Positions 1 through 64,000 of a stretch of DNA of 64,000 bases are shown here, one piece after another. The DNA comes from an uncultured Actinomycetota bacterium (GTDB lineage: Bacteria > Actinomycetota > Humimicrobiia > Humimicrobiales > Humimicrobiaceae). A program made the position numbers and the translations under genes. The notes beneath the pieces were generated by a model, which had not been told where the DNA came from, searched no databases, and worked only from the letters and a program-made list of their open reading frames with translations. Positions within the stretch are counted from its first letter, which is position 1; the number at the start of each line of letters is the position of its first letter. The stretch lies in the NCBI GenBank assembly GCA_964610385.1, contig CAZSXW010000004.1, positions 21,452 to 85,451 on the forward strand, given 5' to 3'.

Positions 1-1422
1 GCGCTCCGAAAAGGTGAGATCCATGCCATTGTGGGTGAAAACGGAGCGGGCAAGTCCACACTGATAAAGGTCATAACCGGGGTTTACGAAGAGGATGCCG
101 GTCGGATTGCTTTAAATGGAAGGCCGATCCACTTCAAGTCGCCGAAGGAAGCGCAAGACATGGGAATCGGTACGGTCTATCAGGAAATGGCGCTTTGCCT
201 CAATCTGACCGTGGCGGAGAATATGTTTATAGGTCGCGGCCAATACACTTTCGTTCAATGGAAGCAGATGACCGAAAAGGCGGCACAAATGCTCGACTCC
301 CTCGGTATTCCAGCGAGCCCGACCCAGGAACTTTCAAGCTGTTCGCTGGCGGTCCAGCAGATGATTGCGATTGCCCGCGCGGTCGATATGGACTGCAAGA
401 TTCTTATTCTTGATGAACCGACGTCTTCACTTGACGAAGATGAGGTGAAAAGAATCTTCGACCTCATGCGCGAACTTAAGTCCAGGGGTGTGGGGATCAT
501 CTTCATTACCCACTTTATCGATCAGGTATACGAGATCAGCGACAAGATTACGGTGCTTCGCAATGGAGCGTTGATCGGCGAATACCAAGCATCTGTGCTT
601 CCCCAAATCGAGCTTATCTCGAAGATGATGGGGAAGGCACTGAGTGATATCTCTAAGATAAAAAAACATGAGCCGCTTAAATCTGACAGCAGTGTACCGG
701 TATACGAGGCTACGGCACTTTCGAGTGCCGCCGGGGTAAGGCCATTCGATTTCATTATACAAAAAGGCGAGGTAAATGGGTTTGTCGGGCTGATCGGCTC
801 CGGGCGCAGCGAAAGTGCTCGCGCAATCTTCGCCGCCGACAAGGTGACGGGCGGTGAAGTCAAAATGAAAGGTAAGAAAGTGAAGATCAAATCGCCCCTA
901 AACGCCATGAAACAGGGAATCGGCTATCTACCAGAGGACCGCAAAGGCGACGGAATCATTACCGAGCTTTCGGTTCGCGACAACATTATTCTGGCCTTGC
1001 AGGTCATGAAAGGCTTTTCTAGGCCTCTTTCGAGGAAACAGGCTGAGGAATTTTCTAACCAGTATATACAGAAACTGAGCATTAAAACACCGTCCATCGA
1101 CACGCCAATCGCATCTCTTTCTGGCGGCAATCAGCAGAAGGTCATTCTAGCGCGCTGGCTACTTACGCACCCCATGTACCTGATCCTCGATGAACCCACA
1201 CGGGGAATCGATGTCGGAACCAAGGTGGAGATTCAAAAACTTGTGCTCAAGCTCGCCGAAGACGGAGTGAGCCTGACATTCATATCTTCGGAAATTGACG
1301 AAATGCTTCGAACCTGCTCTCGATTGATCGTCATGAAGGACCGTGAAATTGTCGGGGAACTCAGTGGAATGGATGTGACGGAACACGATGTTATGAGCAT
1401 GATAGCCCGGGGAGGTGAATAA
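1..1422 (+). CDS. Sugar ABC transporter ATP-binding protein with two nucleotide-binding domains (ribose/galactose/arabinose importer type); 5' end truncated by the window edge
   Basis: The reading frame is open from base 1. A Walker A motif (GENGAGKST) is followed by Q-loop and LSGGQQ signatures, and a second GxGRSE/LSGGNQQK set follows; this duplication marks the CUT2-family sugar importer ATPase. GC is about 50%, far above the rest of the window. Confidence 0.85.
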   Translation, partial: ALRKGEIHAIVGENGAGKSTLIKVITGVYEEDAGRIALNGRPIHFKSPKEAQDMGIGTVYQEMALCLNLTVAENMFIGRGQYTFVQWKQMTEKAAQMLDSLGIPASPTQELSSCSLAVQQMIAIARAVDMDCKILILDEPTSSLDEDEVKRIFDLMRELKSRGVGIIFITHFIDQVYEISDKITVLRNGALIGEYQASVLPQIELISKMMGKALSDISKIKKHEPLKSDSSVPVYEATALSSAAGVRPFDFIIQKGEVNGFVGLIGSGRSESARAIFAADKVTGGEVKMKGKKVKIKSPLNAMKQGIGYLPEDRKGDGIITELSVRDNIILALQVMKGFSRPLSRKQAEEFSNQYIQKLSIKTPSIDTPIASLSGGNQQKVILARWLLTHPMYLILDEPTRGIDVGTKVEIQKLVLKLAEDGVSLTFISSEIDEMLRTCSRLIVMKDREIVGELSGMDVTEHDVMSMIARGGE

Positions 1423-1424
1423 AT

Positions 1425-2522
1425 ATGCAAAGGTCAGAAATACACTCAGGATTAAAAGCATACTTATATCGCTTATCTAATCTATTCCTTCCCCTCTCTG
1501 TTCTGGTGCTCCTCATTGTGATTAATCTGATAAAGGGCGCCGATTACTTCAGCTTTACCATGGTAAAGGGAGCAATTTACGGGAACATACCGAATATCCT
1601 GTTCGGCGCCTCGGAGTTGGTTATTCTGTCAATAGGTATGACCCTGGTTATTGCGGCCTCACAGGGGCCGGACATAGCCATAGGTGCGGCCGCCACCATT
1701 ACTTCCGCAGTATTTGTCTGGTTCGTCTTAAATGCTGGTGAGGTCACCTTGTTGACCATAGTAGCGGCTTTCCTCTTAAGCTGCGTGGCCGGGTTAGTCA
1801 TCGGCGTATTCAACGGCTCCCTGGTCTCCATATTAAGGGTTCAGCCGGTGATTGCGACCCTTATACTGTTTATGGGGGGCAGGTCCATCGCCTTTATGAT
1901 TGACGGCAAATTGTCTCCCATAATAGCGAACGATATATCGAATCAAATCGGCACCGTAATACCGGGAGTGCCAATACAGACTCCAATAATCCTGACCGTC
2001 GTCTTCATTGCGATCGTTGCAGTGGTACTCAAGACCACGAATCTCAGGCTCTATGTTGAGTCTGTGGGAATCAACCCAGATGCTGCGCGTCTGAACGGTA
2101 TCAACCCGAAAAAGATTATATTCCTGACCTTTTTGATTATGGGAATCTGTACCGCGGTCGCAGGTTTCATCGCAGTTAACAAGGCGGGACGCCACGACAG
2201 CGTCAATCTGCTCAAGTTTATCATGATGGACGCGATTCTCGCCGTAGCAATAGGCGGAAACAAGCTCTCCGGCGGAAAGTTCAGCATCACCGGTTCTATT
2301 ATCGGCGCGTACACTATAGAGATACTGAATAGGACCCTGCTCAGGCTGGAGATAGAAACCGAGACGATTAAGGCCTTCAAGGCAGTATTCATTATCATTC
2401 TCATGGTAGTTGGATCGCCTGTGGTTAGGGTTTTTGCCGGGAAAGTCATAAACAGGATTCGAACCGGGAGATTTAGAAGCGTACTAAAGAGAAGTGCACC
2501 AAAATCTATGAAGGAGGAGTAG
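1425..2522 (+). CDS. Sugar ABC transporter permease (RbsC/AraH-like, CUT2 family)
   Basis: A hydrophobic multi-helix protein with an RbsC-like permease signature, immediately downstream of the ATPase and tightly spaced to it. Confidence 0.8.
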   Translation: MQRSEIHSGLKAYLYRLSNLFLPLSVLVLLIVINLIKGADYFSFTMVKGAIYGNIPNILFGASELVILSIGMTLVIAASQGPDIAIGAAATITSAVFVWFVLNAGEVTLLTIVAAFLLSCVAGLVIGVFNGSLVSILRVQPVIATLILFMGGRSIAFMIDGKLSPIIANDISNQIGTVIPGVPIQTPIILTVVFIAIVAVVLKTTNLRLYVESVGINPDAARLNGINPKKIIFLTFLIMGICTAVAGFIAVNKAGRHDSVNLLKFIMMDAILAVAIGGNKLSGGKFSITGSIIGAYTIEILNRTLLRLEIETETIKAFKAVFIIILMVVGSPVVRVFAGKVINRIRTGRFRSVLKRSAPKSMKEE

Positions 2523-2523
2523 G

Positions 2524-3618
2524 ATGAAATCTCTGAATGCAAACAAACCAAAAACAAGACTATCGAATTCGAATCTTCTGTTTCTCATCGCCTTGGTTAT
2601 ATTTGCACTGATGTACTTGCTTGCCGTTATAAGTTTTCCGGGCAGTTTCATGCAGTTTCAGACCTTCTTTGACCTGTTCAACCTGAACGCTCCGCTCATC
2701 ATCATGACACTTGGTCTGTGCGTAGTTATGATCGTAGGCGGCATCGACATTTCCATCGGCGCGCAGTGTGGCCTGGTAACCATGGCCTGTGCCATGTTGC
2801 TGGAATCGGAAATGGGGAGCATTTGGGGCGCCTTACTTCTCGCGCTGGGTATAGGTATCGCGTTTGGTCTTTTGCAGGGATATCTTATTGCCTATCTTGA
2901 AATACAGCCATTTATCATAACGCTGGCAGGGTTATTCTTAGCGCAAGGACTGCTGACGACACTCCACAAAGATCCGATCAACGTGACTATGCCTGCTTTT
3001 GTTGCCTTGCGGGATTTTAAAATAATGATTCCTTGGCTTGGCACGCAAAACAGACTAGGCGTTTTCATCCCGTGTCATATCAAACCAGGCGTCATAGTTG
3101 TGGTGGTCCTTGTTGTCTTCTTCGCCGCCCTTATGAAGTGGTCGCGTTTTGGGCGCAATGTCTACGCTGTTGGCGGCAATATTCAGAGCGCTCGGATTCT
3201 CGGTATCAACGTAAAGAGAACGATATTCTTCTCATACGTGATAAGCGGATTGACGGCCGGCATCGCAGGCTTTGTGTTCATCATGATAACAGGAGCAGGC
3301 AATATTGGAAACGGGGCGTTGTTCGAATTAAAAGCAATAGCCTCGAATATAATAGGCGGAATTCTGCTCAACGGCGGCGTGGGGAACCTGCTTGGCGCGC
3401 CAATAGGCACACTGACTCTTCTGGTAATCAACGAACTGATCCGTGCAGCGGGTGTCCAATCAAACTTTCAAGCGATAGTAGCCGGGCTCTTGCTGTATCT
3501 CTTCATTGTGCTGCAAGGCATTGTTATATCGTTGCGTGGCGAGAGGAAATTCAGAATTGCTCTACCGCCCTGGCTGCGGCTGCCTTGGCTGAAGGGCAAG
3601 AAGAAGGCCGAGAAATAA
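2524..3618 (+). CDS. Second sugar ABC transporter permease
   Basis: A hydrophobic permease-fold protein starting one base after the first permease; transporters with two permeases of this kind resemble the YtfT/YjfF or xylose/ribose class. Confidence 0.8.
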   Translation: MKSLNANKPKTRLSNSNLLFLIALVIFALMYLLAVISFPGSFMQFQTFFDLFNLNAPLIIMTLGLCVVMIVGGIDISIGAQCGLVTMACAMLLESEMGSIWGALLLALGIGIAFGLLQGYLIAYLEIQPFIITLAGLFLAQGLLTTLHKDPINVTMPAFVALRDFKIMIPWLGTQNRLGVFIPCHIKPGVIVVVVLVVFFAALMKWSRFGRNVYAVGGNIQSARILGINVKRTIFFSYVISGLTAGIAGFVFIMITGAGNIGNGALFELKAIASNIIGGILLNGGVGNLLGAPIGTLTLLVINELIRAAGVQSNFQAIVAGLLLYLFIVLQGIVISLRGERKFRIALPPWLRLPWLKGKKKAEK

Positions 3619-3653
3619 GGGTAGCTGAAAGGGCCTTGGAGTGCGGATAATCA

Positions 3654-3677
3654 CGGCCGAGGATGTCTTCCCGGCCG
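3654..3677 (+). terminator. Possible terminator hairpin after the ABC operon (CGGCCG, 12-nt loop, CGGCCG, then ATTATT)
   Basis: A 6-bp GC stem is visible directly in the sequence. The downstream U-tract is weak. Confidence 0.3.
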
Positions 3678-3681
3678 ATTA

Positions 3682-3711
3682 TTGACAATATATGTTTAGT
3701 TAGTTAAAATG
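3682..3711 (+). promoter_or_regulatory. Sigma-70-like promoter (TTGACA, 17-bp spacer, TAAAAT) with an overlapping imperfect palindrome
   Basis: TTGACA lies at 3682-3687 and TAAAAT at 3705-3710 after a 17-bp spacer. The palindrome GTTTAGTTAGTTAAAATGACTAACAT overlaps the -10 element. Confidence 0.5.
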
Positions 3712-3751
3712 ACTAACATATATCTTTTTGTTTGAAAGGAAAGTTTTTACA

Positions 3752-3771
3752 TTAGTTAAATAGGTAACTAA
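3752..3771 (+). promoter_or_regulatory. XylR/ROK-type operator-like palindrome TTAGTTA aatagg TAACTAA in the araA leader
   Basis: A perfect 7-bp inverted repeat with a 6-nt spacer. It resembles the B. subtilis xylO half-sites TTAGTTT...AAACTAA, and a ROK-family regulator is encoded in the operon. Confidence 0.45.
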
Positions 3772-3896
3772 ATAAAAGAATTGTTTTATTTATAACAGTT
3801 AAATACTAATTTGCAATAATATACTTGAGTAAGAACTATAATTTTTAAAATATATAATAGCTATAAAAGATTAAGATTATATAAGAAAGGTATGAA

Positions 3897-5288
3897 ATGG
3901 TAAAAATAGGATTTGTACCATCACACAGAGCACCATTTAATAAAGAATGGGCTATAGATATGAAAAAAAGGGTAATAAAATCAATAGAGAAAAATGTAAA
4001 AAATGTAGAATTGATATACCCTGATGAAGAATTAACGGATGGTGGATTGGTTACTTATATGGAAGACGCAAAAAAGGTAATAAAACTATTTAAAGAAAAA
4101 AATATACAGGGTCTGATTATAGGTATGGTAACTTTTGGTGAAGAGATACCCAATCTTATAGTGGCAGAAGCTTTTGAAAATATTCCGATTCAGGTTTTTG
4201 GAACGAAAGAAGGACCGTTCACTGAAGATGGGAACAGAAAATCTGACTCATTCTGCGGCACCATATCTACTGCTTCGGGACTGGTAAGGAGGAATATAAA
4301 ATTTGATTTTTCAGGCATTTATTTTCCTGAAGAAGAGGGATTCATATCTGATGTGATAAGGTTTAGTAAGGCAGTGATGGCTAATGCAGGCTTTATAGGC
4401 ATGAAAATAGGGGCTCTGGGTCCAAGGCCGGCTCCTTTTGAGACTTGTGCCATAAATGAGATTGATCTTATAAATAAGTTTAGGATCAAGGTCGTGCCTT
4501 ACACCCTTCTTCAACTAAAGGCGGATATAGACAAAACCAAAGATAGTGATGTAGAAGGATTAAAGAAGGAGATAATAAATAATTACGATGAAAAGCTTGC
4601 AGACGAAAAGATTATCTCTAAAATTGCCAAACTTGAATATATGATGAGAAAATACGCAGCGAAGGATGATCTCTCTGGCTTTGGAGTACAATGCTGGACA
4701 GCAATGCAGGAAGAGATAGGAATATCCCCCTGTCTAAGTATGGGGAGGCTAACGGATAGCGGCATAATGTGTGCCTGCGAAGTTGATATATTGGGTTCTA
4801 TTACCATGGTTATACAGCATCTCCTGACGTTCAAGCAGAGCGTACCGCATTTTGTTGACTGGACTATACAGAACCAGGAAAATGAAAATGTTTTTCTTTC
4901 ATGGCATTGTGGAAACGGTCCGATAAGTTTGAAGTGTAAATCCTGTATTCCTCAAATAAACACCCATTCAATACTCGGTTGGATGATCGGTTATGACAAG
5001 AGTTTTGGAACGGCGGAGTTTCAATTAAAAGAAGGAATCGTAACCATAAACAGGCTTGTAGAAGTAAACGGAAAATTTAAGATGTTTTCTACGGTTGGTG
5101 AGGCCATACCGGACGATAGAAAATTAAGGGGAACCTGGAAATGGATAAAGGTAAATGACCTTAAAAAGGTTTACAGGACCGTAATAGAGGAAGGGTTTGT
5201 TCATCATGCGAGTATAATCTTTGGAGACATGAGAAAAGAGATTAATACTTTCTGTAAATTTACGGGCATAGATGTTGTAGAAGTCTAG
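3897..5288 (+). CDS. araA: L-arabinose isomerase of the non-canonical FucI-like family (Clostridia type, about 460-490 aa)
   Basis: The protein is of L-fucose/L-arabinose isomerase family size and fold. The assignment rests on operon context: a ROK regulator, a clear AraB ribulokinase and an AraD epimerase follow directly. Confidence 0.6.
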   Translation: MVKIGFVPSHRAPFNKEWAIDMKKRVIKSIEKNVKNVELIYPDEELTDGGLVTYMEDAKKVIKLFKEKNIQGLIIGMVTFGEEIPNLIVAEAFENIPIQVFGTKEGPFTEDGNRKSDSFCGTISTASGLVRRNIKFDFSGIYFPEEEGFISDVIRFSKAVMANAGFIGMKIGALGPRPAPFETCAINEIDLINKFRIKVVPYTLLQLKADIDKTKDSDVEGLKKEIINNYDEKLADEKIISKIAKLEYMMRKYAAKDDLSGFGVQCWTAMQEEIGISPCLSMGRLTDSGIMCACEVDILGSITMVIQHLLTFKQSVPHFVDWTIQNQENENVFLSWHCGNGPISLKCKSCIPQINTHSILGWMIGYDKSFGTAEFQLKEGIVTINRLVEVNGKFKMFSTVGEAIPDDRKLRGTWKWIKVNDLKKVYRTVIEEGFVHHASIIFGDMRKEINTFCKFTGIDVVEV

Positions 5289-5355
5289 ATACTTGAACTA
5301 CAATATTTAAATACTATATAATATAAGCAAAAAATTTTATGATATAAGTTTTAAT

Positions 5356-6612
5356 ATGATTTATGGAAGAGAAAAAAGTAATATTTCATTAAAAGAAATA
5401 AACAAGAAAAACATCCTCAAGATAATAATTGATGTGGGACCAATATCCCGAATTGATATTTCAAGAAGGCTTAAAATAAGCCGGCCTACTACTTCTGCTT
5501 ATATAAGTGAATTAATTAATGATGGCCTCATAGAAGAAATCGGTAAGAGTGATTCTACGTCTTTGGGGGGTAAAAAAGCTATTTTGCTCCAGTTTAATGC
5601 CAGAGCGAGTCATATATTGGGAGCGATGATAGGAGTAAAGACTATAAGGATTGCCCTTACGGATTTAAGCTCAAACATAATAGAAATGATGAAGATTCCA
5701 ACTAAAGAATGGCTCGGGCCCAAAGAGGTCATGAACGAACTGGTAAAAAGTTTGAGGAGTATCGTTAAGTTATCCGGTATTAATAAGGAAGAAATAATAG
5801 GAATTGGAATAGGGGCCACAGGGCTGGTCGACAGCAGGAATGGACTGGTCATTTTTTCTCCAAATCTATTTGGCTGGAGTAATATAAAGCTTAAGGAGAT
5901 CATAGAGAAAAAACTTGAGCTTCCAACTTTTATCGAAAATGAGTGCAGGGTCCAGGCAATAGCAGAAAAAAAATATGGACTTGCAAAATACATTAAGGAT
6001 TTTGTGTGCGTTGAGACCGGAATAGGTATAGGTACCGGAGTATTTATAGACAACAAGCTTATAGTCGGAGAAAAAGGAATGGCAGGAGAAATAGGTCATA
6101 TAATAACCAATCTCGCGGGTAATAGAAAGTGCCACTGTGGCAATATAGGCTGTCTTGAGACATTATGCTCGGTTAATTCTCTTATGGAGGATATAAGGGA
6201 TGACATTAAAAAAAGTAAGAAGTCTTCTGATTATAACAGCAAACTTAAAATAAAGGACCTGTACCAGCTTTATGAACAGGGTGATAAAATAGTGACCAGA
6301 AATGTAGATAAGAATGCTGAATACCTGGGTATCGGAATTTCCAATGCGATTAAAATGTTTAATCCAGAACTTATTATAATTCACGGCGAAGTCATAAAAT
6401 TTGGAAAAAATTATTTAACAAAAGTTAAGAAATCGGTTTCCCAAAATACTTTCCCGAAGGTTAAAGATGAATATAATATCCAGTTTTCAGAGCTGGGTGA
6501 AGAAGTGGGAGTTATCGGAGCTACATCTATAGTTTTTGATAATATTTTTGATCTTGAGAATTCAAATATTGCAGGTCATTATATTATAAAGAAAAAAATA
6601 AGCAGGGTTTAG
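5356..6612 (+). CDS. ROK-family transcriptional regulator (N-terminal HTH plus sugar-kinase-like domain); likely repressor of the arabinose operon
   Basis: An N-terminal HTH (ISRIDISRRLKISRPTTSAYISEL), a ROK glycine-rich region, and a zinc-binding CHCGNIGCLE motif. Confidence 0.75.
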   Translation: MIYGREKSNISLKEINKKNILKIIIDVGPISRIDISRRLKISRPTTSAYISELINDGLIEEIGKSDSTSLGGKKAILLQFNARASHILGAMIGVKTIRIALTDLSSNIIEMMKIPTKEWLGPKEVMNELVKSLRSIVKLSGINKEEIIGIGIGATGLVDSRNGLVIFSPNLFGWSNIKLKEIIEKKLELPTFIENECRVQAIAEKKYGLAKYIKDFVCVETGIGIGTGVFIDNKLIVGEKGMAGEIGHIITNLAGNRKCHCGNIGCLETLCSVNSLMEDIRDDIKKSKKSSDYNSKLKIKDLYQLYEQGDKIVTRNVDKNAEYLGIGISNAIKMFNPELIIIHGEVIKFGKNYLTKVKKSVSQNTFPKVKDEYNIQFSELGEEVGVIGATSIVFDNIFDLENSNIAGHYIIKKKISRV

Positions 6613-6649
6613 TACAGATTATAGTAAATATCTTTGTAAAAACGACACA

Positions 6650-8311
6650 ATGAAAAAGTCTAGATATGTAATAGGTATTGATTTTGGGACCGATTCTGTA
6701 CGTTCAGTTATTGTGGATACCTCTGACGGTAAAGAGATATCATACGGAGTTTCATATTTTAAAAAATGGGGGGAAGGCAAGTACTGCGATCCTGAAAATA
6801 ATCGGTTCCGCCAGCATCCCGTAGATCATATTAAATCCCTTGAAGAATCAATGGCAGGTGCCATAAAGGAAGCTTCCTTAGGTAAAGATGACGATATAGC
6901 AGGTATAGGAGTGGCTACCACTGGTTCTACTGCAGGGCCGGTAGATGAAGATGGAACAGTTCTGGCCTTGAGGAAAGATTTTAAAGACAATCCGAATGCT
7001 ATGTTCGTGATGTGGAAGGATCACAGTACTGTAGAAGAAGCAGAGTTGATAAATGAGACTGCCAAGTCCTGGGGTGGAGAGGATTATACCAAGTATGAAG
7101 GAGGAGTGTATTCTTCAGAATGGTTCTGGGCAAAAATACTGCATATACTGAGGGAAGACCAAAAGGTAAAAAGAGCTGCTTTCTCCTGGATCGAGCATGC
7201 AGACTGGATACCAGCCATACTGACCGGTAATATAAACCCGTTGAAGATAAGAAGAAGTCGATGTGCGGCAGGCCACAAGGCAATGTGGCATGCTTCCTGG
7301 GGAGGACTTCCTCCGGAAGAATTCCTGGTAAAAATTTCGCCTCTGTTAAAAGGTATTAGAAATAGGTTATATACCGAGACTTACACTTCAGATTATGTTG
7401 CAGGAGGATTAAATAAAAGCTGGGCTAAAAAACTTAATTTAAAGGAAGATATTCCTGTTTCTGTAGGAGCTTACGATGCTCACATGGGAGCAGTCGGAGC
7501 AGGGGTTAAACCGGGTACTTTTGTAAAAATAATAGGCACCTCCTGCTGTGATATAGCAGTAAGCCCCAAAAACGTGATTGGAGAAAAACTGATATCCGGT
7601 ATATGCGGTCAGGTTGATGGATCAGTGATACCGGGTATGATAGGACTGGAAGCAGGACAATCTGCTTATGGGGATGTATATGCCTGGTTCCAGGGTCTAC
7701 TTTCCTGGCCTTGTGAAGAAATATCATCAGGTATTGCAAATAAACAAAAAATAAAGGAAACCATCGACCTGATCATTACTGAACTGACCGAAGCAGCCTC
7801 AAAAATAAAACCAGAGAATAATAATTTGATCGCCCTGGACTGGCTGAACGGGAGAAGAACTCCTTATGCAGACCAGAAATTAAAAGGAGCGATTTTAGGC
7901 ATAACTCTGGGGACCAATGCTCCCAGAATTTTCAGGACACTGGTGGAAGCAACAGCATTTGGCGCTAAAGCCATAATAGAGAGGTTTCACGAGGAAGATA
8001 TTATTATAAAACAGGTTGTGGCCATTGGAGGAATACCTAAAAAGTCACCACTTGTGATCCAGGTGCTGTCTGATGTACTTGATATGCCGGTGAAGGTGAC
8101 AAAGTCCGAACAATCTGTTGCATTGGGAGCTGCCATTTTTGGAGCAGTAGCGGCTGGAATATATAAATCCGTGGAGGAAGCTCAGAAATATATGACATCG
8201 GATTTTGAGACTGTATATTATCCCGATAAGAAAAACATATCCATTTACGATCATCTGTATGAAAGATATAGGAAAATAGGTGATATACTGGAGGATGAAT
8301 TAAGAAAGTGA
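6650..8311 (+). CDS. araB: L-ribulokinase
   Basis: 553 aa of the FGGY kinase family. Long stretches are near-identical to E. coli AraB (GIDFGTDSVR, NPNAMFVMWKDHSTVEEAE, YSSEWFWAKILH, RCAAGHKAMWH, ICGQVDGSVIPG). Confidence 0.9.
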   Translation: MKKSRYVIGIDFGTDSVRSVIVDTSDGKEISYGVSYFKKWGEGKYCDPENNRFRQHPVDHIKSLEESMAGAIKEASLGKDDDIAGIGVATTGSTAGPVDEDGTVLALRKDFKDNPNAMFVMWKDHSTVEEAELINETAKSWGGEDYTKYEGGVYSSEWFWAKILHILREDQKVKRAAFSWIEHADWIPAILTGNINPLKIRRSRCAAGHKAMWHASWGGLPPEEFLVKISPLLKGIRNRLYTETYTSDYVAGGLNKSWAKKLNLKEDIPVSVGAYDAHMGAVGAGVKPGTFVKIIGTSCCDIAVSPKNVIGEKLISGICGQVDGSVIPGMIGLEAGQSAYGDVYAWFQGLLSWPCEEISSGIANKQKIKETIDLIITELTEAASKIKPENNNLIALDWLNGRRTPYADQKLKGAILGITLGTNAPRIFRTLVEATAFGAKAIIERFHEEDIIIKQVVAIGGIPKKSPLVIQVLSDVLDMPVKVTKSEQSVALGAAIFGAVAAGIYKSVEEAQKYMTSDFETVYYPDKKNISIYDHLYERYRKIGDILEDELRK

Positions 8312-9009
8312 TTCTTTCAAGTTTAAAAAAGGAAGTGTATAAAGCCAATATAAGACTTTTTTCAAGCGGGCTTGTTACATCAACATTCGGGAATGTATCA
8401 GGAATTGATAGGGAGAGTTCCCTTGTAGCGATTAAGCCCAGTGGAGTTCGATATGATAAACTGACTTATAAAGATATGGTAGTAGTAGATCTTGAGGGGA
8501 ATAAAGTAGAAGGAAAACTGAACCCTTCCTCGGACACGAAGACCCACCTGGAGCTTTATAAGAATTTTTCAGATATTGGTGGTGTTGCTCATACTCATTC
8601 GATCTATGCTACTGCCTGGGCGCAGGCCAAAAGGGCTATACCCTGCTTTGGAACTACTCATGCAGATTTTTTTTATGGAGAGGTACCCTGTACTGGAGTT
8701 ATAAGCGACAGTTCCATATCCAGAGATTATGAGCTGGAGACCGGAAGGCTGATCGTTGATACTTTTAAATCCAGAGACTATCATAGTGTAAAGGCGGTAC
8801 TGGTTGCATGTCATGGTCCTTTCAGCTGGGGAGAGGATGCAGAAGAGGCTGTAAAGATAAGTATCGCATTGGAAGAGCTTGCAGAGATTGCACTCTACTC
8901 ATTGATGATCGACCCGAAGCTTAAAAATATAAAAAAAAGTCTTCTTGAGAAACACTATTTGAGAAAGCATGGAAGAAGTGCTTATTATGGTCAGGAAAAG
9001 AAGCACTGA
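8308..9009 (+). CDS. araD: L-ribulose-5-phosphate 4-epimerase (class II aldolase family)
   Basis: 233 aa that align end to end with E. coli AraD (FGNVSGIDRE, IKPSGV, PSSDT, HTHS, TTHADFFYG, HGPFSWG, LEKHYLRKHG). Its start overlaps the araB stop. Confidence 0.9.
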   Translation: MILSSLKKEVYKANIRLFSSGLVTSTFGNVSGIDRESSLVAIKPSGVRYDKLTYKDMVVVDLEGNKVEGKLNPSSDTKTHLELYKNFSDIGGVAHTHSIYATAWAQAKRAIPCFGTTHADFFYGEVPCTGVISDSSISRDYELETGRLIVDTFKSRDYHSVKAVLVACHGPFSWGEDAEEAVKISIALEELAEIALYSLMIDPKLKNIKKSLLEKHYLRKHGRSAYYGQEKKH

Positions 9010-9256
9010 AATATCTAAAGCTTGAATCACAATATTACTGCTTGAGCTGTATGGTATCTTTCGGTAATCGATAAATAAACGATATATCAAAATACAGCAG
9101 CATTATAAATTGAATAAATCAGAAACTTATAGTAATATTTCTTTTAATATTTATTCTACGGATTTTAGGGCAGTAATTTACGGTTTTAAAATATTTATAT
9201 CTTTTTGTTTTTCTGGAACTTTTGTACTAGTATAATATATCTCTAATATATCTATT

Positions 9257-9895
9257 ATGAGCATTGATCTACTTTACAAAATTTTAATAGTAATAACATC
9301 ATACCTCTTTGGTTCTTTCCCTACTGCATATGTCATACATAAAATAAAAAAGGGCGATGATATAAGGAAATACGGCAGTGGAAATGTTGGCGGGACTAAT
9401 GTCACACGTACTCTTGGAGTGACTTATGGCGTTATAACCATAATAGCAGATATCATAAAAGGATTTATACCCATACTGGTGTTATACTTTTTTTATCCCC
9501 AGGATTTTATACTTATTGCAGTTGTGTCTGTGGTTGTCATACTGGGACACGATTTTCCTGTCTTTATCAATTTTAAAGGTGGAAAAGGGATCGCAGTTTC
9601 TTTTGGGGTGATAGTAGGGATCTCCAGCCTTCCATTTATGAATAATCCCGTATGGCTGGAAATAATTCCTATTTTTGCCATTCTGGGTACCTGGGCTTTG
9701 GTCTTTGGTATATTTAGAATCGTGTCTATCGGATCATTATGCGCGGCCGTAATTACTCCCATCTCATTTTTTTTTACCGAGTATAACTGGCCGATAGTGA
9801 CTGCAGCATTTTTTTGGGGGTTACTTGTTTTTATCACTCATAGGGAAAATATCAGAAGATTGATAAGAGGAGAGGAGAAAAAACTTAAGAGATAA
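9257..9895 (+). CDS. plsY: Glycerol-3-phosphate acyltransferase PlsY
   Basis: An integral membrane protein of about 210 aa carrying the GSGNVGGTNV motif. Confidence 0.85.
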   Translation: MSIDLLYKILIVITSYLFGSFPTAYVIHKIKKGDDIRKYGSGNVGGTNVTRTLGVTYGVITIIADIIKGFIPILVLYFFYPQDFILIAVVSVVVILGHDFPVFINFKGGKGIAVSFGVIVGISSLPFMNNPVWLEIIPIFAILGTWALVFGIFRIVSIGSLCAAVITPISFFFTEYNWPIVTAAFFWGLLVFITHRENIRRLIRGEEKKLKR

Positions 9896-9904
9896 GGGGA
9901 ATAA

Positions 9905-11065
9905 ATGGAAATAGAAATTGGTAAAGGTAAAACCGGAAGAAGATCCTACGGCTTTGATGAAATATCAATAGTTCCCAGCAGAAGAACCAGAGATCCCGAG
10001 GATATTGATATTTCGGTGAATATTGGAAAATATAAACTGGAACTGCCTGTACTGGCTTCGGCAATGGACGGTGTCGTGGATGTCAGATTTGCAATCGAGA
10101 TGAGAAAACTAGGCGGTCTTGCCGTATTGAATCTGGAGGGCCTTCAGTGCAGATATGAAAATGCGGATGAGGTTCTGGATAAAATATCGAAATTTTCGCC
10201 GGGAGAGGCCACAAGAAAGATGCAGGAGATTTATAAAGAGCCTATAAAAGAAGAATTAATTTCAAAGAGAGTAAAACAGATAAAGAAGGAAAGCGATATT
10301 ACCTGTGCCTCGCTGACGCCCAAGAATGTGGAAAGGTACTATAAAACGGCACTGGATGCCGGTCTTGATATTCTGGTAATCCAGGGTACGGTAGTAAGTG
10401 CCGAGCATGTCAGCAAGTCAAAAGAGCCCTTGGATCTAAAGAAATTTATTCCTAAATGTCCTGTTCCGGTGATAGTCGGCGGGTGTGCGTCATATTCGAC
10501 CTCCCTGCATCTCATGCGTACAGGAGCGGTAGGCGTCCTTATTGGTGTAGGTCCCGGGGCAGCCTGTACTACAAGGCAGGTACTGGGTATAGGTGTTCCT
10601 CAGGCAACTGCTATTTCAGATGCTGCAGCAGCAAGGATAAGGCATCTTGAGGAAACAGGTGATTATTCACTGGTGATAGCTGATGGGGGAATGCGTACCG
10701 GTGGAGATATCTCGAAAGCTATTGCCTGCGGGGCTGATCTGGTAATGGTAGGCTCTCCGCTTGCAAGGGCCAGGGAAGCTCCGGGAAGGGGTTACCACTG
10801 GGGTATGGCCACCTTTCATCCAGATCTTCCGCGGGGAACAAGGATAAAGACAGATGTAGCTGCTACACTTAGAGAAATACTGATCGGTCCTGCATTTGAA
10901 AATGATGGGACTTTGAATCTATGCGGAGCACTGAGGACTTCAATGGCTACATGCGGTTATGAGAATATAAAGGATTTTCAGAAGGCTGAGGTAATAGTTG
11001 CTCCCTCCATAAAAACAGAAGGGAAACTTCTCCAGCGGAAGCAGCAAATAGGCATGGGATTATGA
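9905..11065 (+). CDS. IMP dehydrogenase-family protein lacking CBS domains (GuaB3-like; could instead be a GMP reductase)
   Basis: An IMPDH catalytic-loop-like [11 protein letters not shown] motif and the TIM-barrel length without a CBS insert. It sits immediately upstream of guaA. Confidence 0.6.
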
Positions 11066-11066
11066 T

Positions 11067-12599
11067 ATGGACAGTGTATTTGTCATTGATTTAGGTGGTC
11101 AATACAGCCATTTGATAGCCAGGAGAGTCAGGGAGCTGAGGGTTTATTCAGAGCTTATTCCCTATGATATTGCAATTGATAAAATAAGGCAGATGAAACC
11201 AAGGGGTCTCATACTTTCCGGTTCTCCCTACAGCATACTGTCGATAAATAAAGATCTCCTTAGATTTAACAAAGAGATCCTGTCTGTAGGTATACCGGTT
11301 CTGGGGATATGCTTTGGTATGCAGCTTATTACCAAACTTTTGGGTGGGAAGGTCACCAGAAGTGGGAAGAATGAGTACGGAAAGACAAAGGTAAAGATAG
11401 ATTCTAAGTCGCCTCTTTTTAAAGGGCTGAAGCCAATGGAAACCTGCTGGATGAGCCATAAAGACAGTGTGTCAGAAATCCCTCCCTCTTTTAACATTAT
11501 AGCTTCCACAACCAATATACCCATTGCAGGTATAGAAGAACCTGTAAAAAAGATTTACGGGATACAGTTTCACCCGGAAGTGATACATACTCCATCCGGC
11601 ATGGAGATACTAAAGAATTTCCTTTTTGGTGTCTGCGGGTGCTCCCCAACATGGACCATGGTTTCCATCATTGAAGAACAGGTAAGGAAAATAAGAGATG
11701 AAGTGAAAGGCGGGAGGGTGATATGCGGCCTAAGCGGCGGAGTGGATTCATCTGTTGCAGCAGTTCTGGTAAATAAAGCAGTAGGAGAGGCGCTCACCTG
11801 TATTTTTGTTGATCATGGACTGCTCCGGAAAGGGGAGGCAAATAAAGTTATAGAGACGTTTAGAGAAAATTTTAAAATCAATCTTATCCATATAAATGCA
11901 AAGGAAAGATTTCTTAAAAAACTGCAAGGAGTCTCAGAACCGGAAAAGAAAAGAAAGATAATAGGCAATGAGTTTATAAGAATATTTGAAGAAGAAGCAT
12001 CGAAAATAAAGGATGCGGATTATCTGGTGCAGGGGACATTGTATTCTGATGTCATAGAAAGCGGCACCCGGGACGCTGCAAGAATAAAATCACACCATAA
12101 TGTAGGAGGGCTTCCTGATGATATGAAACTCAAACTGATCGAGCCATTAAGGTTATTATTTAAAGATGAAATAAGGAAGATAGGAAAAGAGCTTGGTCTT
12201 CCCGATGAGATAGTATGGAGGCAGCCTTTTCCAGGCCCCGGATTGGCCATAAGGATAATCGGTGATGTTACAGAAGAAAGGCTTGAGATACTCAAGAATG
12301 CAGATGCTATAGTGACCGAGGAAATAAAAGGAGCAGGTCTGTATAAGAAGATCTGGCAATCTTTTGCAGTACTCCCTGCAATAAAAAGTGTGGGAGTAAT
12401 GGGTGATGAAAGGACATATGCATATCCTATAATAATAAGGGCGGTAAACAGTGTCGATGCTATGACTGCGGATTGGGTAAGGCTTCCTCATAAAGTCCTG
12501 GAAAGAATAAGTACCAGAATTGTAAATGAGGTTGAAGGAGTTAACAGAGTAGTATATGATATAAGTTCAAAGCCGCCCAGCACTATAGAGTGGGAATAG
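11067..12599 (+). CDS. guaA: GMP synthase (glutamine-hydrolysing)
   Basis: 510 aa with an N-terminal GATase (GICFGMQ), an ATP-PPase SGGVDSSV motif and a C-terminal dimerisation domain. Confidence 0.9.
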
Positions 12600-12629
12600 A
12601 TATAAGTAAAAAAAATTAAAGGAGTGTAA

Positions 12630-12914
12630 ATGAAAGACAGCTTCAAGGAGAAGTTGAAGAAATACAGAGAAGAAATAAACAAAATCGATAAAAGTCTGGT
12701 AGATTTTCTAAATAAAAGGGCTGAAGTCGTAATGAAAATAAAGAAACTAAAGGAAGACAGGGATGTACCACTGTATGATGCAAAAAGGGAAGAAGAATTA
12801 ATCAATAATATAATTAAGTATAATAAGGGCCCCTTATATAATGATAACGTAATACAGATTTTTGAGAGCATCCTTAGAAATGTTCAGGTTCTGGAAAAGG
12901 ATGAGAACCTATAA
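12630..12914 (+). CDS. Chorismate mutase (AroQ class, about 94 aa)
   Basis: A short all-helical protein with AroQ-like motifs (KYREEINKIDKSLVDFLNKRAEVV), adjacent to DAHP synthase. Confidence 0.65.
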   Translation: MKDSFKEKLKKYREEINKIDKSLVDFLNKRAEVVMKIKKLKEDRDVPLYDAKREEELINNIIKYNKGPLYNDNVIQIFESILRNVQVLEKDENL

Positions 12915-12996
12915 TAATTACTGCAGCGCATGTATGTTTTAAAATCATAACATAAAAGGCAATGGTCAATTTGAAAATTGGAAAGATGAATCTTAA

Positions 12997-13815
12997 ATGG
13001 AGAAAAAGAAAGAAAAAAACAAAAAGCACAAAGATAAATATGATATAAAACTTATTGAGGAAGGGTATATAACTATAATCGGAGGTCCCTGCGCTATCGA
13101 GAGCTGGAAGCAGCTGGATGCTACCGCGAAAATAATAAAGGATGCGGGTCTTTTATTTATGAGGGGTGGAGCTTATAAGCCAAGGACATCTCCCTATAGT
13201 TTTCAGGGGCTGGGAGAAGAAGGACTTAAGTATCTTAAAGAAGTCAGTATTAAATACGGCCTTAAAACAGTCACTGAAGTGACTGATACCGAAAATGTTG
13301 AAATAATAGCTGAGAACGCAGATATACTTCAGATAGGCACCAGAAATATGTCAAATTTTGAGCTTCTTAAGAAAATTGGCAGAGTAGCAAATGAGAGGAA
13401 TAAAAGTGTCATCCTTAAAAGGGGATGGGCATCTTCAATAAGAGAATGGTTGCTTGCAGTTGAATATATAACTTTGAGAGGGAATACAGAGGTAGTTCTG
13501 TGTGAAAGAGGAATAAGGACATTTGAGACCAGTACCAGGTTTACTCTGGACCTATCGGCCGTGCCTGTAATTAAAAAACTAAGTAAGCTCCCCATAATCA
13601 TCGATCCTTCTCACGCTACAGGGCAAAGTGATCTGGTCATCCCGATGAGCAGGGCAGCAGTTGCAGCAGGAGCAGATGGTCTTATAGTGGAGGTCCATGT
13701 CGATCCCTCCAAAGCACTCAGTGACGGGCAGCAGTCTTTGAATGCCAAGGAATTATCGGAGCTTGTCCGTCAGGTCAAAAACATCGCCGGTGTCATAGGA
13801 AAGAAAATTAGATAA
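12997..13815 (+). CDS. aroF: 3-deoxy-7-phosphoheptulonate (DAHP) synthase, type I-beta (KDO8PS-like)
   Basis: IIGGPCAIES, a GG(A)YKPRTSPY element and an HATG metal site, at a length of about 270 aa. Confidence 0.8.
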   Translation: MEKKKEKNKKHKDKYDIKLIEEGYITIIGGPCAIESWKQLDATAKIIKDAGLLFMRGGAYKPRTSPYSFQGLGEEGLKYLKEVSIKYGLKTVTEVTDTENVEIIAENADILQIGTRNMSNFELLKKIGRVANERNKSVILKRGWASSIREWLLAVEYITLRGNTEVVLCERGIRTFETSTRFTLDLSAVPVIKKLSKLPIIIDPSHATGQSDLVIPMSRAAVAAGADGLIVEVHVDPSKALSDGQQSLNAKELSELVRQVKNIAGVIGKKIR

Positions 13816-13826
13816 GTTAGTAAGAC

Positions 13827-16055
13827 TTGAAATTAGAAAAATATTTAAATCCCCAGCAAATTAAAGCAGTTAAGAACACTGAAAAACCGCTGCTGGTCAT
13901 TGCGGGCGCAGGAAGCGGCAAGACCAGGGTACTTACTTACAGGATAGCATATCTTATAAAAAACAGGCAGGTGGACCCCTTTAATATTCTCGCCATCACC
14001 TTTACCAATAAGGCAGCAAGAGAAATGAAAAGAAGAGTAATAGAACTGGTGGGCAGCGTGGGCGAGTATATGTGGGTAAGCACCTTTCACTCATTCTGCG
14101 CCAGGCTGCTGAGGTATGAAATACACCATCTGGGCATGTCCAGAAATTATGTTATCTATGATGCCGATGATACTCTCAGCCTTATAACAAAAGTTGAAAA
14201 AGAGCTGGATATAGATATCAGGAGGTTTCCTCCCAAAGCTGTCAGGGCAGTTATAAGTGATGCAAAAAATAAGCTCATAGATTATGAGGCCTTTGCAAAA
14301 AAAGCCGTTGATTATTTTGACAAAACAGCTGCTAAAATCTATGCCTTATATCAGGAAAAGCTTTTCAAGGCGAATGCACTTGATTTTGACGACCTACTTA
14401 TGTTCACAGTAGATGTTTTAAGGTTATTTCCCGAAGTAAAAAAGAAATATCAGGAAAAGTTCAAGTATATTCTTGTAGATGAATTTCAGGATACCAATAT
14501 TGCACAAAACGAGCTGGTGGTGCTTCTGTCTGAAAGACATAAAAGGATCTGCGTCGTCGGAGATGATGACCAGAACATATACAGCTGGCGGGGTGCGGAG
14601 ATCAAGAATATTATTGATTTTGACCGTAAGTTCAAGGGCACAGTGGTTATCAAACTGGAGCAGAATTACCGATCCACTCAGAACATATTAAGAGCAGCCA
14701 ATTTCATCATAAGCAATAACGAAAACAGGAAGCATAAGAAATTATGGACAGAAAACCCGGATGGCGAAATGGTCTCTAAATATATTGCCCCGGATGAGAA
14801 AGTTGAAGTGGATTTTGTAGTAAGAAATATTGAAAAATATATGAAAGAAAAAAACAAAAAATATAAGGATTTTGCTGTTTTTTACAGGACCAACGCCCAG
14901 TCCAGGGCGGTGGAGGAATACCTGGTAAAACAAAACATTCCCTACAAGATCTATGGAGGCCTTAGATTTTATGATAGAAAGGAAATAAAAGATATGCTTG
15001 CCTATATGAAACTTATTACCAATCCCAGGGATGTTGTAAGTCTAGTAAGGATAGTAAATGTCCCCAGACGTAAAATAGGAAAAACTACGATTGGAATTAT
15101 AGAAAAGTATGCCAGGAAAAACAATATGACTTTTTGCCAGGCCTTTTACAACAGCGAAACTATACCTGCACTTAGTGCCAGTGCAAAGGAGAGGATAAAT
15201 AATTTTATATCCCTTATTACTGGTTTCAGAGATTTCGCATTGGAAAACGGTGTAAGCAAAGTGCTTAAGAACATATGGTCAAAAACAGGTTATATGAAAG
15301 AACTGGAAAGAGAAAATACTATAGAAGCCCTAAACAGGATAGAAAATTTAAAGGAACTTTTAACTGTTACCAAAGAATATGAGGAAAAAGCGGAAGAGAC
15401 TGATATAGCCGCTGCCACATCTGTAGAGGTCAGGCGTAAAGATGAAGCTGTCAGCTCTGAAGATGACGAAGGCTTTTATAATCTCAACGGATTTTTGGAA
15501 GAGGTATCGCTTCTTACTGACATTGATAATTATGATGAGAACACAAACGGGCTGGTCCTTATGACTCTTCACAACGCCAAAGGGCTTGAGTTCCCGGTAG
15601 TATTTATAATAGGTATGGAGGAAGGGATTTTTCCGCATTCCAGAAGTATGAACAGCGTAGATGAGCTGGAAGAGGAGAGAAGACTTTGCTATGTGGGTGT
15701 CACCAGAGCTAAAGAAAAAGTTTTTTTATCTTCTTCACAGTCCCATAGTATTTATGGAGACACAAGTTTCAGAAATATTTCAAGGTTCGTAAAGGAAATA
15801 CCGGAAAATCTGGTTATCGATGAGAATAAAATAGAGTCCGAAAATCTGGAGCGGGGTAGAGTGGCCGACAAAGACGGTTACGGAGGATATCGCAGGTACA
15901 GGAAAGGCGATCTGATAGAGCATAAATACTGGGGACGGGGTAAGATTTTAAAAGTAAAAAAATTGACCGGTGACAGTGAGCTGGATGTGATGTTTAACAC
16001 CGTAGGTATGAAGCATCTACTGCTTAGCTTTGCCCCTATAAAAAAGATAAAATAA
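13827..16055 (+). CDS. pcrA: ATP-dependent DNA helicase PcrA/UvrD
   Basis: Walker A (AGAGSGKTRVL) and the SF1 helicase motifs (a DEFQDTN variant, and QNYRST), with a C-terminal Tudor-like tail. Confidence 0.9.
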   Translation: MKLEKYLNPQQIKAVKNTEKPLLVIAGAGSGKTRVLTYRIAYLIKNRQVDPFNILAITFTNKAAREMKRRVIELVGSVGEYMWVSTFHSFCARLLRYEIHHLGMSRNYVIYDADDTLSLITKVEKELDIDIRRFPPKAVRAVISDAKNKLIDYEAFAKKAVDYFDKTAAKIYALYQEKLFKANALDFDDLLMFTVDVLRLFPEVKKKYQEKFKYILVDEFQDTNIAQNELVVLLSERHKRICVVGDDDQNIYSWRGAEIKNIIDFDRKFKGTVVIKLEQNYRSTQNILRAANFIISNNENRKHKKLWTENPDGEMVSKYIAPDEKVEVDFVVRNIEKYMKEKNKKYKDFAVFYRTNAQSRAVEEYLVKQNIPYKIYGGLRFYDRKEIKDMLAYMKLITNPRDVVSLVRIVNVPRRKIGKTTIGIIEKYARKNNMTFCQAFYNSETIPALSASAKERINNFISLITGFRDFALENGVSKVLKNIWSKTGYMKELERENTIEALNRIENLKELLTVTKEYEEKAEETDIAAATSVEVRRKDEAVSSEDDEGFYNLNGFLEEVSLLTDIDNYDENTNGLVLMTLHNAKGLEFPVVFIIGMEEGIFPHSRSMNSVDELEEERRLCYVGVTRAKEKVFLSSSQSHSIYGDTSFRNISRFVKEIPENLVIDENKIESENLERGRVADKDGYGGYRRYRKGDLIEHKYWGRGKILKVKKLTGDSELDVMFNTVGMKHLLLSFAPIKKIK

Positions 16056-16061
16056 TTTTTA

Positions 16062-17174
16062 TTACTTCAAGTTTTCAGGATTTAAGCACTCAAGTTCAGT
16101 AATTACAAATTGCCCGTCCTTACGTACCAGGACATCATCGAAGTAGATCTTTCCGCCTCCGTATTCAGGTGTTTGTATGCATACCAGGTCCCAGTGTATG
16201 GCAGAGTCATTTCCATTGGATGCTTCCTTATAGCATTTACCGGGGGTAAAATGGAAGCTTCCCATTATTTTTTCGTCAAAAAGGGTGTCTTTTATGGGTT
16301 TTGTTATATAGGGATTAACACCCAGTGAAAATTCTCCTATGTACCTTGCTCCCTGATCAGTATCAAGGATATCGTTGATTCTTTTAGTATAATTGGATTC
16401 TGCCCTGGTTATTTTACCATTTTCAAAATGAAGGCTTATATTTTCAAAAGTAATACCCTGATAAACAGCTGGACAGTTATATGCAAGCCTGCCGTTTACG
16501 GAGTCTTTTACCGGAGCTGTAAAGACCTCACCGTCCGGTATATTGAATTCACCGTCACATTTTATGACCGGGATGTCTTTGATGGAGAAGGAAAAATCGG
16601 TGTCCTTCCCTGTTATATGGACCTTATCTGTTTTACTCATGAGTCCTACCAGTTTGTCCATTGCCCTTGACATCTTGCCGTAGTCAAGATTACACACATC
16701 AAAGTAAAAATCTTCAAAAGCTTCCAGACTGGTATTTGCCAGCTGGGCCATGGAATTATTGGGATATCTTATATTCACCCACTTGGTGTTGTCAACTCTT
16801 TCCTCGGTGACCGGCTTGGCGTAGTATTTCATAAAAGCATTCATTTTTTTGGACGGAATGTCGCTTAATTCGCTGGCGTTATCGCCTGCCTGTATCTTTA
16901 TAAATGCATCCATTTCCTTCATGCGTACCAGTTCATATCTTGAAAGGGATTTCAGCTGCCCGCCTGTGCTTTCTTTTAGCAGTTCCCTGGTGATACTGCT
17001 GTCTCTTAGTTCTACATAGGGTAATCCTCCAGCATTATATATTTCCTTTATGAGAGCTCTGACTAGTGGAATTCCTGAACTGCCTGTGCAATCAATCAGA
17101 ACGTTTTCACCTTTTTTTATCCTGCAGGAGTAACCAGTCAGGTTTTTTGCCAGCTTTTTTAGTCTTGGATCCAT
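16062..17174 (-). CDS. Aminopeptidase, M29 family (AmpS/aminopeptidase T-like)
   Basis: 370 aa with M29-family conserved segments, convergent with pcrA and separated from it by only 6 bp. Confidence 0.7.
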   Translation of the reverse strand: MDPRLKKLAKNLTGYSCRIKKGENVLIDCTGSSGIPLVRALIKEIYNAGGLPYVELRDSSITRELLKESTGGQLKSLSRYELVRMKEMDAFIKIQAGDNASELSDIPSKKMNAFMKYYAKPVTEERVDNTKWVNIRYPNNSMAQLANTSLEAFEDFYFDVCNLDYGKMSRAMDKLVGLMSKTDKVHITGKDTDFSFSIKDIPVIKCDGEFNIPDGEVFTAPVKDSVNGRLAYNCPAVYQGITFENISLHFENGKITRAESNYTKRINDILDTDQGARYIGEFSLGVNPYITKPIKDTLFDEKIMGSFHFTPGKCYKEASNGNDSAIHWDLVCIQTPEYGGGKIYFDDVLVRKDGQFVITELECLNPENLK

Positions 17175-17263
17175 ACAATCGCCTTTTCTAATTGATTTAT
17201 ACCGTCTGTTTATAAAAACCCATCATTCAGCTATTTCTCAGTAAACTGTTATAATATATTAAC

Positions 17264-17944
17264 ATGAGGATTCTTATTATTGAAGATGAAAAAAAACTGG
17301 CTGATTCAATAAAAAAAGGATTGGAACAGGAATCGTATGCCGTAGATGCAGCCTATGAGGGCAATGATGGATTCGGCCTGGCTGTGACTTGCGATTATGA
17401 TCTAATAATACTGGATTTAATGCTTCCCGGGATGGATGGCATAGAGATATGCAGGAAATTAAGGGAAAAGAATATAGATACCCCTATCATTATGCTGACT
17501 GCCAGGGGTCAGATCAAAGACAGGGTGGAGGGTCTTAACTCAGGGTCTGATGATTATCTGGTAAAGCCGTTTGCCTTTGAAGAGCTGCTGGCCCGTATAA
17601 AAGCATTATCAAGAAGGCCTAAAAGCAATACCGGACTGGTGCTCTCTGTAAATGACTTAAAGCTTAATACGTTGACCTATGAAGTCACAAGGTTTGGAAA
17701 AGAGATCAGACTTTCAAAAAAAGAATATGCTCTTCTGGAATTTCTGATGAGGAATAAGGGAAAGATCCTTACAAAGAAACAGATAATCGATCACGTATGG
17801 GATTATGATGCTGACATACTTCCCAATACTGTAGAAGTCTATGTCGGTTATCTCAGGGATAAAATTGACCGGCCTTTTAAAAACAATAATCCGCTTATTA
17901 TTACTGTCAGGGGTTTTGGCTATCGATTGGGCGGTGATGGGTGA
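17264..17944 (+). CDS. OmpR-family response regulator
   Basis: A receiver domain (DLMLPGMDG) followed by a winged-helix trans_reg_C domain. Confidence 0.9.
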   Translation: MRILIIEDEKKLADSIKKGLEQESYAVDAAYEGNDGFGLAVTCDYDLIILDLMLPGMDGIEICRKLREKNIDTPIIMLTARGQIKDRVEGLNSGSDDYLVKPFAFEELLARIKALSRRPKSNTGLVLSVNDLKLNTLTYEVTRFGKEIRLSKKEYALLEFLMRNKGKILTKKQIIDHVWDYDADILPNTVEVYVGYLRDKIDRPFKNNNPLIITVRGFGYRLGGDG

Positions 17945-18978
17945 TGTTTCGCTCGGCACGGATCAAATTGACCTGCTGGTATCTTCTGGTCATCGTTATA
18001 ATATGTGTCCTTTTCAGTGCGGCTATTTACCGGGGAGTTGATGTAGAACTCACAAATCGCTTCGAAAATATAGAAAGGCAGATAAATCTTTTACCACGGA
18101 TAATAGTAATAAGGGCTCAGATAAGTCTTAAAGACTGGATTAATATCAGAAATATTCTATTGAAAGATCTTCAGATCGCCAAGCGCAGACTGCTGATCAG
18201 TTTAATATTCGCCAATGGTTTGATCATTGTACTATCGGCTATCGGAGGGTATTTTTTAGCCGGTAAGACTCTGAAGCCTATAGAGGAGATGGTAAGAGAG
18301 CAGAACAGGTTTGTTGCTGATGCCTCCCATGAGCTCAGGACGCCTCTTGCCTCACTAAGAACTTCCACCGAAGTGGCGTTAAGGAATAAAAAAATGAAAC
18401 TAAGTGAAGCACGTGAAGTCCTTAAGAGCAATCTTGAGGATGCAGCGAGTCTCCATCTTTTATCGGACCGTCTTTTAAGCCTGACTCAGTATCAGAAAGG
18501 TAGCAGTGATCTAATATTTGAAAAGGTGAAGATAGTAGATGTTATCAAGAGTGCATATAAAAAGATTGCTCCTATAGCTAGAAGAAAGAAGATAAAAATA
18601 AAAATGGATATCCAGCAGGGCAGCCTGAAAGCTGATAAGATAGGCCTACAGGAGATGATAACGATTATTATGGATAATTCTGTAAAATACACTCCCAGCG
18701 GAGGAAAGATAGAAGTCTCTTCAAAGACCGAGGGTAGAAAGATAGTTATAAAAATAAGCGATACCGGCGTAGGCATAGACAAAAAGGATATATCCCATAT
18801 TTTTGACCGTTTCTATAGAGTAGACCAGTCAAGATCAAAGGCTGAAACGCCTGGTTTCGGCCTGGGTTTATCAATAGCAAAGAGAATAGCAGAGCTTCAT
18901 AATGGTTCTATAGAAGTATCAAGCATTAAAGGTAAAGGTTCTGTGTTCACTATAAAAATTCCCCTAAAAAAAAGCTGA
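17941..18978 (+). CDS. Sensor histidine kinase (two transmembrane helices, HisKA plus HATPase_c)
   Basis: An H-box (ADASHELRTPL) and G-box (DTGVGI, GLGLSI). Its start overlaps the response-regulator stop (ATGA). Confidence 0.85.
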   Translation: MMFRSARIKLTCWYLLVIVIICVLFSAAIYRGVDVELTNRFENIERQINLLPRIIVIRAQISLKDWINIRNILLKDLQIAKRRLLISLIFANGLIIVLSAIGGYFLAGKTLKPIEEMVREQNRFVADASHELRTPLASLRTSTEVALRNKKMKLSEAREVLKSNLEDAASLHLLSDRLLSLTQYQKGSSDLIFEKVKIVDVIKSAYKKIAPIARRKKIKIKMDIQQGSLKADKIGLQEMITIIMDNSVKYTPSGGKIEVSSKTEGRKIVIKISDTGVGIDKKDISHIFDRFYRVDQSRSKAETPGFGLGLSIAKRIAELHNGSIEVSSIKGKGSVFTIKIPLKKS

Positions 18979-19078
18979 TTTAAATTTCTAAATTTTAAGA
19001 AATTCTTTCTTTTTTAAGCTTATTCTCAGTTTATTGAGTTATATTAAAGTTGAAATATAAAAATTTTAGGAGGAAAAA

Positions 19079-19597
19079 GTGAGGAGAAAATCCTTAAGAA
19101 TAATGGTTGTTTTAGCGGCAAGCTTTTTTATGGTTTCTTTTATTGGAATGGCCTGTACGGATGAGCTGAATGCGGCCGGTGATGAAGATGATGAGAGCGA
19201 TTATCCGATTATAGTGGAGCAGCTGGCTGAGAAGCTTGACCTGGAACCTGAAGAGGTTTTTGAGGCATTTAAGGATATAAACAAAGATAGAAAAGAAGAG
19301 CTAAAAAAGAATTTCAGACATAAACTGGATAAGGCAGTCGAAGAAGGGGATATCACCAGAGAGCAAGAGGAAGCACTGATAGCAAAGAAAAAAGAAGTAT
19401 CGGAACAATTACAGAAAATAAAAGATCTTCCTCAAGGTAAGAGAAAGGAAGCTCTAGAGGATGTGGCCAGTGATTTAAAGGACTGGGCAAAAGAAAATGA
19501 TATTGATTTTAAAGATTTGTTTCCGCTTGCAGCTAAAAAGCTTATCAGAGCCAAAAGACTTTTAATCAGGCATATCTTGAGATTCTTCGCAGGATAG
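19079..19597 (+). CDS. Hypothetical secreted/lipoprotein-like acidic coiled-coil protein
   Basis: A GTG start with a good RBS, a signal peptide with a possible lipobox (GMAC), and highly charged E/K-rich content. Confidence 0.45.
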   Translation: MRRKSLRIMVVLAASFFMVSFIGMACTDELNAAGDEDDESDYPIIVEQLAEKLDLEPEEVFEAFKDINKDRKEELKKNFRHKLDKAVEEGDITREQEEALIAKKKEVSEQLQKIKDLPQGKRKEALEDVASDLKDWAKENDIDFKDLFPLAAKKLIRAKRLLIRHILRFFAG

Positions 19598-19619
19598 TAC
19601 CTCCAGCGCCAGCAAAAAG

Positions 19620-19649
19620 AAAATGCCCCTTACCATAAAGGGGCATTTT
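19620..19649. terminator. Bidirectional intrinsic terminator between convergent genes (AAAATGCCCCTT, accat loop, AAGGGGCATTTT)
   Basis: A perfect 12-bp stem flanked by an A-run upstream and a T-run downstream. Confidence 0.8.
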
Positions 19650-19668
19650 CTACGTTTTAATTGTCAAT

Positions 19669-20649
19669 TCAGATTAAGAAATGATCATATCCATGTTTTA
19701 GCAGTGGTTCTTCCCGGCCTTCTTTAAGGAGTCTTACTCTTTTCTCTACAGTTATTTTTCCCACCATAGAACCTTTTACTTTATTTACATTTTTTCTTGA
19801 GACAGTGTATACAAGCTCAAAATCTTCTCCACCGTATAAGGCATAATCCAGGGCATTTTCCTTACAGGACTCGGCCGCTTTTATGGTCTCAGGGTTTATA
19901 GGAACCAGGTCAGGATAAATGACTGCACCGGTGTTGCTCTGCTCGCATATTCTTGTAACTTCCGAAGCAAGCCCGTCCGAAACATCGATCATGGCATTGA
20001 TATATTTAAGGAAAGGCCTGACCTTGCCAAATTGTGCTTCCGGTTCCAGGTGTTTCTTTTTTGTCCGGTTAAAGCCCTTTTTATTTCTTAAAAAAAGCTT
20101 CAAGCCTGCCGTACTTGAGCCAAGGTCGCCGCTTACAAAGATCAAGTCACCGGGCCTTGCACCCGAGCGTAGTTTTAGATTTTTCTTTTTTACCTCTCCT
20201 ATCATACATATATCTATAATAAGCTGTTTTCCGTGGGTTATATTGCCGCCTATTATTTCAATTTTATATTTGGCACCTTTTTGCCTCATGCCTTCATATA
20301 TATTCTCGATTATTTTTACATCTATGTCTTCGGGCAGGACCAGGGAGACCAGAAAATACTTCGGCTCTGCTCCCATAGCTCCAACATCGGATACATTGAT
20401 TTCCACTGCTTTTTTACCAATCTGCTCGGGTGTGAAATATTTAAGTGAAAAATGGTCTCCTTCGACCAGGGTATCGGTGGTAAATACAAGATACGTGCTT
20501 CCTGCTTTTATAACGGCAGCATCGTCGCCTATACCTTTTATTATTTTTCTGCTGGCAGGCTTTTCAGCAAGCCTCTCTATCAGAGCAAATTCTCCACCGA
20601 TTTGTGAGACATTAAGTCTTGATTTACTATCGGCTTTTTTACCGATCAT
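19669..20649 (-). CDS. thiL: Thiamine-monophosphate kinase
   Basis: 326 aa with AIR-synthase-related PurM-like N- and C-terminal domains (GDDAAV, TTDTLVEGDHF). It is the last gene of the thi operon. Confidence 0.8.
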   Translation of the reverse strand: MIGKKADSKSRLNVSQIGGEFALIERLAEKPASRKIIKGIGDDAAVIKAGSTYLVFTTDTLVEGDHFSLKYFTPEQIGKKAVEINVSDVGAMGAEPKYFLVSLVLPEDIDVKIIENIYEGMRQKGAKYKIEIIGGNITHGKQLIIDICMIGEVKKKNLKLRSGARPGDLIFVSGDLGSSTAGLKLFLRNKKGFNRTKKKHLEPEAQFGKVRPFLKYINAMIDVSDGLASEVTRICEQSNTGAVIYPDLVPINPETIKAAESCKENALDYALYGGEDFELVYTVSRKNVNKVKGSMVGKITVEKRVRLLKEGREEPLLKHGYDHFLI

Positions 20650-20650
20650 C

Positions 20651-21952
20651 TTACTTCTTATCCTTTCCTTTACCCCGGCTGAAATATTTGTTTATAATGT
20701 CTATCGCGCAGTATTTCCCGCACATGGTGCATTTATTGCTGCTGATCTTGCTCTCTTTTCTGAGCCTACCTGCTTTTTCAGGGTCAATAGACAGGTCTAT
20801 TTGTTTTTTCCAGTCCAGGTTCTTTCTGGCTATTGCCATTTGCAGGTCTTTATCAATAGCACCTCTGATACCCTTGGCAATATCTGCAGCATGAGCTGCA
20901 ATTCTGGTGATGATGACACCTTCCCTGACATCATCGGCAGTAGGGAGTCTTAGATGCTCGGAGGGTGTAAGATAACATAAATAGTCGGCGCCATAGTAAG
21001 CAGCCAGAGTCCCACCGATAGCACCTGTAATATGATCATAGCCCGGTGATATATCGGTAACAAGAGGCCCCAGGACATAAAAGGGTGCATCGTTGCAGAG
21101 CTTTTTTTCCAGTAAGACGTTTGCCTTTATATGATCGACAGGCATATGGCCGGGACCTTCTATTATTACCTGTACTCCCTCAGCCCTGGTTCTTTTGGCC
21201 AGTTCACCCAGTGTAATCAGTTCCTGTATCTGCCCCCTGTCTGTGGAGTCGGCGAGGCAGCCGGGCCGCAAACTATCTCCCAGGCTTAAAGTCACATCGT
21301 ATTTTTTAGCTATCTCCAGGAGTCTGTCGTAATGCTCAAATAGGGGATTTTCTTTCCGGTTATATAGCATCCATACAGCAAGGAAAGCTCCGCCTCTGCT
21401 TACAATGTCAAGGAGCCTGCCCTGTTCCTTTAATCTTTTTAAAGCTTCCATGGTCACACCACAGTGCACGGTCATAAAATCAACGCCGTCTTCTGCCTGT
21501 TTCTCTATAGCTTCAAATATATGGTCCTCACTCATATTTATAATACCTTTGATCTTGGCACACTCTATGGCAGCCTGGTAGATGGGGACTGTACCTACAG
21601 GTACAGGTGATCTCTCTATAATGGTTTTCCTGATTTTATCAATATTCCCACCGGTGCTTAAATCCATAATGGTATCGGCTCCCGCCTTGACTGCCGTGTC
21701 CAACTTTTTTATTTCATCCTTAAGGATGGTATGCTCCGAAGAAGTCCCTATGTTTGCATTTACTTTTGTCCTCAGGCCTTTTCCTATCCCTGATAAAGAT
21801 TTTAGAGTTTTGTGCTTTTTATTGTAGGGGATTACAATGCTTCCCCTTGCTATATTCTCGATCAAATACTGCAGCTTTACTCCTTCCTTTTCAGCTACAG
21901 TTTTCATTTCCTTTGTTGTTCTTCCCGATCTGGCCTCATTTAATAGAGTCAC
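20651..21952 (-). CDS. thiC: Phosphomethylpyrimidine synthase
   Basis: 433 aa with the highly conserved ThiC core and a C-terminal CxxCxxxxC Fe-S motif (CTMCGKYC). Confidence 0.9.
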   Translation of the reverse strand: MTLLNEARSGRTTKEMKTVAEKEGVKLQYLIENIARGSIVIPYNKKHKTLKSLSGIGKGLRTKVNANIGTSSEHTILKDEIKKLDTAVKAGADTIMDLSTGGNIDKIRKTIIERSPVPVGTVPIYQAAIECAKIKGIINMSEDHIFEAIEKQAEDGVDFMTVHCGVTMEALKRLKEQGRLLDIVSRGGAFLAVWMLYNRKENPLFEHYDRLLEIAKKYDVTLSLGDSLRPGCLADSTDRGQIQELITLGELAKRTRAEGVQVIIEGPGHMPVDHIKANVLLEKKLCNDAPFYVLGPLVTDISPGYDHITGAIGGTLAAYYGADYLCYLTPSEHLRLPTADDVREGVIITRIAAHAADIAKGIRGAIDKDLQMAIARKNLDWKKQIDLSIDPEKAGRLRKESKISSNKCTMCGKYCAIDIINKYFSRGKGKDKK

Positions 21953-22577
21953 TTATAATAACCTCCCTGAATTTTTTACATTCCTTCTCAATATCATCCT
22001 TGGTCACTATGGCTGAGATAACCGCTATTGACCTTGCGCCCGCTTCAAGGACACTTTTAATATTATCTTGGTTTATTCCGCCGATAGCTACAAAAGGGAT
22101 TTTTATTGCTTTTTTGATATATTTTATTAAATCGACCCCTGACGGCGTCCCGGCATCAGGCTTTGTAGTTGTTTCAAAAATTGGGCTGATGCCGATATAA
22201 TCCGCCCCTATTATTTCGGCTTCTATAGCTTCACCTATATTGTGGACAGTAAAACCGATTATTTTCTTATCTCCGAGTAGTCTCCTTGCATCCTGGTAAA
22301 GCATGTCCTCGTTTCCTAGGTGAACTCCATCGGCATCCACTGCCAGGGCAATATCTACCCTGTCATTTATTATAAAAAGAACGCTGTTCTCCCTGCAGAG
22401 CTGACCTATTTTTTTCGCTTCATCTGTCATCTCTCTGGTGTTTAAGTCTTTTTCTCTGTACTGGATTATTTTAACCCCTGCTCTTACTGCCGACCCAACA
22501 TCTTCAAGTACGGTTCTTCTGGTAAGTCTTGAGTCTGTTATAAAGTACAGATCTATATCATTCAGTCTTTCTTTCAT
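21936..22577 (-). CDS. thiE: Thiamine-phosphate synthase
   Basis: 213 aa of TMP-TENI fold. It overlaps thiC by 17 nt. Confidence 0.85.
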   Translation of the reverse strand: MKERLNDIDLYFITDSRLTRRTVLEDVGSAVRAGVKIIQYREKDLNTREMTDEAKKIGQLCRENSVLFIINDRVDIALAVDADGVHLGNEDMLYQDARRLLGDKKIIGFTVHNIGEAIEAEIIGADYIGISPIFETTTKPDAGTPSGVDLIKYIKKAIKIPFVAIGGINQDNIKSVLEAGARSIAVISAIVTKDDIEKECKKFREVIISDSIK

Positions 22578-23370
22578 CTATCCTCTTTTCAATTTTTTCC
22601 ATTTTTTTAATCTGGTCTTCTCTTAGGTCAAAAATTCTATCAAGTAAAACAGCTTTGAAGGCATCCGGTGTCTTTGCAGTTTCGGCGGCAATCTCTCCTG
22701 CTATTCCAAGAAAGGAAAGTGCATATGCAGAGGCCATAGTATAATCTTTCTCGACTGCAGCGAAGGTCCCTATCAACGAGCTGGCCATGCATCCTGAACC
22801 TACAAAACTTCCCATCATAGGATGACCGTTTTTACAGATATAAATATCCTTTCCGTTAGATATAATATCTTCCTTTCCCGTTATTACTACAGTAAGATGG
22901 TTGTTACTGGCCAAAGTTTTTGCTATTTCTGTCAGGTCTCCCTTTACCGATATTGCTTCAACGCCTTTTGTTTCTGCATCTGCTCCGGCAAGTGTTCCGA
23001 TTTCAGACGAATTTCCCTTAAGAATCGATACTTTGACTTTCTCCAGGATCTCTTTTGCCTTATCTGTTCTTAAATCCGTAGCACCCACGCCGACTGCATC
23101 CAGTACCACCGGTATGTCTTTTTCATTCGCCCTCCTGCCTGCCAGTATCATCGACTTAACCAGGTCCACCGTAAGAGTGCCAATATTCAAAACCAGAGCT
23201 CCTGATATGGAAGTCATCTGCTCGACTTCCTCAGGCGCGTGGGCCATGACAGGTAGGGCACCTGTGATCCTTACAATATTTGCACAGTCGTAAATGGTCA
23301 CCCAGTTTGTTATATGATGTATCAAGGGTTTCTGCTCTTTTATTTTAGTCAAAATCTCAATCATACCCAT
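22558..23370 (-). CDS. thiM: Hydroxyethylthiazole kinase
   Basis: 270 aa. It is the first gene downstream of the TPP riboswitch. Confidence 0.85.
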   Translation of the reverse strand: MGMIEILTKIKEQKPLIHHITNWVTIYDCANIVRITGALPVMAHAPEEVEQMTSISGALVLNIGTLTVDLVKSMILAGRRANEKDIPVVLDAVGVGATDLRTDKAKEILEKVKVSILKGNSSEIGTLAGADAETKGVEAISVKGDLTEIAKTLASNNHLTVVITGKEDIISNGKDIYICKNGHPMMGSFVGSGCMASSLIGTFAAVEKDYTMASAYALSFLGIAGEIAAETAKTPDAFKAVLLDRIFDLREDQIKKMEKIEKRIDERKTE

Positions 23371-23436
23371 TAAGATCCCCTTTCTTACCGGATTTGTTTT
23401 ACCATTTTATTTTAAAAATCATTAATTGACACTGGT

Positions 23437-23490
23437 TAAAAAAACAAAAAACTGCTGACCTTATTGAAGATTGCCGGCCCGGTAAGCAGT
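23437..23490 (-). terminator. Riboswitch expression-platform terminator (attenuator)
   Basis: On the minus strand, ACUGCUuACC...GGUcAGCAGU is followed by UUUUUUGUUUUUUU. It lies between the aptamer and the thiM start. Confidence 0.6.
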
Positions 23491-23499
23491 TTTTATAGT

Positions 23500-23595
23500 T
23501 TTGACTTTTCCTACGCTAGCATTATCTAGGTCAGGTTTAGGGGTCGACGGTCTATTATTGAGACCGTCCTCTCAGCCAAATAAGCTCCCCCAAGT
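23500..23595 (-). promoter_or_regulatory. TPP (THI-box) riboswitch controlling thiM-thiE-thiC-thiL
   Basis: The minus strand reads GGGGAGC...CUGAGA...ACCC..AACCUGAcCUAGAUAAUGCUAGCGUAGGAAA. This matches the THI element consensus (GGGGUGC, CUGAGA, ACCUGAUCUGGAUAAUGCCAGCGUAGGGAA). Confidence 0.85.
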
Positions 23596-23659
23596 ATTTA
23601 TAAATATTTAATTTTCAAAGATTTTTCTTTATAATATAAAAGAAAAAATACATACAGAT

Positions 23660-23703
23660 TTGTCAGCTTTAAGGATATTATCACAAAAAGAGTTAGCTGA
23701 CAA
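23660..23703. repeat. Perfect 9-bp inverted repeat with a 26-nt spacer (TTGTCAGCT...AGCTGACAA) in the hrcA upstream region
   Basis: Seen directly in the sequence. It is not the CIRCE consensus. Confidence 0.5.
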
Positions 23704-23744
23704 TGTAAGGGATATCAATTAAAAAATATTTCGGTATCCGGGTC

Positions 23745-24794
23745 GTGGTAAAAGTGCAATTTACAGAAAGAAAAAGTCTGATACTGAGGGAAGTCATAAG
23801 CAGATTTATAATAGACGCAGATCCCGTTTCTTCAAAGAACATAGCACAGAATTTAGAACTAGATCTGAGTCCAGCGACTATAAGGAAAGAAATGGCCGAG
23901 CTTGAAGAAATGGGCTATCTGACTCAGCCACACACCTCGGCTGGTAGAACGCCTACAGATAAAGGATATAGGTTTTATGTCGATAATGTTATCAGGGAAG
24001 AACTCGATACAGGTGTGATGAATGACAAAGACACCCCAGGGCTTGACCTGATAATAAATAAGGATATGGAGATAGAGACTATCCTCCAGAAGTCTGCTGA
24101 AATACTGGCTAAATTTACTAATTACCTATCCATGGTCGCAGCTCCGGCAATTCACCAGAGCAGGATAAAACATATCGAGCTTTTAAAATTTAACGGAGGA
24201 AGCCTGCTTATGGTTCTGATAACTGATACCGGGAGAGTTTATAAAAAGAGTGCCGTTATAGAAGGCAAATATACCGATCTGGATCTGCAGGGTGTGGCCA
24301 GTATTTTAAATTCGCAATTAAGGGATAAAAATATTATTGATATCACTGCTGAGGATATAAAAATACAGGAAGGCGACTCCTATCTAATACTGCTTGTCAA
24401 AAAGATCGTAGAGCTGATAAAAGAATGCATCAAAGAGAACTTTTATTATAACAGGATCTTTATTCACGGGACATCTGTGATACTGCAGCAGCCTGAGTTT
24501 ATAGACCTAAAAAAGATTCAAAACATCATGCAGGTTGTGGAAGATGAATATTTGCTTACCAAACTGCTGCTGGATTTTTCCAGGGGTGGGGATTTTATGG
24601 TAAAAATAGGTTTGGAGTTATTTGAAGAAGGAACTGAAGACTTAAGTCTTATAGCATCAAGATACAGGATTTATGGAAATTCCACCGGAGCCATAGGAGT
24701 TTTAGGGCCTAAAAGAATGGACTACCCGAAAGTAATAAGAAATCTCAATCTTTTCAGAAAGAATCTTACCGATATATTTGATTCCAGGGCATAA
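23745..24794 (+). CDS. hrcA: Heat-inducible transcription repressor HrcA (GTG start)
   Basis: 349 aa with an HrcA-type N-terminal wHTH and the conserved C-terminal domain. Confidence 0.85.
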   Translation: MVKVQFTERKSLILREVISRFIIDADPVSSKNIAQNLELDLSPATIRKEMAELEEMGYLTQPHTSAGRTPTDKGYRFYVDNVIREELDTGVMNDKDTPGLDLIINKDMEIETILQKSAEILAKFTNYLSMVAAPAIHQSRIKHIELLKFNGGSLLMVLITDTGRVYKKSAVIEGKYTDLDLQGVASILNSQLRDKNIIDITAEDIKIQEGDSYLILLVKKIVELIKECIKENFYYNRIFIHGTSVILQQPEFIDLKKIQNIMQVVEDEYLLTKLLLDFSRGGDFMVKIGLELFEEGTEDLSLIASRYRIYGNSTGAIGVLGPKRMDYPKVIRNLNLFRKNLTDIFDSRA

Positions 24795-24894
24795 CTTTGC
24801 CTGATCAAAACTGGAAAAAAATAATGAAATGAGTTATTATTTCTGCGCTGTTGTTATATAAAATTTAAAAATCGGGTTTTTGAGGTGTTTTTAA

Positions 24895-25953
24895 TTGGCT
24901 GCAAATAAAAGAGATTATTATGATGTTCTGGGATTACGACAAGACTGTACCCTGGCTGAAATAAAAAGAGAATATAGAAGGCTTGCTCATAAGTATCACC
25001 CTGACGTGAACAACGGTAATCCTGAAGCAGAGGAGAAGTTTAAAGAAATAACAGAAGCATATGCTGTGCTGAGCAATAATGAAAAAAGAAGACAGTATGA
25101 CCAGTTTGGGTTCAGCAGAAATCTGTTTGAGGATTTTGATTTCAGCAGTATATTTTCTGAGTTTGGCTTCGGTAGTATATTTGATACATTCTTGAGAAGC
25201 AGGACAAGAGAAAGAGGTTCCGATCTGAATGCCGAAGTAAAAGTAAGTTTAAAGCAGGCTGCATATGGAGTGAAAAAAGAGATTGAATACAGGGTTGATG
25301 ATATTTGCGAAGCGTGTAATGGCAAAGGCAGTACTTCTGCCGACGGTATTGTGACCTGCAGCCAGTGTAATGGGACCGGAAGGATAAGAACGGCCAGGCA
25401 GACTTTTATTGGAAATATTATTACCACATCGACGTGCAGGGCCTGTGATGGTACTGGAAAGATAATAAAAGACCCCTGTAGAAAATGCAGGGGGAAAGGG
25501 CATTACAGTAGAAATAAAAGAATCAATGTGGATGTCCCTCCAGGTATAAATAGCGGGGACAGATTAAGAGTCGCCGGGAAAGGTAACTCGCTTGGTAAAA
25601 ACTCCGAAAAAGGTGATCTATATATAACTGTAAGAGTGATCCCGCACCCCGGATTTAAAAGAGACGGCAAAGATATTCTATCCAATGTAGAGATATCTTT
25701 TGCACAGGCTGCTCTGGGATGTAAGTTAAAAGTCGAGACCCTTGACGGTATGGAAGAAATAAAAGTAAAGCCCGGGACTCAACCCAATGATAAAATTATT
25801 TTAAAATCTATGGGGATGGTTGATCTGAACGGGTATAGGAGAGGTGATCATATCATCAACGTGGATGTTAAGATCCCAAAAAGACTTTCCGGAAGGGAAA
25901 GAGAGCTTCTTAGAGAGTATGCAGAAAATAGAAAAGAAGTAACTGGTGGTTAA
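24895..25953 (+). CDS. dnaJ: Molecular chaperone DnaJ (TTG start)
   Basis: A J-domain (HPD motif: YHPDVN), a G/F region, four CxxCxGxG zinc-finger repeats and a C-terminal domain. The RBS GAGGTG sits 7 nt upstream of the TTG start. Confidence 0.9.
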   Translation: MAANKRDYYDVLGLRQDCTLAEIKREYRRLAHKYHPDVNNGNPEAEEKFKEITEAYAVLSNNEKRRQYDQFGFSRNLFEDFDFSSIFSEFGFGSIFDTFLRSRTRERGSDLNAEVKVSLKQAAYGVKKEIEYRVDDICEACNGKGSTSADGIVTCSQCNGTGRIRTARQTFIGNIITTSTCRACDGTGKIIKDPCRKCRGKGHYSRNKRINVDVPPGINSGDRLRVAGKGNSLGKNSEKGDLYITVRVIPHPGFKRDGKDILSNVEISFAQAALGCKLKVETLDGMEEIKVKPGTQPNDKIILKSMGMVDLNGYRRGDHIINVDVKIPKRLSGRERELLREYAENRKEVTGG

Positions 25954-26026
25954 AACGAGGTTACTTTTTTAGGATTCCTTTTTTAACCTTTATGAGATCA
26001 TCAAAATTATTAATACATTTTAAGAG

Positions 26027-26758
26027 ATGAGTTATCCATATTTTTTTACTGATGCCGGGAGTATTACAGGGGATAGAATAAAGATTACCGGGGAGGATCT
26101 GAATCACCTGGTCAATGTACTCAGAAATAGAATAGGAGATAAAGTCTATATTTCAGATAATAAAAGCTATAAATATAAAACAGAGATTGTAGATATGAAT
26201 AAGAACGAAGTCATATTACACATAATAGATAGGAAAAAAATTACTAAAAAGATCCCCTCTGTTACCCTTTACCAGTGTGTGCTAAAAAGGAATTCAATGG
26301 AATTTGTCATACAGAAATCAACTGAAATAGGAGTGGACAGGATCATACCTGTCCTAAGCGGAAGGGTCATCACTGATAAGAAAAAGATTGCCGGTAAGGT
26401 AGAAAGATGGCAAAAGATTTCGGACCGGGCTTCAAAGCAGTGCGGAAGGGATTTTAAATGTAAGATCCTTCCACCGGAGGATATTTATCATATTAAGATT
26501 TCAGATTATGATCTGTTTTTTATTCCCTATGAAGGAGGTACTGACGAAAAAGCTCTGATTGAAATCAGCAATGTCTCCAGCATCGGTTATATAATAGGTC
26601 CCGAGGGGGGTTTTGAGAATAGCGAAGTCAGTTTTTTAAAGGGTAAAAAAGCAAGAGAAATAAAATTTGGTAAAAATATCTACCGTTCCGAGACTGCAGC
26701 GATCTATTTTTTATCTATATTGGACTATTTGGTCAAAAGCCAAAAATTAGACAAATGA
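26027..26758 (+). CDS. rsmE: 16S rRNA (uracil1498-N3)-methyltransferase
   Basis: 243 aa of RsmE-family fold, in the dnaJ-rsmE-mtaB context typical of Firmicutes. Confidence 0.75.
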   Translation: MSYPYFFTDAGSITGDRIKITGEDLNHLVNVLRNRIGDKVYISDNKSYKYKTEIVDMNKNEVILHIIDRKKITKKIPSVTLYQCVLKRNSMEFVIQKSTEIGVDRIIPVLSGRVITDKKKIAGKVERWQKISDRASKQCGRDFKCKILPPEDIYHIKISDYDLFFIPYEGGTDEKALIEISNVSSIGYIIGPEGGFENSEVSFLKGKKAREIKFGKNIYRSETAAIYFLSILDYLVKSQKLDK

Positions 26759-28065
26759 AATTTTCAATAGATACACTCGGCTGCAAGGTAAATAGCAGTG
26801 AATCTGATTTTATTACCAGGGAGCTGCTGAAAAGGGGGCTGGAACTAGTTTCCTGGCAGGACCATCCTGATTTTTGTATTATAAATACCTGTACAGTCAC
26901 TTCACAGAGTGATAAAAAAACCAGACAGCTGATAAGAAGAATAAAAAAAAGAAATAAATCCAGTAGTGTAATCGTCACCGGATGTTTTGCTGTATACAAC
27001 AGGGAATTTTTGGACAGCCAGGAGGTCGATCGGATAATAAGCAATAAGGATAAAAACAGGATAGCGGAACTTATTGCAAAGGAAGCCAAGATCTGTGAAG
27101 ATCCGAATGCTGTTAGGCCGGTAAGCAATATTTGGTCCGCATGCCTCCATTCAAGGCCTATGGTAAAAATACAGGACGGATGCCAGCAGAAATGCAGCTA
27201 CTGTATAGTTCCAAAAGTCAGGGGAAAATACAAAAGCATCCCATTCCATCAGGTTTTAAGAGATATAAGAGATTTTCAGGGAGATGGTTTTGAAGAGATC
27301 GTCCTTACCGGTGTAAATATGGGAAAATATGGAATAGATCTTGGGAAAGGCGGATCTGACAAGGAGGGCGAAATAAGCAGTTTTGCAGAACTGCTGGAAA
27401 AGATCGCAGCAGGAACTGAGATAAAAAGAATAAGAATAAGCTCTATTGAAGTCAACGATATTAACAGCAGTCTAATCAGTGTATTAAAAAATAACAGAAA
27501 CCGCTTTGTCCACCATCTGCATATTCCTCTTCAAAGCGGAAGCAATAGAGTTCTTAGACTTATGAGGAGACCATATAATGCGCAGTACTATCTAAAAAAG
27601 ATCAAGGCCATACGGCGTATTTTTCCCGATATTACATTTACCACGGACGTAATGGTGGGGTTTCCAGGTGAGAGTAATAAAGATTTCATACAGACAGTAG
27701 AAATGGTAAAAGAAATAAATTTCAGCAAGGTTCATGTGTTCAGATTTTCAAAAAGAGCGGGTACGGAAGCTTACCTGCTTGGTGGGCAGGTAGGCGAGGG
27801 AATCAAGTTTGAAAGAAGTAAGATTTTAAGAGACATAGGGAGTCGGTTAAGGGATGCTTATATTGAAAGCAATATTGGAAAATCATTGAATATAATTTGT
27901 GAAAAGATAGGTGACCATGACAGTATCATAAGCGGGACGTCGGAAAATTACATCAAAGTGTATTTTTCTGAAGAAAAAAAGGATTTTTCTTCACTAAGAG
28001 GAAGGATAGTGAAAATTATTATAGCTTCCAGGTATAAAAACGGCCTTTGGGGAATATTAAGCTGA
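26755..28065 (+). CDS. mtaB: tRNA t6A37 methylthiotransferase MtaB (radical SAM, MiaB-like)
   Basis: An N-terminal MTTase domain (three Cys), a radical SAM CxxxCxxC motif (CSYCIVP) and a TRAM domain. Confidence 0.8.
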   Translation: MKFSIDTLGCKVNSSESDFITRELLKRGLELVSWQDHPDFCIINTCTVTSQSDKKTRQLIRRIKKRNKSSSVIVTGCFAVYNREFLDSQEVDRIISNKDKNRIAELIAKEAKICEDPNAVRPVSNIWSACLHSRPMVKIQDGCQQKCSYCIVPKVRGKYKSIPFHQVLRDIRDFQGDGFEEIVLTGVNMGKYGIDLGKGGSDKEGEISSFAELLEKIAAGTEIKRIRISSIEVNDINSSLISVLKNNRNRFVHHLHIPLQSGSNRVLRLMRRPYNAQYYLKKIKAIRRIFPDITFTTDVMVGFPGESNKDFIQTVEMVKEINFSKVHVFRFSKRAGTEAYLLGGQVGEGIKFERSKILRDIGSRLRDAYIESNIGKSLNIICEKIGDHDSIISGTSENYIKVYFSEEKKDFSSLRGRIVKIIIASRYKNGLWGILS

Positions 28066-28203
28066 GAGTATTAGGATTAAGTTGTTTCATGCTACATATA
28101 AATTCTAAAAAGTTGTAAAAATTTTTAAAAATAGTATAATCTCGCATTTAGGGTAAGATTGGCTATAATAATAATATAAAATTTAATAATTATATAAAAA
28201 TTA

Positions 28204-28548
28204 ATGGAAGACTGTCTTTTTTGTAAAATTATAAATAGGGAGATAAAAAGCGATATAGTTTTTGAGAGTGATAATATTTTAATATTTAAAGATGTATCAC
28301 CGCAGGCACCGGTGCATCTTCTGGCTGTGACAAAAAAACATATTACTTCTATATTAGAGATTGAAAAACTTGATTGTGAACTTATAAAAGAATTATTGGA
28401 AGCTATCGGCAGCATAGCTAAGAAGCTGGAGCTTGACAGGAAAGGGTTCAGAGTTGTTACTAATACCGGAAGTGGCGCTGGTCAGAGTGTAAATCATTTG
28501 CATTTTCATATATTGGGTAAAAGAAAATTTAATTGGCCGCCTGGTTAA
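28204..28548 (+). CDS. HIT-family (histidine triad) nucleotide hydrolase
   Basis: 114 aa ending in the HLHFHILG histidine-triad motif. Confidence 0.85.
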   Translation: MEDCLFCKIINREIKSDIVFESDNILIFKDVSPQAPVHLLAVTKKHITSILEIEKLDCELIKELLEAIGSIAKKLELDRKGFRVVTNTGSGAGQSVNHLHFHILGKRKFNWPPG

Positions 28549-28647
28549 GATCGCTGTGATTCAATTTATTTTCCTATTATCTGTCTTCTAAATTTATATG
28601 TTTGTAATTTAATAATTATATAGATAAAAATCATAAAAGGAGGAGTT

Positions 28648-29619
28648 TTGTCTCCAGTAAGGCAAAAACTGAATGTTGATTTTGAAGGCGGCCATTCAAT
28701 GGTCGAATTGATAGGGGATAGGGATGAGTTTTTACAGCTTATAGAAAGAAAATATAATGTAGAGGTTTTTGTTCTGGGAAATGAGATAGAAATATCAGGG
28801 AAAAGTAAAAACGTAAAAGAGGTTTTAAAGCTTATGGAGGAACTGATATTTCAAATAAACCTGGGGCAGAAATTAAATTCTCAGAAGGTAAGTGATTCAA
28901 TAAAAATAATGGAGGATAAATCAAATTTGAAACCACATGAAGTATTTAAAAGCGATATTGTGGTAAACAGCGGAAAGAAAATAAAACCGCGTACGGTGGG
29001 TCAAAAAAAATATATCGAGGCAATCAAAGAAAATACCATTGTTTTTGTGATAGGCCCTGCTGGAACAGGCAAGACTTATCTGGCACTGGCAATGGCTGTA
29101 GAGGCTTTAAAAGAAAATAGAATAGGGAGGATAATACTGATAAAACCCGTGGTTGAAGCAGGCGAGAAACTGGGATACCTGCCGGGTGATATATATGATA
29201 AGGTAAACCCTTATTTAAGGCCTTTGTATGATGCTCTGTATGAAATGCTGGATATAGAGAAGTTCCAGCAGTATCGCGATATGGGTATTATTGAAGTAGT
29301 ACCACTGGCTTATATGAGAGGAAGGACATTAAATGATTCCTTCATTATTCTGGATGAGGCTCAGAACACCTCTCCTGAGCAGATGAAGATGTTTCTTACC
29401 AGGTTGGGATTTGGCTCCAAGATAGTAGTGACAGGTGACATAACCCAGATCGATCTACCGCATGACAGGGAGTCAGGCCTTATCATAGTAAAGAACATTT
29501 TGGGAGGTATACAGGGGATCGAGTTTGTATATCTAAGCTCTAAAGACGTAGTAAGACATGAACTGGTACAGAGAATTGTAGATGCTTATAAAGTCTATGG
29601 AGAAAAGATTAAGAAATAA
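28648..29619 (+). CDS. phoH: PhoH-family ATPase (YbeZ-like)
   Basis: Walker A GPAGTGKTYLA, in the phoH-pgpH-ybeY gene order. Confidence 0.85.
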   Translation: MSPVRQKLNVDFEGGHSMVELIGDRDEFLQLIERKYNVEVFVLGNEIEISGKSKNVKEVLKLMEELIFQINLGQKLNSQKVSDSIKIMEDKSNLKPHEVFKSDIVVNSGKKIKPRTVGQKKYIEAIKENTIVFVIGPAGTGKTYLALAMAVEALKENRIGRIILIKPVVEAGEKLGYLPGDIYDKVNPYLRPLYDALYEMLDIEKFQQYRDMGIIEVVPLAYMRGRTLNDSFIILDEAQNTSPEQMKMFLTRLGFGSKIVVTGDITQIDLPHDRESGLIIVKNILGGIQGIEFVYLSSKDVVRHELVQRIVDAYKVYGEKIKK

Positions 29620-29639
29620 ACTTTATATTCGGGATCAAG

Positions 29640-31814
29640 ATGATAGGAAATAATGGAAATAAAAAAGAAGTTTCAAAAACCTGGAAAGGCAGAATAAAAA
29701 GGGCTCAGAGTTTTGCCATTAAATATTTTTCAGTCAGAAAAAGGTTTGCCCAGAGAATGTATATATTTATTCTAACGCTAGGCCTGGTTATAGCTATACT
29801 TACATATAATTATTCTCCTAATATTGGAATAGAACTTGGCAGTCCCAGCCCAAGGACTATTAAAGCCAACCGGGCGAAAGAATTTGAAGATGTAGAAAAA
29901 ACCGAAGAAGACAGGAACAAGAATGAAGCGGGAGTTGAAGATATATATGTTTATGACATGGAAGCCTTAAGTGGTGAAGAGGGTACTCTTTACCAGATAA
30001 AGTATTTTTATCTTCTTACCGGTATAGTTCAGAAGAAAGAAGATATGTCTTTTGAGGAAAAAGTCGATTATATGGTAAATCTCCTGAATAATGATTATCC
30101 AGATTCTATAATTTCTCTGGCGTTGGAGCTTTCAGTAGAAGATCTTAATCAGCTGATGACAAAGACCCAGGATATAGCACGTGAAATAATGAAAGAAGAA
30201 ATAAAGCCTACCGAGCTGGACTTTGCCAAAAGTAAAGCCGTGACTCTTGCTGAAGCGGATGAGGATATAAAAGATGAGAACATCCCAATAATAAAAAGTG
30301 TTCTTGAAAAAAATATAGTTCCTACGGCGGTATTTGATCCCATTGCTACTGAAAAGGAAAGGGAGGAAGCAAGACTTAACACCGAGCCCCATATGGTGTC
30401 AATACTTGAGGGACAGACCATTGTTTTTGAAGGGGAGATTGTAAATGAAGCTGATATTCTTCTATTGACCGAACTGGGACTTTTGCAGACCGGTTTTAAC
30501 TGGAACAGGTTTTTATATATATTCCTTATATCTTCAATGATACTGGTATTATATGGATTCTACATTTTTAGATTTAATCTAAATACCTTTAACAATACCA
30601 GGAAGTTGATTATTATTTCACTTCTGGTGATCATATTTACTGCACTTATAAAGATACTTACCATACTCTCGTCCATTCATCTAAATTTCTGGGTTTATTT
30701 GTTTCCAATAATTGCCGCATCGTTTATAGCTACTATCTTATTCAATGCACGCATAGCTATGATGCTTACCATCAGTCTGGGGATATTTGCAGGTATTGCT
30801 ACTGATTTTGATTTCAGTTTAGCTATTGTATATACACTCGGGGGCATTTTCTCTACCTATATGGTATCAAAAGTCTCCCAGAGGTCTGAAGTTATGAAAG
30901 CAGGATTCTTAAGCTCTCTGGTCCTTGCTTTTTTATTCTTTGCGATCAGTCTTATCGGCGGTGAAGTGCAGACTATTATATTAAATACCGTGCTGGGAAT
31001 AGTAAATGGCATTATATGTGCTATTATTGCCATCGGTCTCCTGCCGTTTATTGAATCTACTTTTAATGTGGTGACAGCAATGAGATTGCTGGAACTTTCC
31101 CATACTGATCAGCCACTGCTTAAAAAGCTGCTCATATCGGCTCCCGGTACTTATAATCACAGTATTTTAGTAGGGCATCTGGCTGAAAATGCAGCCAAGG
31201 CCATAGATGCTGATTCACTGCTGGTAAAAGTTGCGGCGTTGTATCATGACCTTGGAAAAATAAAGAGACCCGAGTATTTTTATGAGAATCAGGCAGACCT
31301 TGAAAACATACATGACCGTTTGAACCCTTCTATGAGTAGAAATATAATATCAAGTCATATAAAAGACGGCCTGGAAATGGCGCAAAAAGCTAAAATACCA
31401 AGGAAGGTCTTAAATATTATATCCCAGCATCATGGAAATTCTATAATAAAATATTTTTACAGGAAGCAGAAGGATAGAGAGAATAACGGAAACAATTACA
31501 CGAACGGCCTTAAGGAACATTTTAGGTATCCTGCAAAAAGACCACAGAGCAAGGAGGCCGCCATTCTTATGCTGGCAGATTCGACTGAAGCTGCAGTAAG
31601 GTCTATTGATAATATCAGTGCCAAAAAGATAGAACAGATGGTTAATGATATTTTTGAGGATAAACTAAAGGACGGCCAGCTGAACGAGACAAATATTACT
31701 TTAAAGGAAATAGATGAGGTCAGAAAGTCACTGATAGATGGCCTTATATCTATTTATCATTCACGGCTTTCATATGCTGAATCTGATATAAAAGAAAAGG
31801 TGGAAGCAAAATGA
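29640..31814 (+). CDS. pgpH: 7TM-HD membrane phosphohydrolase PgpH (HDIG domain; c-di-AMP phosphodiesterase family)
   Basis: An extracellular domain, seven transmembrane helices and a C-terminal HD domain (HSILVGHLAE...YHDLGK). Confidence 0.8.
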   Translation: MIGNNGNKKEVSKTWKGRIKRAQSFAIKYFSVRKRFAQRMYIFILTLGLVIAILTYNYSPNIGIELGSPSPRTIKANRAKEFEDVEKTEEDRNKNEAGVEDIYVYDMEALSGEEGTLYQIKYFYLLTGIVQKKEDMSFEEKVDYMVNLLNNDYPDSIISLALELSVEDLNQLMTKTQDIAREIMKEEIKPTELDFAKSKAVTLAEADEDIKDENIPIIKSVLEKNIVPTAVFDPIATEKEREEARLNTEPHMVSILEGQTIVFEGEIVNEADILLLTELGLLQTGFNWNRFLYIFLISSMILVLYGFYIFRFNLNTFNNTRKLIIISLLVIIFTALIKILTILSSIHLNFWVYLFPIIAASFIATILFNARIAMMLTISLGIFAGIATDFDFSLAIVYTLGGIFSTYMVSKVSQRSEVMKAGFLSSLVLAFLFFAISLIGGEVQTIILNTVLGIVNGIICAIIAIGLLPFIESTFNVVTAMRLLELSHTDQPLLKKLLISAPGTYNHSILVGHLAENAAKAIDADSLLVKVAALYHDLGKIKRPEYFYENQADLENIHDRLNPSMSRNIISSHIKDGLEMAQKAKIPRKVLNIISQHHGNSIIKYFYRKQKDRENNGNNYTNGLKEHFRYPAKRPQSKEAAILMLADSTEAAVRSIDNISAKKIEQMVNDIFEDKLKDGQLNETNITLKEIDEVRKSLIDGLISIYHSRLSYAESDIKEKVEAK

Positions 31815-32275
31815 AAGTGTCCCTGATCAATAAGCAGAATAAAGTAAACATTGATCTGGACTTGATAAGAAAAACTGTAGATTATATATCTAATAAATTT
31901 GACAGGGATCCCAAAAGCGAATTGAATGTTGTATTCATAGACTGCAAAGGTATAAAAGAGTTAAATAAAAAATACAGGAATATGGATAAAGAAACTGATG
32001 TTCTATCGTTTTCATATATTTCTGATGGGGAAAAGATGAATCCCGTGGCGGGTGATTTTACTGTTGGAGAAATAATTGTCTGTCCTGAAGTCGCGCTTTC
32101 AAGCATTTCAGGTGAGGATAAAAACTGGAGCCTTAACCTGGAAATAATTCTTCTTATAATACACGGTATATTGCATGTATATAATTACGATCATCGGGAA
32201 GAAAAAGATAAGATGGATATGGAAAGAATCCAGGACAGCCTGATATCCGATGTAAGAAGGACTTTTAACCTCTGA
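31811..32275 (+). CDS. ybeY: rRNA maturation endoribonuclease YbeY
   Basis: 154 aa with a HGILHVYNYDH zinc motif. Confidence 0.85.
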   Translation: MKVSLINKQNKVNIDLDLIRKTVDYISNKFDRDPKSELNVVFIDCKGIKELNKKYRNMDKETDVLSFSYISDGEKMNPVAGDFTVGEIIVCPEVALSSISGEDKNWSLNLEIILLIIHGILHVYNYDHREEKDKMDMERIQDSLISDVRRTFNL

Positions 32276-32327
32276 TTATCTTTATCATAAAATAATTAAT
32301 AGCTCCTCACTATCTATTATATGCAGT

Positions 32328-32879
32328 TTATTTAGACGTGAAAGATTTTTGAAATTGATTTTGCCGGCTTTCCATCTCTTCCCATATATATGAAGGGACC
32401 ATTTTTCTTAGATAGTCGGTAACTTTCCCGGTCTTTTTAATATCTTCACTTCTCAATTCAGATTCTCCCGGTATCTTATATTCACTACCATCGGCTGTGA
32501 TTGTGATGGAGCTGAAGCTTCCTCCTTCAGCTATTTCATTGGTTGTCTCCCATTGGTCCTTTAGTAAATTGTTTTCTATAATCAACTGGTAAAGGTAATC
32601 CACTTGATTCCGGGCGACTTCAAAATTTACTCTCCAGACATCTGGCGCAGGAGGCTCTCCGTAGCCAGGCTGATATTCAAATGTTCCTTTTAGACCAGGG
32701 CCTATAGTTATTCTGTAGTAATAATAATATTCCGGCGATAATGTACCTGTATCCCAGTATAGTTTGACAGTCAGATCTTCAGCAGGCTCACGTGTATTGG
32801 TACATCCGGTAATATTAATTATCAGGACTGCCAGCAGTAATACAGTAGAGAATATGATTTTAGTATTAATAATTTTCAT
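32328..32879 (-). CDS. Hypothetical lipoprotein
   Basis: A signal peptide with a lipobox (ITGC) and no recognisable catalytic motif. Confidence 0.5.
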   Translation of the reverse strand: MKIINTKIIFSTVLLLAVLIINITGCTNTREPAEDLTVKLYWDTGTLSPEYYYYYRITIGPGLKGTFEYQPGYGEPPAPDVWRVNFEVARNQVDYLYQLIIENNLLKDQWETTNEIAEGGSFSSITITADGSEYKIPGESELRSEDIKKTGKVTDYLRKMVPSYIWEEMESRQNQFQKSFTSK

Positions 32880-33026
32880 AATAATTATTTTATTTACATA
32901 TTAATACAATATTTTAACAATTATTTACAAAAATTAAAAATAGTAGTTTAATATAAGTTTATAAAACAAGATTATTTAAATAATTTAAATATAAATTAAT
33001 TCTATAAAAGGAAGTGTGAGAGAAAT

Positions 33027-34316
33027 ATGAAAAAAGTAAATTTGAAAAGATGTTTAGTAATATTATTATCAGTAGTTTTCATTTCATGTCCGACATATTT
33101 TACCATTTCTTGTACGCCAGAGCTTTATTTTGGAGATTTGACAGTTAGTAAGAATATAAATCAAGAAACATTTGAGCCGATAGGTGTAAAAGATGAGTTT
33201 GATATTGGAATAGAAAAAATATATGTAACTATAAATTATTCTGGCGTGAAGGGTGAAGATAATTATCGCTATAAATGGACATATTTGGAAACCGGGGAAA
33301 ATATTTTAGATGAGACTTTAAAATATTCCGAAGGTAAAAGCAGCTATTTTGAAGGGTACGCTATGTCTTGTATTTCAACAAATGATGAAGTTAAAGTGTT
33401 ACCTCCAGGGGATTATAAGGTAGAGTTCTACTATAATGGCGAATTAAAAAGCACGACAAATTTTATGATTAAAGAAGCCGAGATAAAAATCATAGAAGTT
33501 TCACTGGCAAACGAAGTAGACGAAAATTCTGCTCCTGTAAATAAAACACAACAGTTTACTTCAACCGAGGTCGTATATGCGTGTGTCAATATTAATTATT
33601 ATATTTCGGGGAATAGTCTCAAGGCAAAATGGTATGATAGCAATGAAAATTTAATAATAGAAACTGTAAATGATCTGGAAGTGGATTTGTATGAACCTGC
33701 ATGGATTGCATTTACTTTACAGGGAGAAGGTAGGGATATGCCGGCCGGTAACTATAATGTGGAGATATGTTTAAATAATGATTCATATGGTACATATGAT
33801 TTTGAAGTCAGTGAAGATCGGGGAGCAGGAACTGGAGAAGAAATTTTTTCCCAGGGGAATATATATTCTAATGATAAATACAGTGTATCATTTTCTGTAC
33901 CGGACAATTGGGCATATACGGAATCAGATGATGCCGACGGTCTTGAAGTAAATTTGACTACGCAGTCCGGTGATTTGCCAATAGCTTTTCTTTTTATGGC
34001 AAGTTCTACAAGCGACTATCCTCCAAGCGATCAATTTCGCGATTTTGCAGATGATTTAAGTTCTGATATCGCAGATGAAAATAATTGGGAATTTGTTAAT
34101 GTGCAGGAGAATGAGTTTAAAAATGAAAATAATATAACATTCCATGATTTTATATATGTATTTAAGGATCAGGATAATAATGAGTGGGCCATAGCTGTAG
34201 CATTCTTCGAAGGTAATGACAGGCTTTACATACTAATAGGTACGGTAATGGATGATTATTTTGAGATGGGAGAATCTGTATATAATGGTATCACAGGAAC
34301 GATGGATTTCAAATAA
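33027..34316 (+). CDS. Hypothetical lipoprotein with two tandem beta-rich repeat domains of about 100 aa
   Basis: A signal peptide ending in SC. Internal repeats are visible (IEKIYVTINYSG...YKWTY...LPPGDYKVEFYY against TEVVYACVNINYY...AKWYD...MPAGNYNVEICL). Confidence 0.5.
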   Translation: MKKVNLKRCLVILLSVVFISCPTYFTISCTPELYFGDLTVSKNINQETFEPIGVKDEFDIGIEKIYVTINYSGVKGEDNYRYKWTYLETGENILDETLKYSEGKSSYFEGYAMSCISTNDEVKVLPPGDYKVEFYYNGELKSTTNFMIKEAEIKIIEVSLANEVDENSAPVNKTQQFTSTEVVYACVNINYYISGNSLKAKWYDSNENLIIETVNDLEVDLYEPAWIAFTLQGEGRDMPAGNYNVEICLNNDSYGTYDFEVSEDRGAGTGEEIFSQGNIYSNDKYSVSFSVPDNWAYTESDDADGLEVNLTTQSGDLPIAFLFMASSTSDYPPSDQFRDFADDLSSDIADENNWEFVNVQENEFKNENNITFHDFIYVFKDQDNNEWAIAVAFFEGNDRLYILIGTVMDDYFEMGESVYNGITGTMDFK

Positions 34317-34383
34317 GATGTAAATATAGAAATCTTTAAATAATAATTTAAAGGAAAATAAAAAAGAATTTAGGTATTAACAT

Positions 34384-35454
34384 ATGAAAGATAAAAAGAA
34401 GAGAATCTGCATGATTTTAATAGGTGTTTTATTATTACTTTCATTTCAACTTACTTCATGCAGCTTAGTCGAAGGAATAAAAGGGATTTTAGAAGGATTT
34501 GAGTTTGGTAAAAACGGATCTGAAGAAACCATATCTTCGACCGAAACTGCTCAAGATGAAGATCTGGATAATACTCTGCCTGATGATCTGGAAAAGAGTG
34601 AGGATATAAAAGCCAGTGATCATCCTGAGACAGTGGCTGGTTCAGAATCCGAAGATGAAGAATCTTATACGATTACTCCCGCAGATAAAAAGGGAATGAA
34701 AAGCAAAGTTGAAACAGAAAATTATGTATTTTATTTTAACGATATAAATGAAGAATTTTTAAGTATTTATATAAGAATAGCTGAAGATGGAAATGAAGGT
34801 TTAAAAACAATTTTTGGAGAAGCTCTGGAGAAAAAAATAGAGATTTTTTTATGCCAGGATCCAGAGGAATATAAAACGGCGTCAGATGGGATCACCCCTC
34901 CTGGTTTTGATGGAAGTGAACCGGCAGGTCAGGCAATAAGTGGAGCTGTCTATATGTATAAAGCAGAAGAATTTAAACCCGGTCCTGGAGATGCAGATGA
35001 AATTTTAAGCTATAAAATAGCTCTTCTGCATGAGATAGGGCATGCCTATTATTATACCTTATATCCAAATGCAGCAAGAAAAAATGAATGGCTGAATGAG
35101 TCGCTGGCTGATAAATCGACCATGGGCCAGGAAATTCCACTTTACTCAATAAGTAACGATTCTTTAAAAAATATTATTGCCAGAGGGGATTTTATACCTC
35201 TTTCCGAACTGGAAAACAAAGGGGATAGAACCATTGGTCAGGATAATGATGTATTCTTGGAATATATATCATTTGTGAACTTTATTTGTCTGAAGTTTGG
35301 CTTTGATGCTTTAAACCTACTTCTTAAAGAATATAATGGACCGAGTGACCTCTTGGCTTCTCTTGAAACTGCTACCAAAACGGATTTCAGTTCTTTTGAG
35401 CAGAGGTGGATGGATATAATTCAGAATGCCTCTGCATCTGGTGGAAACGACTAA
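34384..35454 (+). CDS. Secreted lipoprotein with an HExxH zinc-metallopeptidase motif (LLHEIGHAYYY)
   Basis: A signal peptide with lipobox (LTSC), an acidic linker and a single HEIGH motif. The peptidase family is unidentified. Confidence 0.45.
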   Translation: MKDKKKRICMILIGVLLLLSFQLTSCSLVEGIKGILEGFEFGKNGSEETISSTETAQDEDLDNTLPDDLEKSEDIKASDHPETVAGSESEDEESYTITPADKKGMKSKVETENYVFYFNDINEEFLSIYIRIAEDGNEGLKTIFGEALEKKIEIFLCQDPEEYKTASDGITPPGFDGSEPAGQAISGAVYMYKAEEFKPGPGDADEILSYKIALLHEIGHAYYYTLYPNAARKNEWLNESLADKSTMGQEIPLYSISNDSLKNIIARGDFIPLSELENKGDRTIGQDNDVFLEYISFVNFICLKFGFDALNLLLKEYNGPSDLLASLETATKTDFSSFEQRWMDIIQNASASGGND

Positions 35455-35575
35455 AAATTTTATTTTCTTTTATCTACAAAACATTTCTTGATGAAGGCAT
35501 AGCTATTGACAAATAATGTAAAATTGGTAGTAGATATACCTTTTTTGTTTAAATTTTTAAATATTAGTTTCTAGT

Positions 35576-36046
35576 ATGAAGAATATACTTATAAAAGAGA
35601 TAAATGATTTTGACTGGAAACTAATAAGCAGGATTGAAAAAATAGAAAAGAGGAATCTGGGGGGCAAAGCTTCAGTAAACCGTTGGGTAATACCGGTAAT
35701 AATAAGGTACGGGAAATTCATTGTAGCCCAAAAAGGAAAAAATGACTCTGATATTATCGGAGTTTGCGAGCTTATAAGAGACTATAGGTTAAAAGACAGG
35801 ATTTTTATTTTTTCTTTTTATATCGACAGGTATTACAGAAAGAAAGGAATCGGTAAAAAGCTTCTGGGAAAAGTAATTGATATCTTGAAGGATGAAGGTT
35901 TTGCAGAAGTAGAACTGACTGTAGATCCTGATAATAAAAGTGCTGTTGTCCTTTATAAAGGGTTTGGTTTTAAGAAGGTCGCTTTAAGAGAGGATGAATA
36001 CGGCAGGGGAGAAAACAGGGATTTGATGAGGTTGAAGATAAGATGA
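35576..36046 (+). CDS. GNAT-family N-acetyltransferase
   Basis: 156 aa with an acetyl-CoA binding motif (RKKGIGKKLL). Confidence 0.75.
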   Translation: MKNILIKEINDFDWKLISRIEKIEKRNLGGKASVNRWVIPVIIRYGKFIVAQKGKNDSDIIGVCELIRDYRLKDRIFIFSFYIDRYYRKKGIGKKLLGKVIDILKDEGFAEVELTVDPDNKSAVVLYKGFGFKKVALREDEYGRGENRDLMRLKIR

Positions 36047-36948
36047 AAAAAAACGGTTTTAAATCAGGTTTTATTGGTCTTGTTGGAAGGACAAATGTAG
36101 GAAAATCTACGCTGATAAATAAAATTTTAGATAATAAAGTAGTCATTACATCAGATAAAGCCCAGACTACAAGGAGCAGGATAAACTGCATTTTGAATAC
36201 CAAAAATTCCCAGATGATTTTTATTGACTGTCCGGGTTTCTTCAAACCCAGAAACCTACTGGGAGAAAAATTAAACAATATAGTATTAAGTGTCATCGGT
36301 GATTCTGACCTGATTGCGGTGATGGTGGATGTTGCAGGGGGTATTGGTTCCGGGGATTTTTATATTTTTAAACATGTAAAAAATAGGCCGCAGCCAAAAA
36401 TACTTCTGTTGAATAAGATAGATCTGGTTTCAAAACAGAAAATAAAAAAGGAAAAAGAGAAGCTGAGCGGCTATGAATTTTTTAACTGTATGCATGAAAT
36501 TTCTGCAAAGACAGGCCAAAACGTTAATGAATTCCTGGAGAAACTGACAGAGAGTCTTACTGAAGGACCCAGATATTACGGAAAAGGTACCATTACAGAC
36601 CAGCCGACAGAAGAAATGATTGCCGAGATCGTAAGAGAGAAGTTATACAAGAATCTATATGATGAGCTTCCCTATAGTATAAATGTCAGGGTGGAAAGCC
36701 TTAACGAATCCACTACTGGAGATGGTATAAAATTAATCAGCATCAGGTGCTGTATTTATGCTGAAAGGAACTCACAAAAGACGATAATAATAGGTAAGTC
36801 GGGTAGTATGCTCAAGAAAGTAGGTAGACAGTCCAGGCTGGAACTTGAGAGTATATTCGGCTGCAAGGTCTTTCTGGAATTGTGGGTAAAGATTGAAAAA
36901 AATTGGACCAGGAAAAAGCTGCTACTGGACCGGTTCGGCTATAGGTAA
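36043..36948 (+). CDS. era: GTPase Era
   Basis: G1 (GRTNVGKST), G3 (DCPG) and G4 (NKID) motifs plus a KH domain. Confidence 0.9.
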   Translation: MKKNGFKSGFIGLVGRTNVGKSTLINKILDNKVVITSDKAQTTRSRINCILNTKNSQMIFIDCPGFFKPRNLLGEKLNNIVLSVIGDSDLIAVMVDVAGGIGSGDFYIFKHVKNRPQPKILLLNKIDLVSKQKIKKEKEKLSGYEFFNCMHEISAKTGQNVNEFLEKLTESLTEGPRYYGKGTITDQPTEEMIAEIVREKLYKNLYDELPYSINVRVESLNESTTGDGIKLISIRCCIYAERNSQKTIIIGKSGSMLKKVGRQSRLELESIFGCKVFLELWVKIEKNWTRKKLLLDRFGYR

Positions 36949-36983
36949 ATGAAATTATTATATTAAGTATAAATCAAGGTAGG

Positions 36984-37694
36984 GTGATAAATACGTTAAC
37001 TAAAGAACAATTAGCCAAGACCATAGACCAGACTTTGCTTAATCCCATCGCGACTTCAAAGGATATAGAACAGCTGTGTATCAATGCTAAAAAAAATCAT
37101 TTTGCTGCAGTTGTAGTAAATCCTGCCTATATATCACAAGCAAATAAAATACTTTCTGATACCGATGTCAAAGTCTGTTCTGTTGTAGGTTACCCGCTGG
37201 GTGCAAATACCACCGAGACCAAAGTGTTTGAAGCAAGGGATAATGTTAGAAAAGGTGCCGATGAGCTTGATATGGTCATAAATCTGGGGGCAATAAAAAG
37301 TGGGAACTATGAGTATATCGAAAGAGAGATAAGAATAATAGTTAATGTAATAAGGCGGGAGCAGATAGCTGAGTACAACCGACATATCAATATCAAAGTC
37401 ATAATAGAAACTGCTATCTTGACCAGGGATGAGATCAAGAGAGTGTGTTCCATTATTGAAAGGTCAGGTGCCGATTTTGTAAAGACATCTACCGGATTTG
37501 GAGTAAAAGGCGTGGAGCTTGATGATATCCGTCTTATAAGGGAAGTGGTCACAAGAAATATAGGAGTAAAGGCATCAGGTGGAATAAGGACATTCAGTGA
37601 TGCCCAGGCCCTAATAGATGCGGGAGCAACGAGGCTCGGTACCAGCAGTGGAATAAATATAATCAAAGAGTACAGCGCTATTTTTGATAAATAA
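36984..37694 (+). CDS. deoC: Deoxyribose-phosphate aldolase (GTG start)
   Basis: A DeoC TIM barrel with the Schiff-base lysine region (VKASGGIRT). Confidence 0.8.
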   Translation: MINTLTKEQLAKTIDQTLLNPIATSKDIEQLCINAKKNHFAAVVVNPAYISQANKILSDTDVKVCSVVGYPLGANTTETKVFEARDNVRKGADELDMVINLGAIKSGNYEYIEREIRIIVNVIRREQIAEYNRHINIKVIIETAILTRDEIKRVCSIIERSGADFVKTSTGFGVKGVELDDIRLIREVVTRNIGVKASGGIRTFSDAQALIDAGATRLGTSSGINIIKEYSAIFDK

Positions 37695-37696
37695 AA

Positions 37697-38479
37697 ATGT
37701 CCTATTATAAGGCCAAGGCTATCATATTAAAATCATATAAATTAGGGGAATCGGACAAGATTATTAAAATGTATTCCTATGACGGAGATGTGATAAGTGC
37801 GGTGGCCAAGGGATCAAGGAAGATACATAGTAAGTTAAGGGGAAGGCTTGAACTTTTTAATCTTGTAGATATGGAGCTTTCCAGGGGAAGAAACCTGGAT
37901 GTCATAAATCAGGCAGAGATAATAAAAAGCTTTAAAAATATAGCCCAGGATTTTTATAAATTTGTCTTCTGCGAGATAATAAGCAAAATAATATTGAAAA
38001 CCCAGGCTTCAGGCGGGGACTCATCCCCGCTTCTTTTTAAGTTGATCTATGTCTGTTTTAATGAGGTTGACAGTATGGAGCCGGAGGACATAGTTTCACT
38101 GAAAAAGATAATGTGTTTTTTTAACATCAAGTTTTTGAAGGTCACAGGATATATACCGCTTCTAAAAAACTGCAGCAGGTGCAACCAGGATTTAAGTGAT
38201 CTATATTCTCTCGGCAGACACAAGATATTCTTTTCGGTCAAAGAGGGGGGAGTCCTCTGTAAGAAGTGTGCTAATTTTATAGGAGACAAGGAGGTGCTGA
38301 GTGCATCGGACTACAGGTTTTTATGTGATCTTTTTAATCTAAAGATAGAGGATTTCAGGGATATTGAAGTGAATCCCCATACACTTAAAAAAATGTACAG
38401 GCTGATAGAAAACTATATAGTCTATCACACGGAATGTAATGTCGATAGTTTTAAATATTTAAAAAAAATAGGATTGTAG
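37697..38479 (+). CDS. recO: DNA repair protein RecO
   Basis: 260 aa with an OB-fold N-terminus and a C-terminal Cys4 zinc motif (CSRC...CKKC), in era-recO synteny. Confidence 0.8.
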   Translation: MSYYKAKAIILKSYKLGESDKIIKMYSYDGDVISAVAKGSRKIHSKLRGRLELFNLVDMELSRGRNLDVINQAEIIKSFKNIAQDFYKFVFCEIISKIILKTQASGGDSSPLLFKLIYVCFNEVDSMEPEDIVSLKKIMCFFNIKFLKVTGYIPLLKNCSRCNQDLSDLYSLGRHKIFFSVKEGGVLCKKCANFIGDKEVLSASDYRFLCDLFNLKIEDFRDIEVNPHTLKKMYRLIENYIVYHTECNVDSFKYLKKIGL

Positions 38480-38541
38480 TGTCGATTTATCGCTGCCGGT
38501 ACAATTGACTATTAAAACTAATATTATTAAAATAAGAAACT

Positions 38542-39414
38542 ATGAATTTCCAGGACATCATTTTTAATCTTCAGAAATACTGGGCTGACAGCGGCTGTAT
38601 CATAAAACAACCTATGGATCTGGAAAAAGGGGCCGGCACCTTCAATCCTGATACTTTCCTGCGGTGTCTGGGGCCAGAACCATGGAATGTTGCATATGTT
38701 GAGCCAAGCAGACGGCCTACGGATGGAAGATACGGTGAAAATCCTTTCAGGACTCAGTTCTATTACCAGTTCCAGGTGTTGTTAAAGCCTTCTCCGGATA
38801 ATGTGATAGACATTTATCTCGGTTCTCTTAAAAATTTGGGAATCGATCTGAAGTCACATGATATCAGGTTTGTGGAGGACGACTGGCAGTCTCCGACAAT
38901 TGGTGCTGCCGGTCTGGGCTGGGAAGTATGGGCGGATGGAATGGAGATCACCCAGTTCACCTATTTTCAACAGATGGGAGGCCTTTCCCTGAAGCCTGTT
39001 TCAGCAGAAATAACTTACGGGCTGGAGAGGATTGCGATGTACCTCCAGGACAAGGACAGTTTCTGGGAGTTAAACTGGTCCAGCGGCACCACCTATGGGG
39101 ATATACATCTTGAATCGGAGAAGCAGTGGTCTGTTTATAATTTTGAAATAGCTACTGTGGATATGCTTGTGGATCTGTTTAAGAAATATGAAGAAGAATT
39201 TAAAAAAGTGATGAACAGGAGGCTTGTTTTCGTAGGATGTGAATATGTCCTTAAATGCTCGCATGTTTTTAATCTGCTTGATGCCAGGGAAGCAATAAGT
39301 GTGGCAGAAAGGACTTTATATATTGCAAGAGTGAGGAATCTTGCCAAGATCCTGTGCTCCGAGTATATCAGGCAGAGAGAGGAACTGGGATATCCCCTAT
39401 TAAAAAAGAAATAG
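38542..39414 (+). CDS. glyQ: Glycine--tRNA ligase alpha subunit
   Basis: 290 aa of the highly conserved GlyQ sequence. Confidence 0.95.
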
Positions 39415-39424
39415 TAAATAAAAT

Positions 39425-41551
39425 ATGAAAAAAAAGTTAGTCTTTGAGATCGGAACCGAAGAACTGCCTCCTTCATGTGCTTTTGAGGGGTCAACCGGGC
39501 TGAAAAAAATCCTTGGGGATAAACTGTCTGAAAACAGGCTGGAATTTACCGATCTTAAAACTTACAGCTCACCAAGAAGACTGGTAGCAGTGGTAAAGGG
39601 ATTAAGTGATATTCAGAAATCCGAGGAAAAAACTGTCACCGGGCCCCTGGTAAAGATTGCCTTTGACAGGAGTGGTAATCCTACTCGTTCCGCAGAGGGT
39701 TTTGCAAAGAGCCTGGGTCTAAAAGTCTCTCAGCTTGAGAAGATAAAAGTAGGTGGCAAGGGAGTTTATCTGGGGAAGAGAATGGTAGATAAAGGTATAA
39801 AAACTACGGATATACTGCCTGAAATACTGAAGGGAACCATACTTGCCATGACTTTTAAAAAACAGATGACCTGGGGAGATTATGACCTTAAGTTTGCCCG
39901 TCCCATAAGGTGGATACTGGCTCTTTATGGTGATAAGGTGATAAAATTCAAACTGGCTAATTTAAATTCTTCAAATATCACATTCGGACACCGTACCCTT
40001 GGTCCGGGCCCTATTACCGTAAAGGATTCAGATAGTTACTTTAAAATGCTCAGAGATAAAGGGAAAGTAATAGCTGATGCGGAAAAAAGGAAACAGCTGA
40101 TATTAGACCAGATAAGCAGGCTTGAAAAAAGGAAATGGAAGGGAAAATACAGGGTGGTTTTAGACCAGAGTCTGATAGATGATGTGGTAAATCTGGTAGA
40201 AGTCCCAAACGTTATAACTGGAAATTTCCCGAAAAAATTTCTCTATATTCCGAAAGAACTTTTAATCGAGGCAATACAGTATCACCAGAGGTATTTTGCA
40301 GTTCTGGAAAGCTCAGGCAGTGTCAGTACCAGGTTTATTGTAGTTCAGAACGGCATAAGAGATAACGGCGAGATAAGGAAAGGAAATGAAAGAGTACTGA
40401 AGGCCAGGTTGAGTGATGCATCGTTCTTCTATGAAGAGGATAAGAAGCATGATTTCGATTACTGGATAGACAAGTTAAAAGGCGTGGTCTTCTTTTCCGA
40501 TATGGGCAGTATATATGATAGGACAGTAAGGATAAAAAAGGTAAGCATTTATATAGCAAAGCTTTTAGAAGGTTCTAAAACCCGGCTTAAAGATGATATA
40601 CCTGTTTATCTTAATAGAGCTGGGATGTTATGCAAATGTGACCTTGTGACCCATATGGTGGTGGAATTTCCTACGCTTCAGGGAATCGTGGGTAGAGAAT
40701 ATGCAAAAGAGAAGGGTGAGAGCAGAGAAGTCTCAGATGCAATATTCGAGCACTATCTGCCAAGATTTTCCGGTGATGTTCTTCCAATGACAGATACAGG
40801 AACGCTGCTGTCAATCGCTGATAAAATAGATACTATAACTGGGATGTTTCTGGCAGGGAAGATCCCATCCGGTTCAGAGGACCCCTTTGCTCTCAGAAGA
40901 AAAGCATCAGGTATTGTACTTTCTATACTTGAAAAAAAATATGATTTTGATCTTGATAGTGCTGTAAAATACAATCTAAATTTATATACAAAATCTTTTA
41001 AACTAGGAAATGAAGGCGACCTGCAGTTGATCACAAGGGTAAAAGACTTTATTATTTCAAGATATCGCTTCCTGCTGGAAAAAGAGAAAAGGAGATCGGA
41101 TATTCTGGAATCGATTCTGGGTTCGGGATGTTCTTCTATTATGGATATTAATTTAAGGTACAGAGCACTTCAAAAGTTTATATCAGGTGGTGATATCAAG
41201 AGGCTAGCCTTTCCTATGATAAGGTGTAAGAACATAACAGGTGATAATAAACCGGGAAGAGTGAAAACAAATCTTTTTAAAGAAGAGTATGAAAAAAAAC
41301 TCTTTTCATTGATATGCAGGTATGAAGCGAGTGTGAGAGAACTGATATTGAAAAAAGACTATGGATCGGTTCTTGCCGAATTTGAGGAATTTGGTAAAAC
41401 CGTTGATTTATTTTTTGACAATGTTCTGGTTATGGAAAAGGACGTTAAAATTAGAGTGAATAGGATCAATCTGGTTAGAAGGGCAGTCGATCTTTATTTA
41501 ATGTTTGCAGATTTTTCCAGGCTGGTTATAGAGGGCAATAACAGGGATTAG
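39425..41551 (+). CDS. glyS: Glycine--tRNA ligase beta subunit
   Basis: 708 aa, immediately downstream of glyQ. Confidence 0.9.
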   Translation: MKKKLVFEIGTEELPPSCAFEGSTGLKKILGDKLSENRLEFTDLKTYSSPRRLVAVVKGLSDIQKSEEKTVTGPLVKIAFDRSGNPTRSAEGFAKSLGLKVSQLEKIKVGGKGVYLGKRMVDKGIKTTDILPEILKGTILAMTFKKQMTWGDYDLKFARPIRWILALYGDKVIKFKLANLNSSNITFGHRTLGPGPITVKDSDSYFKMLRDKGKVIADAEKRKQLILDQISRLEKRKWKGKYRVVLDQSLIDDVVNLVEVPNVITGNFPKKFLYIPKELLIEAIQYHQRYFAVLESSGSVSTRFIVVQNGIRDNGEIRKGNERVLKARLSDASFFYEEDKKHDFDYWIDKLKGVVFFSDMGSIYDRTVRIKKVSIYIAKLLEGSKTRLKDDIPVYLNRAGMLCKCDLVTHMVVEFPTLQGIVGREYAKEKGESREVSDAIFEHYLPRFSGDVLPMTDTGTLLSIADKIDTITGMFLAGKIPSGSEDPFALRRKASGIVLSILEKKYDFDLDSAVKYNLNLYTKSFKLGNEGDLQLITRVKDFIISRYRFLLEKEKRRSDILESILGSGCSSIMDINLRYRALQKFISGGDIKRLAFPMIRCKNITGDNKPGRVKTNLFKEEYEKKLFSLICRYEASVRELILKKDYGSVLAEFEEFGKTVDLFFDNVLVMEKDVKIRVNRINLVRRAVDLYLMFADFSRLVIEGNNRD

Positions 41552-41661
41552 ATTTTTTAGCTTATTTTACTCTTATTTTTTTTTTATTTTTTTGGTATCA
41601 TATGTCGGTTTGTTTTTTATAAATTTTATCTTGTTATTAATATAATTTCTAAAGGGGACTG

Positions 41662-44304
41662 ATGGAAATGGTTTCTAAAAAGTATGTGTATTTTTTTGGT
41701 GAAGGCAAAAAAGAGATGAAGGGCCTCTTGGGTGGAAAAGGTGCTAATCTGTCAGAGATGACCAACATAGGGCTGCCTGTCCCTTACGGTTTTACCATAA
41801 CTACGGAAGTGTGTAATATGTTTTATGAATTGGGCAAGAAATATCCCGAAGGTTTGGATAAGCAGATTGACGAAAATCTAAAAAAACTTGAAGAAAAAAT
41901 GGGAATGATCTTTGGAGATGAAAAAAATCCACTTCTGGTTTCTGTCAGGTCTGGGGCAGCTATCTCGATGCCGGGTATGATGGACACGGTGCTGAATCTT
42001 GGTTTGAATGATAAGACTATCAAGGCCTTGATAGAAAAAACGAATAATGAAAGATTCGCCTGGGATTCCTATAGAAGATTTGTTCAGATGTTCGGTAATG
42101 TAGTAATGGGAGTGGAACATGATAGATTTGAGGAAGCGATACAGGCCAGAAAAGACAAGAAAAAGGTAAAATATGATACGGAGCTTGATGCCGAAGATCT
42201 AAAGGAGCTTGTAGAAGATTATAAGAAAATAATAAAGAAAGACAAGGGTAAGAGTTTCCCTCAGGATCCAAGAGAACAGCTGAAAATGTCAATTGATGCA
42301 GTATTCGGCTCCTGGAACAATAAAAGAGCCATATCTTATAGAAATCTTCACGATATACCACATAATATCGGCACTGCAGTAAATGTACAGGCAATGGTGT
42401 TCGGAAATATGGGAGAGAGTTCGGGAACCGGTGTTGCTTTTACCAGAGACCCGGCGACAGGAAAAGATGAGTTTTATGGTGAATATCTTATGAATGCACA
42501 GGGGGAAGACGTGGTCGCAGGGATAAGGACTCCCAAGCATATTTCTAAATTAAAAGAGGAAATGCCCGAGATCTATAAGCAGCTTATTGATATACGGAAA
42601 AAATTAGAAGACCATTACCGTGATATGCAGGATGTTGAATTTACCATCCAGGAAGGTAAGTTGTATATGCTTCAGACCAGGACCGGAAAGAGAACTGCAT
42701 CAGCAGCGTTAAAGATAGCAGTGGACATGGTCGATAAAAAATATATAGACAGGAAGACCGCAGTGACCAGAGTAGAGCCTCAAATGCTCGACCAGTTATT
42801 GCATAAACAGCTTGATCCAAAAGCCAAGCAAAAAGCAGAAATACTTGCCAAAGGTCTGCCAGCCTCGCCGGGTGCAGCGTTAGGCAGAGTTGTTTTCAAC
42901 GCAGATAGTGCTGTCGAAGAAGCAAAGAACGGGAATGTTATCCTGGTAAGGACGGAGACATCTCCCGAGGATATACAGGGAATGGCTGCTGCTCAGGGAA
43001 TCTTGACCGCAAGAGGTGGAATGACTTCTCATGCTGCAGTAGTCGCAAGGGGTATGGGTAAGTGCTGTGTTGCTGGTGCTGAGGATATCAAAGTATTTGA
43101 AAATAAAAAATATTTTAAGGTAAACGGCAGGCAGATAAAAAAGGATGACTGGATCACTCTTGACGGTTCAACGGGAGAAATTTTTACAGGAAAAATACCG
43201 GTGGTCGATCCCGTTCTGGGAGAAAATTTCAAAAAATTTATGAGCTGGGTTGATGAATACAAAAAAATAGGAGTAAGGACAAATGCTGATACTCCCAATG
43301 ATTCCAGGGTGGCAATAAGTTTTGGTGCAGAGGGTATAGGTCTCTGCAGGACTGAGCATATGTTCTTTGAAGCGGATAGAATAAAGGCAGTAAGAAAGAT
43401 GATAGTGGCAGGTAACAGGGAGGAAAGGGAGAAAGCACTAGCGAAGCTTTTACCGATGCAGCGAAAAGATTTTATAGAGATATTTAAAGTGATGAATGGT
43501 ATGCCTGTGACCATAAGACTACTTGATCCGCCGCTTCATGAATTTTTACCTAATGAAGATGTAGATATAAAGGAAATAGCTGGTGAACTAGGACTAAAAT
43601 TTGATGAACTCAAGGCAACTATAAATGCTCTTCATGAAATAAACCCCATGCTGGGACACAGGGGATGCAGGCTTTCCATTACCTATCCTGAGATCCTTGA
43701 GATGCAGGTAAGAGCAATATTTGAAGCTACTGTTGAACTGAAAAGGAAAAAATATAAGGTAAAACCGGAAGTGATGATCCCGCTGGTCGGGAGTGTAAAT
43801 GAAGTAAAAGTCCTGAAGGAACAGATAATAAAGATAGCGGACAGCATAATGAAGAAGGAGAACCTTAAGTTTGATTATAAGGTAGGCACCATGATCGAGA
43901 TACCGAGGGCCTGTGTCACTGCTGACGAGATAGCAGAAGAAGCCGAATTTTTCAGCTTTGGAACGAATGACCTCACCCAGATGACTTTTGGATTTTCAAG
44001 AGATGACTCGGGTAAGTTTCTTCCCGACTATCTGGAAAAAGGTATTTTGGATAAGGACCCGTTTGCTACCCTTGATAAAGATGGCGTAGGCCAGCTGGTA
44101 AAGATGGCTGTTGAAAAAGGCAGAAAAGTCAGAAAAGATTTAAAGATAGGTATATGCGGAGAACATGGGGGGGACCCGAGTTCTGTAGAATTCTGCCACA
44201 TGGTAGGAATGGATTATGTCAGCTGCTCGCCTTACAGGGTACCTATTGCCAGACTGGCTGCTGCACATGCTGCCTTAAAGGAAGAAGATAAAAAAAATAG
44301 CTAA
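41662..44304 (+). CDS. ppdK: Pyruvate, phosphate dikinase
   Basis: 880 aa with an N-terminal ATP-grasp (LLGGKGANLSEM), a phospho-His domain (GGMTSHAAVVARG) and a PEP-utilising TIM barrel. Confidence 0.95.
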   Translation: MEMVSKKYVYFFGEGKKEMKGLLGGKGANLSEMTNIGLPVPYGFTITTEVCNMFYELGKKYPEGLDKQIDENLKKLEEKMGMIFGDEKNPLLVSVRSGAAISMPGMMDTVLNLGLNDKTIKALIEKTNNERFAWDSYRRFVQMFGNVVMGVEHDRFEEAIQARKDKKKVKYDTELDAEDLKELVEDYKKIIKKDKGKSFPQDPREQLKMSIDAVFGSWNNKRAISYRNLHDIPHNIGTAVNVQAMVFGNMGESSGTGVAFTRDPATGKDEFYGEYLMNAQGEDVVAGIRTPKHISKLKEEMPEIYKQLIDIRKKLEDHYRDMQDVEFTIQEGKLYMLQTRTGKRTASAALKIAVDMVDKKYIDRKTAVTRVEPQMLDQLLHKQLDPKAKQKAEILAKGLPASPGAALGRVVFNADSAVEEAKNGNVILVRTETSPEDIQGMAAAQGILTARGGMTSHAAVVARGMGKCCVAGAEDIKVFENKKYFKVNGRQIKKDDWITLDGSTGEIFTGKIPVVDPVLGENFKKFMSWVDEYKKIGVRTNADTPNDSRVAISFGAEGIGLCRTEHMFFEADRIKAVRKMIVAGNREEREKALAKLLPMQRKDFIEIFKVMNGMPVTIRLLDPPLHEFLPNEDVDIKEIAGELGLKFDELKATINALHEINPMLGHRGCRLSITYPEILEMQVRAIFEATVELKRKKYKVKPEVMIPLVGSVNEVKVLKEQIIKIADSIMKKENLKFDYKVGTMIEIPRACVTADEIAEEAEFFSFGTNDLTQMTFGFSRDDSGKFLPDYLEKGILDKDPFATLDKDGVGQLVKMAVEKGRKVRKDLKIGICGEHGGDPSSVEFCHMVGMDYVSCSPYRVPIARLAAAHAALKEEDKKNS

Positions 44305-44450
44305 AATTTACCAAATATCTTTGGATAACATCTCCGATAAATAGTATATTAGTGGTAAAATAAATAAAGCATTTAATAATTAAAACCGGTCTGGTCTGTG
44401 GTCTCCAGGAAGTCCTTTCGGATATATGTCTATTATTATTTAAAAGGGAA

Positions 44451-46364
44451 ATGAACAGAAGTCTAAAGGCAGGCGAAGTAGAAGAATTAAAATCCAAGGC
44501 TGATATTCACAGCGTTATTTCCGGTTATGTAAAGCTAAAGAGGACCGGCAGGAATTATACCGGACTTTGCCCTTTTCACAAAGAGAAAACTCCATCATTT
44601 ACAGTTGATACTTCGAAGCAGCTGTATCACTGCTTCGGGTGCGGAGAAGGAGGGGATGTAATAAGATTTATAGAAAAAATTGAAAATATGGAATTTATAG
44701 AGGCTGTTGAATTTCTAGCAAAGAAGATAGGATACAACCTCAAGTATGTTTATGGCGGCTCTGCGCAGCCTTCGAAACTGAAAAACAGACTGGTGGAATT
44801 AAACGAACTTGCCAAGAAGTATTTTAGTTTTATACTCTTTAACAGCAAAAAGGGGCTACCCTCGCTGAATTATTTGAAAAACAGGGGTTTTATAGAGAAG
44901 ACATTGATTGAATTCGATGTGGGATACAGCCTGGATGAGTGGAGTGCCTTTTCAAATTTTGCCCAGAAGAGAGGTTATAACGCAAAGGAAATAATCGGAT
45001 GCGGGCTCGGCATAGAGAGTAAGAGGGGTAAAGAGGAGGTATATGATCGGTTTAGAAACAGAATAATCTTTCCCATTGAAGATATAGTGGGAAAGACAAT
45101 AGGCTTTGGGGGAAGAATCCTCTCGGAATCCGGGCAGACAGCTACACGACAGGCAAAGTATATAAACACGCCTGAGACCATCCTTTATTCCAAGAGCAAA
45201 AATATATACAGGATCTTTCAGGCAAAAAAGCATATTGTAGAGGCAGATGAGGTACTTATAGTGGAAGGTTATACCGATGTCATGGCTCTCCACCAGCAGG
45301 GTATAAAGAATGCAGTTGCAAGTCTTGGAACTGCTCTTACGTCGGAACAGATAAAGCTGCTGGGCAGATTTACAAAGAATATTGTACTGGTATTTGACAG
45401 CGATGCGGCAGGGATGAGTGCTTCGCTGAAAGGAATTGAAAGGCTGAGAGAGTACAATGAGAGGCTGGACCTATATTATGAAAATAATTTGAATATAAAG
45501 GTATCGGTACTGGAAGAGGGCTATGATCCTGCAGATTTTATATTCAAGAAGGGAAGAGATGCTTTTTTGGATAAAATAGAAAGTTCCGAAGGTATTATTG
45601 ATTTTACCCTTGATGCGATTATTGGTAAATATGATATAAGTGATTTGGCTGGAAAACTTAAAGCCAGCGACCATATTACAAGGTTTATATCCACTCTTTC
45701 CTCGAGGATCATACAGGAGGAGTGTATAAAAAGGGTAGCCGGTAAATTAAATCTTAAGGAAAGCCTGCTTCTGGAAGAGATGTTGAGGAAAGAACATGAA
45801 CATAAAGACAGAGCTGTATACTGGAATAAAGATGATGATAGTTCAAAGAAGGAATCTGTAGGTGAGGATACAGTTCCTTTAAAGAGAATTGAAATTGAAG
45901 CATTAAAGCTTATAATAAACGGGCTGGGAGGTCAAATGGACGTGTTCCTGAGTCTGGGCCCTGATCATTTTAGATTTGATGATACCAGGGAGCTTTACCT
46001 GATTGCAAGGGATGAGATCCGGAAAGCAAAAGAAGATAATAAAAAGATAAACTTTCCAATTAAAATTACGTCAGGTGCAGTAGAGAATGAAGAGGTTAGA
46101 AAACTATATAATTTCATTTTATTCAGCAAACCGCATTTCAAGGATCAGTATTTAAATAAATTGAGTAAAGAGGTTATAAGTAATCTAAAGGGTATCCGCA
46201 TTTCAGAAGAAATTGAGAAAATCAGAAAAAAGATGATAGAATATGAAAAAAATAAGGATACGGGCAGCGGCATAGAAAAAGATGAATGTGACTCTAAATA
46301 TGACCAGTTGTACCGCAGACTTATAGAACTGGAAAAAGAAAAAATGAATTTGAAATTACTTTAA
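44451..46364 (+). CDS. dnaG: DNA primase
   Basis: A zinc ribbon (CPFHKEKTPSF...CFGCG) and a TOPRIM domain (EGYTDV). Confidence 0.9.
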   Translation: MNRSLKAGEVEELKSKADIHSVISGYVKLKRTGRNYTGLCPFHKEKTPSFTVDTSKQLYHCFGCGEGGDVIRFIEKIENMEFIEAVEFLAKKIGYNLKYVYGGSAQPSKLKNRLVELNELAKKYFSFILFNSKKGLPSLNYLKNRGFIEKTLIEFDVGYSLDEWSAFSNFAQKRGYNAKEIIGCGLGIESKRGKEEVYDRFRNRIIFPIEDIVGKTIGFGGRILSESGQTATRQAKYINTPETILYSKSKNIYRIFQAKKHIVEADEVLIVEGYTDVMALHQQGIKNAVASLGTALTSEQIKLLGRFTKNIVLVFDSDAAGMSASLKGIERLREYNERLDLYYENNLNIKVSVLEEGYDPADFIFKKGRDAFLDKIESSEGIIDFTLDAIIGKYDISDLAGKLKASDHITRFISTLSSRIIQEECIKRVAGKLNLKESLLLEEMLRKEHEHKDRAVYWNKDDDSSKKESVGEDTVPLKRIEIEALKLIINGLGGQMDVFLSLGPDHFRFDDTRELYLIARDEIRKAKEDNKKINFPIKITSGAVENEEVRKLYNFILFSKPHFKDQYLNKLSKEVISNLKGIRISEEIEKIRKKMIEYEKNKDTGSGIEKDECDSKYDQLYRRLIELEKEKMNLKLL

Positions 46365-46383
46365 ATTGGAGGAGAGTTAAAAT

Positions 46384-47484
46384 ATGAAAAGAGGATCGGA
46401 ATTTAAGTTAGAAGAGGTAAAGATGCTTATCAATAAAGGCAAATCTGATGGTCTTCTGACTACTGAAGAAATAGCTGAGACTCTTTCGGATATAGAGCTT
46501 ACTAAGGAACAAATAGAAAATATCTATGATGTAATCCAGAACCTTGGAATAGAGATCGTAAGTGAAGATGACGAGGATATAGACAGCAAAAGCACTAAAA
46601 AGAAAGAAGGTGAAGGGATATTTAGCAGGAAACTGGATCTTACCATAAAGTCACCTACAAATGATCCCGTAAGGATGTATCTTAAAGAGATAGGTAAGGT
46701 AAGGCTGCTTACCGCTTTTGAAGAAGTACATCTTGCAAAGAAAATAGAAGCAGGTGATATAAAAGCTAAAAGGATGCTGGTTGAGGCCAACTTGAGGCTT
46801 GTGGTAAGCATCGCTAAAAAATATGTGGGAAGAGGGATGCTCTTTTTAGACCTTATCCAGGAAGGAAACCTGGGTCTTATAAGAGCGGTTGAAAAATTTG
46901 ATTATAAAAAGGGATATAAATTTTCTACTTATGCCACCTGGTGGATAAGGCAGGCAATAACCAGAGCCATAGCAGACCAGGCCAGGACCATAAGGATTCC
47001 GGTACATATGGTAGAAACAATAAATAAATTGATAAGGATACAAAGGCACCTTCTTCAGAAATTTGGAAGGGAACCCACCCCGGAAGAGATAGCGAAGAAG
47101 ATGAAATTTTCCCCTGAGAAGGTAAGAGAGATAATGAAAATCTCGCAGGAGCCGGTATCTCTTGAGACTCCTATAGGTGAAGAGGAAGACAGCCATCTGG
47201 GGGATTTCATAGAGGATTCGGATGTTGAAGCGCCTTCCGATGCTGCTTCGTTTACCATGCTCCAGGAGCAGCTCCAGGAAGTCCTGAATACATTGAATGA
47301 CAGGGAAAGAAAAGTCATCCAGTTAAGATTCGGCCTGCAGGACGGCCATCCCAGGACACTTGAGGAAGTTGGGAGAGAATTCGGTGTAACCAGGGAAAGA
47401 ATAAGACAGATAGAATCAAAGACTCTGGGAAAACTCAGGCATCCCAACAGGAGCAGCGCCTTAAGAGACTTCTTAGAACATTGA
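46384..47484 (+). CDS. rpoD: RNA polymerase primary sigma factor (SigA)
   Basis: Regions 1.2 through 4.2, with the conserved region 2.4 ([13 protein letters not shown]) and region 4.2 (TLEEVG...TRERIRQIE). Confidence 0.95.
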
Positions 47485-47499
47485 TGCCATCTTTAGACC

Positions 47500-47527
47500 T
47501 TGAAATAAACTTCTTATATACTATAAT
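47500..47527 (+). promoter_or_regulatory. Candidate tRNA promoter (TTGAAA, 16-bp spacer, TATAAT)
   Basis: Read directly from the sequence upstream of the tRNA. Confidence 0.4.
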
Positions 47528-47548
47528 GGCATATCATGTAAACCCAAT

Positions 47549-47623
<75 letters not shown>

Positions 47624-47638
47624 ATAAAATTTTGAATT

Positions 47639-47791
47639 CTATAATTTTTTACTACTCATAATAGGTTCTTGGTTCAGCAGTTCTCTATATTCTGCTTTGG
47701 AATAAATAATATCTCTTATAAGATCAGTAAGTTCTCTTAGTTTGTTTGCCTTTTCATCTGGAAACTTCTTAAGAAATTCTTTATAATTTAT
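47639..47791 (-). pseudogene. Start-less 50-codon C-terminal gene fragment ending 16 bp from the tRNA 3' end (gene remnant)
   Basis: The minus-strand frame reads INYKEFLKKFPDEKANKLRELTDLIRDIIYSKAEYRELLNQEPIMSSKKL*, bounded upstream by an in-frame stop with no ATG, GTG or TTG. It is a possible remnant of a gene broken at the tRNA-associated integration site. Confidence 0.3.
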
Positions 47792-47900
47792 CTATGCTCC
47801 TAACGCTTATTTAAATTAGGAGTATATTATAATCACAGTTATAATTATTTGATAATACTAAATATTGGTTATATGATAAGGGACAATTCCGAAATACATT

Positions 47901-48917
47901 ATGCAGGATATAATAGAAAAAAAGCGATTATCTATTCTACAAATACTTCAGAACACAGATGATGTGGCAATAAGTAGCCACAAAATTACACGCAAACTAA
48001 AAGAAATGGGATATAAAATGAGCGAGCGTACTGTGCGTTTTCATCTGCTTTCTTTGGATAAAGACGGCTATACGGAGTATTTTCCAAAAAAAGGAAGAAG
48101 AATAACGGAGAAAGGGATTAACGAGCTATTACTTGCAAGGGCTTATGAAAAGGTGGGTTTTTTATCCACAAAAATAGATAGCATGACCTATAGTATGCAC
48201 TTCGATATTTATAAGAAAGAAGGCACTGTTGTTATAAATTTGAGCTATGTAAAACTGAAAGATATAAAAAAGGCATGGCCGTTGATGTGTAAAGTACTTG
48301 AAAAAAGACTTGGCATGGGCAAATTCCTTGTTTTCTTTAAACCGGGGGAAAGAATAGGACAGGCCACTGTTCCTGAAGACTGTATAGGCATAGGAACTGT
48401 CTGTTCCATAACTATTAACGGTATCCTTCTCCAGCATGGAATCCCCATAAGATCGAGATTCGGGGGCCTTCTAGAGATACGGAAAAATAAACCAAACCGG
48501 TTTGTAGCGATAATTAATTATGACGGAACGAGTTTAGATCCTCTTGAAATATTCATAAAAAGCGGTATGACGAATTATATACAGGCAGTAAAAAACGGCA
48601 ATGGTTTGATAGGTGCGAGTTTCAGAGAGATGCCATCGGACAGCAGAAGCCAAGTTGAAGATATCGCAGAAAAGATAGATGCAATAGGATTGGGCTGCTT
48701 TATGAAGATTGGTTATCCCGGTAAAAGTCTGTGTGAAATTCCTGTTAATGACGGTAGTTTTGGTTCAATAATAATCGGCGGTCTGAATCCCATAGCTATT
48801 TTGGAAGAATACAGAATAAATGTGCAGTCCAAAGCTCTTTCCTGTCTGATAGATTATAAAAAACTCTTTCCTTATACGGAAACGGAAAAAAGACTGAAAT
48901 CAATTCTTAATAAATAA
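47901..48917 (+). CDS. NrpR-like nitrogen regulatory repressor (N-terminal winged HTH plus one NrpR/DUF128 domain)
   Basis: 338 aa. The architecture and sequence resemble euryarchaeal NrpR. The genomic context (GltB-like protein, amt, glnK directly downstream) matches an NrpR regulon. Confidence 0.5.
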   Translation: MQDIIEKKRLSILQILQNTDDVAISSHKITRKLKEMGYKMSERTVRFHLLSLDKDGYTEYFPKKGRRITEKGINELLLARAYEKVGFLSTKIDSMTYSMHFDIYKKEGTVVINLSYVKLKDIKKAWPLMCKVLEKRLGMGKFLVFFKPGERIGQATVPEDCIGIGTVCSITINGILLQHGIPIRSRFGGLLEIRKNKPNRFVAIINYDGTSLDPLEIFIKSGMTNYIQAVKNGNGLIGASFREMPSDSRSQVEDIAEKIDAIGLGCFMKIGYPGKSLCEIPVNDGSFGSIIIGGLNPIAILEEYRINVQSKALSCLIDYKKLFPYTETEKRLKSILNK

Positions 48918-48959
48918 TACTCTTTTTTAAAAATCCCAGGATTACATTATAAAATTTAC

Positions 48960-49016
48960 TTGACAGCACTTCTTTATGCTCATATTATTGTGGCAATGAA
49001 TTACCACAATAATATT
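48960..49016 (+). promoter_or_regulatory. Strong sigma-70 promoter (TTGACA, 17-bp spacer, TATTAT) overlapped by a perfect 12-bp inverted repeat (ATATTATTGTGG, 10-nt spacer, CCACAATAATAT)
   Basis: TTGACA lies at 48960-48965 and TATTAT at 48983-48988. The palindrome at 48982-49015 has a classic repressor-operator geometry and lies 24 bp upstream of the GltB-like gene. Confidence 0.55.
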
Positions 49017-49039
49017 AAAAATCATAGGAGGTTAAATAA

Positions 49040-50680
49040 ATGATCCAGTGGCCTAAAACAAATGATGCTCTTGGGACTGTAAACAGAGGAAATCCTGCAG
49101 AATCAGGATTATGTACACTCTGCCGTGCAGACTGCAAGGGAAAATGTGAAACATGGCTTTCAAGTCTTCGGGGAAGAGAACTTCTCTATCCTAGGGATTT
49201 CGGCCATGTAACAGCAGGAAGCGCAAATACATGCGCTATAGGAGTATGCTACAATTCGTTACGAATACAGGGATACCTTTATGGTGCAGATTATCTTCCA
49301 GACGGAGTCACAAACAGCACAGATGACTGTGTTTTTCCTAATGTTTCCATAGAAACACAATTTGGCAGAGAAGTTAAAACAAAATGCCGTATTCCTATTA
49401 TGACTGGAGCATTAGGCTCTACATTTATTGCTGCGAAGTACTGGGATTCTTTTGCCATAGGAGCTGCCTTATCTGGCTTTCCTATTGTAGTAGGTGAGAA
49501 TGTTGTTGGTGTAGACAAAGAAGCTGTTATAGAAAACGGAAAGATAAAGAACGCGCCTGAATTGGATAGAAGAGTAGAAACGTTTTTAAGATACTATGAC
49601 GGATACGGCGCCATTATAGTACAGATGAATGTTGAGGACGCAAGAAATGGTGTTGCACAGTACCTTATTGAAAAATACGGAGACAAAGTAATCATAGAAC
49701 TGAAATGGGGACAGGGAGCAAAAGTGATCGGCGGTGAAATCCAGGTTACCAATTTAGATTATGCAATTTTTCTAAAGAAACGGGGATACATAGTAGATCC
49801 CGATCCTGAAAAACCAGAAGTTCAGGAAGCATTCAAACACGGTGCAATAAAATCTATAGCAAGGCACAGCAGGCTCGGTTATACAAACCTTTCCAGCGTA
49901 AGTGCTGTTGAAGAAAATTTTATGAATGCCGTAAAAGACCTCAGGTCATCAGGATATAAACGAATATCATTAAAAACCGGTTCATATGGAATGGAAGCTC
50001 TGGCCATGTCAATTAAATATGCATCTGAAGCGAATCTTGATCTTCTAACTATTGACGGTTCCGGCGGAGGAACTGGTATGAGCCCGTGGAACATGATGGA
50101 AAGCTGGGGTGTTCCATCTATACTTCTGCATGCAAAAGCATATGAATATGCAAAACTGCTTGAATCCAAAGGCAAGACAGTCGTAAATATGGCCTTTGCA
50201 GGCGGTCTTGCAAAAGAAGACCAAATTTTTAAAGCTCTTGCTCTCGGTGCTCCATATGCAAAACTTATATGCATGGGGCGTTCTTTAATGATTCCGGGAT
50301 ACCTTGGTTCGAATATTGAAGGTGTAATTAATCCGTCCAAAAAGGAACAGCTCAATGGCAATTGGAATGATTTACCAAAGTCTGTAACCAATTACGGCTC
50401 TACTCCTGAAGAAATTTTTGCAGGATACTATGATATTCAGAAAAAGGTCGGTAAAGACGAGATGAAGAATATTCCGCTCGGTGCTATTGCTGTTTATACC
50501 TTATGCGACAAACTTGGTGCAGGATTACAACAGCTTATGGCGGGAAACAGAATCTTTAAAACTGAAGGTATTACGAGAAACGAGATTTTCTCAGCAAACA
50601 GGGAAACAGAGGCTGAAACAGGCATTCCATTTATTACTGATGTTCAGGACGAAATAGCAAAGGAAATCTTAAGTAAATAG
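49040..50680 (+). CDS. Archaeal-type glutamate synthase large-subunit domain protein (FMN-binding GltS domain with an N-terminal Cys cluster)
   Basis: 546 aa with an N-terminal CTLCRADCKGKC Cys cluster and a GltS FMN-domain signature (IDGSGGGTGMSP, comparable to DGGTGASP). Confidence 0.6.
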   Translation: MIQWPKTNDALGTVNRGNPAESGLCTLCRADCKGKCETWLSSLRGRELLYPRDFGHVTAGSANTCAIGVCYNSLRIQGYLYGADYLPDGVTNSTDDCVFPNVSIETQFGREVKTKCRIPIMTGALGSTFIAAKYWDSFAIGAALSGFPIVVGENVVGVDKEAVIENGKIKNAPELDRRVETFLRYYDGYGAIIVQMNVEDARNGVAQYLIEKYGDKVIIELKWGQGAKVIGGEIQVTNLDYAIFLKKRGYIVDPDPEKPEVQEAFKHGAIKSIARHSRLGYTNLSSVSAVEENFMNAVKDLRSSGYKRISLKTGSYGMEALAMSIKYASEANLDLLTIDGSGGGTGMSPWNMMESWGVPSILLHAKAYEYAKLLESKGKTVVNMAFAGGLAKEDQIFKALALGAPYAKLICMGRSLMIPGYLGSNIEGVINPSKKEQLNGNWNDLPKSVTNYGSTPEEIFAGYYDIQKKVGKDEMKNIPLGAIAVYTLCDKLGAGLQQLMAGNRIFKTEGITRNEIFSANRETEAETGIPFITDVQDEIAKEILSK

Positions 50681-50713
50681 TGTTTTTATCCGGGAGAGCT
50701 GCTGTTTCACCGG

Positions 50714-50953
50714 GTGATTTTGAATATTAATTCCCTAAAACATAATTACAGTATTATAGATGGGAAGCCCATGTATCCTATATACCTGATAAAGGAGCAC
50801 AGACGGTACACTATTATGGTCACTACAGTAATGCAACAAGGGGAAGATTTAAGAAAGAAGATAGCCAACCAGGTTATCACATTATGGCTGATAGGGATAC
50901 TAATATATAATTTTTTACTAAAAAAGATGAGCAGTATTCGAAGAGAAGGATAA
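50714..50953 (+). CDS. Possible small membrane protein (79 aa)
   Basis: An ORF with a C-terminal hydrophobic helix (ITLWLIGILIYNFLL). There is no homology or RBS support. Confidence 0.2.
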   Translation: MILNINSLKHNYSIIDGKPMYPIYLIKEHRRYTIMVTTVMQQGEDLRKKIANQVITLWLIGILIYNFLLKKMSSIRREG

Positions 50954-51004
50954 AAGGCCATATGCTAATCCATCTTTTAAATCAGTGGATTTATTAAAAT
51001 AAAA

Positions 51005-51034
51005 AGTTCTAAAAGCGTCCAATACGGGGAGCCA
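51005..51034 (+). repeat. Degenerate copy 1 of the tRNA-Asn 3' half (att-like): AGTTCTAAAAGCGTCCAATACGGGGAGCCA
   Basis: It is nearly identical to copy 2 and is similar to the tRNA T-arm and acceptor sequence GGTTCAAGTCCTACCCGGGGAGCCA (GTTC, GTCC and CGGGGAGCCA are conserved). Confidence 0.5.
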
Positions 51035-51507
51035 GTAAGTTTTACTTCAATAATTCTGGAATCTTAAATACTTCTTTTTATCGACAAATCTATCATTAAT
51101 ATATTTATGCAGCATGCTTGATATTAATGTCTGATAGGGATACCTTTAGTATTAACAAGAGATTTTATTTGCTCAAGATCATTATAATACATTTATAAAT
51201 CGGTTCGAAATTTCACAACCTGGTGCAGCCACCTATTTAGGACACCTAATCATTAAACAAATCCAGATATTTCCCTAACATAAAAATACAATTTTCCTAC
51301 TAAATCAATTCCCTATATACATATATGCATTGTTTAACACGCAACTCTTAAATTGTTTTAGAAAGGATAGTCCTGGTACCAGTTAGATATAAAAGAATCG
51401 GAGAAAGTTAACATGAAATTCATATTTATTTAACATGATTGTAACATTCATATACTATAATTAATTTTTCAGCTTAAAAATTTAAATATTACTTTGAAAG
51501 GACTCTA

Positions 51508-52746
51508 GTGGCTATTAGTAATGGGGATAATGCTTGGATGCTGGTTTCTGCAGCAATGGTAATGCTTATGACTCCTGGGTTGGCCTTTTTTTACGGAGGA
51601 ATGGTAAGAAGAAAAAATGCTATTTCCACAATAACGATGAGCTTTATGACACTGGGACTTATAAGTGTATTATGGGTTATTTTTGGATATAGTCTGGCAT
51701 TCGGAACGGACTTTGGAGGGGTTATTGGAGGTTTTGATTTTCTGATGCTCAGAAATGTCGGGCAGGAAGCCTCTGCTGTTTATGCAACTACGGTGCCCCA
51801 TCTTACTTTCATGGTCTTTCAGGGAATGTTTGCCATAATAACGGTAGCGCTTATTTCTGGTGCTGTAGTTGAGCGAATGAAATTTGCATCTATTTTAATA
51901 TTCTCTGTTCTATGGTTTTCGCTTGTTTATGTGCCTATAGCTCACTGGGTCTGGGGCGGAGGCTGGCTTGCAAACCTTGGAGTCCTTGATTTTGCAGGTG
52001 GTACTGCGGTCCATATAAATGCCGGTGTTTCAGCACTATCGCTTGCCATCTTATTAGGACCAAGGAAAGGATATGGTGGGTTGTCGGAAATGAGGCCCCA
52101 TAACGTTCCTTTTATTGTTATAGGAGCAGGCATTCTATGGTTTGGATGGTTTGGCTTCAATGCCGGCAGTGCATTGGCCTCTGGCGGACTTGCTTCAAGT
52201 GCTTTTGTGGCTACTAATGTTGCCGCAGCCGCAGCCGCGCTTACTTGGATGTTCCTGAGCTGGTTCTATCACAGACCGACGGCTTCCGGTATAGCCATAG
52301 GGGCTGTATCGGGACTCGTGGCAGTGACGCCTGCCGCCGGGTTTATCAGCCCTATATTCGGCTTACCTATCGGAATAGGCGCTTCAATAATCTGTTTTTA
52401 TATGATGAGACTTAGAAACAAGACAAGGATTGATGAATCGCTTGATGTATGGGCATGTCATGGAATGGCAGGCACATGGGGCTCAATTACGACTGGTGTA
52501 TTTGCGTCCATGGCAGTTAACCCAGCAGGAGCAGATGGGTTGATATATTCGGGAAGTTTCATTCTTTTAGCAAAACAATTCCTGGCAGTTATTGTAGTAT
52601 GGATCTTCTCTTTTGGAATGACATGGCTTATTGGTAAATTAATAGACGTGACGATAGGCCTCAGGGTCAGCTCTACCGAAGAAGCTATCGGACTTGATAT
52701 TTCACAGCATGGAGAAAAAGCATATACAAGAGAAGTGGATATTTAA
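51508..52746 (+). CDS. amt: Ammonium transporter (GTG start)
   Basis: 412 aa with 11 transmembrane helices and the Amt signature (DFAGGTAVHINAG). Confidence 0.9.
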   Translation: MAISNGDNAWMLVSAAMVMLMTPGLAFFYGGMVRRKNAISTITMSFMTLGLISVLWVIFGYSLAFGTDFGGVIGGFDFLMLRNVGQEASAVYATTVPHLTFMVFQGMFAIITVALISGAVVERMKFASILIFSVLWFSLVYVPIAHWVWGGGWLANLGVLDFAGGTAVHINAGVSALSLAILLGPRKGYGGLSEMRPHNVPFIVIGAGILWFGWFGFNAGSALASGGLASSAFVATNVAAAAAALTWMFLSWFYHRPTASGIAIGAVSGLVAVTPAAGFISPIFGLPIGIGASIICFYMMRLRNKTRIDESLDVWACHGMAGTWGSITTGVFASMAVNPAGADGLIYSGSFILLAKQFLAVIVVWIFSFGMTWLIGKLIDVTIGLRVSSTEEAIGLDISQHGEKAYTREVDI

Positions 52747-52747
52747 A

Positions 52748-53086
52748 ATGCAGAAGATAGAAGCCATAATAAAAGAAGATGCGTTTAACAGTATCAAGAA
52801 TGCCCTAGAAGAAGGTGGTTTTATTAGCATGACAGTCTGTAATGTTATAGGACGGGGTAAGCAAAAAGGCCTGGCATTAAAATGGAGGTCGTCCGAACAC
52901 AGAGTCGAATTTCTTCCAAAAGTTAAGATAGAACTTGTAGTCGACGACAAGGATCTTGATAGAGTCCTGGACATAATCTGCACAATAGCCAACACAGGAT
53001 CGGTTGGTGACGGGAAAATTTTTGTTATTCCAGTCGGTGAAGTTATAAGGATAAGGACTGGAGAACGAGGAGCGACTGCTATATAA
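52748..53086 (+). CDS. glnK: Nitrogen regulatory protein P-II
   Basis: 112 aa starting MQKIEAIIKE..., with a T-loop region (GRGKQKG). Its ATG lies 2 nt after the amt stop. Confidence 0.9.
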   Translation: MQKIEAIIKEDAFNSIKNALEEGGFISMTVCNVIGRGKQKGLALKWRSSEHRVEFLPKVKIELVVDDKDLDRVLDIICTIANTGSVGDGKIFVIPVGEVIRIRTGERGATAI

Positions 53087-53159
53087 GACTATCAGCGAGA
53101 GGACATCTATAGAAAGTGTAAGGAATTTCATGCAAAAAGGGTGTTAGAAATTAGGCCTG

Positions 53160-53197
53160 TTGTCTAAACCACCCGAAAAAGCGGTTTTCTTAGACAA
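53160..53197. repeat. Nested inverted repeat downstream of glnK (TTGTCTAA acc accc GAAAA agcgg TTTTC TTAGACAA); candidate terminator or protein-binding site
   Basis: Read directly from the sequence. Confidence 0.35.
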
Positions 53198-53395
53198 TAT
53201 TTATAAAAAACTTCTAACTAATATTATGTCTGGATCAGTTTTTGAGGAGAAGGGCAATTGTTAAATCTTTTAAAACTCAATTCAAGAATAAAAATATCTC
53301 CATTTAAGCTTAATGGTTTGGTTTTAACTTTGTCTCCAATGCCCTAAGATTTACATCATCTCATTATTTAATTTATGGTATATATTAGTGTCTAA

Positions 53396-53425
53396 AGTTC
53401 TAAAGGCGTCCAATACGGGGAGCCA
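53396..53425 (+). repeat. Degenerate copy 2 of the tRNA-Asn 3' half (att-like)
   Basis: AGTTCTAAAGGCGTCCAATACGGGGAGCCA matches copy 1 at 29 of 30 positions. Confidence 0.5.
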
Positions 53426-53593
53426 GAGATTTTTATTTGGCTTTCCCAAATTCCGGAGCAGCCAGCCCCCTAACAGTGGTAGGCCTTCATATCTTCCCAG
53501 TTGTAGAGTAGTCTTTGTAACAATTTATGTAAAAGATAGTCAAATATAATGGGAATTTAAAATATTTTTTATGTAAAGGATATAGTTGTTGAT

Positions 53594-54895
53594 ATGTCAC
53601 TAATAGATTTTTCAAGAAATAAGATTAAGAAACTATTTACTAAGGAAAGCAATATAGTACTTAAAAATAATGTTCCTGCTTACGAGAGTCTTGAATATAA
53701 GTTTGATGATATAGACGAATTCGGGCTTTATCTTCATGTTCCTTTTTGTAGGCAAATTTGCTCATATTGTCCTTATAATAAGGAGATTTATAAACCCGAA
53801 TTAGCAAAACTTTATACAAAGGCTGTAAAGAAGGAAATTGATTTCTATAGTACGCTTTTTAGTGGAAAGCCTGTAACATCATTCTATATTGGTGGCGGTA
53901 CTCCCACAACTATGCTTTACAGTGGGATTTCTGAGATTATAGAATATATATATAGAAATTTTAATATGCAGTGTGGTATACATATAGAAAGTCATCCTAA
54001 TGACTTAAATAATAATAATCTCAATACTATAAAATCTCTCGGCATAAAATACCTGAGTACAGGAGTAGAAGCTCTTGATGATAAATACCTAAATTTTCTT
54101 AATAGACCATATAATACTAAAGAAGTAAAGGAAGTAATTGAAAGAGTAGTCAGTAAAGGATTTAAATGTTTTAATGTAGACTTCATTTTTGCTTTACCTG
54201 ACCAGTCATATAGCGAGATAGAAAAGGCAGGCCATGAGTTAGTTAAAATGGGTGTGAATCAGGTAGCAGCTTATCCATTCTTTAAATTTCCATATACTAA
54301 AATGGGCGGAAATTCTGATGAAAGCAATTACAGTATATCAACAATATTTAGAAGACGTAAAATGTTAAGCATCCTCGAAAATATTTTCTATAATTCTGAT
54401 TTTGAGAGAACTTCTGTCTGGGCATTCACAAAAAAGGGAATATCAAAATATTGTTCTGTAACTGTGCCTCTTTATGTTGGCATTGGTGCTAGTGCTGGAA
54501 CATACCTAAAGGATATTTTTTATTTAAATACTTTCAATGTTTCTGAGTATACTACTGTTATGAATAGCGGAAAGCCACCAATTGCCTTATCGCTTGATCT
54601 TTCAAGAAACATGCAGATGGCATGGTGGTTTTACTGGAGAGTATATGAAACTAGATTTAAGAGAAGCGATTTTAAAAAAAGATTCGATGTGCAGTTTAAT
54701 AAAATATATGGAAAATATATTAAATTATTTTCTTTATTTGGTTTTATAAAAAACGATAATAAAGACCAAATAATTCTTTCAGATAGAGGTTCATACTGGT
54801 TGCATGCAGTTGAAGACCTGTTTTCATTAAACTATATAGGTAAGTTATGGGGAACTTCCAAACAAGAACCCTGGCCTAAAATGGTAGAATTGTAA
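53594..54895 (+). CDS. Radical SAM protein, HemN-like (oxygen-independent coproporphyrinogen-III oxidase family)
   Basis: A CxxxCxxC motif (CRQICSYC) and an HemN-type GGGTPT motif. GC is about 29%, lower than its neighbours. Confidence 0.7.
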   Translation: MSLIDFSRNKIKKLFTKESNIVLKNNVPAYESLEYKFDDIDEFGLYLHVPFCRQICSYCPYNKEIYKPELAKLYTKAVKKEIDFYSTLFSGKPVTSFYIGGGTPTTMLYSGISEIIEYIYRNFNMQCGIHIESHPNDLNNNNLNTIKSLGIKYLSTGVEALDDKYLNFLNRPYNTKEVKEVIERVVSKGFKCFNVDFIFALPDQSYSEIEKAGHELVKMGVNQVAAYPFFKFPYTKMGGNSDESNYSISTIFRRRKMLSILENIFYNSDFERTSVWAFTKKGISKYCSVTVPLYVGIGASAGTYLKDIFYLNTFNVSEYTTVMNSGKPPIALSLDLSRNMQMAWWFYWRVYETRFKRSDFKKRFDVQFNKIYGKYIKLFSLFGFIKNDNKDQIILSDRGSYWLHAVEDLFSLNYIGKLWGTSKQEPWPKMVEL

Positions 54896-54960
54896 TAGAA
54901 TTAAAAAGATGAAATTTGCTCCCATTTATCTTCAAAATTAGGAAGTTCATTAAAGTAAAA

Positions 54961-54990
54961 AGTTCGAAATGTATCTACTAAGGGGAGCCA
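54961..54990 (+). repeat. Degenerate copy 3 of the tRNA-Asn 3' half (att-like)
   Basis: AGTTCGAAATGTATCTACTAAGGGGAGCCA matches copy 1 at 23 of 30 positions. The left flank TTAAAGTAAAA also matches copy 1 (TTAAAATAAAA). Confidence 0.4.
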
Positions 54991-55045
54991 AACGATGTCT
55001 CTTCACCAACAAACGAGGTAACCCACTCTCTAATAATATTGTATT

Positions 55046-55128
55046 TTTACTTGACGAAGTAAAAAATAAGTATTATTATATCAATATACGATATAACGAG
55101 CTACGATATAACGTAAAACGATATAATA
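55046..55128 (+). promoter_or_regulatory. Promoter (TTGACG, 17-bp spacer, TATTAT) followed by three direct repeats of ACGATATAA(C/T)(G/A) at 15-bp period (55088, 55103, 55118); candidate operator of the PadR gene
   Basis: Read directly from the sequence. The repeats lie at the predicted transcription start of the PadR gene. Confidence 0.45.
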
Positions 55129-55137
55129 ATAGAAGTA

Positions 55138-55491
55138 TTGAAGCAGGAAATGATGGATATAAAAAAGATAAAAAAGTACTCTCCTCTTACGGAGACTACA
55201 TTCTATATCTTGATATCTCTTATTGAGCCTTTGCACGGGTATGGGATAATGCAGAAGGTAGAAAGACTGAGTAACGGCAGGGTTAAACTCGGGCCTGGGA
55301 CTCTTTATGGAGTACTTGGAAATCTTTTAGAGGCAAGAATGATAGAGTTAAAAGATGATAGCAGGATCAAAAGCAGGAGAAAGGTATATTGTATAAAGCA
55401 GCTTGGCATCGATATGATAAGGTTTGAACTGGACCGTCTTGAAGAGATGATTAAAAATGGCAAGTTCCTTCTTAATGAGAAAGGACAATGA
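55138..55491 (+). CDS. PadR-family transcriptional regulator
   Basis: 117 aa with a PadR wHTH (LHGYGIMQKV...GPGTLYGVLGNL). Confidence 0.85.
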   Translation: MKQEMMDIKKIKKYSPLTETTFYILISLIEPLHGYGIMQKVERLSNGRVKLGPGTLYGVLGNLLEARMIELKDDSRIKSRRKVYCIKQLGIDMIRFELDRLEEMIKNGKFLLNEKGQ

Positions 55492-56071
55492 TATGGATAA
55501 AAAAGAAACAAAAAAATTTATGAAGATATTCTTTGCCTGGAAGGAAGAAAGAGAAGCAAAGTGGCTATATGAGATGTCGAAAAAGGGTTGGCACCTTAAG
55601 GAAGTAGGATTATTTTGTTATACATTCCAAAAGGGTATACCACATGATTATACCTATAGATTCGATTTCAAAGTATTGAAAAAAGATGATATGGATGAAT
55701 ATACTGCCATATTTAAAGATGCAGGATGGGTATATATAGGAAGCATAGGATCCTGGCATTATTTCAGAACTGAAGGTGGAGTAGAGTTAGAGCCCGAATT
55801 ATATAATGACAACAGATCAAGAATAGAAAAGTATAAAAGGCTTCTTATTGTACTTGGTATAATATTCCTCCCAGTGATGATGTGGGGTCTGCCTAATCTG
55901 TATATGAGGATGATTGATATGGCCTCAGACAGCATACTCAATAATCCTGTTGTATTTAATATCTATTTGCCTTTTGTGGTCATCCTTACAATTGTGGAGG
56001 TCTTTGTACTCTACGGAATTATCAGGATTATTATAATAATAAACAAATTGAAAAAAGAGATCAGGGAATAG
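55457..56071 (+). CDS. PadR-associated membrane protein (DUF2812-like)
   Basis: 204 aa with two C-terminal transmembrane helices. The overlapping, co-directional arrangement with PadR is typical. Confidence 0.5.
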   Translation: MASSFLMRKDNDMDKKETKKFMKIFFAWKEEREAKWLYEMSKKGWHLKEVGLFCYTFQKGIPHDYTYRFDFKVLKKDDMDEYTAIFKDAGWVYIGSIGSWHYFRTEGGVELEPELYNDNRSRIEKYKRLLIVLGIIFLPVMMWGLPNLYMRMIDMASDSILNNPVVFNIYLPFVVILTIVEVFVLYGIIRIIIIINKLKKEIRE

Positions 56072-56238
56072 TAGAAATCTACTACATTCAAGCTTTTAAA
56101 TATAAATTAAAAATAGTTATAAATAATTAATAAATTTGAAAACCTGGATATAGTTGATAATAATTTATACGTTTATTTAAACCATATAATTAAAATATTA
56201 TATACTGTATTTTATTTTAATCCTGAGGAAGAGGTTTA

Positions 56239-56673
56239 ATGAAAAAAATAAAAGTATTATTTTTATGCGTACATAATTCTGCAAGAAGTCAAATGGCTGA
56301 AGCATATCTTAACAAATTTGGTGAGGGACAATTTAAAGCTGAAAGTGCAGGTTTTGAACCTGGGAAACTTAATCCTATTGCGGTTGATGTAATGAAAGAA
56401 GAGGGCATAGACATATCAGATAACAGGATTGATAGCGTATATGAATTTTTTAAACAGCGAAGGTTTTATGGTTATGTGATTACAGTCTGTGATACTGCCA
56501 ATAATCAAAAATGTCCGATCTTTCCCGGTGTCCCAAAACGGATTCACTGGAATATAGAAGACCTTTCCTCTTTTAAAGGTAGTTATGAAAAAAAGCTTAA
56601 AAAAACAAGGATAGTTAGGGATGAAATTAAGAAAAGGGTGAAGGGATTCATAGAAGATGTAAAAAGTAAATAA
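56239..56673 (+). CDS. arsC: ArsC-family arsenate reductase / LMW phosphatase-like (thioredoxin-coupled type)
   Basis: LCVHNSARSQMAEA compares to the ArsC P-loop CTGNSCRSQMAEG. The Cys82 and Cys89 equivalents are present (VITVCDTANNQKCP). Confidence 0.6.
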   Translation: MKKIKVLFLCVHNSARSQMAEAYLNKFGEGQFKAESAGFEPGKLNPIAVDVMKEEGIDISDNRIDSVYEFFKQRRFYGYVITVCDTANNQKCPIFPGVPKRIHWNIEDLSSFKGSYEKKLKKTRIVRDEIKKRVKGFIEDVKSK

Positions 56674-56884
56674 ATAGTCTATCTTCCTATACATCAAATT
56701 TTGGATTTTCAATTTATAAAAGAAAGATTCCATTTGTCAAGTATTTCAATCTCCAATTTGGAATAATAGTAGATTAGAAGAAGCAATAACTTACCAGCTA
56801 TAATTTGTTTTCACTCTTGATATATAAACGTAATTGTTATATGATATATTAATTTTATATATATATAAAGGGGAGCGATGCAGT

Positions 56885-57805
56885 ATGAAAATAGCAGATG
56901 ATGTTACAAAGTTAATAGGCGGTACTCCATTAGTCAGGCTTAATAAATTAACTTCGGGAATAGAAAATACTATTATAGCTAAGTTGGAGTGTTTTAATCC
57001 TCTGTCCAGTGTCAAAGATAGAATTGGTATAAGTATGATCGAAGCTGCTGAAAAACAGGGGCTGATTAAGAAAGATACGATTATTCTGGAACCTACCAGT
57101 GGTAACACTGGAATTGCTCTGGCTTTTGTCTGCGCCACCAAAGGGTATAAGCTCATCCTTACCATGCCTGATACAATGAGCCTTGAACGAAGAGTTTTAC
57201 TAAAAGCCTTTGGAGCTGAATTAATCCTTACCCCGGGCAAAGAAGGTATGAGAGGTGCCGTTAGGAAAGCTGAAGGATTAGCAAAGGTCAACTCTCGGTA
57301 TTTTATACCTCAGCAATTTAAAAACCCGGCTAATCCAGAAATTCATCGTAAGACCACAGCTGGAGAGATTTGGGGAGACACAGATGGCAAAGTAGACATT
57401 TTAGTTGCTGGAGTAGGTACAGGAGGCACTATTACAGGAGTAGCTGAACTAATTAAAAAAAGAAAGCCTGTCTTCAAAGCAATCGCGGTTGAACCTGAAG
57501 ATTCACCGGTTCTTTCTGGTGGGGAGCCTGGATTGCACAGGATTCAAGGAATTGGTGCAGGGTTTGTGCCCGAGGTTTTAAGAACAGATTTAGTGGATGA
57601 GGTTATTCGGGTAACCTATAATGATGCTGCCGAAACTGCAAGAAGGTTGGCTAGGGAAGAAGGATTATTGGTCGGTATTTCTTCCGGTGCAGCAGCTTGG
57701 GCGGCAATAGAGGTCGGCAAAAGAAAAGAGAATAAAAACAAACTCATTGTTGTAGTTTTTCCGGATACGGGAGAAAGATATCTTTCAACGGATTTGTTTA
57801 AATAA
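56885..57805 (+). CDS. cysK: Cysteine synthase A (O-acetylserine sulfhydrylase)
   Basis: 306 aa with a PLP-lysine region (SVKDR) and GNTG. The RBS AAAGGGGAG lies upstream. Confidence 0.9.
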
Positions 57806-57838
57806 AGCTTAAAATTTCTTACCTTTAGAAGGTGGGTG

Positions 57839-57922
57839 ATGGCGATGATATGGATTATGCAATTGCCCTTAAGAGGGCAGAGCTTATTAAAGAAGAATGA
57901 CTTTTTAGAAAATTTAAAATGA
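57839..57922 (+). CDS. Candidate 27-aa upstream ORF (MAMIWIMQLPLRGQSLLKKNDFLENLK) preceding the DUF39 gene
   Basis: An SD-like AAGGTGG upstream and three Met in the first seven codons. An internal hairpin TGCCCTtaagAGGGCA is present. This call is speculative. Confidence 0.2.
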   Translation: MAMIWIMQLPLRGQSLLKKNDFLENLK

Positions 57923-57949
57923 GACGGTTATTAATTAGGAGGTGCTTAA

Positions 57950-59158
57950 ATGGCAAAGACGATAACTGAAATCAATGAAAAAATCAAAAAGGGAAATGTT
58001 GTAGTTGTTACTGCAGAGGAGATTATTGACATTGTAGACAAGGAAGGTGTAAAAAAGGCTGCTGAAAAAGTAGACGTAGTTACTACTGCCACTTTCGGGC
58101 CAATGTGTTCTTCTGGTGCATATTTCAACATCGGTCATGCTAAACCCAAAATAAAACTCGGTGGAGGCAGATCATATTTAAACGAAGTACCCGTGTATAC
58201 GGGCTTTGCTGCTGTGGACGTTTACATTGGGGCCACTGCTATACCTGATGACGACCCGCGCAATAAGATTTTCCCCGGGGAGTTTAAATATGGAGGTGGC
58301 CATGTGATCGAGGATTTGGTAGCGGGTAAGGATTTAAAGTTTGAAGCCAGTGCCTATGGTACAGATTGTTATCCGCGGAAGAAGTTAGAGACTTGGTTAA
58401 ACATCAAGGACCTTAATGAGGCAGTGCTTTTTAATCCAAGAAACGCTTACCAAAACTACAATGTAGCTGTTAACCTTTCTGGCAAGATCATCTACACCTA
58501 CATGGGAGTACTTAAGGACAATTTAAAGAATGCTAACTACTGTAGTGCGGGACAACTTTCCCCACTTTTAAATGACCCATATTACAAAACTATTGGAATT
58601 GGAACGAAGATCTTCCTAGGGGGAGGTAAAGGTCATGTTGTCTGGCAGGGAACTCAACACAATCCTACAGTAAAGAGAAAAGATAACGGTGTTCCTCAAG
58701 TACCAGCGGGTGCTTTAGCCGTTTTAGGAGACCTTAAACAGATGAAACCTGAATGGCTGATAGGTACTACCATGGTAGGATATGGTGTAACTTTAACTGT
58801 TGGTATAGGTATACCTATACCAATTCTTAATGAAGAAATATGTCGATATACTGCAGTGAAGGATGAGGAAATATGGGCTCAGGTAGTCGATTACAGTGAG
58901 GCTTATCCGCAGGGGAAAAAGGAAAATCTTGGTGAGGTAAACTATTCGCAACTTAAAAGCGGTAAGATTACAATCCGGGGCAAAGAGGTTCCAACAGGAA
59001 ATCTTTCCAGTTATCCAAAAGCAGTGGAGATTGCTAATATTCTGAAAGAATGGATTAAAGATGGTAGTTTTCTACTGGGTGAACCTGTGGCATACCTGCC
59101 AGGCGCGGATAGTGGATATACTTTTAAACCTCTAAAGGAAAGGCCGATTAAAGAGTGA
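57950..59158 (+). CDS. DUF39/COG1900 homocysteine-biosynthesis protein (sulfide-dependent, methanogen MA1821-type)
   Basis: 402 aa with the characteristic COG1900 sequence (VVTTATFGPMCSSGAYFN...). It is followed by an NIL-ferredoxin partner gene. Confidence 0.7.
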   Translation: MAKTITEINEKIKKGNVVVVTAEEIIDIVDKEGVKKAAEKVDVVTTATFGPMCSSGAYFNIGHAKPKIKLGGGRSYLNEVPVYTGFAAVDVYIGATAIPDDDPRNKIFPGEFKYGGGHVIEDLVAGKDLKFEASAYGTDCYPRKKLETWLNIKDLNEAVLFNPRNAYQNYNVAVNLSGKIIYTYMGVLKDNLKNANYCSAGQLSPLLNDPYYKTIGIGTKIFLGGGKGHVVWQGTQHNPTVKRKDNGVPQVPAGALAVLGDLKQMKPEWLIGTTMVGYGVTLTVGIGIPIPILNEEICRYTAVKDEEIWAQVVDYSEAYPQGKKENLGEVNYSQLKSGKITIRGKEVPTGNLSSYPKAVEIANILKEWIKDGSFLLGEPVAYLPGADSGYTFKPLKERPIKE

Positions 59159-59248
59159 TTTAACTGAAAAAATGGGGGCGCAGATGGACTGGCTTTGTAT
59201 CAATATGTGTCTGCGCCTCCCGTGCTAAATTTTTCGGGGGTGGTTTTT

Positions 59249-59656
59249 ATGATATCCAAAAGAATAGTCCTTCATTTTCCGCATAAACTCGTTGATCGGC
59301 CCGTGGTATACAAACTGGTAAAAGATTATAACTTAGAGTTCAATATACTGAAGGCCTATGTCACACAGAGGGAAGAAGGGTTATTGGTTTTAGAATTAAC
59401 TGGTGAAAATTCCAACTACAAACAAGGTATTAAATATCTTTCAGAGGCTGGCGTAAAGATACAGCCTTTAGAACAGGACATCATTCGTAATGAAAGAAGG
59501 TGTACTGATTGCGGGGTGTGCGTACCAATTTGTCCGACCGGCGCCTTGGTTGTGGAACCTATAACCAGGAAAGTTCACTTTTATGATAATAAGTGCATTG
59601 CTTGCGAGCTTTGTGTAAAAGCATGTCCGGTGAAAGCAATGGAGATATATTATTAA
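59249..59656 (+). CDS. NIL-domain plus 2x[4Fe-4S] ferredoxin (MA1822-type partner of DUF39)
   Basis: An N-terminal NIL-like domain and two CxxCxxCxxxCP motifs (CTDCGVCVPICP, CIACELCVKACP). The probable start is MISKRIV, preceded by the RBS GGGGGTGG. Confidence 0.7.
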   Translation: MISKRIVLHFPHKLVDRPVVYKLVKDYNLEFNILKAYVTQREEGLLVLELTGENSNYKQGIKYLSEAGVKIQPLEQDIIRNERRCTDCGVCVPICPTGALVVEPITRKVHFYDNKCIACELCVKACPVKAMEIYY

Positions 59657-59730
59657 TTGCTAACTCATTTGACAATGGTATTTATATATGATATAAAAAC
59701 CATTGTAGTATAGAAAACGAGGAGGTTTTT

Positions 59731-60042
59731 ATGGAATACGGTTATAAGGAGCCGGTCTATACCATTGGTATTATTGCTAAATCTTTGAAGGTTTGCCCTG
59801 CTACCCTCAGAATTTGGGAGAGGAAAGGTTTAATCAAGCCGGCTCGTATAGGAAAGAATAGGTTCTATTCTAAATGTGATATAGACAGGCTTGAGTACAT
59901 CAAAGATTTAATACAGAAAAAAAGAATTAATATCGAAGGTATTAAAGGTATGTTAAGTACCAGCCGGTGTTGGGAAGTGAAGAAATGTAAACCGAAAGAT
60001 AGGAATACTTGCAAGGTTTATCAAAAGTACGGCAACACTTAA
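59731..60042 (+). CDS. Small MerR-family regulator with a C-terminal Cys cluster (CWEVKKCKPKDRNTC)
   Basis: A MerR HTH (YTIGIIAKSLKVCPATLRIWERKGLIKP) and three C-terminal Cys residues. It is a possible metal, redox or Fe-S sensor. Confidence 0.6.
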   Translation: MEYGYKEPVYTIGIIAKSLKVCPATLRIWERKGLIKPARIGKNRFYSKCDIDRLEYIKDLIQKKRINIEGIKGMLSTSRCWEVKKCKPKDRNTCKVYQKYGNT

Positions 60043-60057
60043 GTTTTTTGGAGAGAT

Positions 60058-60732
60058 ATGTGGTTTTATTCTGAGAAAGTGAAAGAGCTTTTTAAGAATC
60101 CGCTTAATGTGGGTGAGATTAAAAACCCAGATGCAGTGGGGGAAGTAGGAAGTATCATTTGCGGAGATGCTCTTCGACTTACCTTAAAATTAGATAAAAA
60201 AACAGATAAAATCTTGGACGCAAAATTTCAGACCTTTGGATGCGCGAGTGCCATTGCCTCCTCGTCAGCCATGACTGAGATGATTAAAGGCATGAATATT
60301 AAAGAGGCGTCTAAGGTCACCAATAAAGACATTGTTAAGTATTTAGGCGGTTTGCCCAGTGAAAAGATGCATTGCTCGGTTATGGGTATGGAAGCCCTGG
60401 AGGCGGCAATTGCCAATTACAGAGATACTGCTGTTAAAAAAGAGACTGTTGGTAAAGAGAGGATTGTCTGTAAATGTTTTAGTGTAACCGATAAAAAGAT
60501 AATCCGCGCCATAAAAGAAAATAATCTTAAAACTGTGGAAGAAGTAACTAATTACACCAAGGCAGGCGGAGGTTGTGGTAATTGCAAGCCTAAAATAGAG
60601 AAATTACTAAAAGAAGTTTGGAAGAAAGAAACAATAAAAGGGAACCATCCTAAAGAAACTCCTAAGAAAAAACTTTCAAAGTTAAGGGAATTTATTGAGA
60701 AAGATATTGTGGTAGAAGAGGTTAAAGAATGA
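60058..60732 (+). CDS. nifU: NifU-like Fe-S scaffold (IscU domain plus BFD-like [2Fe-2S] domain)
   Basis: IscU motifs (CGD, GCAS, HCS) and a central CxC...CGNC BFD-type domain. There is no C-terminal Nfu domain. Confidence 0.8.
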
Positions 60733-61898
60733 TAGAGAAAATAGTGTATGTAGATAACAATGCTACTACAATGGTTGCCCCGGAGGTTTTTGAGGCTATG
60801 AAGCCCTTTTTGACAGGTGAATATGGGAATCCTTCAAGCATGTATGCCTTTGGCGGTAAAATTTTTAAAAATATTGAGAATTCAAGAGAAGCTGTCGCAG
60901 AGCTCTTGGGAGCGCAAGACCCTCAAGAGATTATATTTACCAGTTGTGGCACAGAAAGTGATAACACTGCTATAATCAGCACTTTGCACTCTTATCCTGA
61001 GAAAAAACATATAATAACAACTAAGGTAGAACATTCAGCAGTGCTTAATCTGTGCAAATATTTAGAAACAATAGGATATAGAGTAACTTATCTCGGTGTG
61101 GATAACCAAGGCATGATTGATTTAGATGAACTTAAAAGCTCAATCGTCCCGGACACAGCTATTATCTCTGTAATGTATGCTAATAATGAAACAGGAGTGA
61201 TTTTTCCTATAGAAGAGATAGCAGAGATCGCCAGAACCAGAGGCGTGGTATTTCATACGGACGCTGTGCAGGCAGTAGGTAAGATTCCTTTTAAATTGAC
61301 AAAACTACCTGTAGATTTTCTGTCTTTATCCGGACATAAGTTACATGCACCAAAAGGAGTAGGTGCTCTTTATGTTCGTAAAGGAACAAGATTTACACCA
61401 TTCTTAATAGGTGGTCATCAGGAACATGGCCGGCGGGGTGGTACAGAAAATGTCCCTTCCATTGTAGGATTAGGAGTTGCCTGCCGGTTGGCCAAGAAAA
61501 CTATTGAGGAAGAAAGGACGGGGGTTAAGGCCTGGCGCGATAAATTGGAAAATACGATTTTAGAAAAAATACCAAATACAAAGTTAAATGGACATCCAGA
61601 GTTAAGACTCCCTAACACGACTAATATAAGCTTTGAATTTATTGAAGGTGAGGCAATATTGTTGAAGCTTGATGAAAAAGCCATAGCTGCTTCCTCCGGT
61701 TCTGCTTGTACCTCAGATTCCTTAGCACCTTCCCATGTGCTAAAAGCCATGGGGATTCCTTTCACTTTTATGCAGGGATCCATTCGCTTTAGCCTCAGCC
61801 GCTACAATACTGAAGAAGACATAGATTACATTATTAAAAACCTTCCACCTATTATTAGCCGGTTGAGAGAGATATCCCCGTACGGCAAACAGAGGTGA
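60729..61898 (+). CDS. nifS: Cysteine desulfurase NifS/IscS
   Basis: 389 aa with a PLP-Lys (SGHKL) and an active-site Cys loop (SSGSACTS). Confidence 0.9.
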
Positions 61899-61932
61899 AA
61901 AAGGGATTATATCTATTTTTCAATAATAGCAG

Positions 61933-62622
61933 TCATCCCAGTCTGTACCCGGCCTTCTCCCATGCCTTGCGCATTACCGGGTTGCGGCGCAGATAGGTAT
62001 CCACTTTGTTCTTTTCCACTCTGTTAAGCGGGCAGGAGAAGTTAATACACCGGGGACAGATGAGTGTCCAAAGTACGATAAAAAAAGCTACTATGCATGC
62101 AATAGTTGCTCCGGTTATTCCGATCATCCCAAGTAATGTAAGATTCCCATACATCGAATAGCGGGATGCGATTTGAAATATGCCGTAAGCCTGGACCGCG
62201 ATAGGGAAGGCGCCGAAGATTACAAAACCCACGATCAGGGATATCTTCTCAAACCGGTTCATGGGTCCAGGGTGATAGCGCCATAACTTAATAGTACCGT
62301 GATTGGCAAGACAGCGAAGCATTCTACCACTGCGGGCATAGTAGGGGCAGTGGGAGCAAAGAACCCTTATTTCGAAGAAAATGAAGAAAAATACCCAGAA
62401 CCCGAAGTAGACCGTCAGTGGCCACCATAATCCCGCAATTATTCCCACCATTACCATCCCGAAGATCGCCACCAGCGCGAAAGGGATAGCAGACAGCAGG
62501 AATCCTGTGAGCGCCCAAGCATCCCACTTACAGTTCAGTCTTTCCCTATTCTCACACGTCGCGCAGTCGGCTTCCTCATCCCAGGTGCAGATTCGGAAAG
62601 GATTTGGTGATTTCATTAACAT
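61933..62622 (-). CDS. Hypothetical Cys-rich polytopic membrane protein (GC-rich island)
   Basis: Multiple Cys pairs (CATCEN, CSHCPYY, CPRCINFSCP) with four to five transmembrane helices. GC is about 48% against a local background of 33-40%. Confidence 0.5.
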   Translation of the reverse strand: MLMKSPNPFRICTWDEEADCATCENRERLNCKWDAWALTGFLLSAIPFALVAIFGMVMVGIIAGLWWPLTVYFGFWVFFFIFFEIRVLCSHCPYYARSGRMLRCLANHGTIKLWRYHPGPMNRFEKISLIVGFVIFGAFPIAVQAYGIFQIASRYSMYGNLTLLGMIGITGATIACIVAFFIVLWTLICPRCINFSCPLNRVEKNKVDTYLRRNPVMRKAWEKAGYRLG

Positions 62623-62643
62623 TCTCCTTTTTCTGAAAGTTGA

Positions 62644-63471
62644 TTAATCAAAAGTGCTTTCCTTTATTTTCCTATAGAATTCTTTATTAAGCCTTAAACG
62701 GTCTTTCATATAATCACTGAAAATTATTGCCTTTTTTGGACAGTTATGTACACATTTTAGACAGAACTCGCAATTGTCAGGATTAATGTATGGATGATCC
62801 TCTCCTTCACTCCAGCAGCCCTGGATACAATTTTTTACACATATATTACAATTATTGCATCTTTCTTCAAGCACCCTGAGGTTTGAACTGTACTGCCTGT
62901 AGTCTACCCTGTCAAGCTGCCTCCTAAACAACCTGGTGAGAGGTGAATACCACCGAAGCGGCGGTATATTTGTTATATTCTCCCTGTGCAGTAAAAAACT
63001 TTCTACTTTACCTACTGCCCTATTGATTTTTTCATTTACCTTCTTCTCGTACCTGAAGAAAAATTTCATCAATGGAAATAACAGGACTCCATCACTGGCA
63101 GGGCCCCTTATCTGCATATAACCTATTACCAGGCTGTTCTTCTTTTGAAGCATATCTGAAAGTATCCTTATGCTGTTTCCGTTATAGAGGCCATAGGTAG
63201 TAAATAGAAAGAAGGCAGTATCTTTCATTACAGGCATATTTCTGACAAATTCTATGGCAGAAAATGACGGGCTGAAGCCGTAAGTAGGAAAACCCAGGAT
63301 TACGAGATCGTAAGATGATAACATATTATAATCAAAATCAGGTTTTATCTTTACTATATCAACTTCATTACCACCGCCCAGTCTTTCTGAAAATACTCTG
63401 CTTATCAATTCGGTACTGCCGGATCCTGAATGATAGATTATTATAATCTTATTATGTCTTTTATCTTTCAT
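62644..63471 (-). CDS. Flavodoxin-like domain fused to a 2x[4Fe-4S] ferredoxin domain
   Basis: A flavodoxin N-terminus (KIIIIYHSGSGSTE) and C-terminal CNNCNICVKNC / CEFCLKCVHNCP motifs. The ORF extends to 63543, but the flavodoxin-typical start is the Met at 63471. Confidence 0.6.
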   Translation of the reverse strand: MKDKRHNKIIIIYHSGSGSTELISRVFSERLGGGNEVDIVKIKPDFDYNMLSSYDLVILGFPTYGFSPSFSAIEFVRNMPVMKDTAFFLFTTYGLYNGNSIRILSDMLQKKNSLVIGYMQIRGPASDGVLLFPLMKFFFRYEKKVNEKINRAVGKVESFLLHRENITNIPPLRWYSPLTRLFRRQLDRVDYRQYSSNLRVLEERCNNCNICVKNCIQGCWSEGEDHPYINPDNCEFCLKCVHNCPKKAIIFSDYMKDRLRLNKEFYRKIKESTFD

Positions 63472-63770
63472 TGTAGACCGACAGTCTCCCTTATTTTTTC
63501 CATAAGGCTGATTATCCCAGACCTTATCCAAACATATTATCATAAATATTCATGTTGGAGGATAGTTGTTTTCTTAACTTACTGCTTATAATAATTCTTG
63601 ATGGAAAATAACCTGTTATTAATAAAATTGATTTCTAAGAAGGGTATTTTATTGACATCTTATTACATTGACTACAGTTATAAAAAAATATATTATAAAA
63701 AATGCTCGAACCACTGGACCGGGAGTAACCCGGGGAAATAAGACAATCTTCAAGGAAGGAGATAAAATTA

Positions 63771-64000
63771 TGCCAAAGGAAGACACAGATGTTTCAAAGA
63801 GTGGAGGTACAGTAACTATAACTGCCGTAAACAAGCTTCAAATCGACAGACCCAGTCAGACTATCGAGATTTCAGCCAAAAAATTGGAGGCACTTGATGA
63901 AAAAGACCTGACAAAAATACATGTCAGGGATGAAACCGGCAAGGAAGTGCTCTGCCAGGCAGTGGATACCGACGGAGACTACTTCCCGAACCAGTTGATA
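63771..64000 (+). CDS. Hypothetical protein, 3' end truncated by the window edge
   Basis: The RBS AAGGAAGGAG lies 8 nt upstream of the ATG. The frame is open to the end of the window. A TTGACT, 17-bp spacer, TATTAT promoter sits at about 63660-63690. Confidence 0.45.

Follow-up and report, generated by a model that had tools for sequence, protein, structure and literature searches.

Genes and features of the locus

The locus lies within a 64-kb stretch of DNA (64,000 nt; referred to as the window, whose positions are used throughout) and comprises four genes in the same orientation downstream of a tRNA-Asn gene, as an earlier note on this DNA had described; 277 nt separate the tRNA from the first gene. 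Its features are as follows.

47549-47623, + strand: tRNA-Asn(GTT), left boundary of the variable interval (ARAGORN; Rfam RF00005, 74 bits)
47860-50769, + strand: nrpR and gltB-like block, 2.9 kb (blastn of L087 8823-11729 against the window)
47901-48917, + strand: nrpR-like gene, 338 aa (PF08461, PF01995 and 3NEK matches)
47966-47979, no strand assigned: second operator-like site GGCAATAAGTAGCC, one mismatch, within nrpR codons 22-27
48960-48988, + strand: sigma-70-type promoter of the gltB-like gene (promoter scan; TTGACA, 17-nt spacer, TATTAT, 11/12 matches)
48982-49015, no strand assigned: predicted NrpR operator, palindrome ATATTATTGTGGCAAT/ATTACCACAATAATAT (inverted repeat, 94% complementary)
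49040-50680, + strand: gltB-like gene, 546-aa Fe-S/FMN 'glutamate synthase-related' protein (partial PF01645 match; family alignment)
50950-51034, + strand: repeat unit A, about 85 nt, with the 30-nt core AGTTCTAAAAGCGTCCAATACGGGGAGCCA at its end (51005-51034)
51047-51192, - strand: decayed, frameshifted CopG/BrnA-type antitoxin remnant (fragments MLHKYINDRFVDKK and NDLEQIKSLVNTKGIP match the L102 96-aa protein)
51508-52746, + strand: amt ammonium transporter gene, 412 aa, GTG start (PF00909, E 3.6e-125; TIGR00836 above cut-off)
52748-53086, + strand: glnK-type P-II gene, 112 aa from MQKIEA (PF00543, E 4.8e-28; alternative ORF starts 52694/52748)
53396-53425, + strand: 30-nt core B, one mismatch relative to core A, right boundary of the variable interval
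53594-54895, + strand: HemN/HemW-like radical SAM gene (PF04055; NCBIfam matches under equivalog cut-offs)

The HemN/HemW-like gene is outside the nitrogen gene set and is kept in L128 and L093, thus forming a conserved backbone flank. The host is apparently a low-GC member of the Actinomycetota, close to Humimicrobiia, and not a Firmicute, as the named relatives of its housekeeping GlyS (one protein, at most 63% identity) are all Actinomycetota or Ca. Humimicrobiaceae MAGs; the backbone had previously been called Firmicutes-like. The four genes had also been described as richer in GC than the backbone, but their GC (0.37-0.45) and GC3 (0.31-0.38) are ordinary for the window (0.31-0.50 and 0.24-0.59, respectively).

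The strain-variable cassette interval

The region from the tRNA-Asn 3' end to 53425 is a strain-variable interval of cassettes, which a dispersed 30-nt repeat core splits into parts. The two core copies (51005-51034 and 53396-53425) are identical at 32/33 positions over a 33-nt stretch, where none is expected by chance, and the last 10 nt of the tRNA (CGGGGAGCCA, 47614-47623) are the same as the 3' end of the core, in agreement with the att-like repeats proposed earlier. Sister strain L128 carries unrelated cargo in this interval, its homology to the window stopping at 47623, the tRNA 3' end, and resuming exactly at the first base of core B, 53396 (L128 2127-3787 corresponds to window 53396-55051, 94.5% identity). 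The nrpR/gltB-like cassette meets the next one at repeat unit A, and metagenome assembly L001 breaks at 51033. A BrnT/BrnA-like cassette, intact in L102 and L115, begins with the antitoxin remnant; positions 51004-51185 share about 90% DNA identity with L098, L102 and L115, while the L102 96-aa protein matches PF12441 and PF14384.

We infer that cassettes are exchanged at such joints. The repeats of about 85 nt could instead be selfish REP- or MITE-like intergenic elements inserted independently, the variable interval then being a product of ordinary indels with no recombination joints. This is possible, though rather unlikely: the repeat units are indeed short and discrete, lie between genes and can be grouped into sequence families, no recombinase or integrase gene was seen on any contig examined, and the units lack a conserved, attC-like hairpin, but independent insertion accords poorly with the same-strand orientation of both copies in 9/9 two-copy contigs (window included), the occurrence of the same right-hand module after 2-3 different left repeat families, and the presence in five other contigs of same-strand cores downstream of tRNA-Asn. 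Both the breakpoints seen against L128 and the abundance of toxin-antitoxin and Abi genes in the hotspot cargo, a feature also of cassette arrays, likewise favour cassette exchange. As the interval is tRNA-adjacent, repeat-delimited and strain-variable, acquisition of the locus is plausible, as suggested earlier; the plausible donors are bacteria and not archaea.

The NrpR-like regulator and its gene neighbourhood

The 338-aa protein is, by its domain content, a true member of the NrpR family, as the earlier note had recognised. It matches the Pfam models PF08461 (wHTH, E 7.5e-16) and PF01995 (NrpR regulatory domain, NRD, E 1.5e-79, full length), with a winged helix at residues 11-76 and a single NRD at residues 85-322, and it also matches 3NEK (MJ0159; E 1.5e-28), with the cysteine of GTVCS aligned. 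A total of 2820 homologs were found, and relatives occur in 435 GTDB species; the best 80 of these GTDB relatives are all bacterial, represent about ten phyla and share 49-60% identity with the window protein, versus 33% for the archaeal NRD structure 3NEK. Judged from these identities, the window protein belongs to a large bacterial clade, many close homologs carrying the JGI label 'global nitrogen regulator NrpRI', and the family is widespread in bacteria yet unstudied there. Some bacterial loci have a second nrpR paralog next door (36-41% identical), which the window lacks.

In the loci of the 80 closest NrpR relatives (neighbours within 7 kb), a gltB-like or glutamate dehydrogenase (GDH) gene is found in 67/80 cases. 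The gltB-like gene is present in 52/80 loci, 19 of which also contain a nuoF-like gene, while gdh is near nrpR in 15/80; the use of the same genomic slot by GDH in other lineages suggests non-orthologous replacement of the gltB-like enzyme. The nrpR and gltB-like block is mobile, recurring at 93.6% identity in L087 in an unrelated genomic context, and only these two genes travel as a pair. Synteny and the predicted operator described below point to the gltB-like gene as a conserved target of the adjacent NrpR-family repressor.

The gltB-like enzyme

The 546-aa protein appears from its motifs to be a stand-alone, distant Cys-cluster and FMN-region relative of glutamate synthase, which upholds the earlier description of an FMN-domain glutamate synthase protein with an N-terminal 4-Cys cluster. 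The cluster (C25-x2-C28-x3-C32-x3-C36) is invariant throughout the family, which also keeps the GltS-like FMN and substrate motifs ELKWGQGAK.IGGE and DGxGGGTGMSPW, and 22/22 diverse members match PF01645 (Glu_synthase). All homologs at 76-100% identity come from bacteria, the named relatives (76-83%) being spread across phyla. Because the AlphaFold model is poor (pLDDT 55) and its fold matches are generic TIM barrels, a reaction is assigned from gene context and motifs together with weak Pfam homology; on these grounds the protein is probably an uncharacterised Fe-S flavoenzyme that makes glutamate.

There is perhaps one chance in a few that it is a Glu_synthase-superfamily FMN/Fe-S oxidoreductase of another kind, with a different 2-oxo acid, an amine or an imine as its substrate. 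The PF01645 match (E 1.5e-17, 64 bits) covers only residues 292-452, amidotransferase and GXGXG domains are absent from the protein and from neighbouring genes, NCBIfam has no equivalog (GltB model, 13.7 bits versus a cut-off of 1047), and the PDB gives no sequence match, no solved GltS being detectable by sequence or family profile. A glutamate-forming role is nevertheless favoured by the retained QGAK..GGE and DG.GGGTG motifs, by the predicted control through a regulator from a family that senses 2-oxoglutarate, by the bona fide GDH genes that take its slot with the same operators, and by housekeeping-like conservation between phyla.

The amt-glnK pair

The P-II gene begins 1 nt past the amt stop codon, and T-loop position 51 of its product, as read from the sequence, is His instead of Tyr; the assignment of the two genes to an Amt transporter and a P-II protein agrees with the earlier one. 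The pair is a separate unit for ammonium uptake and sensing, without an NrpR site. That NrpR controls the pair as well, by transcription continuing into amt from the gltB-like promoter or by way of a degenerate, unrecognised operator, so that the four genes would be one regulon assembled from separate pieces, is improbable. The four genes are adjacent on the same strand and functionally coherent, the NrpR of methanogens targets amtB-glnK, and no convincing intrinsic terminator was found between gltB-like and amt. However, the gap between these two genes measures 828 nt and contains, besides a repeat unit, the decayed antitoxin gene in opposite orientation. Allowing up to two mismatches, no NrpR-type site is present upstream of amt (51035-51507), and amt has promoter-like hexamers of its own at 51430-51458. 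Moreover, amt is near nrpR, within 7 kb, in 0/80 loci and the L087 block lacks it, so the four genes do not make up the single unit first envisaged.

The predicted operator

The archaeal operator GGAA-N6-TTCC, anticipated in the earlier note, has no match across the 64 kb. A different palindrome, GGCAA-N4/N2-TTGCC, is conserved at nrpR loci and is 50-65 times denser in nrpR/gltB-like intergenic DNA than in the rest of the loci (1.4 versus 0.02 per kb for N4; 1.8 versus 0.04 per kb for N2), no sites with spacings N0, N1, N3, N5 or N6 being found inside these intergenic regions. Perfect sites adjoin nrpR (48), gltB-like (23) and other genes (36), those identified among the last being GDH and nuoE-like operon leaders and one histidine kinase. 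In the window, the core GGCAATGAATTACC (48992-49005) carries one mismatch (TTaCC). The operator palindrome around it extends over the -10 box as well as the expected transcription start, 35 nt before the gltB-like ATG. The site is identical in L087 although adjoining bases differ, and the host-clade palindrome TGTGGCAAT-N2-ATTGCCACA occurs in the relatives L088-L090 before gltB-like or nuoE-like genes. No N2-type autoregulatory site is present upstream of the window nrpR. The second operator-like site (47966-47979) has two mismatches at the equivalent L087 position; as it lies in coding sequence, its conservation says little and its significance is doubtful.

The palindromes are quite unlikely to be sigma-54 promoters or sites of another regulator, such as an NtrC-type activator, at glutamate-forming genes. 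TGGCA...TTGC does resemble sigma-54 -24/-12 elements, sigma-54 dependence is frequent among nitrogen genes, and two spacings are odd for a single dimeric regulator; but the GG-N10-GC that sigma-54 requires corresponds here to the missing N5 spacing, the palindromes are perfect and often extended to 16-18 bp, and the window site is downstream of a good sigma-70 promoter. In addition, dozens of loci belonging to different phyla have a site roughly 58 bp ahead of nrpR itself, and the sites follow nrpR whatever target gene adjoins.

Proposed mechanism

We consider it probable that the locus holds a bacterial NrpR and gltB-like module with a repressed glutamate-forming enzyme, and an independent amt-glnK pair, both being cargo in the cassette interval. 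The regulator is most likely a 2-oxoglutarate-sensing repressor controlling that enzyme, its effector and direction of regulation being assumed to be as in the methanogen proteins (PMC2723118, PMC9765008). An NrpR dimer would block transcription by binding the palindrome TGTGGCAAT-N2-ATTaCCACA, which overlaps both the start site and the -10 box at the gltB-like promoter; under nitrogen shortage, accumulating 2-oxoglutarate would release the repressor, by analogy with archaeal NrpR. The enzyme would then most probably form glutamate from 2-oxoglutarate, ammonium and a low-potential reductant, the candidates for which are ferredoxin and, in other lineages, a NuoEF-like NADH module. Counting against this reading, a low-affinity, ammonia-dependent enzyme induced under nitrogen limitation would be physiologically odd.

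The NrpR regulon of M. maripaludis comprises nif, glnK-amtB, glnA, mod and an alanine symporter, with glutamate synthase not included (PMC2723118), and the glutamate synthase transcript of M. thermolithotrophicus shows no response (PMC9765008), contrary to the earlier claim that the gene content is that of the methanogen regulon. The earlier reading of the four genes as one archaeal-type regulon recently received from a methanogen or a syntrophic archaeal partner is largely refuted and highly improbable: NrpR was discovered and characterised in Euryarchaeota only, M. maripaludis NrpR targets amtB-glnK and the interval is variable and tRNA-adjacent, but the closest NrpR and named gltB-like relatives are bacterial, composition is ordinary, the archaeal operator is absent, amt-glnK is unlinked to nrpR in the 80 loci, and the methanogen regulon lacks glutamate synthase. 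What stands of that interpretation is the NrpR-family regulator, the GltB-like protein and the variable tRNA-adjacent interval, while archaeal origin, a single unit, raised GC and the Firmicutes-like backbone do not.

Comparison with known systems

M. maripaludis NrpR, which represses nif, glnA and glnK-amtB and is released by 2-oxoglutarate, has two NRDs. The window protein shares its N-terminal winged helix and PF01995 domain, and its NRD can be aligned, conserved Cys included, to 3NEK, the structure of the M. jannaschii homolog, but it has one NRD at 33% identity to the archaeal domain. Both systems have palindromic operators of 14-bp span (GG..-N..-..CC) over the promoter, that of the window being predicted as GGCAA-N4/N2-TTGCC and not GGAA-N6-TTCC, at a bacterial sigma-70 promoter; the adjacent targets are putative glutamate-forming enzymes in bacteria, as against nif, glnA and amtB. 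Methanosarcina mazei NrpRI (wHTH and a single NRD) has the same domain architecture and length class as the window protein, but is archaeal, with its own operator and an NrpRII partner.

The gltB-like protein shares with the FMN domain of GltB/GltS and with stand-alone archaeal GltB-type proteins the PF01645 region, QGAK..GGE and DG..GGTG, the Fe-S motif and the stand-alone FMN domain, differing in the lack of amidotransferase and GXGXG domains, in its C-x2-C-x3-C-x3-C N-terminus and in its bacterial close relatives. NADP-glutamate dehydrogenase (GdhA) is its proposed functional analogue, occupying the same operator-controlled slot; fold and cofactors are unrelated, as the gltB-like protein would need an Fe-S/FMN electron path, with the NuoEF-like module in 19 loci. 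The amt and P-II genes are adjacent with a 1-nt gap, as in amtB-glnK operons of most prokaryotes, but differ from the usual operon in His 51, in the lack of glnD and in the missing upstream NrpR-type site. The interval resembles integron arrays and tRNA-targeted islands in its tRNA boundary, its same-orientation repeats of about 85 nt around variable cargo including toxin-antitoxin genes, and the differences between sister strains. It has no visible integrase or attC-like hairpin; its repeats, in which a 30-nt 3' core is conserved instead of the 7-nt R' box of integrons, share only 10 nt with the tRNA, and its composition does not deviate.

Gene content, composition and host

Four ORFs lie downstream of a tRNA-Asn(GTT) gene, which together with this four-gene stretch has dnaG and rpoD as immediate upstream neighbours, and their positions are exactly those assigned by the earlier note on this DNA.

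Features of the tRNA-Asn/four-gene region (window positions)
47549–47623: tRNA-Asn(GTT), 277 nt upstream of the first of the four ORFs
47901–48917: nrpR-like gene, 338 aa; winged helix-turn-helix PF08461 (E 7.5e-16) and full-length PF01995 NRD (E 1.5e-79)
49040–50680: gltB-like gene, 546 aa; PF01645 over residues 292–452 only (E 1.5e-17)
51508–52746: amt, 412 aa; PF00909 (E 3.6e-125), TIGR00836 above cut-off
52748–53086: P-II gene (glnK), 112 aa; PF00543 (E 4.8e-28), start most likely MQKIEA

The GC content (0.37–0.45) and GC3 (0.31–0.38) of the four genes fall inside the range of the window (average ~0.39), so that no compositional island is formed and the elevated GC ascribed to these genes is not found. 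The true compositional outliers of the window are 31–3618, with ABC-transporter-like genes (GC 0.48–0.50, GC3 0.56–0.59), and 61933–62622, a Cys-rich 229-aa ORF without Pfam match (GC 0.49, GC3 0.58). The backbone is not Firmicutes-like, as the named relatives of the 708-aa GlyS (identity ≤63%) are all Actinomycetota MAGs, including Ca. Humimicrobiaceae; the proteins of the window are also present in marine-sediment-type metagenomes.

When the three gaps (277, 122 and 828 nt) were scanned for known RNA elements, the tRNA alone was detected, with gathering as well as with permissive thresholds. Elsewhere in the window, a TPP riboswitch (RF00059, 69 bits; 23491–23601, minus strand) is located upstream of thiamine-biosynthesis-like genes (20651–23370), and a gene pair encoding HcyBio (PF01837, E 1.4e-153) and a NIL-domain/2x[4Fe-4S] ferredoxin (57950–59656) adjoins a PALP enzyme gene (56834–57805). 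This pair, the system for sulfur incorporation into homocysteine that was originally reported from methanogens, is a further 'archaeal-looking' trait of this anaerobic actinobacterium.

The NrpR-like regulator

The 338-aa protein is confirmed by Pfam as an NrpR-domain regulator, as it contains both a winged helix (residues 11–76) and an NRD matching positions 1–236 of the 238 in the PF01995 profile. The NRD shares 33% identity over residues 88–327 with the NrpR-like domain MJ0159 of M. jannaschii (3NEK; phmmer E 1.5e-28), and Cys168 in the sequence GTVCS is invariant in 27 homologs and aligned with the Cys of MJ0159. No NCBIfam family names the protein above cut-off. Relief of DNA binding by 2-oxoglutarate is a trait of the NrpR family, which by extrapolation may also apply to the window protein.

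A homolog search with this protein gave 2820 cluster representatives, the best 120 of which are ~335 aa long and 51–95% identical, with all taxon names given being bacterial. In GTDB, a relative is encoded in 435 species representatives; the best 80 (49–60% identity) are again all bacterial and belong to Spirochaetota, FCPU426, Firestonebacteria, Thermodesulfobacteriota, Actinomycetota, Planctomycetota, Rokubacteria, Dehalococcoidia, Poribacteria and others. Among these 80, the window protein is nearer to Spirochaetota (59–60%) than to other Actinomycetota (51–54%). A second nrpR paralog (36–41% identical) is found next door in some loci (L029, L045, L065, L068, L075, L085 and L088).

NrpR has been mentioned as present in 'certain Bacteria', the bacterial homologs being named only in passing (PMC2723118). 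Our literature search found no work on bacterial NrpR homologs, and the functional studies found were all on methanogens. The literature treats NrpR as a euryarchaeal nitrogen repressor; the window protein belongs to a bacterial branch that is widespread and uncharacterised.

The predicted operator

The archaeal operator GGAA-N6-TTCC, which is the M. maripaludis consensus (PMC2723118) and had been proposed for these promoters, has no match in the 64-kb window; a GGCAA-N4/N2-TTGCC palindrome is conserved instead. Palindromes were enumerated in the intergenic regions of the 33 loci in which nrpR and the gltB-like gene are immediate neighbours, with the other 927 kb of the loci as comparison. The N4 form occurs in 25 and the N2 form in 23 of the 33 regions.

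Frequency of GGCAA/TTGCC palindromes by spacing
N4: 1.4 sites/kb inside the 33 regions; 0.02/kb in the other 927 kb
N2: 1.8 sites/kb inside the 33 regions; 0.04/kb in the other 927 kb
N0, N1, N3, N5 and N6: 0 sites/kb inside the 33 regions; ≤0.004/kb in the other 927 kb

The N2 and N4 matches counted as outside mostly also adjoin nrpR, in loci beyond the 33. The N2 sites cluster ~58 and ~190 bp upstream of the nrpR ATG, and the N4 sites are located 30–150 bp upstream of the target gene. The neighbours of perfect sites are nrpR (48), the gltB-like gene (23) and others (36), where the identified others are glutamate dehydrogenase (GDH) genes or nuoE-like operon leaders, save one histidine kinase gene beside a gltB-proximal site. 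Sigma-54 promoters need GG-N10-GC, and this reading of the palindrome is excluded by the absence of N5 sites from those regions. The N2 and N4 classes are strict and co-occur in loci L006–L085, sometimes in one promoter region (e.g. 8021 and 8177 of L010, 6810 of L033, and many at ~6943). In Actinomycetota loci of high GC, nrpR and the nuoE-like operon both have the N2 spacing.

In the host clade the site is an 18-bp palindrome, TGTGGCAAT-N2-ATTGCCACA. L090 has a perfect copy of it ahead of nuoE-like, and the copies ahead of gltB-like in L088 and L089 are near-perfect. A perfect form of the predicted site reads TGTGGCAATnnATTGCCACA. The predicted operator copy of the window, TGTGGCAATgaATTaCCACA, is part of a 34-bp inverted repeat (48982–49015) and begins 4 nt past the -10 hexamer of the gltB-like promoter (TTGACA-17-TATTAT). 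It would thus cover the expected transcription start, the classic position of a repressor. This copy is identical in L087, a 94% identical relative in which the nrpR and gltB-like genes occur elsewhere as a 2.9-kb block, and the adjacent intergenic bases differ. A second site with one mismatch inside nrpR (47966–47979), kept only in part by L087, is doubtful as an autoregulatory operator.

Genes linked to nrpR

Linkage counts are limited to the 7-kb flanks of nrpR in the 80 loci, and several of the loci remaining end near nrpR. A gltB-like gene is found in 52 of the 80, accompanied by a nuoF-like gene in 19, and a glutamate dehydrogenase gene in another 15; amt is found in none and glnK in one. 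The immediate nrpR/gltB-like neighbours are divergent in 30 loci and co-directional in three, the latter being the arrangement in the window.

The target operon in Actinomycetota and some Spirochaete loci comprises nuoE-like (2Fe-2S), nuoF-like (FMN/NADH, 4Fe-4S), a 2Fe-2S/4Fe-4S protein (Fer2_4-Fer4) and finally gltB-like. It lies behind NrpR-type sites in L031, L036, L088 and L090, and likewise in Actinomycetota loci L033, L047, L067 and L074, which points to a possible glutamate synthase of several subunits, not described so far, that would be linked to NADH and have the stand-alone FMN protein as its base. The predicted NrpR targets within the 7-kb flanks are of three kinds: gltB-like, nuoEF-like plus gltB-like, and gdh.

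The methanogen NrpR regulon consists of nif, glnK-amtB, glnA, mod and an alanine symporter, with no glutamate synthase (PMC2723118; PMC9765008). The methanogen-type content (nif, glnA, amtB-glnK) that the four genes had been thought to represent is not borne out, given the missing amt linkage and the lack of any NrpR-type site with ≤2 mismatches upstream of amt in the window. The NrpR partner here is the gltB-like gene, and the core target differs from the archaeal paradigm.

The gltB-like protein

The 546-aa protein matches Pfam Glu_synthase as foreseen, over a part of the FMN region only (residues 292–452 to profile positions 189–351 of 369; 64.3 bits vs cut-off 20.4), and all 22 diverse family members match PF01645 weakly. 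The N-terminal four-Cys cluster is real: C25, C28, C32 and C36 are invariant in 22 family members, which are 43–83% identical to the window protein, and are candidate ligands of an iron-sulfur cluster that would feed the FMN. The motifs ELKWGQGAK.IGGE and DGxGGGTGMSPW are present, which we take to resemble the GltS substrate and FMN motifs.

The family is very large, with 8000 of 8000 scored candidates above threshold. The homologs listed, near-identical copies aside, are 76–83% identical and come from Omnitrophota (83%), Brevinematales, Clostridia, Spirochaetota and Syntrophorhabdaceae, annotated at source as 'FMN-binding glutamate synthase family protein'. Linkage to NuoEF-like genes is seen with a second class, ~50% identical, which is also the class present at the Actinomycetota loci.

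Neither a Ntn amidotransferase (glutaminase) nor a GXGXG domain was found in the protein, where PF01645 is the only Pfam family, or in its neighbours (nrpR and amt in the window, nuoE/F-like genes elsewhere). The equivalog-level GltB model NF008730 scores 13.7 bits vs a cut-off of 1047, and no NCBIfam family names the protein above cut-off. Searches of PDB with the protein (phmmer) and the family profile gave no solved structure save spurious de novo TIM barrels. An AlphaFold2 model from a 30-sequence alignment reached a pLDDT of only 54.9; its first 134 residues were left unmodelled, and pLDDT was <40 over the Cys residues 25–36; its Foldseek PDB matches were generic TIM barrels (TM <0.3), which were set aside as uninformative.

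As the structure model is unusable, the functional call draws on three things: the homology, which is weak, the Fe-S motif, and the context of the gene. In other lineages, bona fide GDH genes fill the gltB-like position behind NrpR-type operators, and in further lineages the gene is preceded by a NuoEF-like module, which oxidises NADH. We infer that the enzyme may reductively aminate 2-oxoglutarate with ammonia, driven by ferredoxin or NuoEF. The family appears to be a highly conserved uncharacterised Fe-S flavoenzyme, interchangeable with GDH and sometimes coupled to a NuoEF-like module.

The amt-glnK pair

The Amt transporter (TIGR00836, 456.8 bits, cut-off 343.3) and the P-II protein are both confirmed and directly adjacent, with a 1-nt gap between the amt stop and the glnK start. 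The T-loop of the P-II protein, as read directly from the translation, carries His at position 51 (…GLALKWRSSEH51RVEFLPK…) and Trp at 46, unlike E. coli GlnK with Tyr at its T-loop sites, so that the canonical uridylylation/adenylylation site is absent; no glnD follows glnK in the window.

The 828-nt gap before amt holds a repeat unit and a frameshifted CopG/BrnA-type antitoxin remnant on the opposite strand. The nrpR and gltB-like block (47860–50769) occurs in L087 at 93.6% identity with entirely different neighbours and without amt. The amt-glnK pair is a unit separate from nrpR and gltB-like, and the proposal that all four genes form one nitrogen regulon is not supported. The stretch 51408–51461 ahead of amt contains 5-nt boxes that recur every 11 nt (TTAAC 51408, TTCAT 51419, TTAAC 51430, GTAAC 51441 and ATACT 51452) and abut a TATAAT (51456–51461). 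These boxes look somewhat like the actinobacterial OmpR-type GlnR boxes (gTnAC-n6-GnAAC), a low-information likeness which is speculative.

The repeat-delimited interval

Two repeats, described earlier as att-like, delimit the region.

Features of the repeat-delimited interval (window positions)
47624–47859 and 50770–50950: parts of the first cassette without counterpart in L087
~47640–47780, minus strand: 46-codon open stretch (EFLKKFPDEKANKLRELTDLIRD...), no Pfam match
50714–50953: 79-aa ORF, no match
51005–51034: core A
51047–51192, minus strand: frameshifted CopG/BrnA-type antitoxin remnant
53396–53425: core B

Cores A and B share the 30-nt sequence AGTTCTAAAAGCGTCCAATACGGGGAGCCA, which corresponds to the 3' end of the tRNA-Asn in its last 10 nt only, plus scattered matches (14/18). 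The complete unit of ~80–90 nt consists of a family-specific left part and the universal core, and is sharply bounded at either end. The 46-codon stretch and the 79-aa ORF are possibly decayed gene fragments.

A 20-mer of the core is present on at least 50 metagenome contigs (L091–L140). Wherever a contig has two copies (9 contigs) they are co-oriented, any left flank may be joined to different right flanks, and a tRNA-Asn lies upstream on the same strand in 5 further contigs. The cargo between cores includes glycosyltransferase, hydratase, hydrolase, flavodoxin-like, radical SAM, BrnTA-like, AbiE and Fic genes. The sister strain L128 is 92.8% identical to the window up to the tRNA-Asn end and 94.5% identical in the stretch that begins with the first base of core B and takes in a HemN-like gene, and the cargo in between is unrelated; differences downstream of rpoD-tRNA-Asn are likewise seen in L091, L108, L110 and L122. 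The breakpoints in L128, the free flank combination and the varied cargo identify the interval as a strain-variable cassette hotspot. In L102 and L115 the BrnT/BrnA-like pair behind this core is intact, and amt-glnK thus seems to have displaced, or been fused with, a toxin-antitoxin cassette.

Three other readings of the repeats were rejected. They are not partial tRNA genes by ARAGORN or Rfam; as a coding N-terminus (WLPVLDAFRT, minus strand) they do not keep the reading frame across families; and an attC-like hairpin is not formed, the mean folding z-score being -0.3 over 52 units with inconsistent pairing of the core.

Origin and significance

The observation that led to this analysis is largely real, but its reading as an archaeal regulon received from archaea by a Firmicute is not supported. 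The nitrogen genes may plausibly have been acquired horizontally, and an archaeal origin is not supported, as the best 80 NrpR relatives and the named gltB-like relatives are bacterial. The donors would most probably be bacteria, since the nearest NrpR is from Spirochaetota and the gltB-like protein shares 83% identity with proteins from Omnitrophota, the Actinomycetota loci having the ~50% class instead. The window carries a member of a bacterial NrpR branch with its own predicted operator and a core target that is probably glutamate-forming, beside an unrelated amt-glnK, both in a variable region. Nothing in the locus overturns current concepts.

For anaerobic bacteria of hundreds of lineages, most of them uncultured, the comparative data yield predictions open to direct test, namely a defined operator (GGCAA-N4/N2-TTGCC), a core regulon of glutamate-forming enzymes instead of nif/glnA, and the conserved Fe-S flavoenzyme. 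If these are confirmed, bacterial nitrogen metabolism would gain a new ammonium-assimilation route and a new circuit that senses 2-oxoglutarate, and the repeat-delimited interval beside the tRNA-Asn may show how such modules travel between genomes.

Comparison with known mobile systems

A tRNA-targeted island, as implied by att-like repeats beside a tRNA, resembles the interval in the tRNA at its left end and in strain polymorphism. The cores repeat the tRNA 3' end in their last 10 nt only, apart from the scattered matches. Neither an integrase nor a deviating composition goes with the interval, as GC and GC3 are ordinary and no recombinase ORF is found in the window between 47.6 and 55 kb. 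An integron would have attC hairpins and IntI, whereas the window repeats have no hairpin and no IntI or other recombinase was seen in the window or the 50 contigs, which are mostly short (ORF listing and sampled Pfam scans). The two are alike in the co-oriented sites dividing interchangeable cargo and in the breakpoint at the core.

It is conceivable, though on balance improbable, that the AGTTCTAAAAGCGTCCAATACGGGGAGCCA core and the 3' end of the tRNA-Asn constitute the recombination site of an undescribed cassette-exchange system, with a novel NrpR-controlled glutamate synthase as cargo. Such a system would belong to Humimicrobiia-like Actinomycetota and would move whole metabolic and regulatory modules (nrpR plus gltB-like, amt-glnK) between strains, among them a putative glutamate synthase that would have a single subunit, depend on ammonia, be linked to ferredoxin or NuoEF, and be controlled by a bacterial NrpR. 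It would differ from the integron in having neither attC hairpins nor a visible IntI, and would reach an integron-like outcome, namely co-oriented arrays of interchangeable cargo including toxin-antitoxin genes.

Follow-up and report, generated by a model that had tools for sequence, protein, structure and literature searches.

A predicted NrpR operator over the sigma-70 promoter of a GltB-like gene in an uncultured Actinomycetota bacterium

A gene for an NrpR-like regulator is followed directly by a GltB-like gene in the 64,000-nucleotide stretch of DNA analysed here (the window), and a long palindrome overlaps the promoter between the two genes. The locus raises the question of whether this palindrome is the operator of the regulator encoded next to it, and how such an operator would be related to that of the archaea. 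In the literature, NrpR figures as a repressor of Euryarchaeota, with studies so far confined to methane-producing archaea. Its repression of nif and glnA depends on 2-oxoglutarate (PMC9765008), and the consensus of the methanogen operator is GGAAN6TTCC (PMC2723118). Among the NrpR papers that could be searched in full text, all of which were archaeal, no bacterial NrpR operator was found; subscription journals and regulon databases were outside the scope of this search.

The genes, the promoter and the palindrome

Pfam analysis of the window, which has a G+C content of 39%, revealed a gene order starting with pyruvate phosphate dikinase, DnaG primase and RpoD (46384-47484). These genes and a tRNA-Asn were followed by genes for the NrpR-like protein, the GltB-like protein, an ammonium transporter, a P-II protein and a radical-SAM protein. 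DnaG and the complete sigma-70 identify the host as a bacterium. The genes referred to below are as follows.

47549-47623: tRNA-Asn(GTT) gene, between rpoD and nrpR
47901..48917, + strand: NrpR-like regulator gene (nrpR), 338 aa, winged helix and one NrpR regulatory domain (Pfam)
49040..50680, + strand: GltB-like gene, 546 aa, glutamate synthase FMN domain (Pfam PF01645, E = 1.5e-17)
51508-52746: ammonium transporter gene (amt)
52694-53086: P-II (glnK) open reading frame

The NrpR-like protein contained the NrpR domain set, with matches to PF08461 (7.5e-16) and PF01995 (1.5e-79), and its residues 88-327 matched PDB entry 3NEK, the protein MJ0159 of M. jannaschii (E = 1.5e-28). The nearest homologues were found in Spirochaetales and in many other bacterial metagenome-assembled genomes. 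Several of them were annotated as “NrpRI” or “repressor of nif and glnA”, and the JGI annotation was “global nitrogen regulator NrpRI”.

The elements found between nrpR and the GltB-like gene are listed below.

48960..48965, + strand: -35 hexamer TTGACA of the gltB-like promoter (letters and promoter scan; same letters in the closest relative, L081)
48966-48982: 17-nt spacer between the hexamers
48983..48988, + strand: -10 hexamer TATTAT, inside the left outer arm of the palindrome (letters and promoter scan)
48982-48993: left perfect 12-nt arm, ATATTATTGTGG
48994-49003: 10-nt interval between the 12-nt arms
49004-49015: right perfect 12-nt arm, CCACAATAATAT
48982..49015, no strand: full palindrome, 34 bp, near-perfect, the probable full footprint (repeat search and alignment of relatives); outer arms ATATTATT and AATAATAT
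48992..49005, no strand: predicted operator core, GGCAAT-GA-ATTACC (from 55 sites upstream of foreign gltB-like genes)
48988..49009, no strand: 22-nt matrix match, TTGTGGCAATGAATTACCACAA, 18.1 bits, including the TGTGG/CCACA extension; identical in L081
48994..48997, + strand: predicted transcription start, 6-9 nt past the -10 hexamer (from promoter geometry alone)
49026..49031, + strand: Shine-Dalgarno sequence AGGAGG, 8 nt ahead of the ATG at 49040; kept in L081

The first-pass annotation described TTGACA, a 17-bp spacer and TATTAT as a near-consensus sigma-70 promoter, and its coordinates were confirmed. The promoter scan gave a match of 11/12 with a 17-bp spacer, and the rpoD gene of the host is located at 46384-47484. 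Promoters matching at 11/12 or better occurred 8 times in the window, compared with 2.6 +/- 1.6 in dinucleotide shuffles. The perfect 12-bp arms around a 10-nt spacer, with the -10 hexamer embedded in them, were also found as described, and the repeat search extended the symmetry to arms of 16 nt (48982-48997 and 49000-49015), which were 94% complementary with one mismatch and a 2-nt centre. The dyad axis is located between 48998 and 48999. The predicted start at 48994-48997, which we infer from promoter geometry, places the centre of the operator at about +3/+4. Of 200 dinucleotide shuffles, 11.5% contained a perfect inverted repeat of this kind (12-bp arms, loop of at most 20 nt; mean 0.165 per shuffle), so the palindrome by itself is uncommon, not decisive.

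A dyad shared by nrpR loci of other bacteria

An alignment of 29 NrpR-like homologues led to a set of 80 bacterial genome loci from about ten phyla. With proteins of the window as tblastn queries, a GltB-like gene was detected in 53 of these 80 nrpR loci, mostly directly beside nrpR and either divergent from it or in tandem. A shared dyad, (T)GGCAAT-NN-ATTGCC(A), emerged when 200 nt ahead of each gltB-like gene were compared; its family consensus is GGCAAT-NN-ATTGCC, which can also be written as GGCA-N6-TGCC. With at most one mismatch, GGCAA-N4-TTGCC was present in 36 of the 50 gltB-like upstream regions from other genomes, giving 55 sites. Most of the 14 regions that lacked a site were coding sequence, so the gltB-like gene apparently lies inside an operon there. 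Two copies of the dyad were found in many loci, one after a TTGACA-type promoter and the other about 45 nt ahead of the start codon. Three overlapping sites were observed in L027 (9060-9109), and the metagenome contig L105 (10420-10460) contained two overlapping tandem dyads, TGTGGCAATTTATTGCCACA-TGGCAATCTACTGCCA, that resembled them.

The dyad of the window has a perfect left half and a single change, G>A, in the right half (TTACC vs TTGCC). TTGTGG/CCACAA had been taken as the half-site, but the core that is conserved is GGCAAT-NN-ATTGCC, composed of the inner GG/CC of those arms together with the 10 nt that had been regarded as the spacer. The TGTGG/CCACA arms were present in the closest relatives only; the other phyla lacked them, with C/T-GGCAAT in place of the TGTGG extension in the more distant ones, but shared the core of the dyad.

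Sites were scored with a symmetrised weight matrix of 22 nt, which was derived from the 55 foreign sites and did not include the window. The two best matches in the 64-kb window were 47962-47983 (18.7 bits) and 48988-49009 (18.1 bits), and the next one scored 14.2 bits. A site of at least 18 bits occurred in 3.8% of 1000 dinucleotide-shuffled windows, and two such sites occurred in none of the 1000. The score of 18.1 bits was lower than the median of the training sites, 21 bits.

In the 80 loci, the stretches up to 500 bp from nrpR, 80 kb in total, contained 60 sites of at least 17 bits and the other 764 kb contained 11, a 52-fold higher density beside nrpR, although this association arises partly by construction since the loci used to train the matrix were chosen through nrpR. 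The 27 untrained loci, which have no gltB-like gene, mitigate this, as 12 of them had a site of at least 17 bits within 500 bp of nrpR. At least one such site was located within this distance in 49 of the 80 loci, and 31 had none. These results support the proposal in the first-pass annotation that the operator belongs to the adjacent NrpR-like regulator, as far as sequence association can indicate it. The motif TTGTGG-N10-CCACAA with up to two mismatches was not significantly enriched in the window (4 matches vs 1.8 expected).

The genes beside the sites were nrpR (52), gltB-like genes (42), glutamate dehydrogenase genes (10) and NuoE-like genes (6). The NuoE-like [2Fe-2S] genes head operons, and the gltB-like gene is located at the operon end in several loci. 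From these neighbours, the predicted regulon centres on enzymes that convert 2-oxoglutarate to glutamate. A blind scan of metagenome contigs for TGTGGCAATNNATTGCCACA gave 21 loci. Five of the sites were located behind TTGACA-17-TATAGT promoters, directly ahead of genes of the glutamate dehydrogenase family, and one was ahead of NuoE/NuoF-like genes; the rest were uninterpretable because they were on short contigs or in coding sequence. None of these mostly short contigs carried nrpR, so the scan lends modest support to the regulon and not to the identity of the regulator.

The stand-alone GltB-like protein consists of the FMN domain only, with a Cys-rich N-terminus, and nrpR is its partner in the 53 loci mentioned above. 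A small Cys-rich open reading frame was observed ahead of the gltB-like gene in the operon in loci from Actinomycetota and Planctomycetota, and NuoE-like, NuoF-like and Fer2_4 genes were observed ahead of it in some Spirochaete loci. One possibility is that the stand-alone GltB-like protein is a glutamate synthase of an uncharacterised, NADH-linked type. Seven loci (L024, L040, L060, L063, L070, L080 and L082) contained a second NrpR paralogue next to the first; it was more divergent, with 36-41% identity to the protein of the window where tblastn gave a figure. In L040 and L070, the dyad was located between the two divergent nrpR paralogues. No second paralogue was found at 44000-56000 around the locus in the window.

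The position of the dyad relative to the promoter was analysed by anchoring the promoter-proximal sites and taking the best upstream -35/-10 match, with at least 9/12 counted as a good match. Of the 35 related sites that had a good promoter, 25 had the centre of the dyad 7-10 bp beyond the end of the -10 hexamer (mode 8); in the window, this distance was 10 bp. The typical related sequence was TATTAT-TGGCAAT; TATTAT followed by TGGCAAT was found in L018, L053, L029 and L008, and TTGAC(A/T) was located at an equal distance from the operator in most related loci. At the glutamate dehydrogenase and NuoE promoters, the dyad was 20-23 bp downstream. In classical bacterial repressor promoters, a dyad over -10/+1 of a sigma-70 promoter is expected to act by steric exclusion of RNA polymerase. 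The dyad of the window covers -10/+1, which is the textbook position for steric repression. The repressor-operator layout that had been proposed is thus borne out by a dyad over -10/+1 and by its near-fixed distance from the -10 hexamer in related loci.

Close relatives revealed which part of the intergenic region was kept. In L081, the NrpR of which was 95% identical, TTGACA, TATTAT and the palindrome were all conserved except for one A>T at the outermost end, and the 17-nt spacer between the hexamers contained 3 substitutions. The tRNA position differed in this relative, where another tRNA-like sequence and an assembly gap were observed in place of the tRNA-Asn; the DNA upstream of nrpR thus varies even between loci whose NrpR proteins are 95% identical. 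In L082 and L083 (NrpR 68% identical), the related site was TTGTGGTAACATATTGCCACAA and ATTATTGTGGTAACATATTGCCACAAAAAT was present, and the rest of the intergenic DNA could not be aligned. The segment ATTATTGTGG...CCACAA.AAT was the only long conserved block in the comparison with this 68% relative. The block overlapped another -10 hexamer (TAACAT), that of a TTGACT promoter, so that the register of the promoter was shifted around the palindrome. L084 (64% identical) carried the related site ATGTGGCAATAGATTGCCACAT, with a perfect 26-bp palindrome, CTATGTGGCAAT-AG-ATTGCCACATAG, ahead of a NuoE-like gene. Since the palindrome block was kept in these relatives, the TGTGG/CCACA extension and its A/T-rich flanks are a feature of this lineage and not a mere by-product of the -10 box.

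The site with the best score in the window was located within nrpR itself.

47962..47983, no strand: second operator-like site, ATGTGGCAATAAGTAGCCACAA, 18.7 bits, in nrpR codons 21-28 (matrix)

This site was also a one-mismatch match to TTGTGG-N10-CCACAA. In L081, a synonymous T>C lowered its score to 11.7 bits, it was absent from the other relatives, and no site was found within the nrpR coding region among related loci. It may serve as an auxiliary or autoregulatory operator, some 1 kb from the promoter, but this idea is weakly supported in view of its degradation in L081 and its absence elsewhere. The first-pass annotation suggested a search upstream of amt for TTGTGG-N10-CCACAA, and the result was negative. 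In the approximately 550 bp of non-coding DNA at 50954-51507, the best matrix score was -5.6 bits, and there was no match to this motif within two mismatches, no notable inverted repeat and no Rfam match. No matrix site was found upstream of nrpR (47621-47900) or at 53087-53593. The matrix hits at 12351 (14.2 bits) and 20268 (13.6 bits) were dismissed, as they were inside long open reading frames and had scores at the level of the shuffles. Two other inverted repeats of the window were unrelated in sequence to the operator. A perfect 24-bp palindrome without a spacer, TTGGTATAGGTATACCTATACCAA, was observed at 58800-58823. At 19618-19651, between convergent open reading frames, we observed a hairpin whose 14-bp arms (AAAATGCCCC...GGGGCATTTT) are bordered by runs of A and of T; it looks like a bidirectional intrinsic terminator.

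Based on the core of the dyad, its association with nrpR and its position on the promoter, we consider it quite probable that the palindrome at 48982-49015, with the core GGCAAT-GA-ATTACC, is the operator of the NrpR-like repressor encoded directly upstream, with binding predicted from sequence.

Alternative explanations for the palindrome

The palindrome could have arisen by chance where A+T-rich intergenic DNA surrounds a -10 box. Its outer arms are indeed A/T-rich, the left arm is constrained by the -10 hexamer, and 11.5% of the shuffled windows had a perfect 12-bp inverted repeat. What decides against chance is the score of the foreign-trained matrix together with the conservation in relatives. 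The independently trained matrix gave 18.1 bits, a level that 3.8% of shuffles attained, and the one other hit of similar strength was nearby, in nrpR; the block was kept, between diverging flanks, in the relatives whose proteins were 95% and 68% identical; and the same layout was present in dozens of genomes. A chance origin is effectively refuted by geometry, matrix score and conservation in relatives, and we regard it as highly improbable. It is also very unlikely that the palindrome acts as RNA, that is, as a hairpin in read-through from nrpR or in a longer leader, serving as a terminator, an attenuator or a processing site. A 12-bp stem can form, with a centroid energy of -13.6 kcal/mol, and read-through is possible since no terminator was detected between nrpR and the GltB-like gene. 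However, the stem is A/U-rich and G-C-poor, with no U-tract after it (AAUAUUAAAAAUC), and the palindrome was not among the intrinsic terminators listed by the terminator scan. The z-score of the fold was only -1.9, and a search of 47400-51600 against Rfam (E <= 1) returned the tRNA-Asn and no cis-regulatory match. With a start predicted near 48995, the right arm alone would be transcribed. Furthermore, the sequence of the half-site, GGCAA/TTGCC, was conserved across phyla, whereas an RNA stem would show compensatory changes.

A site for a protein other than NrpR has also to be considered. The dyad may be the operator of another transcription factor encoded elsewhere, such as a nitrogen or carbon regulator, with the NrpR-like gene merely a neighbour. 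This would fit the sites at glutamate dehydrogenase promoters in the blind scan, which were on contigs without nrpR, and the 31 of 80 nrpR loci that had no strong site nearby. Nevertheless, the 52-fold density beside nrpR extended over about ten phyla and included loci without a gltB-like gene, sites were found between divergent nrpR paralogues (L040, L070), and the spacing was identical to that of the experimentally defined archaeal NrpR operator. The CRP/FNR site is TGTGA-N6-TCACA and the TnrA/GlnR site is TGTNA-N7-TNACA, and TGTGG-N10-CCACA does not fit the spacing of either. An unrelated regulator is therefore unlikely, although less so than the other alternatives. The least probable of them, at a level we consider negligible, is that the sequence resembling TGGCA...TTGC serves a nitrogen-regulated gene as its sigma-54 (-24/-12) promoter. 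The consensus of such promoters is TGGCAC-N5-TTGC, with a distance of 11 from GG to GC, counted from G to G. TGGCAAT-NN-ATTGCC has a superficial likeness to it, and the genes are nitrogen genes. However, the distance from GG to GC in the dyad is 10 and falls short by one base, and at -12 the window reads AC where GC would be required. The element is a symmetric dyad, flanks included, and follows a complete sigma-70 promoter at a constant distance. A sigma-54 promoter was rejected on spacing, and an operator of the NrpR-like repressor remains the preferred reading.

Comparison with archaeal NrpR and the proposed circuit

The experimentally studied systems to which the locus can be compared are NrpR of Methanococcus maripaludis with its nif and glnA operators (Lie & Leigh 2003; Lie, Wood & Leigh 2005, as cited in PMC9765008 and PMC2723118) and NrpRI of Methanosarcina mazei (Weidenbach et al. 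2008, 2010, as cited in PMC11456600). In M. mazei, NrpRI acts together with the general transcription factors of archaea and with a separate protein, NrpRII. The regulator of the window shares the homology of the winged helix and the NrpR regulatory domain with that of M. maripaludis. M. maripaludis NrpR has two regulatory domains, and the protein of the window has one. In this respect it has the same architecture as M. mazei NrpRI, a winged helix and a single NrpR domain in about 340 aa. A second NrpR paralogue is present in some bacterial loci, but none was found in the window at 44000-56000.

The operators were also similar. The 4-N6-4 spacing and the symmetry were the same (GGAA-N6-TTCC in methanogens and GGCA-N6-TGCC here), and the third base of the half-site was C here and A there, followed here by a conserved AT (GGCAAT). 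The window itself reads GGCA-N6-TACC and does not have the canonical GGAA-N6-TTCC operator. The half-site had been said to differ from that of the methanogens; the difference holds for one base per half-site, but with equal spacing and symmetry the site of the window is a variant and not an unrelated site. Judged by its sequence, the dyad of the window is a bacterial form, GGCA-N6-TGCC, of the operator GGAA-N6-TTCC that archaeal NrpR uses. In the window, where operator and transcription start are predictions, as in M. maripaludis, the operator lies at the core promoter or directly behind it and spans the transcription start, and two operators occur in many bacterial loci, as in the nif promoter of M. 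maripaludis. The targets, predicted ones in the window, belong to nitrogen assimilation in both, and 2-oxoglutarate would be the expected effector. Several differences were also found. The promoter here is a bacterial sigma-70 promoter with -35 and -10 elements and not TATA/BRE, and the extended palindrome (TGTGG...CCACA with A/T flanks) distinguishes this lineage from M. maripaludis. The predicted targets here are the GltB-like gene, glutamate dehydrogenase and NuoE-like operons, whereas those in methanogens are nif, glnA and amt-glnK; amt-glnK of the window lacked a site, although it is a classic NrpR target in methanogens. The layout is also like that of classical bacterial repressor promoters and of nitrogen repressors such as TnrA/GlnR or AmtR, but neither the family of the protein nor the sequence that it would recognise is related to theirs.

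These comparisons suggest a circuit that can be outlined as follows. A dimer of the NrpR-like protein would bind the dyad with one winged-helix domain on each GGCAAT half-site and would cover roughly -13 to +21, and the bound dimer would exclude RNA polymerase from the gltB-like promoter or block open-complex formation there. Under nitrogen scarcity, 2-oxoglutarate would accumulate, by analogy with archaeal NrpR. Its binding to the NrpR regulatory domain would lower the affinity of the protein for DNA, as in the archaeal systems, and the GltB-like gene would be de-repressed. The product of this gene would consume 2-oxoglutarate to make glutamate and would thus be induced as its predicted substrate accumulates.

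A broader reading, which we judge a shade likelier to be right than wrong, is that NrpR is also a widespread 2-oxoglutarate-sensing repressor of bacteria, with its own operator, GGCAAT-NN-ATTGCC, over -10/+1 of sigma-70 promoters, and with a core regulon of the stand-alone GltB-like gene (often with NuoE/NuoF-like partners) and glutamate dehydrogenase. The phyla concerned would be Spirochaetota, Thermodesulfobacteriota, Actinomycetota, Planctomycetota, Chloroflexota, Rokubacteria, Firestonebacteria, Poribacteria and others. If this is true, it would be an undescribed bacterial circuit of nitrogen control, of which the window is one clean example, and an archaeal-type repressor would have been adapted to bacterial sigma-70 promoters through a one-base change in the half-site. 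The bacterial NrpR homologues, which now carry no annotation beyond “DUF128” or “repressor of nif and glnA”, would gain an operator consensus, a promoter geometry and a regulon, and the GltB-like FMN protein would be flagged as a probable 2-oxoglutarate-consuming enzyme of ammonium assimilation. The layout itself is ordinary; what it exposes is a predicted NrpR operator and regulon of bacteria, conserved and, it seems, so far undescribed, by which the regulation of GltB-like genes in uncultured anaerobes would become open to study from genome sequence alone.

Follow-up and report, generated by a model that had tools for sequence, protein, structure and literature searches.

A native cluster of predicted sulfur-utilisation genes with a Cys-tailed mini-MerR regulator in an uncultured Actinomycetota bacterium

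Gene content and chromosomal setting

The stretch of DNA analysed here (the window, 64 kb) carries a locus of nine genes, the order and content of which were confirmed by open reading frames and profile searches. The forward strand encodes an ArsC-like low-molecular-weight phosphatase (LMWPc; 56239–56673; PF01451, 53 bits), the O-acetylserine sulfhydrylase CysK (56885–57805; TIGR01139, 459 bits against a cut-off of 351), a 402-aa DUF39/HcyBio/COG1900a protein (57950–59158; PF01837, 511 bits, E = 1.4e-153), a 135-aa protein that combines a NIL domain with a 2x[4Fe-4S] ferredoxin (59249–59656; PF09383, 57.9 bits, and Fer4 families), a 103-aa mini-MerR regulator (59731–60042; MerR_1, PF13411, 64 bits), NifU (60058–60732; TIGR02000, 296 against 273; PF01592 and PF04324) and the cysteine desulfurase NifS (60729–61898; TIGR03402, 621 against 531). 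These profile matches bear out the run of genes that an earlier note on this DNA had proposed. The Cys-rich membrane protein and the flavodoxin-ferredoxin fusion that it placed on the opposite strand are also present. The former (61933–62622) contains 11 Cys residues and is convergent with nifS. The latter belongs to the EFR1 family (NF038196, 105.6 bits against 75); gene callers start it at 63471 (62644–63471, 275 aa), and a longer reading extends to 63543.

The gaps from the ArsC-like gene to nifS measure, in order, 211, 144, 90, 74, 15 and -4 nt. Among them, only the 74-nt gap between the NIL-ferredoxin gene and merR holds the promoter plus palindrome described below. A GC-rich hairpin on the forward strand (59174–59220; 11-nt arms, 91% complementary) lies between the DUF39 and NIL-ferredoxin genes, where the 93-nt intergenic sequence folds with -29.5 kcal/mol (z = -2.9). 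This hairpin could stabilise the transcript between the two cistrons or act as a partial terminator. Judged from gaps and motifs, the cluster appears to consist of separate transcription units and not of a single operon. One of these units would be merR-nifU-nifS, in which nifU begins 15 nt past the merR stop codon and nifU and nifS overlap by 4 nt.

Comparison with 59 related genome loci that contain a MerR homolog indicates that the ArsC-like gene, the membrane protein and the EFR1 ferredoxin are neighbours and not conserved parts of the module. ArsC-like homologs occur in only two of these loci and EFR1 homologs in none. The ArsC-like protein contains Cys10, Cys84 and Cys92 and scores 115 bits with TIGR02691, under the cut-off of 174. 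The membrane protein has no Pfam or NCBIfam match and represents an unnamed family with 439 homologs, including proteins from bacterial and archaeal anaerobes; the two homolog contexts examined are both unrelated to sulfur metabolism. Its GC3 is 0.58, as compared to about 0.25–0.41 in the adjoining sulfur-cluster genes.

The block is native and core-chromosomal. Its GC content (0.395 for the locus, 0.399 from cysK to nifS) is close to the window mean of 0.389, and the earlier description of a block that departs from a 30–33% GC backbone is not borne out. The only low-GC stretch adjoining the locus is 53087–56884 (0.315). The reported tRNA-Asn island array reduces to a single tRNA-Asn (47549–47623; ARAGORN, Rfam), the 3' end of which (16–25 nt) is repeated nowhere in the window, with no att-like repeat. 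A horizontally acquired "methanogen-type" island distal to this tRNA could be read from three facts: the DUF39/NIL-ferredoxin pair was characterised first in Methanosarcina, the tRNA-Asn lies 8.6 kb upstream of the block, and the low-GC stretch falls between them. We consider such an origin extremely unlikely. Block GC equals the window mean, the window contains no integrase, tRNA 3'-end repeat or tRNA array, and the interval between tRNA-Asn and the block carries nrpR, a gltS-like gene, amt and glnB. Every block gene has its closest homologs in Omnitrophota, in syntenic positions (MAGs in the case of MerR, NifU, NifS and DUF39). Since the rest of the window (dnaG-rpoD, glyQS, era, recO, ybeY, hrcA-dnaJ, guaAB and a thiamine operon) is core chromosome, it gives no sign of an island.

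The predicted homocysteine pair and the NIF-type proteins

The assignment of the 402-aa protein to COG1900/DUF39 and of its partner to the NIL family, as first proposed, is confirmed: the PF01837 alignment spans the whole profile (1–349 of 349). A DUF39 protein followed by a NIL-2x[4Fe-4S] ferredoxin is the architecture of aspartate-semialdehyde sulfurtransferase (PMC5764234, PMC12068725). The L-ASST subunits have been described; Cys54 is essential, and the NIL domain binds methionine (PMC12068725). The window protein carries Cys53, within a GPMCSSG motif, at the equivalent N-terminal position, and also contains Cys140. Its partner has eight Cys residues in two CX2CX2CX3C motifs, and the 135-aa reading is shared by independent gene calls. 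Full-length DUF39, the N-terminal catalytic-position Cys, the NIL partner with two [4Fe-4S] motifs and an anaerobic host are common to the known system and the window pair, and the two genes are adjacent here. The differences are that MA1821 has a C-terminal CBS pair, which is missing from the window protein, and that COG2122, required by Desulfovibrio for the homocysteine pathway, was not found in the 64-kb window.

By analogy, DUF39 would be the catalytic subunit of an L-aspartate-semialdehyde sulfurtransferase that makes homocysteine directly from sulfide, and the NIL-ferredoxin probably its electron-donating, methionine-sensing subunit, with the ferredoxin part supplying electrons and the NIL domain probably providing methionine feedback. 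The architecture supports the earlier proposal of a sulfide-dependent homocysteine route. The label "methanogen-type" makes the route sound more exotic than it is, as the pathway is established in anaerobic bacteria: by genetics in Desulfovibrio and by inference in Dehalococcoides (PMC5764234). Methionine prototrophy of D. vulgaris needs both DUF39 and the NIL/ferredoxin protein (PMC5764234). The Desulfovibrio genes are unlinked, whereas the two genes described here are adjacent. The pair matches an already-known route and is an ordinary part of the cluster. All of the best 120 of at least 8000 DUF39 homologs are at least 81% identical to the window protein; among these 120, the few with a source name are all bacterial, and several named ones (81–85% identical) appear as "homocysteine biosynthesis protein" in NCBI records.

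DUF39 might instead perform another aldehyde-to-thiol conversion, for example a coenzyme-M-like one as in MMP16, since COG1900 functions can overlap and L-ASST may back up MMP16 (PMC12068725). This is highly unlikely: the MMP16 model TIGR03287 reaches only 116 of the 364 bits that its cut-off requires, and the ferredoxin domain insertion is absent from the window protein. Moreover, DUF39 fills the cysK-adjacent slot in some related genomes that metY/metX fills in others, and this non-orthologous displacement points to a role in homocysteine synthesis. Across the related loci, three alternative homocysteine modules appear to occupy one position beside MerR.

By homology to genetically characterised systems, CysK would convert sulfide and O-acetylserine to cysteine, from which NifS would take the sulfur as persulfide; NifU would assemble Fe-S clusters. 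About 20 of the 59 related loci have cysK in the vicinity of the MerR homolog. As in the minimal NIF-type machinery of anaerobes, NifS and NifU exceed their equivalog cut-offs, and their overlapping genes appear to be translationally coupled. The window NifU differs from that machinery in its C-terminus: the TIGR02000 match covers profile positions 1–204 of 290, and the protein joins an N-terminal IscU-like part to a BFD-like [2Fe-2S] domain but lacks the Nfu domain. No nitrogenase genes were found in the 64-kb window, which suggests that NifS and NifU form a housekeeping system.

Promoter and candidate operator of merR

The merR-nifU-nifS unit is preceded by a near-consensus sigma-70-type promoter on the forward strand (59669–59697), read directly from the sequence: a -35 element TTGACA (59669–59674) and, after a spacer of 17 nt, an extended -10 element TGaTATAAA (59689–59697). 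At least 24 related loci conserve this architecture ahead of their MerR homologs. A near-perfect 35-bp palindrome (59672–59706, no strand assigned; 16-nt arms, 94% complementary), ACAATGGTATTTATAT-ATG-ATATAAAAACCATTGT, covers the promoter from the -35 element to about +1 and contains a conserved 17-bp core, TTTATATATGATATAAA. We regard this palindrome as the candidate MerR operator. Conserved copies precede MerR homologs in Omnitrophota, Aerophobetes and Elusimicrobia, and the 9-mer ATATGATAT is found in 29 of 58 MerR upstream regions, as compared to 1.7% of background windows. Because the conserved upstream sequence coincides in part with consensus promoter elements (-35 and extended -10), its conservation need not be due entirely to an operator.

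When MerR-upstream sites are turned into a position weight matrix (PWM), the merR promoter gives 30.4 bits, the only strong match in 64 kb. Across 782 kb of related loci, matches of at least 15 bits are confined to MerR promoters and to the stretch immediately after MerR, where three loci (L019, L020, L027) have a second site. Since the strong site is unique and lies directly before merR-nifU-nifS, MerR most likely controls this operon and not cysK or DUF39.

We also considered that cysK, DUF39, NIL-ferredoxin, merR, nifU and nifS may be co-transcribed or co-regulated by MerR as one sulfur operon. All six genes share a strand, a weak motif-like site of 11.8 bits (56834–56856) lies 29–51 nt upstream of cysK, and in four related loci (L019, L020, L025, L063) MerR stands directly upstream of (thi4-)cysK-DUF39. 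In the window, however, the DUF39 pair precedes merR, the strong promoter and candidate operator occur before merR only (DUF39 upstream, 0.1 bits), and the 144- and 211-nt gaps together with the stable hairpin after DUF39 favour separate units. A single operon is therefore unlikely, although the weak cysK site may indicate a wider MerR regulon. The earlier idea that the pair was grouped with cysK and nifUS under a Cys-based sensor survives in part: the grouping and its link to the Cys-tailed MerR recur in related genomes, but the regulator, downstream of the pair and with a candidate operator only before its own gene, is not placed to control the pair here.

The Cys-tailed mini-MerR regulator

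This regulator is the one unusual part of the cluster, an uncharacterised Cys-tailed mini-MerR that is found beside such genes in several phyla. Its predicted structure (pLDDT 83.8) is closest in the PDB to GlnR/TnrA (4r4e, 7tea, 4r22), with 36% identity, residues 6–77 aligned and TM-scores of about 0.8–0.89 (target length) or 0.65–0.69 (query length). The model thus depicts a GlnR/TnrA-like mini-MerR. Like these Bacillus regulators, it is small, without the long MerR coiled coil, and ends in what would be a regulatory tail; the palindromic core of its candidate operator spans about 17 bp. The tail of GlnR/TnrA is a glutamine-synthetase-binding helix and their targets are nitrogen genes, whereas the window MerR has a Cys-rich tail with an invariant Trp and predicted sulfur and Fe-S targets. 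In the NCBIfam profile search, HspR, SoxR, TnrA (21.5 against 140) and metal-MerR models all fell below their cut-offs.

The tail reads C80-W81-x4-C86-x7-C94. All four Cys and Trp residues are invariant in 75 aligned sequences, and the motif is retained in 57 of the 59 related loci. After clustering at 50% identity, 88 of the best 150 representatives have it. In these 59 loci MerR homologs recurrently adjoin sulfur, Fe-S and redox genes: nifUS, cysK-DUF39, metY/metX, thi4, ThiS/ThiF/TusA, rnf or rex. MerR stands directly upstream of nifU-nifS in five loci (L006, L012, L023, L029, L055) and of thi4-metY-cysK-metX in two (L021, L042), and downstream of TusA/ThrC-like/ThiS/ThiF/NIL genes in four (L007, L009, L011, L017).

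We surmise from these patterns that MerR is a probable autoregulator and sensor. Most likely, MerR acts as a dimer that occupies the palindrome and so represses the operon that encodes it, and the Cys tail would likely be the sensor, with an Fe-S cluster, the sulfur/thiol state or a metal as candidate signals; DNA binding would be released or strengthened by Fe-S, sulfur or thiol status. Overall, we judge it likely that the locus is a native sulfur-utilisation cluster of separate units in which MerR acts as autorepressor through the palindrome and senses through its tail. A comparable arrangement is iscSUA, where IscR, an Rrf2-family [2Fe-2S] autorepressor, heads an Fe-S assembly operon. Like IscR, the window merR is the first gene of a desulfurase/scaffold operon, its candidate operator overlaps its own promoter, and three conserved Cys residues lie in a short C-terminal segment. 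In contrast, the fold is MerR/GlnR-type instead of Rrf2, and the spacing is CWx4Cx7C instead of Cx5Cx5C plus His, with cluster binding only putative. With an Rrf2 regulator beside cysK in L013 and L023, MerR is no mere substitute for IscR or CymR. SoxR, a [2Fe-2S] redox sensor that also belongs to the MerR family, senses via C-terminal cysteines, as proposed here. Its motif is CIGCGCLSxxC, its dimerisation helix is long, and the promoter that it activates has a spacer of 19–20 nt. The window MerR has three Cys residues in CWx4Cx7C and no such helix, its promoter spacer measures 17 nt, and it scores 18 against 117 with the SoxR model TIGR01950.

MerR cargo beyond sulfur and Fe-S genes includes rnf (7 loci), rex (4), msrAB, an FNT channel and a CusB/CusA-like pump, which means that the signal may be redox or metal. 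The three Cys residues could accordingly form a thiophilic-metal site (Cu(I)/Zn(II)/Cd(II), as in CueR/ZntR) or a structural zinc knuckle in a metal-stress response; metal stress would secondarily require Fe-S repair and thiol synthesis. Classical MerR metal sites are Cys-rich loops (PMC11672702), and in Elusimicrobia (L047, L050, L064) homologs that keep the CW motif stand upstream of a CusB-like adaptor (heavy-metal-binding PF19335) and a Cus-like RND efflux pump. We find this reading rather unlikely, because the long dimerisation helix of CueR, ZntR and MerR and their metal-binding loop are both missing from the window protein, every metal-MerR equivalog model is far under its cut-off, metal-activated MerR promoters have spacers of 19–20 nt instead of 17 (PMC11672702), and the genes that accompany MerR in Omnitrophota serve sulfur, Fe-S and redox functions instead of efflux.

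The best NCBIfam match, the HspR model NF047375 (61.9 bits), and the naming by JGI, where homologs appear as [quoted passage not shown], would suggest an HspR-type heat-shock repressor that adjoins nifUS incidentally. This is very unlikely, with the score well under the cut-off of 105, chaperone genes beside none of the 59 homologs, where sulfur, Fe-S and redox genes recur, and a separate hrcA-dnaJ heat-shock unit elsewhere in the window. HspR is not known to have an invariant CW-C-C tail.

The proposed sensor tail has a longer counterpart. MerR relatives of 140–160 aa contain two CW...C...C modules and match NF045718, the NCBIfam model of the Cys-rich "two-CW domain", weakly (11.8–14.3 bits against a cut-off of 35). 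The tail of the window MerR gives no match to this model at E <= 10, and in sequence the protein looks like a one-module version of these relatives.

Sulfur and Fe-S assembly enzymes

All nine open reading frames that the earlier note named in this locus lie at the coordinates and on the strands it gave, and its domain calls were correct. The plus strand opens with an ArsC-like low-molecular-weight phosphatase gene (56239-56673; TIGR02691 115 bits, cut-off 174; Cys10/84/92); thioredoxin-coupled arsenate reductases of the pI258 type are recognised by at least 174 bits and a Cys10/82/89 triad. It is followed by cysK (57805 at its end, 56885 at its start), the product of which exceeds the equivalog cut-off for cysteine synthase A (TIGR01139, 459.2 vs 350.95 bits). 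Next on the same strand are a DUF39/HcyBio gene (57950-59158), a gene for a NIL protein with two [4Fe-4S] motifs (59249-59656), merR (59731-60042), nifU (60058-60732) and nifS (60729-61898). NifU (TIGR02000, 296 vs 273) combines IscU-like and BFD-like domains, contains Cys35/62/106 and 138/140/173/176, and is missing the C-terminal Nfu domain. NifS (TIGR03402, 621 vs 531) contains Cys327. Both proteins are thus beyond their equivalog cut-offs with scaffold and catalytic cysteines present. The minus strand encodes a Cys-rich membrane protein (61933-62622) without a family match together with a flavodoxin-ferredoxin of the EFR1 family (62644-63543, or 62644-63471 by other gene callers; NF038196 105.6, cut-off 75).

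The prediction that the 402-residue protein belongs to COG1900/DUF39 was borne out by a profile search, which matched all of PF01837 (511 bits, E 1.4e-153, profile positions 1-349 of 349). The gene for its NIL-ferredoxin partner starts 90 nt downstream; this protein matches PF09383 (57.9 bits) and Fer4 families, and carries eight cysteines in two CX2CX2CX3C motifs. Judged by these profiles, the pair is a predicted L-ASST (L-aspartate-semialdehyde sulfurtransferase) that provides a route to homocysteine. Electrons would be delivered via the two [4Fe-4S] clusters, and the NIL domain would probably mediate methionine feedback on homocysteine synthesis (PMC12068725). The pair is genuine, but describing it as "methanogen-type", as had been done, overstates the case because the route is already known in bacteria. 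It was genetically defined in Methanosarcina (MA1821/MA1822), methionine prototrophy of Desulfovibrio vulgaris needs DUF39, NIL/ferredoxin and COG2122, and the route has been inferred for Dehalococcoides (PMC5764234; PMC12068725).

MA1821 has an essential catalytic Cys54 and a second conserved Cys131 (PMC12068725). The protein in the window contains Cys53 (in GPMCSSG) and Cys140, and Cys53 is a putative counterpart of Cys54, by position. In contrast to archaeal MA1821, which ends in a pair of regulatory CBS domains, PF01837 is the sole match in the window protein; its close homologs are likewise single-domain proteins of about 402 residues. We rejected the MMP16 (COG1900d) subtype, as TIGR03287 gave 115.8 bits vs a cut-off of 363.95. 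The MMP16 subtype has an inserted ferredoxin domain, and no Fer4 match was found inside the 402-residue protein. At least 8000 homologs exist, of which the best 120 listed are at least 81% identical, and several of those listed are named "homocysteine biosynthesis protein" at NCBI (Omnitrophica, Nitrospirota and Deltaproteobacteria MAGs). A search for a solved DUF39 structure found none, and the 64-kb window contains neither canonical methionine genes nor a COG2122/ApbE-like gene.

Homologous loci from other genomes and contigs (L numbers) provide a second line of evidence. DUF39 adjoins cysK in L019, L020, L025 and L063. In others, metY and metX adjoin cysK instead (L021, L027, L042), and in L007, L009, L011 and L017 the equivalent place is taken by a TusA/ThrC-like/ThiS/ThiF/NIL set. 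Some related Omnitrophota have metY/metX where DUF39 would stand. By gene content, these are three alternative putative homocysteine modules at one position. That relatives exchange DUF39 for a metY/metX or ThiS/ThiF-type module lends independent genomic support to the DUF39 assignment. Stand-alone NIL proteins of 72-79 residues are encoded directly upstream of a MerR homolog or two genes away from it (L007, L009, L011, L017, L035; L034, L040, L042), next to ThiF/ThiS/ThrC-like/TusA or MnmA/NadA genes. This suggests that NIL may serve sulfur metabolism in those phyla as a regulatory module of a general kind.

Candidatus Omnitrophota MAGs are the best-named relatives of MerR, DUF39, NifU and NifS, so the source is most probably an uncultured Omnitrophota bacterium. 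Metagenome contigs L001-L005, with identical synteny, and one 241-kb NCBI contig encode the exact DUF39 protein. To judge from sequence, the locus appears to hold members of known families that function as expected, in a new phylum. Beyond indicating that Omnitrophota, none of which is in routine culture, employ the known sulfide-dependent DUF39 pathway, the enzymes themselves add little.

The intergenic gaps shrink along the locus, from 211 nt (ArsC-like gene to cysK) and 144 nt (cysK to DUF39) to 90 nt (DUF39 to NIL-ferredoxin), 74 nt (NIL-ferredoxin to merR), 15 nt (merR to nifU) and -4 nt (nifU to nifS). Between 55400 and 64000, Rfam searches for riboswitches or leader RNAs (gathering thresholds; E <= 5) returned only a chance 6S-like match, and the cysK and DUF39 leaders fold no better than shuffled sequences (z = -1.2 and +1.1). 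The gap between DUF39 and NIL-ferredoxin contains a stable GC-rich hairpin (59174-59220, 11-bp stem; z = -2.9 for the intergenic fold) followed by AAAUUUUU. This element could adjust the proportions in which both subunits are made.

A cysteine-tailed mini-MerR protein and its candidate operator

The more useful lead is the regulator, a highly conserved 103-residue protein whose cysteine tail is invariant and whose candidate operator is conserved. It has a MerR-type winged HTH (MerR_1, PF13411, 64.4 vs 21.6 bits) and carries Cys80, Cys86 and Cys94 in its tail. Of 353 homologs, the best 120 metagenomic ones listed are 68-93% identical and nearly all are 103 residues long. Every one of 75 aligned sequences has C80, W81, C86 and C94; C22 and C49 are nearly invariant. 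The AlphaFold model (pLDDT 83.8 on average, about 72 in the tail) has short helices. For the DNA-binding domain, this model and a profile search both point to the GlnR/TnrA mini-MerR proteins as nearest (36% identity); the likeness is confined to this domain, and NF053740 gave 21.5 bits vs a cut-off of 140.

Other assignments failed as well. The HspR heat-shock repressor model scored 61.9 bits (NF047375, cut-off 105), and the SoxR, CueR, ZntR, MerR and CadR models scored 18-33 bits vs cut-offs of 117-168. In SoxR and the metal-sensing MerR proteins, a metal- or cluster-binding loop follows a long dimerisation helix, and their promoters have 19-20-nt spacers, whereas the protein described here has short helices and a promoter with a 17-nt spacer. 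The tail did not match the two-CW domain at E <= 10 (NF045718, cut-off 35), and relatives of the protein gave weak scores of 11.8 and 14.3 bits, below that cut-off. By these models, the protein is evidently an uncharacterised variant that fails membership of every characterised MerR subfamily and of the two-CW model. Literature searches, incomplete in coverage, turned up nothing relevant about "two-CW" or about Fe-S or persulfide sensors of this MerR type.

A profile search against 1.84 billion representatives recovered CW-x3-5-C-x5-9-C in 88 of the 150 best, and many longer members of this broad family have a second CW module. For example, in relatives of 140-160 residues (representatives P0383, P0387, P0409, P0412, P0440 and others) the first CW-C-C is followed by a module of roughly PCW...C...C..C.VY, with sub-threshold similarity to the uncharacterised two-CW domain.

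The 74-nt gap before merR contains a near-consensus plus-strand promoter, made up of TTGACA (59669-59674), TGaTATAAA (59689-59697) and a spacer of 17 nt. A 35-bp palindrome (59672-59706) with 16-nt arms of 94% complementarity covers this promoter completely, from the -35 element to about +1. The candidate operator core, TTTATATATGATATAAA, lies within 59660-59710, and the consensus upstream of MerR homologs reads cTTGACAAT-N4-TTTAyATATGATATAAAA. Classical MerR activators require a 19-20-nt spacer (PMC11672702). The palindrome over a promoter with an optimal 17-nt spacer argues for repression. By analogy with GlnR, which represses by occlusion, the protein would most likely do the same, and merR-nifU-nifS would form an autoregulated operon.

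We scanned GTDB species genomes for related loci and obtained 59, from Omnitrophota, Elusimicrobia and Aerophobetes as well as a few bins under other labels. The core 9-mer ATATGATAT, with at most one mismatch, occurs in 29 of 58 MerR upstream regions, GC-rich Elusimicrobia included, vs 1.7% of random 110-nt windows. A position weight matrix built from 23 distinct sites gave one strong match in the 64-kb window, the merR promoter (30.4 bits). Across 782 kb of related loci, every site of at least 15 bits is at a MerR promoter (30 loci) or directly follows MerR, before thi4 or nifS (L019, L020, L027).

Two weaker sites in the window are noted because cysK and thiazole genes neighbour MerR in other genomes. 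One (23307-23329, 14.1 bits) lies at the 5' end of thiM, downstream of a TPP riboswitch (23491-23601), and the other (56834-56856, 11.8 bits) 29-51 nt upstream of cysK; both scores are near chance. The region upstream of DUF39 scored 0.1 bits. A MerR operator shared by cysK, DUF39, NIL-ferredoxin and the ArsC-like gene was therefore rejected, the 11.8-bit cysK site being the only trace of one. The 12-mer TTATATGATATA, which at first seemed shared by cysK and merR, had no common register on closer look.

Neighbours of MerR homologs and the candidate signal

The earlier note had placed the DUF39 pair under the control of a candidate cysteine-based sensor. Neither position nor motif supports this wiring within the window; what stands is a functional association across the phylum. 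MerR homologs head or adjoin nifU-nifS, (thi4-)cysK-DUF39 and thi4-metY-cysK-metX, and further sulfur neighbours include a ThiI-like gene, MnmA/NIL/NadA and TusA/ThiS/ThiF. Redox neighbours are an RnfC-D-G-E-A-type complex (seven loci) and Rex (four loci); others are MsrAB, an FNT channel and, in Elusimicrobia, a CusB(HMBD)/CusA-like pump. In the Elusimicrobia loci L047, L050 and L064, the genes after the CW-tailed homolog encode a CusB-like adaptor, which carries a heavy-metal-binding domain, and an RND pump, and the upstream DNA retains an ATATGAT-type motif despite high genomic GC. An Rrf2-family regulator (IscR/CymR-like; PF02082, 122 bits) adjoins cysK near the MerR homolog in L013 (10831-11280) and L023 (5329-5751). 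Two different candidate cysteine-based regulators therefore coexist at some loci.

The membrane protein, EFR1 and ArsC-like genes are not conserved neighbours of MerR homologs. We dropped the first two as parts of the system, since their homologs occur in 0 of 59 related loci. The membrane protein (229 residues, 11 cysteines, about four hydrophobic segments, no Pfam or NCBIfam match) has 439 homologs of about 228 residues, 46-57% identical beyond the closest few; those with names are bacterial or archaeal (Methanocella, Methanogaster, Odinarchaeota, Dehalococcoidia, Zixibacteria, Latescibacterota). Its genomic context is not conserved: in Methanocella and Dehalococcoidia the surroundings are unrelated, and the Methanocella neighbour is not related to EFR1. 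The GC3 of the gene (0.58) is well over that of the neighbouring sulfur-cluster genes.

Three enzyme modules of the locus, CysK, DUF39/NIL-ferredoxin and NifS/NifU, would use sulfide or cysteine, and the cysteine tail of MerR would modulate DNA binding. What the tail responds to can be divided only roughly, and sensing itself is something we infer. An Fe-S cluster is our tentative first choice, because the tail offers three cysteines plus one further ligand, as in IscR, and merR heads an Fe-S assembly operon. Thiol or sulfane-sulfur chemistry, favoured by an enrichment of the cargo in enzymes acting directly on sulfide or persulfide, seems rather unlikely. A thiophilic metal or structural zinc, for which the Cus-like cargo in Elusimicrobia speaks, strikes us as about as unlikely or slightly more so.

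A broader reading, possible but on the doubtful side, is that in a class of one-CW mini-MerR proteins the invariant tail carries an Fe-S cluster or undergoes persulfidation, and that a single conserved palindromic operator lets the protein set the expression of Fe-S assembly, sulfide-assimilating (CysK, DUF39/MetY, Thi4) and redox (Rnf, Rex) genes. With similar reserve, we consider that the protein might be the founding member of an uncharacterised sensor class found widely in Omnitrophota, Elusimicrobia, Aerophobetes and further anaerobes. If so, it would be a functional analogue of IscR, CymR or CstR on a GlnR/TnrA-like scaffold. Should the tail sense the state of Fe-S or sulfur supply, this would account for the way in which these anaerobes regulate Fe-S and sulfur homeostasis, and would give the unstudied CW-type cysteine modules a first function. 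Since the protein is small and the operator defined, a direct in vitro test is feasible.

Composition and the wider window

The locus was said to differ in composition from its backbone and to lie beyond a tRNA-Asn array. Neither holds: its GC content is 0.395 vs 0.389 for the whole window, and there is a single tRNA-Asn (47549-47623) with an unrepeated 3' end. GC, GC3, tRNA repeats and flanking gene content all speak against an origin as an island or by horizontal transfer. The compositional outlier here is a low-GC stretch at 53087-56884 (0.315 vs 0.389) with a HemN-like radical-SAM gene, PadR, DUF2812 and the ArsC-like gene, not the sulfur cluster.

The remaining window is core chromosome. 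It contains ABC transporter and sugar-kinase genes, plsY, guaB, guaA, a DAHP-synthase-family gene, pcrA/uvrD, the thiamine operon preceded by the TPP riboswitch, hrcA-dnaJ, phoH, ybeY, era, recO, glyQS, a pyruvate phosphate dikinase (PPDK) gene and dnaG-rpoD. Two adjacent plus-strand reading frames of 429 and 356 residues (33027-34316 and 34384-35454) have no significant Pfam match; the first gave sub-threshold matches only.

Nitrogen-related genes (nrpR, a gltS-like gene, amt and glnB) belong to it too. Directly after the tRNA-Asn, nrpR (47901-48917, +) encodes a full-length NrpR-type nitrogen repressor (PF01995, 267 bits, plus HTH_12); the other three, which follow at 49040-53086, are genes for a glutamate-synthase-like protein, an ammonium transporter and a P-II protein. 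NrpR is known best from methanogens, and this bacterial nitrogen unit may deserve separate attention.
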